From contig QPMI01000588.1 of the NCBI GenBank assembly GCA_004431415.1, positions 208,834 to 272,833 on the forward strand: 64,000 nt of DNA, given 5' to 3'. The notes below the pieces were generated by a model that saw nothing but the letters and a program-made list of their open reading frames with translations, ran no database searches and had not been told where the DNA came from. A program made the position numbers and the translations under genes. Shown here piece by piece: positions 1-64,000 of the stretch; within the stretch, counting starts at the first letter, position 1, and every line of letters starts with the position of its first letter. Source of the DNA: Cyanophora paradoxa CCMP329. Lineage: Eukaryota > Plantae > Glaucophyta.

Positions 1-3000
1 TACTTGAAGAATTTCCCATGCCGCAGTGCATAACTTGGCTCGGCCTCCGCCGGATGCATTCCGCAGGAAACAAAGCTCATGATCAGGGAGCCGGGCGCCG
101 GTGTTGCATCAAGAGCTTATAATAACGATTTATCTAACGATCGAGTTCGCAATCGCGACCTGCAGCTGGCCATGGGCCAGCGACGAGCCGTGTTAATGCA
201 ACCATATGCATTGGTCATGATCAGGAGTCGCAGTCCTGCACGACCGGCCTTCGAATTCGGAAATCGGAATTCGAAAGTCGTTATCGATTCTTGAGCTTCA
301 CCCAATCTCATCATGAGCATGAGCTTTTTAACAATGGCCACGTCGCAAAGCTTAAGATTCCGAATCCGAAGTTCATTTCAATGTGCGCGACGTCAACCCC
401 GTACACGCCCCGGCCTTTGTGGGCCCTGCACTGGTACGCACGCGGGCCCCGCTGGCCCCACGCGGGCCCCGCACTGTCCGCTGTGAATATGAGTGGTTCG
501 CATGATTACTTGAAGAATTCCCATGCCGCAGTGCATAACTTGGCTCGGCCTCCGCCGGATGCATTCCGCAGGAAACAAAGCTCATGATCAGGGAGCCGGG
601 CGCCGGTGTTGCATCAAGAGCTTATAATAACGATTTATCTAACGATCGAGTTCGCAATCGCGACCTGCAGCTGGCCATGGGCCAGCGACGAGCCGTGTTA
701 ATGCAACCATATGCATTGGTCATGATCAGGAGTCGCAGTCCTGCACGACCGGCCTTCGAATTCGGAAATCGGAATTCGAAAGTCGTTATCGATTCTTGAG
801 CTTCACCCAATCTCATCATGAGCATGAGCTTTTTAACAATGGCCACGTCGCAAAGCTTAAGATTCCGAATCCGAAGTTCATTTCAATGTGCGCGACGTCA
901 ACCCCGTGCACGCCCCGGCCTTTGTGGGCCCTGCACTGGTACGCACGCGGGCCCCGCTGGCCCCACGCGGGCCCCGCACTGTCCGCTGTGAATATGAGTG
1001 GTTCGCATGATTACTTGAAGATTTTCCCATGCCGCAGTGCATAACTTGGCTCGGCCTCCGCCGGATGCATTCCGCAGGAAACAAAGCTCATGATCAGGGA
1101 GCCGGGCGCCGGTGTTGCATCAAGAGCTTATAATAACGATCTAATCTAACGATCGAGTTCGCAATCGCGACCTGCAGCTGGCCATGGGCCAGCGACGAGC
1201 CGTGTTAATGCAACCATATGCATTGGTCAGGAGTCGCAGTCCTGCACGACCGGCCTTCGAATTCGGAAATCGGAATTCGAAAGTCGTTATCGATTCTTGA
1301 GCTTCACCCAATCTCATCATGAGCATGAGCTTTTTAACAATGGCCACGTCGCAAAGCTTAAGATTCCGAATCCGAAGTTCATTTCAATGTGCGCGACGTC
1401 AACCCCGTGCACGCCACGGCCTTTGTGGGCCCTGCACTGGTACGCACGCGGGCCCCGCTGGCCCCACGCGGGCCCCGCACTGTCCGCTGTGAATATGAGT
1501 GGTTCGCATGATTACTTGAAGAATTTCCCATGCCGCAGTGCATAACTTGGCTCGGCCTCCGCCGGATGCATTCCGCAGGAAACAATGCTCATGATCAGGG
1601 AGCCGGGCGCCGGTGCTGCATCAAGAGCTTATAATAACGATCTAATCTAACGATCGAGTTCGCAATCGCGACCTGCAGCTGGCCATGGGCCAGCGACGAG
1701 CCGTGTTAATGCAACCATATGCATTGGTCAGGAGTCGCAGTCCTGCACGACCGGCCTTCGAATTCGGAAATCGGAATTCGAAAGTCGTTATTGATTCTTG
1801 AGCTTCACCCAATCTCATCATGAGCATGAGCTTTTTAACAATGGCCACGTCGCAAAGCTTAAGATTCCGAATCCGAAGTTCATTTCAATGTGCGCGACGT
1901 CAACGTTTTTAACCCCGTGCACGCCCCGGCCTTTGTGGGCCCTGCACTGGTACGCACGCGGGCCCCGCTGGCCCCACGCGGGCCCCGCACTGTCCGCTGT
2001 GAATATGAGTGGTTCGCATGATTACTTGAAGATTTTCCCATGCCGCAGTGCATAACTTGGCTCGGCCTCCGCCGGATGCATTCCGCAGGAAACAAAGCTC
2101 ATGATCAGGGAGCCGGGCGCCGGTGTTGCATCAAGAGCTTATAATAACGATCTAATCTAACGATCGAGTTCGCAATCGCGACCTGCAGCTGGCCATGGGC
2201 CAGCGACGAGCCGTGTTAATGCAACCATATGCATTGGTCAGGAGTCGCAGTCCTGCACGACCGGCCTTCGAATTCGGAAATCGGAATTCGAAAGTCGTTA
2301 TCGATTCTTGAGCTTCACCCAATCTCATCATGAGCATGAGCTTTTTAACAATGGCCACGTCGCAAAGCTTAAGATTCCGAATCCGAAGTTCATTTCAATG
2401 TGCGCGACGTCAACCCCGTGCACGCCCCGGCCTTTGTGGGCCCTGCACTGGTACGCACGCGGGCCCCGCTGGCCCACGCGGGCCCCGCACTGTCCGCTGT
2501 GAATATGAGTGGTTCGCATGATTACTTGAAGATTTTCCCATGCCGCAGTGCATAACTTGGCTCGGCCTCCGCCGGATGCATTCCGCAGGAAACAAAGCTC
2601 ATGATCAGGGAGCCGGGCGCCGGTGTTGCATCAAGAGCTTATATTATATATTATATAATAACGATCTAATCTAACGATCGAGTTCGCAATCGCGACCTGC
2701 AGCTGGCCATGGGCCAGCGACGAGCCGTGTTAATGCAACCATATGCATTGGTCAGGAGTCGCAGTCCTGCACGACCGGCCTTCGAATTCGGAAATCGGAA
2801 TTCGAAAGTCGTTATCGATTCTTGAGCTTCACCCAATCTCATCATGAGCATGAGCTTTTTAACAATGGCCACGTCGCAAAGCTTAAGATTCCGAATCCGA
2901 AGTTCATTTCAATGTGCGCGACGTCAACCCCGTGCACGCCACGGCCTTTGTGGGCCCTGCACTGGTACGCACGCGGGCCCCGCTGGCCCCACGCGGGCCC

Positions 3001-6000
3001 CGCACTGTCCGCTGTGAATATGAGTGGTTCGCATGATTACTTGAAGAATTTCCCATGCCGCAGTGCATAACTTGGCTCGGCCTCCGCCGGATGCATTCCG
3101 CAGGAAACAAAGCTCATGATCAGGGAGCCGGGCGCCGGTGTTGCATCAAGAGCTTATAATAACGATCTAATCTAACGATCGAGTTCGCAATCGCGACCTG
3201 CAGCTGGCCATGGGCCAGCGACGAGCCGTGTTAATGCAACCATATGCATTGGTCAGGAGTCGCAGTCCTGCACGACCGGCCTTCGAATTCGGAAATCGGA
3301 ATTCGAAAGTCGTTATCGATTCTTGAGCTTCACCCAATCTCATCATGAGCATGAGCTTTTTAACAATGGCCACGTCGCAAAGCTTAAGATTCCGAATCCG
3401 AAGTTCATTTCAATGTGCGCGACGTCAACCCCGTGCACGCCACGGCCTTTGTGGGCCCTGCACTGGTACGCACGCGGGCCCCGCTGGCCCCACGCGGGCC
3501 CCGCACTGTCCGCTGTGAATATGAGTGGTTCGCATGATTACTTGAAGAATTTCCCATGCCGCAGTGCATAACTTGGCTCGGCCTCCGCCGGATGCATTCC
3601 GCAGGAAACAATGCTCATGATCAGGGAGCCGGGCGCCGGTGCTGCATCAAGAGCTTATAATAACGATCTAATCTAACGATCGAGTTCGCAATCGCGACCT
3701 GCAGCTGGCCATGGGCCAGCGACGAGCCGTGTTAATGCAACCATATGCATTGGTCAGGAGTCGCAGTCCTGCACGACCGGCCTTCGAATTCGGAAATCGG
3801 AATTCGAAAGTCGTTATTGATTCTTGAGCTTCACCCAATCTCATCATGAGCATGAGCTTTTTAACAATGGCCACGTCGCAAAGCTTAAGATTCCGAATCC
3901 GAAGTTCATTTCAATGTGCGCGACGTCAACCCCGTGCACGCCCCGGCCTTTGTGGGCCCTGCACTGGTACGCACGCGGGCCCCGCTGGCCCCACGCGGGC
4001 CCCGCACTGTCCGCTGTGAATATGAGTGGTTCGCATGATTACTTGAAGATTTTCCCATGCCGCAGTGCATAACTTGGCTCGGCCTCCGCCGGATGCATTC
4101 CGCAGGAAACAAAGCTCATGATCAGGGAGCCGGGCGCCGGTGTTGCATCAAGAGCTTATAATAACGATCTAATCTAACGATCGAGTTCGCAATCGCGACC
4201 TGCAGCTGGCCATGGGCCAGCGACGAGCCGTGTTAATGCAACCATATGCATTGGTCAGGAGTCGCAGTCCTGCACGACCGGCCTTCGAATTCGGAAATCG
4301 GAATTCGAAAGTCGTTATCGATTCTTGAGCTTCACCCAATCTCATCATGAGCATGAGCTTTTTAACAATGGCCACGTCGCAAAGCTTAAGATTCCGAATC
4401 TGAAGTTCATTTCAATGTGCGCGACGTCAACCCCGTGCACGCCCCGGCCTTTGTGGGCCCTGCACTGGTACGCACGCGGGCCCCGCTGGCCCCACGCGGG
4501 CCCCGCACTGTCCGCTGTGAATATGAGTGGTTCGCATGATTACTTGAAGATTTTCCCATGCCGCAGTGCATAACTTGGCTCGGCCTCCGCCGGATGCATT
4601 CCGCAGGAAACAAAGCTCATGATCAGGGAGCCGGGCGCCGGTGTTGCATCAAGAGCTTATATTATATATTATATAATAACGATCTAATCTAACGATCGAG
4701 TTCGCAATCGCGACCTGCAGCTGGCCATGGGCCAGCGACGAGCCGTGTTAATGCAACCATATGCATTGGTCAGGAGTCGCAGTCCTGCACGACCGGCCTT
4801 CGAATTCGGAAATCGGAATTCGAAAGTCGTTATCGATTCTTGAGCTTCACCCAATCTCATCATGAGCATGAGCTTTTTAACAATGGCCACGTCGCAAAGC
4901 TTAAGATTCCGAATCCGAAGTTCATTTCAATGTGCGCGACGTCAACCCCGTGCACGCCCCGGCCTTTGTGGGCCCTGCACTGGTACGCACGCGGGCCCGC
5001 TGGCCCCACGCGGGCCCCGCACTGTCCGCTGTGAATATGAGTGGTTCGCATGATTACTTGAAGAATTTCCCATGCCGCAGTGCATAACTTGGCTCGGCCT
5101 CCGCCGGATGCATTCCGCAGGAAACAATGCTCATGATCAGGGAGCCGGGCGCCGGTGCTGCATCAAGAGCTTATAATAACGATCTAATCTAACGATCGAG
5201 TTCGCAATCGCGACCTGCAGCTGGCCATGGGCCAGCGACGAGCCGTGTTAATGCAACCATATGCATTGGTCAGGAGTCGCAGTCCTGCACGACCGGCCTT
5301 CGAATTCGGAAATCGGAATTCGAAAGTCGTTATTGATTCTTGAGCTTCACCCAATCTCATCATGAGCATGAGCTTTTTAACAATGGCCACGTCGCAAAGC
5401 TTAAGATTCCGAATCCGAAGTTCATTTCAATGTGCGCGACGTCAACCCCGTGCACGTGCACGCCCCGGCCTTTGTGGGCCCTGCACTGGTACGCACGCGG
5501 GCCCCGCTGGCCCCACGCGGGCCCCGCACTGTCCGCTGTGAATATGAGTGGTTCGCATGATTACTTGAAGATTTTCCCATGCCGCAGTGCATAACTTGGC
5601 TCGGCCTCCGCCGGATGCATTCCGCAGGAAACAATGCTCATGATCAGGGAGCCGGGCGCCGGTGTTGCATCAAGAGCTTATAATAACGATCTAATCTAAC
5701 GTTCGATTTGCAATCGCGACCTGCAGCTGGCCATGGGCCAGCGACGAGCCGTGTTAATGCAACCATATGCATTGGTCAGGAGTCGCAGTCCTGCACGACC
5801 GGCCTTCGAATTCGGAAATCGGAATTCGAAAGTCGTTATCGATTCTTGAGCTTCACCCAATCTCATCATGAGCATGAGCTTTTTAACAATGGCCACGTCG
5901 CAAAGCTTAAGATTCCGAATCCGAAGTTCATTTCAATGTGTGCGTCGTCAACCCCGTGCACGCCCCGGCCTTTGTGGGCCCTGCACTGGTACGCACGCGG

Positions 6001-9000
6001 GCCCCGCTGGCCCCACGCGGGCCCCGCACTGTCCGCTGTAAATATGAGTGGTTCGCATGATTACTTGAAGAATTTCCCATGCCGCAGTGCATAACTTGGC
6101 TCGGCCTCCGCCGGATGCATTCCGCAGGAAACAAAGCTCATGATCAGGGAGCCGGCCGCGGGCGCCGGTGTTGCATGAAGAGCTTATATTATATATTATA
6201 TAATAACGATCTAATCTAACGATCGAGTTCGCAATCGCGACCTGCAGCTGGCCATGGGCCAGCGACGAGCCGTGTTAATGCAACCATATGCATTGGTCAG
6301 GAGTCGCAGTCCTGCACGACCGGCCTTCGAATTCGGAAATCGGAATTCGAAAGTCGTTATCGATTCTTGAGCTTCACCCAATCTCATCATGAGCATGAGC
6401 TTTTTAACAATGGCCACGTCGCAAAGCTTAAGATTCCGAATCCGAAGTTCATTTCAATGTGCGCGACGTCAACCCCGTGCACGCCCCGGCCTTTGTGGGC
6501 CCTGCACTGGTACGCACGCGGGCCCCGCTGGCCCCACGCGGGCCCCGCACTGTCCGCTGTGAATATGAGTGGTTCGCATGATTACTTGAAGAATTTCCCA
6601 TGCCGCAGTGCATAACTTGGCTCGGCCTCCGCCGGATGCATTCCGCAGGAAACAATGCTCATGATCAGGGAGCCGGGCGCCGGTGCTGCATCAAGAGCTT
6701 ATAATAACGATCTAATCTAACGATCGAGTTCGCAATCGCGACCTGCAGCTGGCCATGGGCCAGCGACGAGCCGTGTTAATGCAACCATATGCATTGGTCA
6801 GGAGTCGCAGTCCTGCACGACCGGCCTTCGAATTCGGAAATCGGAATTCGAAAGTCGTTATTGATTCTTGAGCTTCACCCAATCTCATCATGAGCATGAG
6901 CTTTTTAACAATGGCCACGTCGCAAAGCTTAAGATTCCGAATCCGAAGTTCATTTCAATGTGCGCGACGTCAACCCCGTGCACGTGCACGCCCCGGCCTT
7001 TGTGGGCCCTGCACTGGTACGCACGCGGGCCCCGCTGGCCCCACGCGGGCCCCGCACTGTCCGCTGTGAATATGAGTGGTTCGCATGATTACTTGAAGAT
7101 TTTCCCATGCCGCAGTGCATAACTTGGCTCGGCCTCCGCCGGATGCATTCCGCAGGAAACAAAGCTCATGATCAGGGAGCCGGGCGCCGGTGTTGCATCA
7201 AGAGCTTATAATAACGATCTAATCTAACGTTCGATTTGCAATCGCGACCTGCAGCTGGCCATGGGCCAGCGACGAGCCGTGTTAATGCAACCATATGCAT
7301 TGGTCAGGAGTCGCAGTCCTGCACGACCGGCCTTCGAATTCGGAAATCGGAATTCGAAAGTCGTTATCGATTCTTGAGCTTCACCCAATCTCATCATGAG
7401 CATGAGCTTTTTAACAATGGCCACGTCGCAAAGCTTAAGATTCCGAATCCGAAGTTCATTTCAATGTGTGCGTCGTCAACCCCGTGCACGCCCCGGCCTT
7501 TGTGGGCCCTGCACTGGTACGCACGCGGGCCCCGCTGGCCCCACGCGGGCCCCGCACTGTCCGCTGTAAATATGAGTGGTTCGCATGATTACTTGAAGAA
7601 TTTCCCATGCCGCAGTGCATAACTTGGCTCGGCCTCCGCCGGATGCATTCCGCAGGAAACAAAGCTCATGATCAGGGAGCCGGCCGCGGGCGCCGGTGTT
7701 GCATCAAGAGCTTATATTATAATAACGATCTAATATAACGATCGAGTTCGCAATCGCGACCTGCAGCTGGCCATGGGCCAGCGACGAGCCGTGTTAATGC
7801 AACCATATGCATTGGTCAGGAGTCGCAGTCCTGCACGACCGGCCTTCGAATTCGGAAATCGGAATTCGAAAGTCGTTATCGATTCTTGAGCTTCACCCAA
7901 TCTCATCATGAGCATGAGCCTTTTAACAATGGCCACGTCGCAAAGCTTAAGATTCCGAATCCGAAGTTCATTTCAATGTGCGCGACGTCAACCCCGTGCA
8001 CGCCACGGCCTTTGTGGGCCCTGCACTGGTACGCACGCGGGCCCCGCTGGCCCCACGCGGGCCCCGCACTGTCCGCTGTGAATATGAGTGGTTCGCATGA
8101 TTACTTGAAGATTTTCCCATGCCGCAGTGCATAACTTGGCTCGGCCTCCGCCGGATGCATTCCGCAGGAAACAATGCTCATGATCAGGGAGCCGGGCGCC
8201 GGTGCTGCATCAAGAGCTTATAATAACGATTTATCTAACGATCGAGTTCGCAATCGCGACCTGCAGCTGGCCATGGGCCAGCGACGAGCCGTGTTAATGC
8301 AACCATATGCATTGGTCAGGAGTCGCAGTCCTGCACGACCGGCCTTCGAATTCGGAAATCGGAATTCGAAAGTCGTTATCGATTCTTGAGCTTCACCCAA
8401 TCTCATCATGAGCATGAGCTTTTTAACAATGGCCACGTCGCAAAGCTTAAGATTCCGAATCCGAAGTTCATTTCAATGTGTGCGTCGTCAACCCCGTGCA
8501 CGCCCCGGCCTTTGTGGGCCCTGCACTGGTACGCACGCGGGCCCTGCTGGCCCCACGCGGGCCCCGCACTGTCCGCTGTGAATATGAGTGGTTCGCATGA
8601 TTACTTGAAGAATTTCCCATGCCGCAGTGCATAACTTGGCTCGGCCTCCGCCGGATGCATTCCGCAGGAAACAAAGCTCATGATCAGGGAGCCGGCCGCG
8701 GGCGCCGGTGTTGCATCAAGAGCTTATAATAACGATCTAATCTAACGATCGAGTTCGCAATCGCGACCTGCAGCTGGCCATGGGCCAGCGACGAGCCGTG
8801 TTAATGCAACCATATGCATTGGTCAGGAGTCGCAGTCCTGCACGACCGGCCTTCGAATTCGGAAATCGGAATTCGAAAGTCGTTATCGATTCTTGAGCTT
8901 CACCCAATCTCATCATGAGCATGAGCTTTTTAACAATGGCCACGTCGCAAAGCTTAAGATTCCGAATCCGAAGTTCATTTCAATGTGCGCGACGTCAACC

Positions 9001-9733
9001 CCGTGCACGCCCCGGCCTTTGTGGGCCCTGCACTGGTACGCACGCGGGCCCCACTTGCCCCACGCGGGCCCTGCACTGTCCGCTGTAAATATGAGTGGTT
9101 CGCATGATTACTCGAAGATTCTTTCATGCCGCAGTGCAGAACTTGGCTCGGCCTCCGCCGGATGCATTCCGCAGGAAACAAAGCTCATGATCAGGGAGCC
9201 GGGCGCCGGTGTTGCATCAAGAGCTTATAATAACGATCTAATCTAACGTTCGAGTTCGCAATCGCGACCTGCAGCTGGCCATGGGCCAGCGACGAGCCGT
9301 GTTAATGCAACCATATGCATTGGTCAGGAGTCGCAGTCCTGCACGACCGGCCTTCGAATTCGGAAATCGGAATTCGAAAGTCGTTATCGATTCTTGAGCT
9401 TCACCCAATCTCATCATGAGCATGAGCTTTTTAACAATGGCCACGTCGCAAAGCTTAAGATTCCGAATCCGAAGTTCATTTCAATGTGCGCGACGTCAAC
9501 CCCGTGCACGCCCCGGCCTTTGTGGGCCCTGCACTGGTACGCACGCGGGCCCCGCTGGCCCCACGCGGGCCCCGCACTGTCCGCTGTAAATATGAGTGGT
9601 TCGCATGATTACTCGAAGATTCTTTCATGCCGCAGTGCATAACTTGGCTCGGCCTCCGCCGGATGCATTCCGCAGGAAACAAAGCTCACGATCAGGGAGC
9701 CGGCCGCGGGCGCCGGTGTTGCATCAAGAGCTC
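1..9733. repeat. Tandem satellite array, ~501-bp monomer, ~19.3 copies, truncated by the window start
   Basis: The marker GATCAGGGAGCCGG recurs 20 times at ~500-520 bp spacing. Copies are near-identical, and the same spurious ORFs recur with that period in the ORF track. Confidence 0.98.
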
Positions 9734-9957
9734 ATGATCCTCGAGGCTACGTGCAAGGTCGTTTCGAATTCCAGCGCTGGCGACGTCCGGATCCGAAATT
9801 AAAGCTATGTATAAGTACAAGTAGTCAGAGGGGCCGGGGATCCGGAGCCTTGGAGAAAGAAGAGGGGAGAAAGGAGAGGTATTCGGCTCAGCGAACTCGA
9901 ATTCATGGCCCGATACTATGATGTATCGATGACATGATGGATTTGCATGGGCAGCGC

Positions 9958-10257
9958 TGTCGCATGCATGATTATCGTGCATGCGGAGCTAGATAGTGCA
10001 GCCTTCGTGCTGCTAGTGGCTAGTGCAGCCTACGTGCTGCTAGGGCCGACGTCGGCGTCAGTACGCCTCGGCCACCTCTTATTATAGCTAATACGGGTAC
10101 GCCGGGCCTGTCCGGGTACGCATCATTCATTAGGGATACAGTGTTACTTGCAATACTACCGGAGCGACAGCGATCCCTCGTGATCCACTGAGCCCCGTCG
10201 AGCCACGCTCGACCGGGAGCCTCCCCGCGTGCTTCCCCACTAATCCCGCACGCGACA
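9958..10257 (+). repeat. 5' LTR of element 1 (300 bp)
   Basis: Direct repeat of 15437-15736, identical by eye; TG...CA ends with 6-bp terminal inverted repeats. Confidence 0.96.
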
Positions 10258-10316
10258 GGCGCCACTGCCGGGAATCGCAACCATTTTGTTGCCCCCCACC
10301 TCGCCCCGTCTCGAAA

Positions 10317-10387
10317 TCCCGTCCTCGGGATTCGAACCCGGGTTCCTGGCTCGTAGAGCAGACGCTCTACCACCTGAGCCAAGAGGG
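10317..10387 (-). pseudogene. Degenerate tRNA-like sequence (Arg-ACG-like or SINE head) inside the PBS-region insert; partial second copy at ~10486-10517
   Basis: Minus strand reads CCCTCTTGGCTCAGGTGGTAGAGC...CTACGAG...CCGGGTTCGAATCCCGAGGACGGGA. A-box/D-arm and B-box/T-arm are good; acceptor and anticodon stems are imperfect. Confidence 0.7.
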
Positions 10388-10584
10388 TGGTTCGATATGA
10401 GACTTGGTCGTCTCTGGGCGTCTTTGTGCGCCACTGCCGGGAATCGCAACCATTTTGTTGCCCCCCACCTCTCCCCGTCTCGAAATCCCGTCCTCGGGAT
10501 TCGAACCCGGGTTCCTGAGCCCCGTCGAGCCACGCTCGACCGGGAGCCTCCCCGCGTGCTTCCCCACTAATCCCGCACGCGACA

Positions 10585-10595
10585 GGCGCCACTGC
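10585..10595 (+). other. Primer-binding site GGCGCCACTGC, complementary to a tRNA 3' end ...GCAGTGGCGCC(A) (Asp-like, G discriminator); extended copy at 10258-10282
   Basis: Immediately follows the LTR end GCGACA. The extended copy reverse-complements to GGTTGCGATTCCCGGCAGTGGCGCC, i.e. T-loop, T-stem and acceptor strand of a tRNA. Confidence 0.75.
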
Positions 10596-11064
10596 TCGGA
10601 GCTGAATCTTTAAGGGTCAGGTCGGGTCGCTCGCGATCCCGCCTTCGCGCGCGCCGCGCACGCGCACCGTAGCATCGTAGTGACATTCCCAGCCGTCTGC
10701 TCACAGTACGCAACCGGTTACCCCGGGTGCCGAAAAGTGAGAGCCTGCGCTCCGGTGACCCCGGAGACTGGCTGGCTTGAGTTCTTTACCGGAACTCTTG
10801 CCCTGCGTGCTGAAGAGCCGGCCGCGCGCCGCGCTAGAGCCGACCGCCCTCGTGCGCGTCGAGCCGCCGAAGTTCCCCTCGAGGGCAACTTTGTGCCATC
10901 GCCGATCCCTGGCCTGCGAGCCTGGATTGTGCTCCGGTGTGTTGCGCTAGCAACATATCGTCGTCTGTGCCGTCGAAATCCCGCGTTTTACGCGGCGACT
11001 CGGCCTCAAAGAGCTTCGAGCTCAAATTTGATCTGCCTTGTACTTGCCACTGTGAGAGCCTGCC

Positions 11065-12619
11065 ATGTCGCGGCTTCCAGTTGAGCTGCCGGCGAGTGAG
11101 CGTGATCGCATGATCGCACTCAACTCGACCGTGCCTGTGAGTGGCGTGTCCGTTCAGCAGATGACTGCTGCGGCGCCCGCAGTTGATGCGAAGGGCTTGC
11201 CCTCCATCACTCCGCTGTCTGCGAACCCTACCATCGAAGAAGTCGATGAGTGGCGCCAGCAGATTAGCACTTTCGTCTCCACTCAGGCGCATAAGTATGC
11301 GTATGAGCCCGAGGGAGACAACTGGACCAAGGTTGAAGCTCTTGGCGGCTTCATGGTCTCGCAGCTCTGCAAGGGCTCGCTGCGCTCCCAGATGCAGCGC
11401 ATGCGTGACCAGCTGGAAGAGACCGTCGGACTAAAGAATACCTTGCCAGCAAGCGCGCGCGGCTGGCCGTGCTGACTGCCTTGCCTATCGAGGCCCGGCT
11501 CCCTGAGACCGAGGCCGAGATCCTGCAGCTCGAGAATGCAATCACGCGTCTCGAGGCTGAGATCGCTGAGGGCCGCAATAACTTCCAGCGCGCTCCGGGC
11601 GTTGCGAAGTACATCATTGCGCGCGTGACGAAGGGCCTGCCCCACGTCGCTGAAGCCGCGATCAACGCTGCGTACACGGGCGAAGACCCGCTGACGTGGG
11701 TGAACTGGATCGCCCCGCACGTGCGCCACACGCGCCCCGCGGGCAAATCATACGCTGAGCACTTGATCACCGTGATATTGGGAACGCTCTCTCGCGCCGT
11801 CAGACCGGGCTCGACCCGCAGTATGACAACTACGAAGTTCGCGCTGCGATCGGCGCGCGCCAGAATGAGAATACGATGACGTACATTCTGCAGGAGCTCC
11901 GCGGCGAGTTCGCGCGCTTCGGGGCCGATCTCACGCCCCTGCGCGCCGAAAGGATTTTCGAGGAGCAGTGCGACCGCCACGGTCGCCGGACCGTGCGCCT
12001 GCTGCAGGAGCCGTCCCAGGAGACTGAGCCCTCGGCAAAGCGCTCCAAGGGGCCGGCCGGCTTCAAGGCTCCGCCGTATGCCGGCGACGTAGATGCCACG
12101 CCAATTAAGGCTGTGAAGCCTGCAGCTGCAGCAGCGGCTCCTGCTGAGGCTGGGCGTGACCCCCCTCCTGCAGCTGATCGCGAGGCCCGGTCCCTCGTTT
12201 CTGCACATGGGTCCTCTTGGGCCGTGCAGTCTAGCTCGCCAGGCGCCCTTGCCGCTGTGATGCAGCGCATGGCTGAGCTTGGGTACCCTCAGTACCCTCC
12301 GGCTGAGTGCTGGAACTGTGCTGGCGACCCCAGTGTCCCAGCCTCCGAGCGCCTTCACTGGGCTTTCCTTTGCCCGAAGCGCCCCCCGCACGCCCCCCGC
12401 CACCGCTGGGTGCGGCAGGATACGTACACGTATGATGACTCCTACGAAGACTCATACGAGGATGAGTACGATGAGGCAGCTGCAGCTGCAGCTGCGGCCG
12501 TGGATGAGGTCTGCGGTCGCTGCGGCGAGACTGGGCACCACCACAGTGCCTGCTCCGACCCGCCGACTCGTGCTAAAGGCAAGGCCCCTCTGGCCCTGCC
12601 TGCCCCCGAGGCCGAGTAA
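11065..12619 (+). CDS. gag: Gag-like polyprotein of element 1, split across three frames (11065-11475, 11469-11879, 11876-12619)
   Basis: Canonical CX2CX4HX4C knuckle CGRCGETGHHHSAC (12512-12553), preceded by an expanded CX2CX12HX4C; located just downstream of the PBS. Confidence 0.8.
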
Positions 12620-14226
12620 AATTCTCGTTGGGCCTGGCAGGCTTGGGCAGCCGCCAGAGCAAAGCCCTGCAAACATTTTGCAAAGCACCGCGAAATTTTT
12701 CGCCAGCCCCCGGCCTTCTGCGAAAGTGCCGGCGTGTCGCTGTAATATAGCGGCCAGTATACCTGCCATGAGCGGGCTGTACATTTGTACATTTGTACAT
12801 AAACTCTTGACGTCGGGGACGACGTTTTCCGAGAAGAGGAGTGAGCTGACGAGCCTTGAGCTCGCGCCTCCCGAGGCCTGACCTGGGCCGGCCGCACCCT
12901 AGCAACGGGTACAGCGCTTTCCGAGAGGAGGAGTCCTTCCTTCCTCTCGCGATTAATATTGTGAGTGGGCCCTGGTGCGCATCTCGCGCGGCCGGCTGTG
13001 CGTGAGCACGTGATGAGCCCCTTGTAAATTTGTAAATATTTGTAAATATTTGCATCCGGTTCGCCCCCGCGCGAAACCGAGCATCGCGTACCCCTCTGGG
13101 AGGGCACAAGTCTTCCGAGAGGAGGAGTCCATCCTCTCTCGCGAAGCGAGCCCTAGAGCTCGCTGAAGAGGCGGCCCGACGCCCTGATCATGAGGCACGC
13201 CGGCACACACCCCACCGGGCGGCTCGGCTGCAGCTGCTGCCGCGGGTGTCAGTCTTCCGAGAGGAGGAGTCCCTCTAGCGGACCCCCTGATGAACGCCGT
13301 GATCGGCCTCCGAGCCGTATACGTAGCGGGCGTGCGTTCGAATTCTTGCACACCCAGTCGGGCGAGCTGCAGCCAAGCGTGAATGCGAGGCCGACGGCCG
13401 CCGGGCCCCCATGCCAGGCTAGCGCTGCCGATTGCCAGCTTCGGCGAGCTGAGCTGCCGAGCTCGAACGTGAGCGGAGGGGGCTGGGCCCGCGGCCCGCC
13501 TCACGCTGCAATAAAAGCTCCAGCGAGGCTCGCGATTCGCGGCCCGCACAAGAAAGCTGACGATGGGCGAGGAGCCTCATGGCCCCGTCTCATGCAAATC
13601 ATTGAATTGAAATCGCAAGGAGCTCCGGATTCCGCAAGGCCCGAGAGCCTGCGGCGGGAAGCTGCCTTTGCACGTGCTGAAAGCAAGAGGCCGCGGCCCA
13701 AGGCCCGTGCCCTCTGCAGCTGCACGCTGCTCCGTCGAGCCCCAGCGAGGCCCTGAACCTGCGCTAGGGAGCTGATCATGACGACGAGCGCGCTGAAAGA
13801 TGAGGCCCTTGGCCCCATCGCGCGCTGGAGCTGAAGCGCTCCAGGCGAGCGGCCCCGATGCCCTCGCGATGCGAGACGTGATCCGCGGGCCCCGAGCTCG
13901 GGATGCACTCTCAAAGAAAGCTCGATCGCGACGCCCGAGGCGATCGCGAGACGCCTGGCCCATGGCCAGCGCTTGGCCGCGCGTCGTGAGCTTGACAGGC
14001 GGCCTGTCGAGCCCCTTCAAAATTTGCGAGCCTCCGAGCTCCAAAGAAGGCCGAGCCTGATCATGATCATGAGGCCATGGTGCCCTCGAGAGCTCGAGCC
14101 CGAAGTTAAGTCCTGGCCCGCGGCGCGCTCCGCGAGACGGTCAGGCCGCTGGCACTGGCCCCGAGCCTGGCGCAGCGACGGCTCCATTGCGAGCCTGACA
14201 ATTATGAATTCATTGCAATTGAATTC

Positions 14227-14373
14227 AAGTCCTGGTAACGCCCGCCGAGTTGGCATCCAGGCGGCGCGCTGCGGCCCCGAGCCGAGCGTGTGACGGGCGT
14301 TATCGCCCCGCCCATCGTGAGCGAATGAAGTCCTGGGGACGCCCGTTCAGTTGGCATCCAGGCGGCGCGCTGC
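14227..14373 (+). repeat. Two ~47-bp direct repeats at ~100-bp spacing in the non-coding interior of element 1
   Basis: AAGTCCTGG..ACGCCCG...AGTTGGCATCCAGGCGGCGCGCTGCG at ~14227 and ~14328. Confidence 0.8.
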
Positions 14374-15424
14374 GACTCGACGTCGAGCGACGCGACGGGC
14401 AGACTTGCCCTCCGCCCATAGTGAGCGGCGGGGCTCGACGACCCCGATCTCGGCGCGTTCCTGACGAGAACGGCGCGACGGGGCTAGACGACCCCTGGGC
14501 CCTATCCTGAATCGAAGTCCCAGTGAATGGGCGGTCGGCCGGCTCAAGGTCCGTGCGCGACGACGAGAGCTTAACGACTCTCATGCATGGGAATCCACGT
14601 CGGGGACGCCTGACGCTGGCTCTTCTCCCTTGGCATCATACGAAGTCACGGGGTCGGGCAGGGGTGCTCGGCGCCGCGTGCGGCAAAACCGGAATGCACT
14701 CTTGTGAGCGGTACCCGGTCCCAGAGCCGGCTCTATCCTCGTCGGCACGGTTGAATCCCCGCCGATCCGATTACCTGTACTTCACCACTGCGAGAGCCTA
14801 AGGGGTGCTCGCCTGGGTGGAGCTCTGCGCGGCTCGCACTTGGGTCACTCGACCGCGTCGCGGTTGGGGGGCACACCGGAGGGGGCCGTGCGCTGCCTGC
14901 GCGCCGCGTCGCCCCGCGCTGCTCTTTCGCGTTCGCATCTGCGGCGTGCTCTCGCGGTGCTTGCATGGCATCTGGGCGAGAGCCCGCTGTGGAAAGACAT
15001 CCAATGTACAAACCAATTCCTCATCTCCTTGAGCCGCCGGCTCGAAGCTTGACCTTGGCCCCCTGGGCCGGAGACGGACGATTATTTGCGGCCCATTGCC
15101 GCCCCCTTGACTCAGTTTTACATTTAGAATTTGGTAAATGATTTATATAATCAGATCTTGGCTTTGATTTAGAGATTCGATGATTTAGCGATGTGAATAG
15201 CCCTATAGCTACCGGCCAGCGGTCTTCTTCAATTCCCGGCAGTAGCCGGCCACTCGTCTATTTTCAATTCCCGGCAGTCGAGCCGCCGGTGTGCGCGAAA
15301 TTCGCGATTCTGTAAATACGGCTTCAAGTCTTTTATTCCCGGCAGTGCCCTGCCGCGAAACCTTGTGGATATGCTTGCTTTTAGAGATTTCCGTGGCACT
15401 TAGCCCACGAGGACGTGGCCTTCC

Positions 15425-15435
15425 GAGTGGAGGAG
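15425..15435 (+). other. Polypurine tract of element 1
   Basis: GAGTGGAGGAG, one base before the 3' LTR; matches the element 2 PPT GAGAGGAGGAG. Confidence 0.85.
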
Positions 15436-15436
15436 T

Positions 15437-15736
15437 TGTCGCATGCATGATTATCGTGCATGCGGAGCTAGATAGTGCAGCCTTCGTGCTGCTAGTGGCT
15501 AGTGCAGCCTACGTGCTGCTAGGGCCGACGTCGGCGTCAGTACGCCTCGGCCACCTCTTATTATAGCTAATACGGGTACGCCGGGCCTGTCCGGGTACGC
15601 ATCATTCATTAGGGATACAGTGTTACTTGCAATACTACCGGAGCGACAGCGATCCCTCGTGATCCACTGAGCCCCGTCGAGCCACGCTCGACCGGGAGCC
15701 TCCCCGCGTGCTTCCCCACTAATCCCGCACGCGACA
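15437..15736 (+). repeat. 3' LTR of element 1 (300 bp)
   Basis: Direct repeat of 9958-10257, followed by TSD AGCGC. Confidence 0.96.
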
Positions 15737-15872
15737 AGCGCTACTATAGCTATAGCTAGGCTAGCTAGCCGGGCCTGATATCGATATCGTTCCGGCCGCG
15801 GATGCATATATATATGGTCATGCATATACTGACTCTGGGATACATATATATATATAGTTCAATGGCGTTTAA

Positions 15873-16008
15873 CTGTCTCATTCCTTATTTATTGTCGGGT
15901 TTGGCTCTTTGTCTTATCTTTCTTCGTGCCACGGTGCTCTTCGTGCTCTTATCTTTCTTCCTTTGCCTTTTGTCTTTGTGCCCCCTGGGCAGCCATTACC
16001 AAAAAAAA
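15873..16008 (+). mobile_element. Short 3' fragment of a poly(A)-tailed non-LTR element (same family as 50705-51208 and the copy ending at 55444)
   Basis: Shares TTGGCTCTTTGTCTTATCTTTCTTCGTGC...GCCCCCTGGGCAGCC and ends in ACC plus an A run. Confidence 0.7.
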
Positions 16009-17879
16009 CAATTAATTAATTTAACGTTGCAATTAATGGCCCATGATGATGTATATATATATACGTAGAATTGGGAATCTAGCTCCGAGATCTAGCTATA
16101 TAGAGGGATATATATCGATTAAGAAGATCTAGATCTTCCAGGCGGGGAGAGGTCGACGTCTCAAGATAGGGGAGATCTATAGCTAGATCTAGAGGGCCAG
16201 CCTGGAAGCGCGCGATGGGCAAGGCGACCGGAAAACGCAAGGCGAAGACCGGGAAGCCGACTCATACACGGCGCGGGTTCGGCGGGCTTTTCATAAGTGC
16301 GACGGCGCCGGCCGCGCGGCCTGAGGAGCTCGAGCTCGGAGTTGCATCCGACGATGACGCCGGCATCCACGCGCGCCCCGCACAGCTCTCCGATGCAAAT
16401 ACGAGTGGTTCGAGCCATGTCTTGGAGATGCTTCCATGCTTAGCTTGGTTGGGCCTCCGTCAAATTTGTTTGCACAAATCGCAGCGGGGCCGGCATGCGC
16501 AGGCAACGGCGTCGCAGCGCTAGCGCTATCAGAACAACAACTTGCATCAAAGCAACGTGCGCGCTCTTTTCCAGCGCGCTCTATATATATACATATTTGC
16601 TTTAGATCTAAACAACGTGCACCTGCGGCCGCAGCAGAAGCCTCGGAGGCAGATTCGAATTCCTGTGCGTGCAAAATGCGTTGTCTAATTTGTCCACCTG
16701 TTCGAATTCTGCAGGCGCAGCTCGCGATCGAGTTCTGCATGCTCTAGATCTGCAAGGTGTTGAGCATCCAGCTGCAGAACAGCGTGCTCAATCGCAACCC
16801 ACCGCAAATCCAAGCGGAGCAATTCAAGAAGCATCGCCGTCAATTCAAGAAGCATCGCCGCCATCGACTCATGGGCATGCAGATTGCATCAGCTGCAGTG
16901 CGTCATCCTTTGCCCGCAGCTGCAGCCCCTTGGCCTTTAGCTGACCCAGCTGCAAATTCGTCAGATAAATGTACAGGCCCAGGCTGTGGTGCTGTGCACA
17001 TGCCCTTCATACAAGAGCTGTCCGTGAATTCTGCTTCGTCGTCTGCAATAGCGGGCATCGTTCGTGCCACAATGCAGTGAGTGAATTCGTTGCATATGCC
17101 TGAAATATGCACAAACCCGTTACGCATGCGCAATATTAATCGTTTGCGAATCAGGACAATAAATTCCGGCATCGGAACCGGTGCAGTTGGGGTTTCCCCA
17201 ATCACCCAGGCATGCATTATGCTGCTTGCATTCATCGAAGTTCACGGGCATGCAGCGGCCTTCGATTCTTTCCGGTTCGCAACACATGCTTTATACGTTG
17301 ATCTTCATCGCAAATTGCTGACCCATTATGCAAACAGCACCTGCGCTAGTCTCTCTAGCGATGACATCGCTGGGCTACAACAAGCTCTCCAACACGAAAA
17401 CGGCGATGTCGACATCTGTGGCGCGTGGAATGCGCTCATCCCCCAAGTTACGGCGAATTTGCGCCAAAGTCGGCTGGAAGCGGATCCGCAGTGGAAACAA
17501 TTTGCAGATGCACGTAAACAGGACTACTGTGGCGCCTGGGGCTCATCAGTAACTTCAGTGCTCTCACAAGCCGACAACGTTTCTAGTTCTGCAAAGTGCG
17601 TGCACGTGCAGCGCTCCAGATTCTGAGTTGTCTTGCAATTGCCATTCATTAATAGTTGCGTCAGCTTTATTTCCCTTGCTCTGTCGGATCCGATGGGTCT
17701 GCCATCTATGGTGCACGACAACTGGGGCACGCGATCGTCCAGTGGAGAGTATTTCTCAATAGGTGCACTAGGACTAGCGCCTAAGTTTTCATGCATCAAG
17801 CTGATGAGCTGATAAGCCTTCGAAATTCGGCGCAGAAGACATCAGAAAACAAAGAGCCGACATCGATGCGAAGCTCGGC

Positions 17880-19180
17880 AAGCTGGCGGATGGCTTTCAG
17901 TTCATAACCTTTGCGAACAGCGGCAACACTTCCGACCAAGAATCTGTGATTGAAGAAATTGCCTGCCTGGTGCGCGGGCCTGCCTAGCTATAGACCTGGT
18001 GCAGTTTTTGACTTGGTAAAAAGGTCGCGAAAAAGTTCTCAATCGTCAAATGCTCGATGGGGGCTTATGTGTGGACGAAGGGCTCCTGGGGAACATCGAG
18101 AGGTCCCCTAGGAATCAACGTTCAGTTCGGAGAAAGAACGCCAGTACCAGCTAATGCATTCAAAGGACGGTCTGCTCACTTTGTTGCATCTATTAGAATA
18201 TCAATCTTTCCGGTTTCGCTAAAGATACATATGCATCAGGGAAGAGCATCTTGTCATTCCTTGCGTGTACGAGTCGCTTCCCCCAAGCGAGCAAGTACTT
18301 GGAAGCAATTCTACGGCTGTCTGCAGTGCTTTGGAACAAATTCGCGAGGTGCGCTAGCTTATATACACTACCAATCGCGATCTCGTATCGTCTTGAACCC
18401 GCTTCAGTTGATAGAAAAACGCAATAAGAGTGGCGGCACAGTGACTGCAAAAGAGCTCAGGGAATCGCATCCATTTGCAAAGCTTCCCATCAAGGTATAC
18501 TTGTAAATTTCTTTGTTGGAAGCTTAGGATCCGATTTGTAAAATGCGAGTTATACTCGAGCTCCAGGTTATTATCTGTGAGGCGATTCAAATTAAATGAA
18601 CGTCAACGACGGAATAAGGTATCTCTCGCTGGAGTACCTCGTTGGGTTGTCAGCATTGTGTGAGGAATTTGGAGTCGCCCTCATGTTTGATGAAGCCATG
18701 ACTGGTGCGATCTAAATACGCGCAACAATGTTTTAGAAACATTAATGCTGATTGCAGCTGCAGGTGCCTGCCGAACAGCAAAGTCATTCTTTGCTTTTGA
18801 GCAGTTTGTGAGAGCTGCAGCTGCACTGAGGAGGCCTGTCATTGTGCATGGAGTACTCACAGGCAAAGCGTTGATAGCATCGCTTATCCTTGTGCGAAAG
18901 ATTTTTCTTTTCTTGAAACTCAAATGAAATAGTATGTATCGGAATTTGACTGTGTTATTCGTCTGCGCCCAGGTGAAGCACATGCCTGGCATTGAGGACC
19001 CCTGGATTGCGACGTTTGGAGTCTCTGCAGAAAAGTTTGCACATGATGTTCACGCAGGTGCATTTTGCCGACCATTCATTTCAATATTAAATATATCTTA
19101 ATGCTAGCGCTCTGTGCAGAGTATGTAACGGTTCAGCCATATCGCTTACAGCTGATTCAGACCTCGTGGCTTTTGGAAAA
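17880..19180 (+). pseudogene. Intron-containing, frameshifted class-III PLP-dependent aminotransferase-like gene; upstream exons may extend to ~16215
   Basis: Ordered motifs: FITFANSG (~17900); VIICEAIQ (~18568); YLSLEYLVGLSALCEEFGVALMFDEAMTG, GT-AG intron, ACRTAKSFFAFEQF (18620-18810); DLVAFGK (~19160, PLP lysine). A 5-bp ATTAA insertion at ~18591 breaks the frame. Confidence 0.75.
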
Positions 19181-19992
19181 TCGTGCGCACATTTATACGC
19201 ATATGTTTAGTTTGTGAGTCCGTTCTGCTAATCCTTTAATCTCTGCTGCTTCGTGCACTTGCAGTTTGTGAAATGCGAGAGTGCAACCCCCAGTTCTTCG
19301 AGAGCCTTCAAACAAAATCGACAACAATACACAACTATCTCGCCAAGCACTGCTCCACGTGCACCAGCACTGAAGACGAAAAGCGCAAGTTGGTTTCGCA
19401 TGCAGGTAAACAAGCTTATATAATTAAGCGACGCAATTGCAAGTGAATCAATACGTGAATTAATTGGATGTTTACGTATACGCAGGGTTTCTATTCGCTG
19501 TTCCCTCCGATGCAGCACGTCATCTACCAGGAACTTCGATACATATAGCTGGCGAACAGAAAGAGACGTCGACATACCATAGGTATATCTTTCCAATAGA
19601 CTATTCTCATCCAGACTTGAGCGTTTCCTTGCCTCCGGATCCCCACAAATCTATTGCTAGGAGGTCAGGTACATATGTACGCAGACATATGCATGTAGCT
19701 CGGTCAGGATCCGGCCGCGGAGGGAAGGCTCCTAGGAAGAGCTTGGTGACTAGCCTTGGAAGGCAGCTACGTATACTGCATGAACGCTAGCAATATTAAT
19801 ATTGTTTTGTTGATCACCAAGAATCAAAATGAAGCTGAATTAGCTGCTGGGTGTTCGTGGCCAGCTGCTGATCTGGATTGAATCGTGACCCGCGGTTAGC
19901 ATTATTCTAAAGAAACTATACATACATACGCACAGCAGGTAAACCCTGCTAGCGCTGTACATGTGCAATTAATATTCGTGGTCAGAACCCCG

Positions 19993-21148
19993 ATTCTGGA
20001 GATCAAGCACCTCGTATCATTCACACGCTGAACGATAGCGCCAGTCTCGAAAATAGGCCTACAGTTAGCATCGTTCGAAAAGAACTATCCGCAGAAGCAT
20101 TTCAATAAAGACTGGGTCGCGGACCTGCAGAGCCCGCTGTGCAATTTGTGGTCGGAACGTCGACGTCGATTTTGGAGCTCGAGCTCCTCGGATGAAGAGC
20201 TTAGCACCGGTTGCGAAAACTGGCCAGCAGGAAGCGTTGATCGAAAGAGACTATCTAGAGAAGCATTTGGATGGAGACTGGGCCGCGGACCTGCAGAGCC
20301 CGCTGTGAAATCGGTGGTTGGAACGTCGATTCTGGAGATCGAGCTCCTCGTATCATTCACACGCTCAACAATAGCGCCAGTCTCGAAAATAGGCCTGCAG
20401 TTAGCATCGTTCGCAAAGAACTATCCGCAGAAGCATTTCAATAAAGACTGGGTCGCGGACCTGCAGAGCCCGCTGTGCAATTTGTGGTCGGAACGTCGAC
20501 GTCGATTTTGGAGCTCGAGCTCCTCGGATGAAGAGCTTAGCACCGGTTGCGAAAACTGGCCAGCAGGAAGCGTTGATCGAAAGAGACTATCTAGAGAAGC
20601 ATTTCGATGGAGACTGGGCCGCGGACCTGCAGAGCCCGCTGTGAAATCGGTGGTTGGAACGTCGATTCTGGAGATCGAGCTCCTCGTATCATTCACACGC
20701 TCAACAATAGCGCCAGTCTCGAAAATAGGCCTGCAGTTAGCATCGTTCGCAAAGAACTATCCGCAGAAGCATTTTCAATAAAGACTGGGTCGCGGACCTG
20801 CAGAGCCCGCTGTGCAATTTGTGGTCGGAACGTCGACGTCGATTTTGGAGCTCGAGCTCCTCGGATGAAGAGCTTAGCACCGGTTGCGAAAACTGGCCAG
20901 CAGGAAGCGTTGATCGAAAGAGACTATCTAGAGAAGCATTTCGATGGAGACTGGGCCGCGGACCTGCAGAGCCCGCTGTGAAATCGGTGGTTGGAACGTC
21001 GATTCTGGAGATCGAGCTCCTCGTATCATTCACACGCTGAACGTTAACAATAGCGCCAGTCTCGAAAATAGGCCTGCAGTTAGCATCGTTCGAAAAGAGC
21101 TATCCGCAGCAGCATTTCGATGGAGACTGGGTCGCGGACCTGCAGAGC
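19993..21148. repeat. Tandem array, 336-bp unit made of two diverged ~168-bp halves, ~3.4 units
   Basis: GACTGGGYCGCGGACCTGCAGAGC recurs at ~20110, 20276, 20446, 20612, 20783, 20949 and 21125, alternating ~166/170 bp. Confidence 0.96.
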
Positions 21149-21859
21149 TAGAGCTTCGAATTCGAATTCGGAATAGCGAATGCCGAGTCTGGATCCGGAG
21201 CACGAGCTCCGAGTTCTCGGGCCTCGGAGGTGCGCATGCATTCACAGCACTGCGCAGCTTTATATATCTTAAGCCCTCTAGCAAAGCCAAAGTTCACTCC
21301 GGTGACTTTGCTCCATGGGGAGAAGCCAGAGAGGGGTACCGGTCTCGTCGCGTACAATTGTGCGCAGCTCTTATAGGGTGTCGCCCTGCGGTCGGAGAAC
21401 TAGCTAGAGCGCGTGATCTAGCTAGCTATAGGCTTTAACACCGCCGGCTACCTCGGCGGTGCTCGGTCTGAGCGTTCGGTACGCGGCCATCGGTCTTGAG
21501 ACCACAACTTGGCGCTCGTAGTTCGTTTGTAACGTAGCTGAAATCAATGCTTACCGCATTGGAAGCGCCGTGCGCCGCGCCCCAGCCAGCTGTGGCGCAG
21601 AATGGTCGGGCCGCTGTAAAGTTGGCCGATGTCGGGCCGCCCAACAACCTATCCTTATAAGCTGCAATTCGTCTCTAAACGACCTTTTAGACCACTTGAA
21701 CCAGTTAAGGCAGCCCGCGTGCGTCGCTCTCTTGACGAGTTGTCCTCGCCTCCACGCTGGACCACCGAAGCAACCGGGCCATCGGCGCTCAACGGATCTC
21801 GCGCACTTATGCCTCTCTAACCACATTTAGCACGGCAGCAGTGCTCCCCCGCGCGGCTT

Positions 21860-21955
21860 TCCTAGGGGTGGTAAAGAGGGGTGTGGTAAAGTCAGCCCTA
21901 AGTGAGTGAAGTTGCAAGTTTACCATGTGGTAAACTTAATTCCTGGCTCCCAGTG
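21860..21955 (-). mobile_element. Possible terminus of a CACTA/CACTG (EnSpm) DNA transposon truncating the gypsy gag
   Basis: Ends ...CTCCCAGTG (CACTG on the minus strand) where GC content jumps into gag; three GTGGTAAA subterminal repeats; hairpin AAGTTTACCA-TG-TGGTAAACTT at 21916-21937. The partner TIR was not found. Confidence 0.35.
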
Positions 21956-24900
21956 TCTGCGCGCGTTCCTCGCCGCGCTGCAGCAGCGCATCCTTGCACA
22001 GGACGGCGCCCTGTCGCCGCTCCAGCTCGACGAAATCTTCGTCGCAGCGTGCAAGACGCACGGCTGCCGCACCGTGCTGCCCCCCACGGCCACGGCCGCG
22101 CTCGAGGCGCCGGAGGCTAAGAAGCCCCGCGTGCGCAAGCTGGCGCCGGTAGCGGCCGCCGCCAGCGACGACGACGGCGACGAGCCCATCGAGGCCGTGC
22201 CCGTCAAGTCCGTCAATGCGGCCCCGGGCACGAAGGCTCCGCAGGGCGCGCCCGTCGCGGGTCGCCGGCACCCCGACGAGGAGCGCCTGGGGTACCCGAG
22301 CACGACCACGTCCCCATGCCCCCTGTGCATGCACGTGGAGATGCCGGCCCTCGACCGCTGCCACTTTACGTGGAACTGCGTGTGGGGCACGGCCCCCTTC
22401 CCCAATATCCCATACTCCGAGTGGGTGAAAGGGATTGCGGATAAGCGCGCGCGGCGCCGCGATCGGCCGGCGCGCGAGGAGGATGCCGCCGATGAGCGCA
22501 GCGAGCCCGGCCCGACCCGCGGCGGGTTCTCGCACCGCGGCGGGCACCGCCAGGAGCCGTACGCCCGCGGCGGCTACCGCAACGACCGCGGCGGCTTCGG
22601 CCGGGACCGCGGCGGCGGCTACAGCCGGGGCGGCGCCACCCGCGCCCCTGCCTCCGGCCCGAACCAGCGCCCGCTGGGGAAGGGCAAGGAGAAGAGCGCC
22701 CAGGACGACCGTGAGCCGGGCTGCTGGACCTGCGGGTCTCTGGACCACATCCGCCGGGACTGCCCGGACGCTGAGTCCCAGGGCCGCGGCGGACGCGGCC
22801 GGGGCTACGGCCAGGACATGAACCGCGGGCAGCGGCCCCGGTTCAACCAAGTTCGCGCCGAGAACGAGCCCCGCTCTGACTCGCCGAACTCGGCCGCCAT
22901 GGCTGCATTCTTCCAGCACCTGCAGGTGATGCAGCAGCAGGCCGCCCTGCACGAGAGCGCGCGTGGCGCCAGCTCCTCGTCTGCAGGCGGCAACCCGAAC
23001 GCCGGCGCCCCTCCGGGCGGCCCGTCCATTCGGTCGCTGTCTGTGATGCCCGTGGGCACGGATTCCGACTCGGACGAGGCTGCGGCCGTTGCAGCGGTCC
23101 GCCAGCCGTCCGACGCCCTCGCCATGGCCGCCAAGGCGCGCGACCAGGCCGCCTTCGATGCCGCTGCGGCGGACATCTCGGCTGGCGCCCTCGACGATGC
23201 CACTCGCGAGGCTGCGTTCGAGCGGGACCTCCGCTGCGCCAACCCGGCCAGCGAGGACGGCTCCGGGGAGTCCGAGCTGGGGGAGAGCGACGCCGAGCGG
23301 CTCGACACGGACTCCGAGTCCGCCCCGAGCTCCGACCCTGGCCAGGGCTCCGCGCCCTATGCCAGCGACGCCTCGAAGCCCGCCTATTTCGGGCCGTTCG
23401 GTTCTCCGGACCGCGACGTGCCCCAGGCACCACCCCGGTGCTCCACGAAGTCGTGGGCACTGGATTACATGCCGTATGACCACGTGCCTGCCACGGACGT
23501 GGAGAAAGAGGGCGAGCGCGAGGGCGGGCCCTACTTGCCCCGCTACGTGAGCCCGGTGCTCATGCCGCTCACAAAGTGGTACGCCCACTTGACGGCCAAG
23601 CCCCGTGACCTAGAGCGCGCCATTGGGCTGCTCTTCACGAACGGCCTCGACGACGCGAAGCAGACGCTGCTCGTTCGCGAACTCGCCCAGGAGGGCCCGA
23701 AAGGCATAGTCCTTGACCGGTTCCTGGGGGCCTGCGGCCTGCGGCGCCCCGAGCGCCTGCTGCTGGGTCGCCTGGCTCACCGCACCGAGGCTCACTCCCT
23801 CGCCTGCGTGATCGAGGCTGCGGCGACGATCGCCAAGCTCGATTACCGCCTCCAGGAGGGCCCCGATTCGAGCATTGCGATGCTCGCAATCCGCGGTGCC
23901 CAACTCAGCCACCCCGTCACCAAGTGCTCGGGTATTGGCTCGGCCCCTGATCCTGAGGATCTTTGGCCCGACGACCCCAATGAGCTCGACGTCGCCTCGC
24001 TGAAAGCTTGGGACGACATGCTCTTGTCGTGGGAGCGGCACGCGCCCGCCTCGAACGTCTGGGGCCTCGCCTCAGACTCGAGCGCACTGCCGGACAGCGA
24101 GCGTTTACCGCTGCTATCCCTGCTCATTTCGTCGGCGTACCTGCTCGCTCAGCCGGGCCTGAAATGGCCGGGGATCCAGCACCTGCAGGTCGAACCGAAC
24201 GGCGACCCGCGGTTCGACATTACGCCCGACGGGAACGTCTCCCGTACCGTGACGGGCTACCACGCCATGCGCACAGCGCTCGCTGCGGCTCGCGAACTCC
24301 TCGACGAGGATTCCGACTTCCACGCTTACTGCGTGCAGCTTGTGCTTGCCATAATCCGTTTCCGGACCCTTACGGTGCTGCCGGGCGCACTCGGATTCGA
24401 GAAGGGCAGCCTTTTCGCGTGGATTAGCCCTAAGGACGTGGCCCCGCCACTGTCGCTGTTCCAAACATACACGGAGCGGCTGACTGAGGTTGCCGGAGCC
24501 ACGTGCTTCGACACGCGCGCCAAGGGCACCGTCCCCGAGCGCGTTATCGCCATGCAAAACAGCCGCCGCGCTCGCTGCATGGCCGGGGAGCCGCCGCTCG
24601 TGAACCTGTCCGAGCTGGTGCAGCACGGCTCAGACCTTGAGGGGTTCCGGGCCATCAAGTTGCTCCCCCGCGTCGCCGTGCGCCGCCTGGCCAGGATCCT
24701 CGACCTGCGCCGCCCCACGGAGTTCAGCAGCTTGCTGTTCTCCGACTGGCTCATGGGCCTGGGGACCTATCACGCCGCCCCCACGGTCGTGGTAGACAGC
24801 CCCGTCGGCCCCGGCGAAGGGCTCCGGTTCCGGGAATTCCCGAATGCCGACCCCCTCATGCTCGGACCGAGCGTTGAGGCGTTCTACGATCGCTCCTACC

Positions 24901-27900
24901 CGATCACTCGCCGCGGGCGGTGCTGTGACTACGATGTCATTGAGCTGCTGGCATCCCGCACTGTCCCCCGTGAGGGCCGTGGCCCGCTCCCAGGCGGCGT
25001 CCGTGACTCGAGCGAGTACTCCTGGCTCGTGAACGCCCTCCACGGCGAGTTCTCTGCCGCGAACCGCTGGGGTGAAATGCACCGTAGCATTTTCACCTGG
25101 GTTTGCTACTGCATCTCGCAGTCCGGCGTCCGCGCCGTTGCTCTGATCGAAAAGCCGCGCGACCGCGTGCGCTTGATGCTGGGCGAGGTACGCCGCCGCT
25201 TCACGGCCAAGCGCTCGCACCGTCCGGTCTGGGATGAGTTCGATGACGACCTCCAGACCAGCGACCGCATGGCTCGCGAGGTCGCCGAGCGTGAGGCCGC
25301 CGCCGGCCGCCGTGGCCGCGGCAAGGGCAAGGTCGACGAAACGACCTCTGCCGCCAAGCCCGCTCGCACCCGCGGCACCAGCCGCCGGCCCGCCCCCGCC
25401 AAGCCGGCAAATGCCGAGGCCGAGGGCGAAGGGGAAGCGGAAGAGGGCCCCGGCACGCCCTCTCCTGACCCCATGGAGTCCGATGAGAGCGCTGGCGTCG
25501 ACGACGACACGCGCGAGAGGATGCGGCACGCGCTCTTTGTCCGTGCGGGCATTGACGCCCACCTCTTCGAGCTCATCGGCTGCCCCAGCCCCTCTAGCCG
25601 TTGGCCGACTCAGGTCGAGCACATGTGGCTCGCCAACAGCGGCCTGCAGCCGGCTCAAAACCCGGTCACGCTGCACATCGCTCCCGACCCGGAGCTCGCC
25701 GCCTGGCTCGAAGCTGAAGCGGCCCAGCCGCCCTGGCGCCGCTTCGCCTGGTTCCATGAGAACCCCGACCGCCCCCAGTGGGAGCGGCTGGAAATCGTCA
25801 TGCCGAACCGCCACCCGGCGAACATTCGCATGCTGAAGCGCGCTGTCGCTTCCTTCGAGCTCGCCGCCTCCAGCGCCGGCTTGCTCGTGCCGCTGCCGGA
25901 CCTGCCGGCCGACACCACGCAGTGGAATGCCCTTCACTGGGACGCGTTCTTCATAGATCGCTTTGAGCTGCATGTGTCGCACCTGCCCCCGTACTATGTC
26001 GAGGGACGCTGGCGCTCTTCCGCCAACACGGGCCCGACCCTCTCTGAGGTTGTCGCCCCAGTCCCCAGCCATGCGCGCTGGATGCTGTCCTGCCTAGACA
26101 GCGGTCGCACCGGACCGGGCATCACGCCCTTCGTCCCGCGCGAGCAGCAGAAGCTGCCGGACGACGTTAGCTATTTCTATGACATGGTTAACGCCTCGCA
26201 CCCGGGGTGCGAGGAGCTCGTCCGTACGCTCGCCCCGGCGTACCCGGCAAACCTCGAAATTCCCGAGGTCGTCCAGCGCGAGGCCGCAAAGGACGACTCG
26301 GATTCGTGGCTGGCCACCAGTTACCGCTGCTACGACACCGTCGTCGAAGGCGCTAATTGGCTGCTGGGCGAGATCCACGAGGCCCGAATTGGCGGCAACG
26401 CCCCAATTCGCTCCCTTCCCTTTGTGCAGTGGCTCGACAACTGGGAAGGCGAGGCCCGCCGTAGCGAAGCCGATCGCGACGCTGAGGGCGACGTGCCCAT
26501 GGCCAGCTCCTCAGCTGCGCCTGTCGCCGGACCGTCCGGGGTCTCCACTGCTACGGCCACGCCGGCGGCACCTGCTGCTGGGGCCCGCACGTGGTACGAC
26601 GGCACGCCCGAGCGCGTCCGGTACTGCGACAAGTACTGCGTGCTGCTGCCCGACCCGCTCGGCGGTAGCCCGGCCCGCAATCCGACGGCCGAGCAGTACC
26701 CGTGGGCTGCTATTCCGCGGCTCGTGCCGCTCACCCTCGGCGAGAACGGGCCGCCCGACGCGCCCTGCGTGAATGCGACTGCCCCAGTCGTCACGCGTTT
26801 CCACCCGAACGCGCTCGACGCTGATGCAGCCATGCACTGCCTTGCCTCCACGCTCATCGCAAACGTCGAGGGCCATAACCGCGGCATCCCCGCCGCGGTA
26901 ATGTTGTATGGCCCGCCCGTGCCACCGGCACCGACGTCCATGCAAGGCACCGACGTTCAGGGCTTGCCCTACGTCGCGGCGATGATGGGGCTCGACGAGT
27001 CCATCATGCAGTGGGTCGCGTCGGAGCCCACTCCCGCAAACCGCCTCGATGGGCCGATCACGCGCGCCTACTCGGTGCTGAACACCGCCCTGCACCACAC
27101 GTGCCGCCAGGCGTTTGCGTACCTCGCTCGCCCGCACACGTTCGAGGCGCCCATCGGGGTCAACCGCGCCAAGCGTGGGCAGCGCTTGGTCGTGTTCCAC
27201 GAGCCCCGCTTCGGCAGGGGCTTCGGCATCCGTGGCGTCGCCCAGCCCGATGCCCGGGTCCGCGGCCTCCTGCCAGGCACCCCGATCCAGACGGGCGAGA
27301 AGCACGTGAGCACTGAGCTCGACGTGAACAACGTCGATGTCATGGCGATCCCGTCGGCACGAATGCCACGCGCTGCTCGCTTGGTCCTGCCCACGTGGCC
27401 ATGCAGCACGCCCCGCCCTCCGAGGCGCGTCGCCAGTACGACCGCCTCCCTCGGCGCGTGTTCGTGCTCGGATTCGAGCGGCCCCGCCCGCTCGTCGATC
27501 CGAAGGACCGCGGGCACCGGAAGTACCCGGTTGTCTGCCCGGGCGTGCAGAAGCACGGACCCACGTGGTCCCCGTTGCCGCCCCGGGAGTTCGTCGCATC
27601 CCTGCTTGCGGGGTATGTGAACAGCATGGCTGCCTGGGTGCTGGGGCACGAGCTGCCCGACCAGCCCCGGCCCGCGCCGGCCACGGGATTCAACCCCCAA
27701 ATGCACATTGTGGGGCCGACGGCCATATACGAGTTCATGTGGTCCACCTGCTACCGCGCCGACCCGGCCACTCGTTCCGCGGCCGAGGCAGCAGCTGGGG
27801 CCCATGCACGTTCCGCTGACGGCGACGAGCTTTACGCCGTCCTGCAGCACCTCAAGAGCGGCCAGCTCGGCGAGTCGATTGACGAGACCGCAGCTCTCGT

Positions 27901-30030
27901 CATCGCCTCTCAGCTCCCGCTGACAACGGCGTTCTGGCTCTCGATGCCAGACCTGCCGCGCCCCAACGCCACGCATACGTCCTGGCTGGACAACGCGGCA
28001 GACGCCAGCAAGCGCCTCTCGGACGCCCTGCTGCAGACCTGGGCCTGCCGGCGACGAAGCAGCTGCGCGCTGTTCTCGCCAAGTACGAGCAGGAGGACGA
28101 GCCCCTCCTCTCCGTCCGCCGCCTTGAGCGCATCCTGCCCGCTCGGGTAGCGGCGCACGGCATGCGCCCGTACTGCCACGTCGAGCGCGATACGTGGGCC
28201 GCCAGGCACCTCGTTGCTGGCGCGACGCTCGCGGGCCAGGAGCCCATCGCCTCGGCTCTCCTGAACTGGGTTCAGAAGATCAATGACGTCCTCTGGCCCA
28301 TCTTCACGGGCGTGAAGGCGAAGCGGATTATGGTCTCCGACCTCTATCCCGCCCCTGCCCTGGACACTGTCGCCCAGCAAGGCGCGGCGCTGTTCCCTGC
28401 GCCCCCCGAGGCCAGCGACCTCGGCGACACGGTGGCGGCAATCACGCCGTTCCACTACCGGCTGCGCGCCGAGCTGCTCCAGAACTGGAACGGGTACACG
28501 GCAGAGGATCTGCCCCGAGCTTGCGCGCCCAGCAGCAGGCCGACCACGCCGTGGCAGCGGCCGCCCCGGCGAAGCCTGCGGCATCGTCCTCTGCCTCGGG
28601 CACCACGGGCTCTGGCTCCCGCGAGCCCAGCCCTGCCCCAAGCGCTCGGCCACGCCCTCGCCCTCGAGGAAGAAGAGCGAGCCAAAGCGCGAGCGCTCCC
28701 GCGACCGCCGCGGGCGCCGCCAGAGCCGCGAGGCCGCCGCTTCCCGCGAGCGCACCGAGTCGCCCCGGCAGGAGTCGTCGAGCTCGCCTGCCCCGACGCG
28801 CACGCAGCCGCCGGGCGCCACCGGCCAGCGCCGCGAGCGGCCGCGTATCCTGCAGGGCAGTCGCGTGACCGTTCGCGGCACCGTGCCCAGCGCCTCGTCT
28901 ACGGGACCTGAGTCCCTCGACCTGGCCGACATGGACGACGCCGAATTCACTGCCTATGCCCGCCAGCATGGCCTTGAGTTCGAGCCGGACCCGGCCGAGG
29001 ACACGCGCCAGCGCCTCCTCGCCGAGGCTGAGCGCCGCAGCAAGCGCGCCCGCGTTGCTGCCCAGTCCACCGCGGAATTGGCCCCCGCGCCGTTCCCGTA
29101 CCCGTACCCGGCGTCGATGGGCCCGCCCCCGCCGCGCGTACCCGGCTGGGGGTTGCCGCCGCCCCCACTCTTGCCGCAAATCGCCGGCCCGCACGGCTAT
29201 TACTGGCCGCACGGCCTCATGTACCCGCCTGCGGGTCCCGCGGCCAGCTCGAGCTCCGGCCAGGCCCCGCCGGCCACGGACGAGAATGTGGGCAGTGCCC
29301 ACTACCAGGCCGCCAAGAACTGGCGCGCGCGGCTGCGGCTCCTGCTCGAGCGCAATGCCCAGCCGGCCGTCTTGTCTGAAATGCTCGATGAAATCGCCAC
29401 GGCCGCGGGCCATGATCTCACCGGCACCACCTTGCCGAGCGGCGCCTCTTGGGCGGCACGGAACGCCGCTGCGACGGTGTGGGCCGCAAATTACCCGGGC
29501 ATGGAGCAGTTCGATCGCATTGAATCTGAACTGCTGCGCCTCATCGGCCTCGCCCAGGAGGCCAAAGCCGAGGGCCGCTGCCGCCCCGCACACCGCGCCA
29601 TTCTCCGTATCTACGGCGATGGTGACGATGAGGATGACTTCGCGACGCGCGCTGCACTGCAGCCGCGGGCCATCGCCGAGCGCGCCTTGGCCTCCGCCGC
29701 TGCCGGCAGCGAGCCGACGCCCGTCGTCGACGGAGCGGATCGCAAGTCCTCCGCCGCTCCGGCGAGCCGCTCCGAGGGGCTCCACGCCCGCTCCAGCAAG
29801 CAGCGCGCGGCGCTGCACTTCCAGGCTCCTGAGCCTGACGAACTCGTGGGCTACGGCCCCGACCGCCCCACGGACCTCGCGGTCCCGGAGTCCCCGGATG
29901 GCGCGCCCGACGGCCGCCTGAACGCCCCGGTCCCGATCGCGAAAGTTATCGACGGGATCAACGGTCTCCCGCACGATTTCCGGCGCCTGCTCCTGCAGTG
30001 CCCGGGCTTCGTCTATGCCTTGCATGCCGA
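21956..30030 (+). CDS. gag: Gag C-terminal part with zinc knuckles, followed by a very long uncharacterised coding region (ORFs 21906-27620, 27395-28150, 28162-28911 and 28865 onward, joined by frameshifts)
   Basis: CPLCX11HX4C, then RGG-rich sequence, then CWTCGSLDHIRRDC (22722-22763). The 1904-aa open frame has normal, W/Y/F-containing composition. Confidence 0.8.
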
Positions 30031-33000
30031 CGGCACGCTCGGCGAAAGCACGCGCGTCAAATTCATTTTTGACACTGGCGCAATGGGAGACGTTGGCGAG
30101 AAAAAGCACATGCCGCCCGGCACGCGCTACACGGGTGTGAAGGTCCTCCGGGCCTTCCTCCACCACGCCACGATCACGGCTGAGATTGCTCATGTCGTGC
30201 TGCGCTTCGGCGACGTGTACGTCTCGCGAGCGGTGTACGTCGTCCCTGACGGCTCGCTCGGCCCGAACGCCGACATGCTCCTGGGCATCGGCACGATCAT
30301 GAGGATCGAGGGGCGGATTGACACCACCAGCTCGGGCTGGTGCCTGCACGCGCGCGACGCGCACTTCCGCCCCCACGTGATCCCTTTTCTGTGCCCGGAC
30401 AATCAAAGGGGCCTCTCCTTGTCCGGGTGCTCCGCCCCGTCGTCCTAAAGGACGCCCGCGAATGGATGGTCCGCTGCGTGTTGGACGGCCCTGCGCCGCC
30501 AGCGGACCAGGCCCCGACGCTCGCCGTCGGGCCGGCGCCTGACTCCCTGTCAGCGCTCGGGGTACTCGCGCCCCACCAGTTGCACCGCCGGCCTGCCGAG
30601 GGCGGCAGCCTGCACGTGCGACTAGTAAACCCCGCCAATGAGCCCGTCCTGCTTCCCGCTGGGGCCATTGTAGCGGTGGCGGAGGCTAATAACCTGCCGC
30701 CCGGCGACTTTGGGTTCGACCCGCCGCCCGACGACGCGTCGGCGCGCACCGTCGCCGACTCTTTCATTCGCACGCTGCGAGCCTTCTACCCTAAGCGAGG
30801 GCAAGGCTTCCGCGCGATGCGACGCCGAGCCAATCGAACGGCTGCGGCTTACACGGCAGCTGAGGGCACCACGCCGCCCCAGCACCCCGCTCCAGGGCCT
30901 ATTTTCGCGGCACCCGCCGCCCGGCAGTCCGAAGCGACTGTAGCCACTGAGCAGGAGCCTGCGCCGAGCGCGCCTCCCTTGTTCGTCCGCATGCTGCGCG
31001 ACGACGGCAGTGAGGGCGAAGACGTCCCCATTGTCACAATGGAGGGCCTCGCGCTTTGTGACGAGCCCGTGTCCTCGGACACCGACTCTGAACGCGAGCG
31101 CGAGGACGGGTACCTTGGCTGGACCTCGCCCGAAGAGCGCGAGCGCACCAGGCCCGCCCGCCGCGCTGAACGCGCCGCACGCCGCCGCGCCCACGCGGCT
31201 CGCGCTGCACGCCAGGGGGCTAACGCAGTCCCCACCAATCCCTCCGGGGATCAAATAAATCTCGCTGCCGAGGCGGCTGAGCCGCCGGCGCCCGCGCCGG
31301 GCGCGGCCGCTCGCCCGCCTGCACCGGCGCCAGCACCGCTGGAAGGCCCCGGCTGCTCTGTCCGGACAACGGAAGCGCCCGCGCCCTCCGTAGCCGAGTC
31401 CTCCGCCGCGCGCGGAAAGGACAAGGGCAAGGCGCCGCTGCGAGCCGCCCCTCCGGGCCCCGCGCCTGGCCCCTCCCACGGTGGCGCCCCGCGGGCACCG
31501 CCGGAAGCGACGGGGACGTCGTCTTCCGAAGAGGAGGAGTGGAACCGTGCACGCGCGAAGATCCCGGAATGCGGCTCGCATCCGGCGATGAGCGCTACGG
31601 AACGCGCCGAGCTAGAGGCTCTGCTGAAGCGCTACTCGCGCGCGTTCGCCGACTCGGTCACGGCCACCGAGGGCACGGCCAATCTCCTCCATTACGAGCA
31701 CGTGATCCGATTGACCTCACGGCTGCCCGTCTTCACGCCCCCGCGGCGTGTAAGCCCGCACGCCGAGGCCTTCGCCCGTGACGAAATAAAGCGGCTCCTT
31801 GAGCTGGGCCTGATCCAGCCCTCGCAAGCCGCCTATGGCTCGCCGGTCGTGCTCGCTCCTAAGAAGGACGGCACCTGGCGGTTCTGCGTCGATTACCGAC
31901 GCTTAAATGCGATCACCGAGCGCGACGTCTTTCCCTTGCCACGGATTGACGATCAGCTGGACCGCCTGCGGGGGTCCATGATCTTCTCGACCGTCGACGC
32001 GACGGCGGGATTCTGGCAGCTGCCGCTGGACCCCGCGTCCCGGCAGTACACGGCCTTTGTGGTGCCCTGGGGCCACTACGAGTGGCGCGTGACCCCGTTC
32101 GGCGTGACCAACGGGCCGGCCGCTTTCTCGCGCGCCGTGACGGCCATCCTCGGCCCCCTGCTCACGACTTGCGTCACCGCGTATATCGACGATATCACGG
32201 TGTTCTCGCCAAGCGTGCCCCAGCACCTGCTGGACCTCGAGGCCCTGTTCCGCGCTATCATGCCGGCGAACTTGCGCCTGAAGCCCTCCAAGTGCCGCTT
32301 CGGGGTGGCGGAGGTGGCCTTGCTCGGGCACCTCGTCTCGGCCGAAGGGATCCGCCAGGACCCCGCGAAGCTGGCGTTCATTCGCCAGTACCCGCCGCCT
32401 GCGAACGCTGACCAATTGAGGTCGTTCCTGGGCTTGGCTGGGTACTACCGGCGTTTCGTGAACGGGTTCGCCCGTGTCACCCACCCGCTGCAGCGCCTGC
32501 TGCTTCGGGACGCCGCGTGGCAATGGACCGAGGTCCACCAAGCCGCCTTCGAGGCGCTGAAGGCCGCCCTGCTCGAGGATCTGGTACTTGGGTACCCGGA
32601 TTTCGAGCGGCCCTTCATCCTGTCGACCGACGCGTCGACGTACGCCATCGGCGCGATCCTGTCGCAATCCGATGGCGGCTCGCCCGCCCGTGAGCGGCCC
32701 ATCGCGTTCATCAGTCGAACGCTGGCGCCCGCTGAGCGGAATTACACCGCCACCGAGCTCGAGTGCCTAGCGGTTGTATGGGCAATAAAGTACTGGCGGC
32801 ACTTCCTCCTGGGAGGGCCCCAGTTCCTGGTCCGGACGGACCACCAGGCGCTCCAGTGGTTGCGCTCGCGCGAGGCGACCTCGGGAAGGCTGGGACGCTG
32901 GTCCCTCCTCCTGCAGTCCTACGACTTTGTCGTAGAGTACCGCGCGGGGCGCAACAACGGAGGGCCCGACGCCTGCTCGCGGCCCCACTGAACCACCCGG

Positions 33001-33888
33001 TTCTCGCGCCCGGCGGCGCCGACGGCAGCTCGGCCGCGCCCGACGCGCTGGCCGGCGCCACGGGGCACGGCGTGCCCCAGCCCGGCGACCTTGACGAGCC
33101 TCTGCCGCTGTTTGCAGTCGCTCACGCCGCCGAAGGCGCTGCGGAGGCCCGGGTAGCGGTGGAGGCCCCGCCGGGCCCCCGCCTGACCGAGCTCGCCGAC
33201 GAGCCGGCCGAGGCCGCGCCGCCGGCCCCCGCGTCAGCGTCCGAGCCCGCCGAGGCCGCGGCGCCCGCGGCTCCGCCCAGCCGGGCGGAGATCCTCGTCG
33301 CGCGGCGACAGGCCCGCCTCCGGCGCCAGCTCGCCTTCGAGGGCGCTCCCGCCGCAAGGCGGGACGTCCAGCCCGCCCAGGGGCCGCGTCCGCGTCGGAC
33401 GCGCGCGCCGCCTGAGGCTTTCCAGGAGGGCTCTGACGACGAGCCCGTCCCCCTGCCCGCGCGCGCGCCCCGAGCCGCGTCGGCGCGCGCCGAGGCTGAG
33501 CCCGCGGGGCCCCGGCGCCGCCCGAGCCCCGAGCTCCTGCCGCGGGGCAGGAGGCGCCCCTGCCAGCGGCGCCGGCGCTGCCGCAGGCCGGTCCGCCCAC
33601 TCGGCGCGGCCAGAAGCCCACCACCTGGGCTGAGGTGCGCCAAGGGTGGACGAGTGGCACCGCCTCGCCGTCGCGCAAGGCCTGCCCCCGGCCCCGCGCT
33701 CTCCGAGCCCGCCGCCGGCGCCCGAGTCCGACCCGATGGAGCTGGGCTCCGATGGCGAGGCCGCGCCGCCTGTGCCCGAGCCTGAGGCCCCGCGCCAGGC
33801 GCAGGAGCCCGAGCTCGACGAGGACGGGTTCCCCGTGGCCCTCCTCGAGCACGTACGTCGTCGGTTCCCTCTAGGGCCGCGGCGCTAC
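30031..33888 (+). CDS. pol: Pol, part 1: aspartic protease, reverse transcriptase, RNase H, then a low-complexity linker (frameshifted)
   Basis: VKFIFDTGA (DTG at 30071) and MLLGI; SPVVLAPKKDGTWRFCVDYRRLN; PFGVTNGPAAF; YIDD (32182-32193); LRSFLGLAGYYRRF; FILSTDAS; ELECLAVVWAI; TDHQAL; DACSR. Confidence 0.96.
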
Positions 33889-34205
33889 TCGGGATTTGCG
33901 CTCTCAATGCGTAAATCGAGTTTTGCGCCGACGGAATGCGAACAAAGAAGACCGTAGCCGAGCGCCAGGCACGAAAGAGCTGAGCGACTCGCTAGCCGCG
34001 GAAGCGGCGCGAGGCGAGCACGGGATTAGCAGCAGGCTGCTGCGAGCGCCCCGCAAGGGACTAGCTGAGCTAGCCGTTGGGCCGAGCCGGCGGGCTTGAA
34101 GCCGCCGAGCTCCGGGGGGTACGCTGATTCGGGGTTTCCCTTCACGCCCAGCTTCGCTCGCGGCCGCCCCAGGCCACGAAGCGACCAGCGGCGAAGCGAA
34201 ATCGC
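33889..34205 (+). repeat. Split direct repeat A1
   Basis: Identical by eye to 44344-44660. Confidence 0.96.
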
Positions 34206-34829
34206 CACAGCCAGCACTGCAGTCACTCCTAAACAGCCCTGTCGGACCGGCGGCCGCACTTCTCGGCCGTCCCTCCAATTGCACAGAGCTGACCAACTCT
34301 GCAGCACCACGGCTCGCCATAGCTGCAGTGGAGCGCGATCCCGCGGCAGCAACTGCGCATGCCTCGATGGCTGGCCGGCGCAAACCCTGTTCCCAGCGAT
34401 CCTCCCGGAATCGGCCTCGGGCCCCGATTCACGCTTGAATCTGGTTCCTTACTGCCGTGCCGGTACGTGGATTCACGTCCGGGCCCGCCCGCCACGCTCG
34501 CATCCCGCGCGCGCTGGCTATCCCGGGGCCCACCGTCAGTCCGCGGCCGCCGGCTTGCCTATACACTCTATATAAGCGTGTATTGAGACCCGCCGCGCGA
34601 TTCCTCCGGTTCCCTGACCAATTCCTGCACGCATGCTCCGGAGCTCCTCGGCGCTCGCACCGGACGTCGACACCGCCGCTGTGCCACGCCGGCGGAGCTC
34701 GCGCAGGACTGCCCCGGCCTGCTGGCGCGCGCGCTGCAGACCCACCGCGAAGTCGGGGCTTGGATCGTGCCTTACGCGTGATCCACCGACGGACGGTGCC
34801 CAGCCGCTCGCGCGGCTCGGGGAGGCGAC

Positions 34830-36110
34830 GGAGTACGGCTCTCGCGTGCGCCTCGCGCTGTGGGACGGCCCGCGTGCGCCTCGCGCTGTGGTCCCTGTAC
34901 TCGGAGTTCGGAGGCCGCGCGCGACTCTCGCTGTGGCCCGATCCCCCGGCGGATTCCGGCCGCGACCGCGGCCGGCGAACTTCCACCAGGAGCACGGATC
35001 TCGCGAGCGCCTCGCTGTGAGATGGGCCCGCGTGCGTTCGTCGCTGTGGGCCCCCGTGCAAGGAGTTCCGGGGCCGCGTGCGCCCCGCTGTGGCCCCAGA
35101 CCGCTTCAGCGGCACCAGCCGCTCCCGCGGCCGGCGAACTCCCAACCTGGCCTTCGAATTCGACTCCCGCGTGCGCCTCGCGCTGCGGGACGGCCCGCGT
35201 GCGCCTCGCGCTGTGGGCCCCCTACTCGGAGTTCGGAGGCCGCGCGCGACTCTCGCGGCGGCCCGCTCCGCCCCCGGCGGACCCCGGCCGCGCCCGCGGC
35301 CGGCGAACTTCGACCAGGAGCACGGGTCTCGCGAGCGCCTCGCTGTGAGATGGGCCCGCGAGCGTTCGTCGCTGTGGGCCCCCGTGCGCGGAGCTCCGGG
35401 GCCGCGTGCGTCTCGCTGTGGCCCCAGAGCTTCACCCCGGAGTACGGCTCTCGCGTGCGCCTCGATCGCTGCGGGACGGCCCGCGAGCGTGCGCGCTGTG
35501 GGCCCTGTACATATATATATATACTCGGAGTTCGGAGGCCGCGCGCGACTCTCGCTGTGGCCCGATCCGCCCCGGCGGACCCCGGCCGCACCCACGGCCG
35601 GCGAGCTTCCACCAGGAGCACGGATCTCGCGAGCACCTCGCTGTGAGATGGGCCCGCGAGCGTTCGTCGCTGTGGACCCCCGTGCGCGGAGCTCCGGGCC
35701 GCGTGCGTCTCGCTGTGGCCCCAGATCTAGAGCTTCACCCCGGAGTACGGCTCTCGCGTGCGCCTCGCTCGCTGCGAGACGGCCCGCGAGCGTGCGCGCT
35801 GTGGGCCCTGTACTCGGGTTCGGAGGCCGCGCGCGACTCTCGCTGTGGCCCGATCCGCCCCGGCGGATTCCGGCCGCACCCGCGGCCGGCGAACTTCCAC
35901 CAGGAGCACGGATCTCGCGAGCGCCTCGCTGTGAGATGGGCCCGCGAACGTTCGTCGCTGTGGACCCCGTGCGCGGAGTTCCGGGGCCGCGTGCGTCGCG
36001 CTGTGGCCCCAGAGCTTCACGCCGGAGTACGGACCTCGCGTGCGCCCCGCTGCGAGACGGCCCGCGAGCGTGCGCGCTGCGGGCCCCGGACTCGGAGTGC
36101 GTTACGCTGC
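34830..36110. repeat. Tandem array of ~290-325-bp units (~4 copies) built from CGCTGTGG-containing subrepeats
   Basis: TACTCGG(A)GTTCGGAGGCCGCGCGCGACTCTCGC recurs at ~34898, 35224, 35522 and 35811. Confidence 0.9.
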
Positions 36111-36719
36111 GGACTATAGCTACGACTCTCGCTGGCGCGCGCGCTGCGAGTATTAGTCGGCCCGCTGGCGCGTCTCGAGCTCGCTGCGGACTAGCCGCTA
36201 GCGCTAGCGCTGCTGGCGCGACCGCTACAGCCTCGCGATCGATCGCGATCGCAGAGTGTTTTGTTTGTTTTTGGTCAATTCTAGTCGATTCAAGGATTGA
36301 CTCGACCTTAAAACAAAAACAAAAACAAAACAAACAAAAACAAAACAACGGACGTACCCGTTGTACCGGCCGGACTCCGGACTCCGGAGCCGCCGGACCC
36401 GCGGTACCGGTCCCGCGCCGCGCGGTCTCACTGCCGCAGTGCCAGGCCGCTGAGGCGGGCACTTCCGGGGATCCGCTGCCGCAGTGCCGCCGCTGCGGCG
36501 CCGCACGGCATGCGCAGTCTGCAGTGGCAGTACAGCCGCAGTGCCGCAGTGCGAGCTCGAGTCGGCCGGCGCCCGCAGCTGCAGTTGCCAGGCTGGCGCT
36601 TCCGCTACCGCAGTGCTGCCGCTGCCCCAGTGGCGCGTTACGCTGCGGACTACGGTCCCCGCTTGCGCTCTAGATCTCGCTGCGAGTCGGCCTGCTGGCG
36701 ACCTTCCGCGCATCCGCGC

Positions 36720-39700
36720 CGCACCCTTGCGCAACCCGGGCCCCCGCACCGCAGCTCGGCTCGCCGCCGCCGCCGGACCTGCCTGCGCAGGGCGGGCCGG
36801 CCGCTGGCCCGCCTGCGGCACTCCCCGGCTGGAGCCCAGGGCTCCACCTCCGTCCCGAGGTCCGAAAACGACCTCGCGCGGCCCCGCACCGCCACGCCAC
36901 CCGCCGCCGCCGCCTGACCTGCTTGCGCGGGGCGGGCCGGCCGCTGGCTCGCACGCAGCGCTCCCCGGCTGGAGCCGCTGAGCCCAGGGCTCCGCCTCCG
37001 TCCCGAGGTCCGTCACGGCCTCGCGCGGCACCCGCGCCGCCGCTCGACCCGCCGCCGCCGCCTGACCTGCTTACGCAGGGCGGGCCGGCCGCTGGCTCGC
37101 CTGCCGCGCTCTCCGGCTGGAGCCTTGGTCTCCACCTCCGCCCCGAGGTCCGTCACGGCCTCGCGCGGCCCCGTGCCGCCGCTCGACCCGCCACCGTGGC
37201 ACCGCCGCCTGACCTGCTTGCACAGGGCGGGCCGACCGCTGGCGCGCCTGCGACGCTCCCCGGCTGGAGCCCAGGGCTCCACCTCCGCCCCGAGGTCCGA
37301 AAACGACCTCGCACGGCCCCGCCCCCCGCGCCACCCGCCGCCGCCGCCTGACCTGCTTGCGCAGGGCGGCCGACCGCTGGCTCGCCTGCGGCGCTCTCCG
37401 GCTGGAGCCCAGGGCTCCGCCTCCGCCCCGAGGTCCGTCACGGCCTCGCGCGGCCCCCGCGCCGCCGCTCGACCCGCCGCCGCAGCCTGATCTGCTTGCG
37501 CAGGGCGGGCCGGCCGCTGGCTCGCCTGCCGCGCTCTCCGGCTGGAGCCCTTGGGCTCCACCTCCGCCCCGAGGCCCGTCACGGCCTCGCGCGGCCCCCG
37601 CACCGCCGCTCAACCCGCCACCGTGGCACCGCCGCCTGTCCTGCTTGCGCAGGCGGGCCGGCCGCTGGCTCGCCTGCGGCGCTCCCCGGCTGGAGCCCCG
37701 GGCCCCACCTCCGCCCCGAGGTCCGAAAACGACCTCGCGCGGCCCCACGCCCGCGCTCGACCCGCCGCCGCCGCATAACCTGCTTACGTAGGGCGGGCCG
37801 GCCGCTGGTGCGCATGCAGCGCTCCCCGGCTGGAGCCCAGGGCTCCACCTCCGCCCCGAGGTCCGTCACGGCCTCGCACGGCCCCGCGCCGCCGCTCGAC
37901 CCGCCGCCGCCGCCTGACCTGCTTGCGCAGGGCGGGCCGACCGCTGGCTCGCCTGCCGCGCTCTCCGGCTGGAGCCTTGGTCTCCACCTCCGCCCCGAGG
38001 TCCGTCACGGCCTCGCGCGGCCCCGTGCCGCCGCTCGACCCGCCACCGTGGCACCGCCGCCTGACCTGCTTGCACAGGGCGGGCCGACCGCTGGCGCGCC
38101 TGCGACGCTCCCCGGCTGGAGCCCAGGGCTCCACCTCCGCCCCGAGGTCCGAAAACGACCTCGCACGGCCCCGCCCCCCGCGCCACCCGCCGCGCCGCCT
38201 GACCTGCTTGCGCAGGGCGGGCCGACCGCTGGCTCGCCTGCGGCGCTCTCCGGCTGGAGCCCAGGGCTCCGCCTCCGCCCCGAGGTCCGTCACGGCCTCG
38301 CGCGGCCCCCGCGCCGCCGCTCGACCCGCCGCCGCAGCCTGATCTGCTTGCGCAGGGCGGGCCGGCCGCTGGCTCGCCTGCCGCGCTCTCCGGCTGGAGC
38401 CCTTGGCTCCACCTCCGCCCGAGGCCCGTCACGGCCTCGCGCGGACCCCGCACCGCCGCTCAACCCGCCACCGTGGCACCGCCGCCTGTCCTGCTTGCGC
38501 AGGGCGGGCCGGCCGCTGGCTCGCCTGCGGCGCTCCCCGGCTGGAGCCCCGGGCCCCACCTCCGCCCCGAGGTCCGAAAACGACCTCGCGCGGCCCCACG
38601 CCCGCGCTCGACCCGCCGCCGCCGCATAACCTGCTTACGTAGGGCGGGCCGGCCGCTGGTGCGCATGCAGCGCTCCCCGGCTGGAGCCCAGGGCTCCACC
38701 TCCGCCCCGAGGTCCGTCACGGCCTCGCACGGCCCCGCGCCGCCGCTCGACCCGCCGCCGCCGCCTGACCTGCTTGCGCAGGGCGGGCCGGCCGCTGGCC
38801 CGCCTGCGGCGCTCTCCGGCTGGAGCCTTGGGCTTCACCTCCGCCCCGAGGTCCGTCACGGCCTCGCGCGGCCCCGCACCGCCGCTCGACTCGCCGCCGC
38901 CGCCGGACCTGCTTACGCAGGGCGGGCCGGCCGCTGGCTCGCATGCGACGCTCTCGGGCTGGAGCCCTTGGGGCCCCACCTCCGCCCCGAGGTCCGTCAC
39001 GGCCTCGCGCGGCCCCGTGCCGCCGCGCGACCTGCCGCCGCCGCCTGACCTGCTTGCGCAGGGCGGGCCGACCGCTGGCTCGCCTGCGACATTCGCCGGT
39101 TGGAGCCCTTGGGCCCCACCTCCACCCCGAGGTCTGAAGCGGCCTCGCGCGACCCCCGCGCCGCCGCCCGACACACCGCTGCCGCCTGACCTGCTTGCGC
39201 AGGGCAGGCCGGCCGCTGGCTCGCCTGCCGCGCTCTCCGGCTGGAGCCCAGGGCTCCACCTCCGCCCCGAGGTCCGTCACGGCCTCGCGCGGCCCCGCGC
39301 TGCCGCTCGACCCGCCGCCGCCGCATAACCTGCTTGCGCAGGGCGGGCCGGCCGCTGGCTTGCATGCAGCCCTCCCGGCCGGAGCCTTGGTCTCCACCGC
39401 CGCCCCGAGGTCCGTCACGGCCTAGCGCGGCCCCGCGCCGCCGCTCGACCTCCGCCGCCGCATAACCTGCTTGCGCAGGGCGGGCCGACCGCTGGCTCGC
39501 CTGCGGCGCTCCCCGGCTGGAGCCCAGGGCTCCGCCTCCGCCCCGAGGTACGTCACGGCTTCGCGAGGCCCCGCGCTGCCGCTCGACACGCCGCCGCCGC
39601 CTGACCTGCTTGCGCAGGGCGGGCCGGCCGCTGGCTCGCACGCAGCACTCCCCGGCTGGAGCCCAGGGCTCCACCTCCGCCCCGAGGTCCGTCATGGCCT

Positions 39701-42700
39701 CGCGCGGCCCCGCGCTGCTGCTCGACCCGCCGCCACCACATAACCTGCTTGCGCAGGGCGGGCCGACCGCCGTCTCGCCTGCGGTACTCTCCGGCTGGGG
39801 CCCAGGGCCCCACCTACGCCCCGAGGTCTGTCACGGCCTCGTGCGTCCCCGCGCCGCCGCTCGACCCACCGCCGCCGCCTGACCTGCTTGCGCAGGGCGG
39901 GCCGGCCACTGGCTCGCCTGCCGCGCTCTCCGGCTGGGGCCCAGGGCTCCACTTCCGCCCCGAGGTCCATCACGGCCTCGCGCAGCCCCGCGCTGCCGCT
40001 CGACCCGCCGCCGCGCATCACCTGCTGGCGCAGGGCGGGCTGGCCGCTGGCTCGCACGCAGCGCTCCCCGGCTGCGCCCAGGGCTCCACCTCCGCCCCGA
40101 GGTCCGTCTCGGCCTCGCGCGGCTTCGGGCTGCCGCTCAACCCACCGCCGCCGCATGACCTGCTGGCGCGGGGCTGGCCGGCCGCTGGCTCGCATGCAGC
40201 GCTCCCCGGCTGGAGCCCAAGGCCCCACCTCCGCCCCGAGGTCCGAAAACGACCTCGCGCGGCCCCGCACCGCCGCGCCACCCGCCGCCGCCGCGTAACC
40301 TGCTTGCGCAGGGCGGGCCGGCCGCTGGCTCGCACACAGCGCTCCCCGGCTGGAGCCAGGGCTCTACCTCCGCCCGAGGTCCATCACGGCCTCGTGCGGC
40401 CCGCACTGCCGCTCGACCAGCCGCCGCCGCAAAACCTGCTTGCGCAGGGCGGGCCGTCCGCTGGCTCGCATACAGCGCTCCCCGGCTGGAGCCCAGGGCC
40501 CCACTTCCGCCCCGAGGTCCGTCACGGCTTCGCGCGGCCCCGCGCTGCTGCTCGACATGCCACTGCCGCCTGACCTGCTTGCGCAGGGCGGGCCGCTGGT
40601 GCGCATGCAGCGCTCCCCGGCTGGAGCCCAGGGCCACACTTCCGCCCCGAGGTCCGTCACGGCCTCGCGCGGCCCGCGCTGCTGCTCGACCCGCCGCCGC
40701 CCCAGAACCTGCCTGCGCAGGGCCGGCCGCTGGTGCGCATGCAGCGCTCCCCGGCTGGAGCCCAGGGCTCCACCACCGCCCCGAGGTCCGCCACGGCCTC
40801 GCGCTCCCCTGTGCTGCGCTCGACACGCCGCCGCCGCATAACCTGCCTGCGCAGGGCGGGCCGGCCGCTGGCTCGTCCGCAGCGCCCCCCGGCTGGAGCT
40901 CAAGGCGTTACCACCGCCCAGAGGTCCGTCACGGCCTCGCCCGACCCCGCGCTGCCGCTCGACCCGCCGCCGCCGCATACCCTGCTTGCGCAGGGCGGGC
41001 CGGCCGCTGGCTCGTATGCAGCGCTTCACGGCTGGAGCCCAGGGCTCCACCTCCGCCCCGAGGTACGTCACGGCTTCGCGAGGCCCCGCGCTGCGCTCGA
41101 CACGCCGCCGCCGCCTGACCTGCTTGCGCAGGGCGGGCCGACCGCTGGCTCGCCTGCGACATTCGCCGGTTGGAGCCCTTGGGCCCCACCTCCACCCGAG
41201 GTCTGAAGCGGCCTCGCGCGACCCCCGCGCCGCCGCTCGACACACCGCTGCCGCCTGACCTGCTTGCGCAGGGCAGGCCGGCCGCTGGCTCGCCTGCCGC
41301 GCTCTCCGGCTGGAGCCCAGGGCTCCACCTCCGCCCCGAGGTCCATCACGGCCTCGCGCAGCCCCGCGCTGCTGCTCGACCCGCCGCCGCCGCATAACCT
41401 GCTTGCACAGGGCGGGCCGGCCTCTGGCTCGCATGCAGCGCTCCCCAACTGGAGTCCAGGGCTCCACCTCCGCCCCGAGGTCCGTCATGGCCTAGCGCGG
41501 CCCCGCGCTGCCGCTCGACCCGCCGCCGCCGCATAACCTGCTTGCGCAGGGCGGGCCGGCCGCTGGCTCGCATGCAGCCCTCCCCGGCCGGAGCCTTGGT
41601 CTCCACCGCCGCCCCGAGGTCCGTCACGGCCTAGCGCGGCCCCGCGCTGCAGCTCGGCGTACCGCCACTGCCTGACCTGCCTGCGCAGGGCGGGCCGGCC
41701 GCTGGCTCGCCTGCCGCGCTCTCCGGCTGGAGCCCTTGGGCTCCACCTCCGCCCCGAGGTCCGTTCACGGCCTCATGCGGCCCTGCACCACCACTCGACC
41801 GCCGCCGCCGCATAACCTGCTTGCGCAGGACGGGCCGGCCGCTGGCTCGCATACAGCGCTCCCGGCTGGAGCCCAGGGCTCCACCTCCGCCCCGAGGTCC
41901 GAAAACGACCTCGCGCGGCCCGCACCGCCGCGCCCCGCCGCCGCCGCCTGACCTGCTTGCGCAGGGCGGGCCGACCGCTGGCTCGCCTGCGGCGCTCTCC
42001 GGCTGGAGCCCAGGGCCCCGCCCCCGCCCCGAGGTCCGTCACGGCCTTGCGCGGCCCCGCGCCGCTGCTCGACCCGCCGCCGCCGCCTGACCTGCTTGCG
42101 CAGGGCGGGCCGGCCGCTGGCTCGCATGCCGCGCTCTCCAGCTGGAGCCCAGGGCTCCACCGCTACCCCGAGGTCCGTCACGGCCTCGCGCGGCCCCGCG
42201 CTGCAGCTCGGCGTACCGCCACTGCCTGACCCGCTGGCGCAGGGCGGGCCGGCCGCTGGCTCGTCCGCCGCGCTCTCCGGCTGGAGCCCAAGGCTCCACC
42301 GCCGCCCCGAAGCCCTTGACGGCCTCGCACGGCCCCACTCCACACCCGGCTTGCCGCCGCCGCCTGACCTACGGGTGCAGGGCGGGCCGGCCGCTGGCCC
42401 GCCCACCGCGCTCCTGCTGGAGCTCAAGGCTCCGCCACCTCCCGAGGTCTGCAGCGACCTCGCGCGGCCCGGCGCCGCCGCCCAGCTCGCTGCCTCCGCC
42501 TGATTGGCTGGCACAGGGCGGGCCGGCCCCTAGCCCGCCCGCGGCCGTCGGACGCTTCCTGGCTGGAGCTCAAGGCTCCGCCACCGCCCCAGGGCGGGCC
42601 GGCTGGTGGACCGCGCGCAGCGCCTCCTGCGGTAGCTAAAAGCTCCGCCGCCGCCCGAAGGTCCGTAGCGGCCTTGCGCGGCCCGCGCGGCCGCTCGACC

Positions 42701-43370
42701 GCTACCGCCGTCGGACCTACTCGCGAAGGGGCAGGCCGGTCGCTGGCTCGCCAGCAGCGCTCTCCTGCTGGAGCTCAAGCCTCCACCACCGCCCCGAGGT
42801 CTGCAGCGACCTCGCACGGCCCCGCACTGCCGCTCGGCTCGCCGCCGCGCCTCGCCTGCTTGCGCAGGGCGGGCCGGCCTCTGGCTCGCCCGCGTCGCCC
42901 CCTGCTGGAGCTCAAGGCTCCTTCGCGGCCCCGAGGTCCGTCACGACCTCGCGCGGCCCGCGCCGCCGCTCGACCCGCCGCCTCCGCCCGACCTGCTGGC
43001 GCAGGGCGGGCCGGCCCCTGGCTCGCCAGCCGCGCTCTCCTGCTGGAGCTCATGGCCCCATCACCGCCCGGGGTCCGTCACGGCCTCGCGCGGCCCCGCG
43101 CTGCCGCCGCCTCGCCTGCTGGCGCAGGGTGGGCTGACCGCTGGCTCGCCCACGGTGCTGTCCCACGGGCGCTCCAGGCCCTGAGGCCCCGCGACTGCTC
43201 CGCGGTCTTATGCGGCCCCCACGCCTCCGCGCGGCGCGCTTCCGCCGCCTAACCTGCTTGCACAGGGCAGGACGGTGGTGGGCTCACTTTCGGTGCTCAC
43301 CGGCTGGGATGGTTTTAGATTCCGCCGCGGCCCGAGGTCCGTAACGGCCTCGCGCGACTTCACGCCGACG
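36720..43370. repeat. GC-rich minisatellite, ~139-147-bp monomer, roughly 47 copies, diverging toward the right end
   Basis: GGAGCCCAGGGCTCCACCTCCGCCCCGAGGTCCGTCACGGCCTCGCGCGGCCCC...ACCTGCTTGCGCAGGGCGGGCCGGCCGCTGGCTCG at ~140-bp period. Confidence 0.97.
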
Positions 43371-43786
43371 CGCAGTGCGACCGCCTTGCCCGCCCTCCAC
43401 CCGTAGCGCGCCCCTGGCCCGCACGCCCAGCATGACTTGTCGGCGGCGGGGATCTGGCGGCGCAACTATCAAGCGCCGCCCCGGTTCGTCGACTGTCCAT
43501 AGGGGTACGACGAGAACCCCCCAGCCTTCTGTGCCGGCTCGTTCCCTCGGGCTTCTTGGCCCGCCCCGGCCCCATGTTGTTGTCCGAATTCACGCTCTCT
43601 GCCCGTCCCTCCTACAGCGCAGTGCGCTGGGGGATAGGGGCTCAGCGTCCGAGACACGTTGGGGTGGCGGGGGAGGAGGAAAGAGAGGGGGGGGGGGGGC
43701 AGGAGGAGGGTGGATCAACCCTCGCCCTCTTGATCACTTTTGTCCTTATGTATGCTATTCTGGCTGGCTGTGACCTGACTCTTGTT

Positions 43787-44343
43787 TGGTAGGGGGTACT
43801 GCATTCGTGCTGCGTTCGCTACGCTCACCCCGCGGCCTCCGGCGGCGGTACCCGGCTTCGGATCCCCGAACCCGGAAGAAACCGCGTACCCCTCCCCGGG
43901 GTACGCCGTTCGCCCCAACCGGCCCCACAAGGCGCGGCCCGAGGCCGAACGCGTACCCCGGAGAGGGGTACGGCGTCAGAGCGGCCCCGATCAAGTGTAC
44001 CCCGAGCGGGGTACCACGATCGGCCCCGCGACGGCCCCGAGCGGAGTACCCCCGAGCGGGGTACACCGTCTCGACCCGCAACGGCCCTCCCCGGGGTACA
44101 GGCGCCTAGCACGCTTACCCCGGAGAGTTCTTGTTCCGGAACTCGCAAGGGCGAGGCCGGAATGGCATACGGCGATCCGCCCTGGTCGATCGCCAACGTA
44201 TTATGATACGTGGTTCCCGGGAAAGCAGCCTTGAGCTGCCGTACCTCAGGGCCCAACCCGATGCGCTATCCCGTGCATCTAGCTAAGTAGTGTCAGGCGT
44301 AAGATAGCTAGGTCTTCTGCATTCGAATGAAGCGAGGCGTAAA
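43787..44343 (+). repeat. Split direct repeat B1
   Basis: Matches 45303-45857 apart from a few homopolymer indels. Confidence 0.96.
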
Positions 44344-44660
44344 TCGGGATTTGCGCTCTCAATGCGTAAATCGAGTTTTGCGCCGACGGAATGCGAACAA
44401 AGAAGACCGTAGCCGAGCGCCAGGCACGAAAGAGCTGAGCGACTCGCTAGCCGCGGAAGCGGCGCGAGGCGAGCACGGGATTAGCAGCAGGCTGCTGCGA
44501 GCGCCCCGCAAGGGACTAGCTGAGCTAGCCGTTGGGCCGAGCCGGCGGGCTTGAAGCCGCCGAGCTCCGGGGGGTACGCTGATTCGGGGTTTCCCTTCAC
44601 GCCCAGCTTCGCTCGCGGCCGCCCCAGGCCACGAAGCGACCAGCGGCGAAGCGAAATCGC
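44344..44660 (+). repeat. Split direct repeat A2
   Basis: Copy of 33889-34205, directly fused to B1 (GCGTAAA|TCGGGA). Confidence 0.96.
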
Positions 44661-45302
44661 GCCCGCCCACCTCCCCGCGATTTTTCCTTCCGGGGCGCCG
44701 AACCTCGCCACCCAGCGAGCCCCGGCGCCGCGAAAAGTTCGCGCAAAAAGGCAATGCATACGGCGACCAGCGCCAGCGTTCGCCGAGGGTATTATAATAC
44801 GTGGTTCCTTGCCGTCTCCTGTGCACACGGTTCCGGATGTTACTCCCGCTCGGTGCCGGCCACCAGCGCGGACGTGGTCGTGCACAGCTGATCCGTGGTA
44901 ATTTACAATGGTTCGTCGAAGATTCGGGCACGAACCGCGCAGACTCGGTGTACCGGTCGTCATTCGTGTTTCACGCGCGTCCGCTGGGCCCACTTGTGCC
45001 GGGCCGGGGTCCAGCGCGCCCCAAGAAACAGTCGCGCGGCTTCGTGGAGAATCTCGAGTTTTCCCCGCTGGGTTTTACCCTGTTTCCTCTGGACCCGTGG
45101 GTGCCGAGCCGGGGTCCAGCGCGCATGACCGTTACGCGGTTTTCCCGCGGTAACTTGCTGGTTTTCGAGTCTGCCGCCCCGGCGCGGGGGAGACTTCGCG
45201 CATGATTCGGAGTCCTGTTGGTTTTTGATGAGCTCGGTTGTCGTACGTTGTACGACTCCTTGGTCTCATGGTCGTCTGCGGACGACGGGCACGCTACGCG
45301 TG

Positions 45303-45857
45303 TGGTAGGGGGTACTGCATTCGTGCTGCGTTCGCTACGCTCACCCCGCGGCCTCCGGCGGCGGTACCGGCTTCGGATCCCCGAACCCGGAAGAAACCGC
45401 GTACCCCTCCCCGGGTACGCCGTTCGCCCCAACCGGCCCCACAAGGCGCGGCCCGAGGCCGAACGCGTACCCCGGAGAGGGGTACGGCGTCAGAGCGGCC
45501 CGATCAAGTGTACCCCCGAGCGGGGTACCACGATCGGCCCCGCGACGGCCCCGAGCGGAGTACCCCCGAGCGGGGTACACCGTCTCGACCCGCAACGGCC
45601 CTCCCCGGGGTACAGGCGCCTAGCACGCTTACCCCGGAGAGTTCTTGTTCCGGAACTCGCAAGGGCGAGGCCGGAATGGCATACGGCGATCCGCCCTGGT
45701 CGATCGCCAACGTATTATGATACGTGGTTCCCGGGAAAGCAGCCTTGAGCTGCCGTACCTCAGGGCCCAACCCGATGCGCTATCCCGTGCATCTAGCTAA
45801 GTAGTGTCAGGCGTAAGATAGCTAGGTCTTCTGCATTCGAATGAAGCGAGGCGTAAA
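45303..45857 (+). repeat. Split direct repeat B2 (right terminus)
   Basis: Copy of 43787-44343. Confidence 0.96.
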
Positions 45858-47816
45858 GAGGGGCCCGTCGCGCCCCTGCCGCGCGACCTGCGACCGCCTG
45901 AGGCCCCGCGCCCGGGCAAGACGCCCCGCAAGGCGGACAACCCGCGCCACTGGCGCTGCGGCCCGCCGCTGTACCCTCACCAGGACGACCCTGATGAGGG
46001 GCCCGAGGGCGGCGCCCCGGCGGCGTCGTCCTCCGCGGCCGCGTCGACCGCCGCCGCGACGGCCGGCTCCTCTGAGCCGCCGGCCGCCTCCGAGGCGCCC
46101 TCAAGCGGCGACGCCGGCTCGAGTGGCGGCCCGGCCGCAGGCCTCGAGCGAGAGGTCCTCTCGTCCAGCGCTATCGCCCCCGGCCTGAGCTGGCGAGGTC
46201 CGAGACCGCCGCAAGCCGCGCTTGCTCGAGCTGGTCCAGGACACTTGGGATTGCGCTCCGCCGCCTTCCCTCGACGGGCCCTTGCCGAGACCCTGCGGCA
46301 CATGTTCCCTGCCCGGCGAGTCAGGCTGCTCGCCGCGCAGAAGGCGGACCCGCTGTGCCGCAAGCTGTTCTCCTGGCTAGAGAATGGCGTGAACGAGGCC
46401 CGCTGCACGCGCGCCTCTTGCCACACGGGCGACTGCTACCTCTGCAGTCAGGCCAAGGCGGCCTTCGTCGGATTCGCTGGGAAATTCGACGTGGACACCG
46501 ACGGCGTGCTTGTCCGCCGCCCGGTCGCGCCTCACGGCCGCTTCGTGCCCGTCCTGCCTGAGTCTGGCAGGACGCGTCCTGTACGCGTACCACGATGGTG
46601 GGGCCACCGCGGCGCCTCGATCGTCGCCCGCCGGATCCTGCTGAGGTTCTGGTGGCCGGGCATGCTCGCGGCCGTAGCCCGCTACGTGCGGAGCTGCCCT
46701 GCTGCCAGTTCGCCAAGGCTGTGAAGCCGCGGCGAACTGCGATCGCAGTCATCGAGGCGAGGGCCGGAATGACTTGTGGCAGGTGGACGTGTTCCACCTC
46801 GACCGACGCCGCGCGGCAACCGCTATTTGGTCGCCTGGGTGAACGCGTGGGACAAGTACACGCGGCTGTACCAAAGGCCGACCTGGACGGCTGGTCCATG
46901 CTCGAGATGGGCCGAGACTTCGTCTCGAATGAGGGCGTGCCGCTGCGCCTCCTCATGGAAACGGGTCCAGCCTGAAGGGCGGCCCGTTCAACGAGTACTT
47001 CCGGAAGCTCGGGACTCGTTTCATTACGCCGCGGCGTACCACCATTCGACGAATGGGCTGGTAGAGCGGCTGGGAGGCGTCGTGAAGACGCTGCTCCACG
47101 CGGCGTGCCGCGCCGAGCGCGAGCCGATGCACGAGTGGACCAGCACGTGCACGAGGTGCAGCTGGCGCTCCGCACGACGTGCACGCGCCACGGGCTACTC
47201 GCCCGCGCTCCTGCACTGGGGCACGAGCTCACGCTGCCCGCGACGTGCGCTTCGGGGTCGAAATGCTCGACACCCTTAGCTACGCCGACTACGTCGCGAC
47301 CGTAGTGCGCGCCGCGAAGAGCCGCGATGACGCGGTCCGCGAGCACCGCCGCTGGTACCGCCGCCAAATGGTGCACCGGACGGGTGACCTGCCGGACCGT
47401 CGCCGCTTCGAAGTGGGGCGACAAAGTCCTGTGCTGGCTGGGCGACCGTGACAAGGGGTTGTTTAACTCCTGGGTCGGCCGTTCACCGTCATGGACGTGC
47501 ACCCGGGCGGGTAACGTACGTCGTGCGCGGCCTGGCCCGGCCCTACGGCGCCGTGGGCGCTGTCCGCCAGAAGGCCCGCGACACCCGCGAGACGATCGTG
47601 CACATCGATTGCATGATCCCGTTCCGATGCGCGATGCGAACGCGCCCGCGCGGCCGGCCCGAGGGCGGCCGCGGGCGGCGGGTGCACCGGGAGCCGCGGC
47701 CGCAGCGCGGCGGCCCGGCGGAGCAGCATGAGGAGCTGGCTCCGAGCCGCGTCCCGGCCCCACAGGAGGCGAGGACAGAGAGCGGCCGCGCCTGCAACTG
47801 CGCAGCGCGAGAGTGA
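45858..47816 (+). pseudogene. pol: Pol, part 2: linker and integrase (H2C2 finger, rve core, GPY/F-like tail), heavily frameshifted
   Basis: LLAAQKADP; GHRG...RILLRFWWPGMLAAVARYVRSCP; PTPRGNRYLV; AAYHHSTNGLVER; ATGYSPALL; TIVHIDCMIPF. Confidence 0.9.
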
Positions 47817-48917
47817 TGAGCTGCCCGCGGAGGGTTGAGCTGAGAAGGGCCTAGCGCCCACCACAATCACTAAGTCCCGGGCTAGGAAGGAAGCCAACGG
47901 GCGGCTGACTGCCTCGAGCTATGCTCGGCTCAGTGACGGGCGGAGGGCCCTACGAAGACCTGGCCGAGCTCCGGGCGCGACTTGCGCCGGCCGAGGAGTC
48001 GGAAGGCGGCTGAGGCGCCGGATTCTGCCCCGGGCCCAGTGACAGGGGATGAGCATTCCCCCTCCTTGAGATGCAAGACCTGGTGGGGTACCGGGGTGCG
48101 CCGAGCACCAACGGGGGTACACACAGGCGGTCGTGCGCCGGGTCCCGCCCGGGTACGATGACTGGGATGCACAATTCCCCCATACAGGGCTCCACACCGG
48201 GGACGCTCGTGGTGGACGCTGGAGGGCCGCGTCCCTTAATGACGCGCGAGCACGGGTCGGGCAGGGTACCTCCCGCCGTACGATGGCGACGAGGGCACCT
48301 TGTGGCGGCGTCTAGCCTTGCCCTGGAGTTACTAGCTCCACCGCCGTTGTGGGCTTCTCAGCCCCTAATCGACGCGTGGCGGACGCGAGAGCGCGCGCAT
48401 GCCTGAGCAGTGGCGCTAGACGAGCTGCTTAGCCTACGTTTCGGGACGGGCATTGCGCTGGGGCTACTGGGCGCTACCGCGAGCGTCACGCCCCGCGTTG
48501 CAATTGCTGTTGCAGCGTGCGCTCTGCGGTTAACTTGCTGCGCGCGAGGACAGGCCTCCTCGCTTCTCCCTTCGATCCGCTCGCCTCGTGCGAGTTTCTG
48601 GGCGCCGGCCGAAGTTGGACCTTGCCCCTGGCGCTCCACGCTGGAGTCGTGCCGGCACTGCCGGGCGACAGTCTTTTCGATTCCCGGCAGTTGCCGGACA
48701 TGGATGGGCTCGGCGTCTTTTCGATTCCCGGCAGTAGCCGGTGACGCGAGCGTGAGTGCTCGGAGCCTTTTTCGATTCCCGCAGTAGCCGGTAGCTCCGA
48801 GCATTTGTATATAGCGGCCGGGGTGCGTTGTCTAGAGAGCTTAGGCTCGATCAAATTCCGGCTTCCCCGCCCTCTTTCTGTTCGCCTAGGGCGTAGACCC
48901 GCGCGGACGCGGGATCC

Positions 48918-48928
48918 GAGAGGAGGAG
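48918..48928 (+). other. Polypurine tract of element 2
   Basis: GAGAGGAGGAG, one base before the LTR start TGTCGCAT. Confidence 0.85.
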
Positions 48929-48929
48929 T

Positions 48930-49200
48930 TGTCGCATCGACATTATAGCGATGCTCGTTGTGAGCGCTAGGTCTAGATGATGTGCGCAGCCTTCGTGCTG
49001 CTAGATCGACGGCGCCTAGGCTAGTTAGAGCGCCGCGGTCACTTGTATGCGTGTGTCGGGTACGCCGTAGCTGGACGGGTACACCCTCAGTCTACCATCA
49101 CGGTGGCTAACAGCAGCAGCACTCGCCAAACCCCCCTGCGAGCTTGCACTCCGCACGGCTTCCGCGCGCACGATTAGACACACTAATCTCGCACGCGACA
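48930..49200 (+). repeat. 3' LTR of element 2 (271 bp), related to the element 1 LTRs
   Basis: TGTCGCAT...CACTAATCTCGCACGCGACA; shares GCAGCCTTCGTGCTGCTAG and CGGGTACGCCG with the element 1 LTRs. Confidence 0.88.
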
Positions 49201-50535
49201 CAGTATACGCCTGACGTACTAGTACCGTAGTACGTCGACGGTCTAGTTCTCCAGTATTACACGGTACGGCCCGCGGTATACGCGCCGCGCGTCTGCCGAG
49301 CTTCGAATTCCGATCCGAGTTCGAAACTTTTGAAATGTCGAGCCTCGGAGTAGCGACGTAAGCGTCGGTAACCCTACTAGACTCGATCATGATCATGATC
49401 AGTGACTACACGGCGCGCGAGTAGTCACTGTAGTCAGTGACGTGATCGTGTCGACCGTGACGGACACGCCGTCAGGGCCGTCACCATGCACGGCCGGCGG
49501 CCCGGTCGTCGCCGACTCGTCGTCGATCATGTACATCATAGTACATGTGATCACGCGCCGGCGCGGTGATCGAACTTTCGGAATTTCGAACCTCCGGCGC
49601 CGGGCCGGCGCGCGGCGCCGCGCCGCCCCGCGCGCGGCCGGCCCGCGCCGAGGTTTTTAAGTTTTAAGTTAATTTAGTACGGAATTATAAAATAGTAATT
49701 AGTACTTCGAAATTCGCGAAAACTGCGCATGCCACTTTAAAAACAATTTAGCAGCTGATAGATTTTAGTAGGTCAGTCTTCGCACATCATCATGCGGGCC
49801 ATGATGCGGCATATATGTAGCATACAAGCGCTCGCAGGGCTTTGCAATTGTATGGCGAGAGTCGCCGGATGGAGACAGGACGTCGACTACCCTGAGAATC
49901 TCGACTTGAGCAGGCTTTTAGTTCTATAATTTATATATGCAGCGTACTAAATATTTCTAGCTATAGTTCTACAGTAATTATAACGCTGCGTTAACGCATG
50001 CGCATGTGCAGACCCACATGTATACGTAGCTATAGCTTTTAGCTATTTATATAGCAGGGGGTACGACCTAAATACACGTAGCTATTTTTTTATATTCGTA
50101 TACGAGAAAAACGACCTAAAACGACCCAGATTTCCGAAGTTTGCCCGGCGGCCGATTTTTCAGGCACTTTCGTGCTTTAACTGCGAGCTGTTTCCACGGG
50201 CTTCTAAAGTGTCGAATTTTGGAGGGACATGCCATGATGGTCAGCATCGCGCGCGGTGCTGCTAGCTACGCCTGTAGATCTGACTCAAAGTACCCCCAAA
50301 TCGTTAGGTGGGGCGCCTGGGTCGTGATGTTTTGGCGCCAGATACCCCCACCTGGCGGAGGTCCTGCTCACGTGCACTGGCCTCATATATACATTTTTCT
50401 TTGTATACGTAGCCGAAATCCTTACTCGAGCTCATGATCAGTGAGTGGAGTGAGAGTCTGTGAGACCCTCGACCCTCCACTGATCTCACTGGACCCAGCC
50501 CTACTAGGCTAGTACTTACTAGTAGCCTAGTAGTA

Positions 50536-51318
50536 CCGTAAAACACTTAAGTAATGCGGGCACTTAAGTAATGCGGTCCCGAAATAATGCGTTTTCCGCT
50601 GGCAAAACGCATTATTTCGGGACCGCATTAATATCGAAGCGCTCAGCCGGCGCTAAGAAAACTGCGGTATGTACCCCCCTCACGCAGCCAGAAGGCTTCT
50701 TTTTGTTCGACTGCCCGTCTCGACCCCGGTCGGCTTTAGTGATTCCTTTGACTGTCCTTTTGCCTGCTCTTGATCCGCCTGCTCCGCCTCCTGTGTCCTC
50801 CTCGACCTTGTGCCGTAGCTCTGCCCTTTCGCGTCGTCCTGCTTCGCCTCCGCCTCCGCGTCGTCTTGTTGTTCCTCTTACTTGTCTGCTTCCTGTTATT
50901 TATCTTTCTCAAATTTGTCCTCCGCTTCTTAGTGATGTAATTCCTTCCGATATTGATGGTATCTCTAGCTCTGGCTCTTCTTTGTGTCAGTCATCCTCTG
51001 TCCCTAGATCTGCTCGATTTCTCGTCTCTTCTCGATCTGTCTCGAGCTCTGTGTCTTTTCTTTTTTATTGTCGTTTTTGGCTCTTTGTCTTCTCTTTCTT
51101 CGTGCTCTTGTCTTAGTTATTTTGCTTTTTTGTCTTTAGGCCCCCTGGGCAGCCCCCGCAGTGCTGGTGTCTAGAGACTGTGGCCGGTAATTCACCAAAA
51201 AAAAAAAATTCAAAACGCATTAATTCGGCGGCGCATTATTAACCGTACTGGGGGTCCGGGTCCAAAAACGCATTAATATTACTTACAATTACCGGCGCAT
51301 TACTTAAGTGTTGTACGG
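50536..51318. mobile_element. MITE A, Tc1/mariner superfamily (pogo/Tc2-like CCGT ends), TA TSD, carrying a non-LTR fragment
   Basis: TA|CCGTAAAACACTTAAGTAATGCG ... CGCATTACTTAAGTGTTGTACGG|TA; internal CGCATTA repeats. Confidence 0.88.
50705..51208 (+). mobile_element. 5'-truncated poly(A)-tailed non-LTR element fragment inside MITE A
   Basis: Colinear with 54155-54330 plus 55106-55444; ends GGCCGGTAATTCACC(A)12. Confidence 0.8.
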
Positions 51319-51635
51319 TAGTATCATACGCGCGCGTGACGGCGCGTCTAGATCTGCCGGAGCTTCGAAATGTCGAGTCGCGACGGTAACCCTACCCGGG
51401 GCCGGTCCCTACGTAACGGGTATACCGTAGTACGTACCCTAGTACCGTGTAACACTTAAGTAATGCACGGCGTTGCACGCACTTAAGTAATGCGATCCCA
51501 AATTTAAATTAATGCGTTTCCCGCTAGCGCTGGCAAAACGCATTAATTTAATAATTTTGGACCGCATTAATATCGAAACGCTAAGAAGCTACGTTATGTA
51601 CCCCCATAACACAGCCAAGATCTAGAAGCTTCAAA

Positions 51636-52434
51636 TCGGCCTTGGGGGAAAGGAGAGGCCCTTAGGTCTGTTGGTCACTTGTCACAAAATTTTAGAAAGC
51701 GAAATTCGTATTTTTGAAGACACCTACTACCCCATTTTAGACCCTGGGGAGCACGATGGTCCGGCCCGTTTTCCTATGAGAGGCCTCTAATGGGCAGTAA
51801 CAGCACGTCGAAAAGCATCGAAAAGCATTTTCACGAAAAGCGCAAATAACATTGGTCGTCCGAGTCGAAATTTGAAAATTATTAATTTCAAGAGACCGCA
51901 CCCCATTCGCTAGGAAATAGTTTCCAAATTAACGGAGCCCCACGGGGCCGGCCAGCAAATTTGTATGAGACAGAGTCGATGTGTGCCACGAGGTGGGTTT
52001 TAAATATACTTGATGCGTTAGTTGAAAGATTATCAAAATAAACAATTTAGACAGAGCCTTATTACTGCGAATTACATTCAAATGATTCATAGATTATTAT
52101 TAACCACCTCCAAAAAGCGCCGAAAGTCGTTTTCAATAACTTAGTAAGCTGAGACGACCAATGGCCCAGGCAATGGGCCCCTCGGGACCTGTACTCGGTA
52201 CAATTGCGGCCGATTGGGCTCCGCATCGATATCTGTACCCTTGCGACACAATTTTGTACCCTCTCACTTGAGTGTGTACCCTTGCCGAGTGGACCCCCTG
52301 TTTCTCCTCCCCCCTCCGGGATCCCCCGTAACCGCGCGCGGTTGCGGGCCCCCGTTTAAAAACAAAGAGCTGCCACCCTCACGCCTTGAAGCCCCAAGAC
52401 CCAAGGCCACTCCTGCTCCGCAGGGACTCGCTTG
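51636..52434 (+). mobile_element. Non-autonomous Helitron2/Helentron-like element, copy 1
   Basis: 5' TC and 3' CTTG, inserted between A and T with no TSD; hairpin CCTGC-TCC-GCAGG (52412-52424) 10 nt from the 3' end; asymmetric inverted repeat GGCCTTGGG (51638-51646) / CCCAAGGCC (52400-52408); second copy at 54331-55105. Confidence 0.75.
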
Positions 52435-52449
52435 TTTAAAACGCATTAA

Positions 52450-53093
52450 CTCTTTGTTTTTTTGAGAGACTACGGTGGGGCGAACCCCCCGTATACGTAG
52501 GTAGTGATATTAAGGACAACAAAGCAATCACAAATCAAAGATACAGTAAAGTAGCACAAAATAGAGGGATCACGAGAAGGGACACGGCCAGATCTAGAAG
52601 AACGCAAAAGATAAGGAGAACGAGCACGAGGAGAAGGAGTAGAAGAGCTCAAGGACGTCGACGCAGAAGTACTAGTCACACTAGAACGACGAGGAGCACG
52701 GGGACGCAGCGAATAAGGAGAACGAGCTCGAGCACGAGGAACTACAGTCGAAGACGAATTCGAAGATCTAGACGTCGACGAAGACGACAAAATAGAGCTA
52801 ACAGCAGAATTAGAAGACGTAGTCGCAGGAGGCAGAGGCGGCAGAACAGTAGGAGAGGCGAAACGTAGGACACCACTAGAAGGGAGAGTCGACGTCGAAG
52901 CTGGCGGAGTGTCTAAACGGAATCGAGATTGTAGAGTTGGTAAAACAATGGACGGCTGAAGACTAATCTGAGGAACTGAGGACGACACGAGGAAAGGGGC
53001 AGAACTCGGATTCAGACTCGGAGTCGGCAGTATAAGAGGAGGGGCAAAACGCAAGCCAGTAGTGACAGGGAAGGCAGACGATGGGGCTGAACC
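52450..53093 (-). mobile_element. 5'-truncated non-LTR element fragment (second family) with a 9-bp TSD
   Basis: Flanked by ACGCATTAA (52441-52449 and 53094-53102); A-rich tail on the minus strand; pyrimidine-rich body. Confidence 0.7.
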
Positions 53094-53409
53094 ACGCATT
53101 AATTCGGTACCGCATTAATATCCATTGTAGGGGTCGGGGTCCAAAAAACGCATTAATTATAATTTCTGGCGCATTAATTAAGTGTTACACGGTAGCTTTA
53201 GCTATTTATATATATAGCTATACTATGATAGTCTGATTCAGTGATCATGGACTCTACATCTGATCATCGAGTCTGATCGAGTCTCCGAGGCTCGGCTCTG
53301 ATCATCGAGTCTGATGTACATTTTGACAAAGAATCAAAAAACAATTCGTATAAGAACAGAAGTACCCCAGGTAGTGTCTCGAATATAGTGTCTCAGTGTT
53401 TAAAATTTA

Positions 53410-55444
53410 AGCGGCCCGCGGCCGCTAGCGCTTGAGCTCCCCCTTCGGCGCCTCGGGTCCCATCTGCGCGTCTTCTCTGCGCCGCCCCTGACCCCCGTGT
53501 CATCTGATCCGGCGCCACCCGACCTTTCTCCTGCTTCGCTGCCCTCTCTTCCGTCCTCGCGATCGCCTCTTCCGTCTCGTAGGCCTCCGCCGCGTTCCCG
53601 TCGGCGGATCTCTCGATCGACCCTGGACTCTCCGCCTGCCACTGTCTGCGGGGTACCTCCGCCGCCGTGTTCGGCGCCGGCTGTCAGTACTTTGCTCGGT
53701 AGCTCCCCCGTCGTGGCTCCCGGAGTCCTCGGGGGCCTCTTCGTCGTCGTCGTTCGCTGGGTTCCGGCTCCGGGTCAGATTTCTCGCCGGGCTTACCTTC
53801 TCCTGGCTCTGCTCCTGGGCCCTCAGCTCCGATCCGGGCCGGGACCGGCTTCCCCGATCTCCTCCCGGACTCGTGGTCGTACCCGTCGCCGGCTTGCCGA
53901 GCTCGAGCCTGCGTCTCCTTCTACTTCCCTCCGGCGGTTTGCCGGGCCGGACCCTCCGGCCTTTGTTCTTGATACCGGACTGCCGCCTTTGCCTTCGTCT
54001 TCTGCTTCGCTGGTCGTATCCGCCGGCGCCGGCGTACTTCGTCTTATAGTTTAGTTCGGTCTGGTTCGGATTCTGATCGTAGTGTTGATGCTAGAGTTAG
54101 TTTCAATACTAGCTATAGTCCTCGTGCTCGACCTGTTGTTCGCCGTCGTTTGCAGTTCGACTGCCCGCCTCGACCCCGGCCGGCTTTAGTGATTCCTTTG
54201 ACTGTCCTTTTGCCTGCTCTTGATCCGCCTGCTCCGCCTCCTGTGTCCTCCTCGACCTCGTGCCGTAGCTCTGCCCTTTCGCATCGTTCTGCTTCGCCTC
54301 CGCCTCCACGTCGTCTTGTTGTTCCTCTTACAAGCGAGTCCCTGCGGAGCAGGAGTGGCCTTGGGTCTTGGGGCTTCAAGGCGTGAGGGCGGCAGCTCTT
54401 TGTTTTTAAACGGGGGCCGGCCCGCAATTGCAACCGCGCGCGGTTACGGGGGAGGGGGGAGGAGAAACAGGGGGGTCCACTCGGCAAGGGTACACACTCA
54501 AGTGAGAGGGTACAGAGTTGTGCTGCAAGGGTACAGATATCGATGCGGGGCCCAATCGGCCGCAGTTGTACTGAGTACAGGCCCCGCCGGGCGCCGGGCC
54601 GAGGGGCCCATTGGTCGTCTCAGCTGAATGAAAACGACTTTCGGCACTTTTTGGAGGCGGTTAAGAATTATCTATGAATCATTTGAATATAATTCGCAGT
54701 AATAAGGCTCTGTCTAAATTGTTTATTTTGATAATCTTTCAACTAACGCATCAAGTATATTTTTATACGCATCAACTAACGCATCATAGTGGCTCTCCGT
54801 TAATTTGGAAACTATTTCCTAGCGAATGGGGTGCGGTCTCTTCAAATTAATAATTTTTAAATTTCGACTTGGAAGGCCAATGTGATTTGCGCTTTCTATT
54901 TTTTTCCGGGAAAATGCTTTTCTGTGCTTTTCGACGTGCTGTTACTGCCCATTAGAGGCCTCTCATAGGAAAACGGGCCGGACCATCGTGCTCCCCAGGG
55001 TCTAAAATGGGGTAGTAGGTGTCTCCAAATATACGAATTTCGCTTTTTGAAATCCGTCACATCAAACCAAACAGACGTAAGGGCCTCTCCTTTCCCCAAG
55101 GCCGACTTGTCTGCTTCCTGTTATTTATCTTTCTCAATTTTGTCCTCCGCTTCTTAGTGATGTAATTTCTTCCGATATTGATGGTATCTCTAGCTCTGGC
55201 TCTTCTTCGTGTCAGTCATCCGGATCCTCTGTCCCTCGATCTGCTCGGTTTGTCCTCTCTTCTCGATCTGTCCGACGGTCTCGAGCTCTGTGTCTTTTCT
55301 TTTTTATTGTCGATTTTGGCTCTTTGTCTTATCTTTCTTCGTGCTCTTATCTTAGTTATTTTGCTTTTTTGTCTTTATGCCCCCTGGGCAGCCCCCGCAG
55401 TGCTGGTGTCTAGAGACTGTGGCCGGTAATTCACCAAAAAAAAA
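53410..55444 (+). mobile_element. Longer poly(A)-tailed non-LTR fragment interrupted by Helitron-like copy 2; left boundary uncertain
   Basis: 54155-54330 and 55106-55444 match 50705-51208; ends AATTCACC(A)9. Confidence 0.7.
54331..55105 (-). mobile_element. Helitron2/Helentron-like element, copy 2
   Basis: Reverse complement of 51636-52434 with the same termini. The empty site CCTCTTA|CTTGTCTG is visible at 50874-50888, showing insertion without a TSD. Confidence 0.8.
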
Positions 55445-56009
55445 TTGAATATTAATTCAAGCTTAAATATGGGGACACCGGTACCCTCGTTTCAAATCCC
55501 GCGCCGGGCGCCGGGCGGTGCCCGGACGCGCTCAACTTGGCAAATTAATTAAAAGCTGAAGGCAGCGCGCGGCGGCAGCTGCAGCGATCTGAGCGAGCCT
55601 GAGCAATGCGATGCAATCGAAGTGTCGGCCGCGGGCGATCAGCAGATTCGGCCGCCGGGCTGGGCCATGGCCAGGAGCACTTCCCGCCGGGGGAAGCTTA
55701 ATTAAGGGGGGTCCCGGCCGCGGGTCATGCAGGGGGAGTCGGGGGAAGGGGGGGGACAAGGGAACAGACCGGGATCGACCGTCGGACTTGGCGATGCGAT
55801 ATCGATAGATCTAGAATCGAGCTCGATCATCGAATCGCTCGCGCTGGGAGCGTCGCGATCGCAATCATCATGATCATGAAAACATATGCATGCACAGTCG
55901 ATGTCGAAAGACGGCGGCGGCGGCTGCCGGCGGGCCGGCGCCGGGGCCTTGGGGCCTGCAGCCGCTCCGACTCTCCGAGGTTCATAAATAGCTATAGTGG
56001 CAGCGGCGG

Positions 56010-59000
56010 CTAGCCAAAATGCGACGGGCGGGCTAGCCGCGCTGGAGGGCTGCCCCCGGGTCGCACTTGAAGGGCGCCTCGCCGCAGGAGGCCGGCGCGG
56101 GGCCCTCGACCTCCCCCGCCGCCCCGCCCTGCAGGTACACCCCGACCCGCCCCACGCCCCGCACCGAGCAGCCGCGCAGCGCCACGCGCGCCCCCGGGCC
56201 GGCCCGCACGCCGAACTGGCGGCAGGGCCCCACCGCGCAGTCCGTGAGCTCGGCGCGGGCCCCGGGGAGGGCGTCGAGGCCCGTCCGGCACTGCCGCAGC
56301 CGGCACGCGTACAGCCGCGCCTCCGCCCCCTCTGCCGCCCCGTGAGATGGCGATGCCTCAGCAAGCGCGGCGCGAGTCGGGGCGGGGGCGGGGGGGCACG
56401 GTGGACGGCGACGGCGGGCTCGTCGGGGGAGGCGCAGCAGGCAAGGCCCTCCAGCGCCCACCGCCCGCTCCGCACCGCCACGCCCCCGACCCCCATCCCC
56501 TGGCCCCAGGAAGGGTGAGGGGCGGGGGGGGGGGGGGGCGGGGGGGGTGGGGGGGGGGGGGGGGGTGGGGGGGGGGGGGGGCGGACCTCCTCCGCGTCCT
56601 CTTCGTCGCCGTCCTCGTCGTCCCCGCTGCCCGCCTCGCCGCCCCCGACGGCGAGCGAGAGGTTCGCGAGCCGCCCCTGGGGCGCGTCCAGCCACAGCAC
56701 CGTGCCGCCCCTCCCCGCCCGCTGCGCATCCCCGTCGGATGTGGGGCTCGGGGGGGAAGGGGAAGGGGGGGATGAGATACAGAGAAACGAGGCGTACCCG
56801 GAGGATGACCTCCCCCTCCCCCACCACCGCGAGCTCGCACGTGACGTCCAGCGTCTCCCGCTCCACGTACTCCCCTCCCCGCACCCGCACCTGTACCCGG
56901 ATCAGGCGGGTAGGATGGAGCGCCGAGGGGGGTACGCGGGCGCGCCTCGTCGCCGTCCGTGGCTGCTGCGAGGGCCTCGCGGAGGGAGGGGTACGGGCCC
57001 AGGACGGCCCGCCCCGCCCCGTCCAGCGCCCCTGGCCTGCCGAAGGCTCGAGATTAGATGGAGAGGCGTGGCGGCGAGGGAAGGGACGGGGGTACGCACG
57101 TAGGGCGCATCTCTTGGTCCACTACGAGGAGCCGCCCTGCGGCCCCTCCTCCTCCTCCCCCTTCTCCTCCTCGCCCTCCTCTCTTGCAGTCTCCTCGGCC
57201 TCTTCAACGGCGGCCGCCGAGGGGACGCTGGCCCTGCGCGCCGCCTCGGCCGCCGCGGGGCACTCCGCCGCCGCCGCCGCCGCCGCCCCGCCCCCGCTTC
57301 CTTTCGGACGCGTGAGAAGCGCAAGGGTTCAAGGTCGAGGGAGGGCCGCACGGCTCCCGAGCCGCCGGCGCCCGCCTCGGCCTCCGCCTGCTCCTCGGCG
57401 ATGGCGGCCGCCCGGCGGGAGCGGCGGCGCGCCTCCGCCACCGCCTCCGCCTCCGCCTCGTCCGCCCGCAGCGCCCCCACCAGCTGCCCCGCCCGCGGCC
57501 ACGGAGTCAGAGGAAGCGAAGCGACGGGTACCGCGCAACAGCAAAGCACCGCGCGGAGCTCGTCGACGGAGGGCCCGGCGTACCCCTGCGGCCTCTCGCC
57601 CCCGGCCCCGCCGGCCTCGACGAGCTCGCCGCCCTTCTCGGTGCGGTAGGGCGCGCCGGCCGCGGCCCCCGGGCCCTGCTGGAGGCCCCAAGCGCGGAGG
57701 CGCGAGACGCGGTCCGCCCCGGCCGCCCCCGCCGGCGCGACGACGCCGAAGCCCAGCGAGTCTGCGTCACGGAGCCGGTCCCTTCGGCTCGAAGGGGGGC
57801 GGTGCGGGCGAGGAGAGAAGCACCGTGGACGTCGCAGGAGGAGAGAGTGACGTCCGACCCCGCCTGCGCCTCGACGCACGCCCGCAGGCAGCCGTACACG
57901 TCGCACCTGAGGCGGGCGGGCGGCGTGAGGGAGGGAGGCTGCCTCCAAGGCACAAGTCAGCGAGGCGAGCGCACCCCGAGAGGGAGGCGCGGGCGCCGAG
58001 GCCGGCGCTGACGCCCACGCGGCAGCCCGAGACGGCGCAGCGCTCGAGGGCGGCGCGCGCGCCCTCTCGCACGAAGACGCCCACCGAGCCCCGGGCCGTC
58101 ACCCGGAGCCCCTCCAGCGACCAGCGGCCCCCTGCCCCGAGGTTAAAGGGGGGAGGCCAACGAACAAAGAGAAAGGGAAAACGGTGTACCCCGGACGAGG
58201 ACGGCCATCATGCCGTCGCCCTCGCCGCCGAAAGAGGATGAGGAGGGGAGCAGGCCGGGGCGCCCCGCGGAGGAGGAGGAGGAGGAGGAGGGCGGCGGGG
58301 CGGGCGGGGCAGGGGCGGCGCGGACGGTGAGGTTCGAGACGGCGCCGACGGCGGCGCCGAGCTCGAGGACCACGCCGCTCGCCCCGCTCCGCGAGAGCAC
58401 CACCTGCGGCGGGGAGGTGGGCGTTCGAGCTTGAGCACGGGGGGCGGGGGGCGGGGGGCGGGGCTCGGCACCCTGGAGGGGTCCCCCTCGCCGCGGATGC
58501 GGACGCAGCGGGGCACGGCGAGCGCCCGCCGCGCCTCGTACTCCCCCGCCCGCACCACTGGCCCCGCGCCCCGCACGGCCCGGCTCAGAAAGACTCTGAG
58601 GCCTCCCGAGACGAGACGGGCGCCCGCCCGCACCGATCTCGTCGCCGCCGCGGGCCGCCACCAGCGCGTCCTCCAGCGACACGAAGCACTGGGGGGTACG
58701 CGCTCAGAGGGTGGGGTGGGGTGGAGGAAGAGGGGGTACGGGACGCGCCTCGGCGTCGCCGGGGAGGCCGGCGGGGAGGTTGCCCGTGAAGCCGGCGTCG
58801 ACGAAGAGGGTGCGGCCGGACGGCACCGGCTCCGCCTTGATCGCGTTGCAGCGCAGGGCCTCCGCCCGCCCCTCCCCGACCACCCCGTCCGCCCCGCAGT
58901 GCCAGATCTGCTCTTCGTGTGAGAAACGACGAAGGCAAAGATAAACTGTTTTTTAAATAGGGAGCGCCTCGTTGTTGGTGAGGCTGGAGAAGCAGCCGTC

Positions 59001-59751
59001 GCCGGCGAAGACGCCGGCCTGCCCGACGTCGTGGACGCGGCACCGCTCCATGACGAGCGAGGCACCCTCGCGAGGCTCACGCCGTCCGTGTGGCACAGCG
59101 ACAGCTCGCAGCCGCTCAGCGCCGCCCGCACGCCCTCCCCCGCGAGGCGGCACCCGACGCGCCCGCCCCGCAGCGAGCACCCGCGCAGCGCCAGCGCGCA
59201 CTTGCCCGTCGCCGAGACGCCTGCGCCGCGCGTGAGGCGCGTCGGCGAGCGGGCGAGCTCCCAGACTCGAGGGGGCGCACAGGGGGCGTCCTCGGTGGCC
59301 TCGACCTCGCAGTCGACCAGCTCGAGGTCGCCGCCCGAGCAGAGGACGCCGCCGACCATCTCGCAGCCCATGTCCTCCGCCGGCCGCATCCGCACGCCGC
59401 CCACGCGCGCCCGGCCGGCGCTGCACGCCAGCACGAAGCCGCCGATGCCGAGGCGCCCGAGGAGGACCTTCTCCGCCCCGGCGCCCCGGATCTCGACGTC
59501 CTTGGCCAGCACCAGCGCCTGCTCCTCGTAGTACACGCCCTGGGATAGAATGCGGCGCATCAGCGCTGCCCTCGCGCCCGATCGGCGGTGCACGCGGCAC
59601 CTCTGCGATCTGGATGACGTCCCCGGCTCGCCTCCCGCAGGGCCTCCGCCGGCCACAGAAGCGTCCCCGGTAAGTTCGTCTGCTCTACGTACAACGTACG
59701 CGGCTCGCGCCTCGCCGCCGCAGGCGCCTCAACTCCAGGCCGCCGCTGCAT
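56010..59751 (-). CDS. Multi-exon right-handed parallel beta-helix (pectin-lyase-like) repeat protein; 3' end approximate
   Basis: AEALREAS..DVIQIAE|GVYYEEQALVLAKDVEIRG; LELVDCEVEA; LVMERCRVHDVGQAGVF; SLEDALVAARGGDEI; AALERCAVSGCRVGV; ELTDCAVGPCRQFGV; introns of ~50-70 bp. Confidence 0.75.
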
Positions 59752-59963
59752 TCTGGCAACGCTGTTCCGAGCTGGTAAACCTCTCTAGCTAACGATGCAC
59801 AGCTCAAATCTGCTCGGTGTGGCGCCCTGGAGCGGCTGGCGTTGTTGCCAATTGGCCTGAGGGGGTACGCATTACCTTTCTTGGCGCTCTCATTCTTTTT
59901 CGCACGAACCGGAGGCGGATTTGAGCGGCGCGCAACGTCCACAGCACGGCGCTTGACGAGGCG
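59752..59963. promoter_or_regulatory. Putative ~210-bp bidirectional promoter between head-to-head genes
   Basis: Divergent ATGs at 59751(-) and 59964(+); lower GC; central palindromic CCAATTGG (59848-59855) gives CCAAT on both strands. Confidence 0.5.
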
Positions 59964-61401
59964 ATGTCGTGGGTGGTGGTGCGCCGGCTGCCGGTCATCC
60001 CCCGCGCCGCTGATGCCGAGGGCGCGCCGCCCGCAGGCCCTCGCGCTCTTGTCGGCGTTTGCATACGTGTTTCGCGCCTATCTGGCCTTGAAGGGCAGGA
60101 AGGGCTCGAAGATTGGCCCCGAGAGCTACACCGGGCTCTCGCCGACCGAGAAGCCGACGCTGTTCGCCCCCGCTTCGGTCTACCTGTCCATCGTTGCACC
60201 CGCGTACAACGAGGATGAGCGGCTCCCGGCGTTCATGGCGGAGACCGCGCGGTACCTCCTCACGCGCGTGCGCCGGCGAGGCGCGGGTCGCGCGGGCGCC
60301 GCCGGCTCACGGCCGGCGCAGGGAGACGAAGGACAAGTCATTCACGTGGGAGCTGCTCATCGTGGACGACGGGAGCAGGGACAGGACCGTCAAGGTGGCC
60401 AATGAACAGGCCAAGGCCCTCGGCATCGAGTCCAAGACGCGCGTGATCAGCCTCCGCGTCAACTGCGGCAAGGGCGCCGCCGTCAAGACCGTGCGCTGAG
60501 CCCGAACCTCGCTGCTGCTGCTGCCGCCGCCCCCGTGCTGACGCGCCGGCGGCAGGGGATGCTGAACGCGCGCGGGGAGTACCTCCTCATGGCCGACTCG
60601 GACGGCGCGACGCTCATCACCGACGTCGAGCGCCTCGAGAGTGCGCCCGCACCGCCCCGCCCGCGCCGCCCGGCCCGCCCGCGCCCGACCGACCGGCTGC
60701 CCGGCAGCGTCGCTGAAGGGCGCGGCCAAGGGCGCCGACGGCTTCGGCATCGCCATCGGCTCCCGCGCGCACCTCAAGAACGAGGCCGACGCCGTCGCGC
60801 AGGTGGCCCCGTACCCCCTCCCCGCCCCGCCCCGCCGCTAACCGCGTACCCCCCGCGCCCCCGCAGCGGAAGCCGCACCGGCAGTTCGTCTCGTTCGTGT
60901 TCCGCGTCCTGCGGGAGCTCTGCGTCTCCGGCCTCAAGGACACCCAGTGCGGCTTCAAGCTCTTCACCCGCAAGGCACGCCGCCCCGTACCCCGGTCTCC
61001 CCCCTCCCGACCCTGACACAGCGTACCCCCTCCGCGCAGGCGGCGCAGCGGATCTTCCCGCAGCAGCACGTGGAGCGCTGGTGTTTCGACATTGAGCTGC
61101 TCCTCATCGCGCAGGTGCCCCGTACCCCGGCCCGCTGTCCCCCCCCTCCCCTCACCCCCCCTTCTTCCAGACTTTGAAGTACCCCATCTGCGAAATACCG
61201 GTCAACTGGACCGAGATCCCGGGCTCCAAGCTCGGGTCCGCGCCTCTCCCGCCCGCCCGCCCCCGGCCCCCGCCCGCCCTTCTCACGCCTGGCGCGCGCC
61301 AGGTGGTGAGCGCGTCGATCAACATGATCAAGGACCTGATCCGCATCCGCACCATGTACTGGCTCGGCTCCTGGCGCGTCCACAAGTCCACCCTCGCCTG
61401 A
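59964..61401 (+). CDS. ALG5: Dolichyl-phosphate beta-glucosyltransferase (GT2), ~9 exons
   Basis: N-terminal hydrophobic segment; YLSIVAPAYNEDERLP; WELLIVDDGSRDRT; NCGKGAAVK; GMLNARGEYLLMADSDGAT; AIGSRAHL; KDTQCGFKLFTR; HVERWCFDIELL; EIPVNWTEIPGSKL. Two splice junctions need a GC donor or a 1-bp indel. Confidence 0.93.
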
Positions 61402-61501
61402 GGGACCCGACCCCCGCCCCCGCCCCCCGCTTCCCCTCAACTGCCCCCGCCCCTTCCTCCCTTCGAATCCTGTAGCATATTGGTATCGCCCCTTTTTCTG
61501 T

Positions 61502-63272
61502 TCAAGTTATCTGGCTTGAGGCGACACGAGCCCAAGGCGGCTGCCCCGCATCTGCCGCCGGCGCCCGGCGGGCGGCGGCGGCCTCCTCGAGGGCGCGCTC
61601 CAGGGCGGCGCGGAAGGCGGCGTAGGGCTCGGCGGCCGCGGGGGCCGCGAAGAAACGCCCGGGGTCCTCGAGGCTCAGCAGGGCCCTCTGCGGCCGCCCC
61701 GAGGCCAGCGCCCCCTCGAACAGCGCCGCGAAGTCCCCCCGCGTCCACTGGGCGGGGTACAAGAGGCTCGCCGAGACCCTCGCGGGGGCCGGGAGGGCGA
61801 GGAGGGCGGCGAGGAGGGGGGCGGGGCGGAGGGCGGGGGCGAGGCGGCACTCGGACAGGTCGGCCGTGGCGAGGCTCGGGGCGTGGGGGCCGGCGGCGAG
61901 CCAGGCGAGGGCCCCCTCCCCCACCTCGCACTGCTCCAGGAGCAGGTGCCGCAGCCCGCGGAAGGAATCCGGGCCAGCGCGGCGGGGCCCGCGGGGAGCG
62001 CGCAGCAGGTCAGGACGAGCGAGGAGGCGGGCGGGGCGGGGGCGCCCGGGCCGGGGAAGCGGCGGGTTCGAGAAGGCGGGCGGCGGCGCGGGGGAGCGGG
62101 AAGGCGGCGCCGGAGGAGGCGCGGCCGAGGTGGAGGCTGGCGCAGCGCAGGCCGGCGGCGGCGGCGGCCTCGACGGCGGCGGCGGCGGCCGCCTCGCCGC
62201 CGGCCTCGGGCTCGAAGGCGAGGACAGAAGCGAGGCGGAGGGCGGGGAGGAGGGCCAAGTCCCCGGGGGCCCGCAGCTCCAGGCAGGCCTCCACCCGCTC
62301 CAGCCGCCCGTGGCAGTGCAGCCTCTGCAGGGGGTACGACGTCAGGTCGAATCGGAGGGCGGGGCGGGGTGGGCGGGGGGCGCTGCGGCACCAGGTCGAG
62401 GAGGGGGAAGGAGCCGGGGCAGCTGAGGGCCCCGCGGAGGCGGACCTCGCGTACCCCCCGGCGACGGGGCGGGAGGGCGCTGTAGACCATCCCCACGACA
62501 TCGGCGTCCTCTCCCGGGAAGTCTATGGAGAGGGCCTCCAGGCGGCGCAGGGCGCGCCCCGCGCCGGGGGCCGCGCCAGCTCCCGCACGCCGCCGAGGCG
62601 CGCGGACCAGGCCTCGCCGGCGCTCCGCGCGAGGAGCAGCCGCAGCCGCCGCACGCCGCCGCACGCAGCGCCGGCGAGCACGTCCGCCGCCTCCGCCCCC
62701 GTGAGCACCGCGCACGGCCCGAAGCGCTCGCCGGGGGCGGCGCGGGCGCCCCGGGCGGGCGCCCGCCGCGGCACTTGAGCGCCACCTCCGCCGCCGTCAT
62801 GCCCGCCACGACGCTGCAGAGCGATGCACGATCGGAATGAAGCTGGAATGGGCGGACGCGGCGCGCGGACGCGCACTGGAGGTCGAGCTGCGCGCTGAGG
62901 GGCTCGTCGAAGGCGGCGCGGCGCCAGCGGCGGCAGGCGGCGGAGGCCCGGCAGCGCTCGTTGACGGAGAGCAGCGCGAGGACGTGCGTGAGGAGCTCCT
63001 GCGGCAGCGCCCGCGTCGCCGCACCCGCCTCTCCATGGCCATCGCAATCGCCGCCCCCCTCCGCTGCTCCGCCGCCGCCCGGGTCGCCATCTGCAAGCGT
63101 CGCTGTCAGCGAACTCGCGATTGGTGCCGCGCGTACGGCTCCGCAGGCGCGCATGCGCCGCGCCGACCGGTTTGCAGCGAGGTCACGTGCACGCACCGGC
63201 CGCGCTGGACGAGTGAGCTGCGCAGCCTGCGCCTGCGCAGGTCGAGCTGGCGGCTTCCTGCTGCTCCGTCAT
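61502..63272 (-). CDS. F-box protein with a leucine-rich C-terminal region, multi-exon
   Basis: ALPQELLTHVLALLSVNERCRASAACRRWRRAAFDEPL (~62895-63010). Exon 1 MTEQQEAASS... splices in frame through a GT-AG intron; LRR-like LRRLEALSIDF and LATADLSEC downstream. Confidence 0.8.
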
Positions 63273-63599
63273 GCGTGCCGCCTTTACCTGCGGCCGGCCC
63301 GGGTACCGGTTCGAATTCGAATTCGCCCGCCGGTTCGAATTCGAATCGAAGCGACGGGCGCTTCGAATTCCGGGTTGCGGGGCAGCCGGTGCTCGATCCA
63401 GGGGTCGGACAGGCTAATGACCGCTGAGCGCTAGCTGGCGCTCTGGCCGAGGCGAGCGAGCGCGCGCCGCACGCGGCGCGGGCGCGAGCGGGCGCGCGGA
63501 ATTCGAATGCATGCCCACTGGGCCACGCAGATATCTTCTCCATTGCCTCTGGCGCGGCGTGCCTTCCACTGAAGGCACCCAATAAGTTGTATTATGTGT

Positions 63600-64000
63600 G
63601 CCTTCTACTTGTTCTGTAAATAATCCACGGAGGCTCAGGAGGTGTACTTGCGCTGGCCCATGACCTGCGGGTGCGTGAGGCTCGGTCCGCGGAGGGCGGC
63701 GGGGCGGCGGGGCGGGCGGGCGCGCACGTCTCCGAGGGGGTCGCTCTTCGCCCGCCACTGCCCGTCCCGCAGCAGCTCCCGCAACCTGCAGCGGGGACTT
63801 GCCGGGTCAGATCCATGAGAAACGGGAGGCTGGGCGGGACGCCGGGAGGAGGGCACCGCTGCTCGGGGGCGGCGGGGGCGGTCCCGCCGAAGGCGGCGCG
63901 GACGAGGGACCAGGGGTGCCCCGACGAGACGTACTGCAGGAACCCCGCCCCCTTCTGCATCTGGTATGGGGGTACGCGTGAAATTGGTTTGGGAGGGGGG
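63600..64000 (-). CDS. 3' part of an unidentified intron-containing gene running off the window
   Basis: Exon-like MQKGAGFLQYVSSGHPWSLVRAAFGG after an AG acceptor; GC-rich exons alternating with short C-rich introns. Confidence 0.4.

Follow-up and report, generated by a model that had tools for sequence, protein, structure and literature searches.

A 12.0-kb insertion in a Ty3/gypsy pol gene

The 64,000-nt stretch of Cyanophora paradoxa CCMP329 contig QPMI01000588.1 that we analysed (the window) carries a Ty3/gypsy pol gene that is interrupted, between its RNase H region and its integrase zinc finger, by a 12.0-kb element at 33889-45857. BLAST of the region against the window, together with alignment, gives the order of its parts as A1, interior, B1, A2, 642-bp spacer and B2. 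The features are listed below; all lie on the plus strand except the junction hairpin, which has no strand assigned.

30340-33888, +, host Ty3/gypsy pol: RVT_1, RT_RNaseH and linker to the insertion point (Pfam E 5e-31, 8e-39)
33889-34205, +, A1, left terminal repeat, 317 bp
34206-34830, +, unique leader, non-coding, 625 bp, GC 0.69; overlapping ORFs without Pfam match
34831-36100, +, tandem array 1, ~4.2 units of 288-328 bp that are 82-91% alike
36101-36741, +, unique segment with an AT-rich island (sequence features; ssDNA folding)
36742-43116, +, tandem array 2, satellite of 139-bp units and 137-bp variant units
43427-43786, +, unique segment ahead of B1 (sequence reading)
43787-44343, +, B1, 557 bp (BLAST, alignment)
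44307-44413, no strand, ~100-nt stem-bubble-stem hairpin over the B1/A2 junction (ssDNA folding)
44337-44383, +, tandem pair of 20-bp palindromic boxes (27 bp apart), each built as 7-nt arm, 6-nt spacer, 7-nt arm
44344-44660, +, A2, internal A copy straight after B1 (BLAST)
44661-45302, +, spacer, non-coding, 642 bp, GC 0.63; ORFs without Pfam match
45303-45857, +, B2, right terminal repeat, 555 bp; its last bases, GCGTAAA, form the left arm of box 1
45858-46721, +, host pol linker continued, with an Integrase_H2C2 zinc finger (~46602-46700; Pfam E 6e-8)

BLAST and alignment reproduced every figure of the layout that the first-pass annotation had described (A1 of 317 bp, B1 of 557 bp, A2 of 317 bp, a 642-bp spacer and B2 of 555 bp). 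The repeats are split direct repeats: A1 and A2 are 100% identical over their 317 bp, B1 and B2 are the same except for homopolymer changes, and B1 abuts A2 directly at 44343/44344, with a gap of 642 bp between A2 and B2. Both B copies start with TGGTAGGGGG (at 43787 and 45303); they are 99.1% identical by BLAST, and in the alignment their mismatches are limited to four 1-nt differences in homopolymer length, with no substitutions. By similarity search the leader at 34206-34830 matches no other part of the element or of the window. Zero substitutions in 872 bp of repeat make the earlier suggestion of recent transposition a reasonable one, but it hinges on the extent to which A1 and B2 are rebuilt from B1A2 in each cycle.

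The element is flanked by ..CGCTAC on the left and GAGGGG.. on the right, and reading of these flanks revealed no direct repeat of any length, the insertion having occurred without duplication or deletion of the target. When the flanks are joined they form an open frame of 81 + 288 codons, which is the frame of the upstream RVT_1/RT_RNaseH ORF and has Integrase_H2C2 downstream in it. The earlier claim that deleting the element restores the pol frame therefore holds locally; it fails for the polyprotein as a whole, since the host pol upstream of 33646 carries stops and frameshifts. An empty site, predicted as CGCTAC/GAGGGG, is present both in contigs of paralogous gypsy copies from the same organism and in a paralogous gene model: in two short-read contigs of run X1 a paralogous left flank ending ..GCGGCGCTAC runs directly into 45858, and in gene model P0002 the homologues of the left and right flanks are contiguous. 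The flank reading and this uninterrupted paralogous site together bear out the absence of a target site duplication (TSD). A search for contigs encoding P0002 gave no record.

Tandem repeats make up ~7.6-8.0 kb of the interior, about two thirds of the element, in agreement with the two arrays of ~300-bp and ~140-bp units said to fill ~8 kb; the units measure 288-328 bp and 137-139 bp. The main block of array 2 consists of 41.5 units of 139 bp (36742-42539) with a higher-order period of 415 bp, and is followed by a variant block of 3.8 units of 137 bp (42590-43116) and a degenerate tail to ~43426. Array 2 is C-rich on the plus strand (C 0.47, G 0.32), and the median identity of its units to the reference unit is 87%. 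The unique segment between the arrays contains an (AAAACA)n run at 36310-36348 and a hairpin at 36257-36332, in which a T/G-rich arm is paired with an A/C-rich arm (z = -3.4 when folded as single-stranded DNA), and the unique segment ahead of B1 contains a polypurine tract of 55 nt (43660-43714), its end lying 72 nt before B1. By similarity search, neither satellite occurs outside the element within the 64-kb window, and the element resembles nothing else there.

The first-pass observation that no coding motifs of a reverse transcriptase (RT), RNase H or tyrosine recombinase (YR) are visible was borne out. Pfam searches with 32 ORFs from inside the element gave no match, whether to a tyrosine recombinase, an RT/RNase H or a methyltransferase-like domain, and in the 15 terminal-region ORFs checked the GC content by codon position was flat, with no coding bias. 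The only RT/RNase H nearby is that of the interrupted gypsy host. Searches for homologous proteins with one ORF inside B and with a 677-aa ORF over array 1 returned no relatives, and the longest ORF of the spacer, compared with 1.84 billion representatives, matched only the window's own gene model. No Rfam families or tRNAs were found in the element. Since no tyrosine recombinase is encoded, and none of the unique segments is long enough to encode one, the element can only be a non-autonomous derivative. Upstream of A1 there is no evident promoter; TATA-like motifs occur in B and in the spacer.

Palindromic boxes and hairpins at the B/A junction

The B/A boundary (44343/44344) coincides with the edge between the left arm and the spacer of box 1. 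A1 accordingly opens with TCGGGA TTTGCGC, which is the spacer and right arm of box 1, and a complete box 2 comes next (33909-33928). The box pattern has 5 matches against 0.16 expected, every one of them at an A start or at the junction, and from their sequence we consider the boxes at 44337-44383 a candidate recombinase site. The exact 39-nt junction pattern was absent from the metagenome contigs searched.

The predicted junction hairpin has an inner stem of paired boxes 1 and 2, closed by a 7-nt loop (44357-44363), and an outer stem to which the end of B and A positions 43-69 contribute. Folded as ssDNA it reaches -25.5 kcal/mol (z = -3.2; opposite strand z = -2.6), which places it at rank 3-4 among 211 windows scanned across the unique parts. 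B1 also contains four GTACCCC-N4-5-GGGGTAC hairpins (43886-44064) within a strongly structured domain (RNA fold z = -5.75); this pattern has 7 matches in the window against 0 expected. A 54-bp motif is found both in B1 (44165-44217) and in the spacer (44756-44808), where the copy includes a GTATTATAATAC palindrome followed by ACGTGG.

Comparison of the junction with the target revealed no clear homology, only GGG inside the 6-nt spacer, and such near-absence of homology is unusual for classical tyrosine recombinases. A trinucleotide common to junction and target, as proposed for DIRS1, was sought and is absent at flanks 33888/45858. We tentatively propose that the junction boxes and hairpin may be the cis site of DIRS-order integration, at which a partner recombinase might either make 6-nt staggered exchanges without target homology, in the manner of the heterology-tolerant integrases of conjugative transposons, or act on a folded single strand, as integron integrases do. 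If this doubtful proposal is true, the protein-less family would define a minimal cis set (A, B, spacer and leader, ~2 kb), and the long-untested integration step of tyrosine-recombinase retrotransposons would become directly testable. There should then also be a second class of insertion with ends shifted by 6 nt, starting with TTTGCGC and finishing with the 6-nt spacer after GCGTAAA.

Probable assignment to the DIRS order and competing explanations

Split direct repeats and TSD-less insertion define the PAT/TOC/Ngaro design (PMC4157794, PMC8547959, PMC3266345), and these sources agree with the earlier reading of the layout as the hallmark of this group. The segment at 33889-45857 is probably a single representative of a multi-copy family of non-coding, non-autonomous DIRS-order retroelements that have this design, the Cyanophora counterpart of TOC1 of Chlamydomonas. 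We regard it as a further case of a type already known and not as a type of its own. The 'retro' part of this assignment is deduced from the architecture alone. Points against this reading are that no promoter is evident upstream of A1, that junction and target have no clear homology, and that no RT or recombinase partner with these termini was seen in the sequences searched. According to the DIRS model (PMC7192593, PMC3266345), the element would be transcribed and copied to cDNA by the RT/RNase H of an autonomous tyrosine-recombinase retrotransposon in the same genome, with the internal B1A2 serving as the template for joining the end of B to the start of A. Strand exchange by the partner's recombinase would follow at the palindromic box of the junction, presumably with cutting at the edge between the left arm and the 6-nt spacer, and would require little or no homology in the target, so that, as we propose, no duplication arises. 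Both tandem arrays would be passive cargo whose length may drift via slippage, unequal exchange or template switching.

Other copies are suggested by several contig pieces. In one contig (X15, from a run guessed to be RNA) B ends at 45857 and is followed by 153 nt of unrelated sequence, one X7 contig diverges 23 nt after A2, and a variant A start is found before 44364 in X1 and X7 contigs. A second flank after the B end and terminal sequence variants fit other copies, the evidence consisting of contig pieces with no full second copy among them. Word depth over A and B in the contigs, which is not a measure of copy number, is several-fold above that over the spacer and unique interior. The runs guessed to be RNA yielded only a few low-depth contig pieces, which DNA carry-over could explain.

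Several other explanations can be weighed against a DIRS-order retroelement. One is a mobile circle that exists only as DNA, excised and integrated as dsDNA by a trans-acting tyrosine recombinase at the junction boxes (Crypton-like, or an integrating extrachromosomal circle). This would suit the precise, TSD-less insertion and the palindromic core-type site at the junction; long tandem arrays would be more easily carried as DNA than by reverse transcription, and there would be no RNA step, transcription and reverse transcription of the element being events that we infer and of which there is no direct sign. A simple integrated circle would, however, hold each sequence once, and retroelements that rebuild their ends need the extra internal B1A2, by which the PAT/Ngaro/TOC designs are defined (PMC4157794, PMC8547959). 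Cryptons have not been described with split direct repeats, and the polypurine tract upstream of B1 also speaks against a DNA circle, which we regard as unlikely. Quite unlikely as well is a rearranged ordinary LTR retrotransposon with B+A as its LTR; two non-autonomous LTR elements would here form a tandem or recombinant array whose two ends are truncated. The polypurine tract would fit such an array, B opens with TG, the central B+A acts as one 874-bp unit, and A and B have more than 2x the depth of the spacer, as solo units would give; yet both truncations would have to hit the identical internal B/A point, at a palindromic box, and the empty site is that of a clean single insertion event. 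There is furthermore no TSD, the ends are not TG..CA (A ends ..ATCGC), sequence reading found no sequence resembling a primer-binding site (PBS) after A1 or A2, and the 9.6-kb and 0.64-kb 'internal' regions have nothing but the 54-bp motif in common. An ordinary LTR retrotransposon was rejected on its half units at the ends, on the missing TSD and PBS-like sequence, and on a polypurine tract that lies 72 nt from B1 rather than adjoining it. The opening of B (TGGTAG..) was also considered as a tRNA primer-binding site and discarded, the implied tRNA 3' end being unlike one by eye.

An insertion could in principle be mimicked if the PacBio assembly had collapsed or mis-joined repeats: the sequence is highly repetitive, many 1-nt homopolymer gaps separate the window from the short-read contigs, and the length of the 6.4-kb array, which short contigs cannot check, rests on the assembly. 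Against an artefact, the A-to-leader (as loose ends at 44660), A2-to-spacer and spacer-to-B2 connections recur in independent Logan contigs that come from runs of different studies, and the ends of the element match the empty site of the paralogue to the base; among the listed contigs, none bridges flank/A1 or B1/A2. We consider an artefact very improbable. The chance of a non-autonomous Helitron is close to negligible, and this candidate was dropped as contradicted by the termini as read: a TC start and the lack of a TSD would suit it, but the element ends in ..GCGTAAA rather than CTRR with no Helitron-type 3' subterminal hairpin, the target is C/G instead of A/T, and Helitrons are a class without split direct repeats.

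Relationship to known elements and significance

The closest architectural match to the Cyanophora element is TOC1 of Chlamydomonas reinhardtii: it, too, is bounded by half-repeats, carries a full B+A unit close to its right end, and has a short unique spacer ahead of the final half-repeat. TOC1 is also non-coding and contains an internal tandem array, and it is multi-copy, as the Cyanophora element probably is. The Cyanophora interior is likewise non-coding, with its arrays placed between A1 and B1A2, and the stretch ahead of B2 is a short unique spacer. TOC1 is ~5.7 kb long, whereas the Cyanophora element is 12.0 kb, about twice that length, and the first-pass description of it as unusually large is true only relative to TOC1. 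Two thirds of the Cyanophora element is satellite, with 139-bp and ~300-bp units in contrast to a 76-bp array, and the hosts are a glaucophyte and a green alga, the likeness drawn being one of architecture. TOC1 is a non-autonomous member of the DIRS order derived from TOC3 (PMC9940879, PMC5613634), and its internal tandem array of 76 bp is named in the title of Day & Rochaix 1991, as cited in PMC3623635; these three sources agree with the earlier mention of TOC1 as a non-autonomous relative with internal tandem repeats.

PAT-like elements, TOC3 and kangaroo share the A1-B1-A2-B2 pattern of split direct repeats and insert without a TSD (PMC4157794, PMC3266345), but they possess gag, RT/RNase H, a methyltransferase-like domain and a tyrosine recombinase, none of which is present in the Cyanophora element. 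With no coding domains left, the element cannot be assigned to the PAT or the Ngaro superfamily. Ngaro elements have the related structure A1-[ORFs]-B1A2B2, are GC-rich, insert into other mobile elements and leave isolated AB units in genomes (PMC8547959); they are autonomous (RT, RNase H, YR) and ~6 kb long, in contrast to the Cyanophora element with its 642-bp A2-B2 spacer and no ORFs with a Pfam match. DIRS-1 of Dictyostelium also stores its end-to-end junction in an internal sequence, the ICR, which corresponds to B1A2 and is required for retrotransposition, and it integrates without a TSD (PMC7192593). It differs in its inverted terminal repeats and in a proposed 3-bp identity of junction and target (PMC3266345) that is not seen at the Cyanophora insertion. 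LARD/TRIM-type LTR elements are large non-coding retroelements mobilised in trans, as the Cyanophora element probably is, some with satellite-seeding tandem repeats (a general point, PMC7004042), but have complete LTRs at both ends, a PBS, a polypurine tract (PPT) and 4-6 bp TSDs, a combination that the Cyanophora element lacks.

A filled site, an empty paralogue known to the base and a protein-less element together make a compact natural substrate for asking which cis sequences the recombinase and RT of the DIRS order need. The element also illustrates how satellite arrays of kilobase scale could travel to new loci as part of a mobile element. To our knowledge, non-autonomous tyrosine-recombinase retroelements have hardly been described beyond TOC1, and in the literature searched we found no description of glaucophyte elements of this type. 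The C. paradoxa genome paper lists 11.5% 'unknown repeats' (PMC6704402), of which families like the 12-kb element may form part.

Two minor observations concern transcripts and gene models. A possible poly(A) end near 44921, resting on 17 letters, is seen in a single contig of a putative RNA run. The element also contributes to a chimeric gene model, in which exons from the spacer are spliced to the gypsy integrase, and masking is therefore advisable before gene annotation.

Structure and coding content of the element

The element occupies 33889-45857, and the A1-internal-B1-A2-spacer-B2 layout assigned to it in the first-pass annotation was confirmed to the base by BLAST against the whole window and by pairwise alignment. 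Its parts, all given in forward-strand orientation, are as follows.

Parts of the element
33889-34205, A1, first copy of repeat A, 317 bp (BLAST of termini against the whole window)
34206-43786, interior, containing the leader (34206-34830) and two tandem arrays
34831-36100, array 1, ~4.2 units of roughly 300 bp each
36742-43116, array 2, ~45 units of a 139-bp satellite, with a 415-bp higher-order period and a degenerate tail
43787-44343, B1, first copy of repeat B, 557 bp (BLAST against the whole window and pairwise alignment)
44344-44660, A2, second copy of repeat A, 317 bp, identical to A1 (BLAST of termini against the whole window)
44661-45302, spacer
45303-45857, B2, second copy of repeat B, 555 bp (BLAST against the whole window and pairwise alignment)

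A2 directly abuts B1, and a 642-bp spacer separates A2 from B2. In pairwise alignment B1 and B2 have no substitutions; one-base length changes in four homopolymers are all that separates them. The two arrays had been estimated at ~8 kb, with units of ~300 and ~140 bp; they sum to 7.6-8.0 kb at the lengths present in the long-read assembly, and an AT-rich hairpin lies between them. Comparison of the element with the whole window found no similarity to the rest of it.

The element is non-coding, in keeping with the lack of coding motifs first noted by eye. A Pfam search of 32 ORFs from within it gave no family match, codon-position GC was flat in the 15 ORFs checked from the A, B, spacer and leader regions, and Rfam and tRNA scans detected no RNA family or tRNA in the element. 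Its unique parts, four pieces of ~2.3 kb together, are insufficient for a reverse transcriptase or a recombinase. A 54-bp motif is common to B (44165-44217) and the spacer (44756-44808), with two conserved blocks, one of which is a TATA-like palindrome followed by ACGTGG. A polypurine tract of 55 nt ends 72 nt before B1.

The insertion site and its empty counterparts

Pfam places RVT_1 and RT_RNaseH upstream of the element, in an ORF at 30340-32988, and Integrase_H2C2 downstream of it, in the frame beginning at 45858. A 1904-aa ORF of the host lies further upstream (21906-27617, + strand), its sole Pfam-recognised part being a zinc knuckle at aa 272-287. The predicted domains follow the Ty3/gypsy order (reverse transcriptase, RNase H, integrase). 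A ~336-bp tandem repeat at 19978-21148, in ~3.5 copies of 95-97% identity, lies just ahead of the gypsy gag ORF.

When the 11,969 bp are removed in silico, CGCTAC meets GAGGGG and 81 + 288 codons read through without a stop, in the frame of the RT/RNase H ORF. The proposal that deleting the element restores the pol frame is thus correct locally, but further upstream pol has stops. Both flanks were read and no direct repeat of any length was found, as expected for an insertion without a target-site duplication (TSD).

Sequence corresponding to 43500-46300 is present in 14 DNA-type public runs, from a single organism and different studies; these are available as contigs only, so that depth does not equal copy number and the RNA status of a run is a guess. 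Contigs of four runs were aligned to 43150-46500. In two contigs a diverged left flank ending in ..GCGGCGCTAC immediately precedes 45858; judged from these alignments, they represent the empty site of gypsy paralogues, located precisely where it had been predicted. Protein matches to the downstream host ORF were limited to two EukProt models: tig00021254_g19732.t1, the window's own gene model (100% identity), and tig00020555_g10963.t1. The latter runs without a break from sequence homologous to the left flank (up to 33840) into sequence homologous to the right flank (from 45930), which fits an uninterrupted paralogue.

Paired repeats totalling 872 bp without one substitution are consistent with a young insertion. 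The recent transposition suggested by the first-pass annotation is supported to that extent, although split repeats date an insertion less reliably than LTRs because A1 and B2 may be rebuilt, in part or in full, from B1A2 in each cycle.

The B1-A2 junction and comparison with TOC1

The main interest of the element lies in its precisely defined junction site. Together, the final 7 nt of B and the initial 13 nt of A make up an imperfect palindrome of 20 bp, GCGTAAA-TCGGGA-TTTGCGC, and a second box with another 6-nt centre lies 27 bp downstream of the first. The box pattern is confined to the starts of A and the B1-A2 junction (5 matches vs 0.16 expected), and the element boundary coincides exactly with the boundary between left arm and centre of the first box. 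Core-type tyrosine-recombinase sites are cut at the arm/centre boundary. GGG is all that the target has in common with the 6-nt centre, so that a staggered exchange, if there is any, must tolerate heterology.

In single strands the first box pairs with the second within a ~100-nt stem-bubble-stem hairpin that is closed by B-end and A sequence, with a fold energy of -25.5 kcal/mol (z = -3.2 on one strand, -2.6 on the other). Among 211 windows covering the unique parts of the element in an unbiased fold scan, those at the junction come third and fourth; the sole region outranking them is a hairpin-rich domain of B.

Split direct repeats in the order A1-B1-A2-B2 are the defining trait of DIRS-order PAT/TOC/kangaroo and Ngaro elements, which also insert without a TSD (PMC4157794, PMC8547959, PMC3266345). 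The described non-autonomous case is TOC1 of Chlamydomonas, itself a protein-less TOC3 derivative (PMC5613634, PMC9940879), and a title cited in PMC3623635 gives TOC1 an internal array of 76-bp repeats. The Cyanophora element has the topology of TOC1 and a TOC1-type cargo, a tandem array, but it is twice the size and its host is a glaucophyte. With its split repeats, TSD-less insertion, TOC1 topology and internal array, the earlier interpretation as a non-autonomous split-direct-repeat tyrosine-recombinase element akin to PAT, Ngaro and TOC1 was right in kind, and we regard a TOC1-like, non-autonomous DIRS-order retroelement as the probable assignment. From this design, and by analogy with DIRS-1, in which the internal junction copy is needed for retrotransposition (PMC7192593), we infer that the element would be transcribed, copied by a reverse transcriptase supplied in trans, joined at its ends on the B1A2 template and inserted by a recombinase. 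As the first-pass annotation proposed, such an element could also spread minisatellite arrays through the genome.

Possible related copies, assembly accuracy and neighbouring features

The A-to-leader, A2-to-spacer and spacer-to-B2 joins are all reproduced by contigs. A contig of run X15 (guessed to be RNA) continues from the B end at 45857 into 153 nt of unrelated sequence, consistent with another insertion site. In another contig the sequence departs from the spacer 23 nt past A2, and a further one has a variant A start; these differences may reflect related sub-families. An X15 contig covers 44704-44909, followed by slightly variant sequence and a terminal A-run, to 44921; with just 17 letters to go by, it may mark where transcripts of a variant copy are polyadenylated in the spacer, or an A-run in the genome.

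At least a dozen homopolymers within 43150-46500 are one base longer in the short-read contigs than in the window (for example 43496, 44913, 44971, 45018, 45343, 45498 and 46284), so residual long-read errors are likely in the repeat-rich part of the assembly. Such indels may account for the B1/B2 differences and for some host frameshifts, and some of the gypsy pol 'frameshifts' may not be real. The PacBio assembly of Cyanophora paradoxa comprises 99.94 Mb with a GC content of 67.6%, 29.4% repeats and 11.5% unknown repeats (10.1101/674762; PMC6704402).

The window's own gene model, tig00021254_g19732.t1 (44838-46721), is chimeric: short first exons in the element spacer (ATG at 44838, exon 45014-~45099) are joined, by splicing over what remains of the spacer and over B2, to the integrase region of gypsy (45921-46721). 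Either the annotation is at fault, or read-out transcription begins just downstream of the spacer TATA-like motif.

Elsewhere in the window, ~19 copies of a 506-bp unit (96-97% identity, GC ~0.54) form a tandem array at 1-9732 that continues off the left end. The two copies of a 309-bp direct repeat, 99.4% identical and located at 9958-10266 and 15437-15745, resemble the LTRs of a 5.8-kb LTR element (9958-15745). Direct and inverted repeat pairs of 177-448 bp and 88-97% identity cluster in a lower-GC stretch at 50705-55444 (for example 52002-52435 vs 54762-54330, inverted, and 50880-51205 vs 55105-55444, direct). An F-box domain ORF at 62342-63193 on the minus strand (PF12937, E 2e-10) probably belongs to a host gene.
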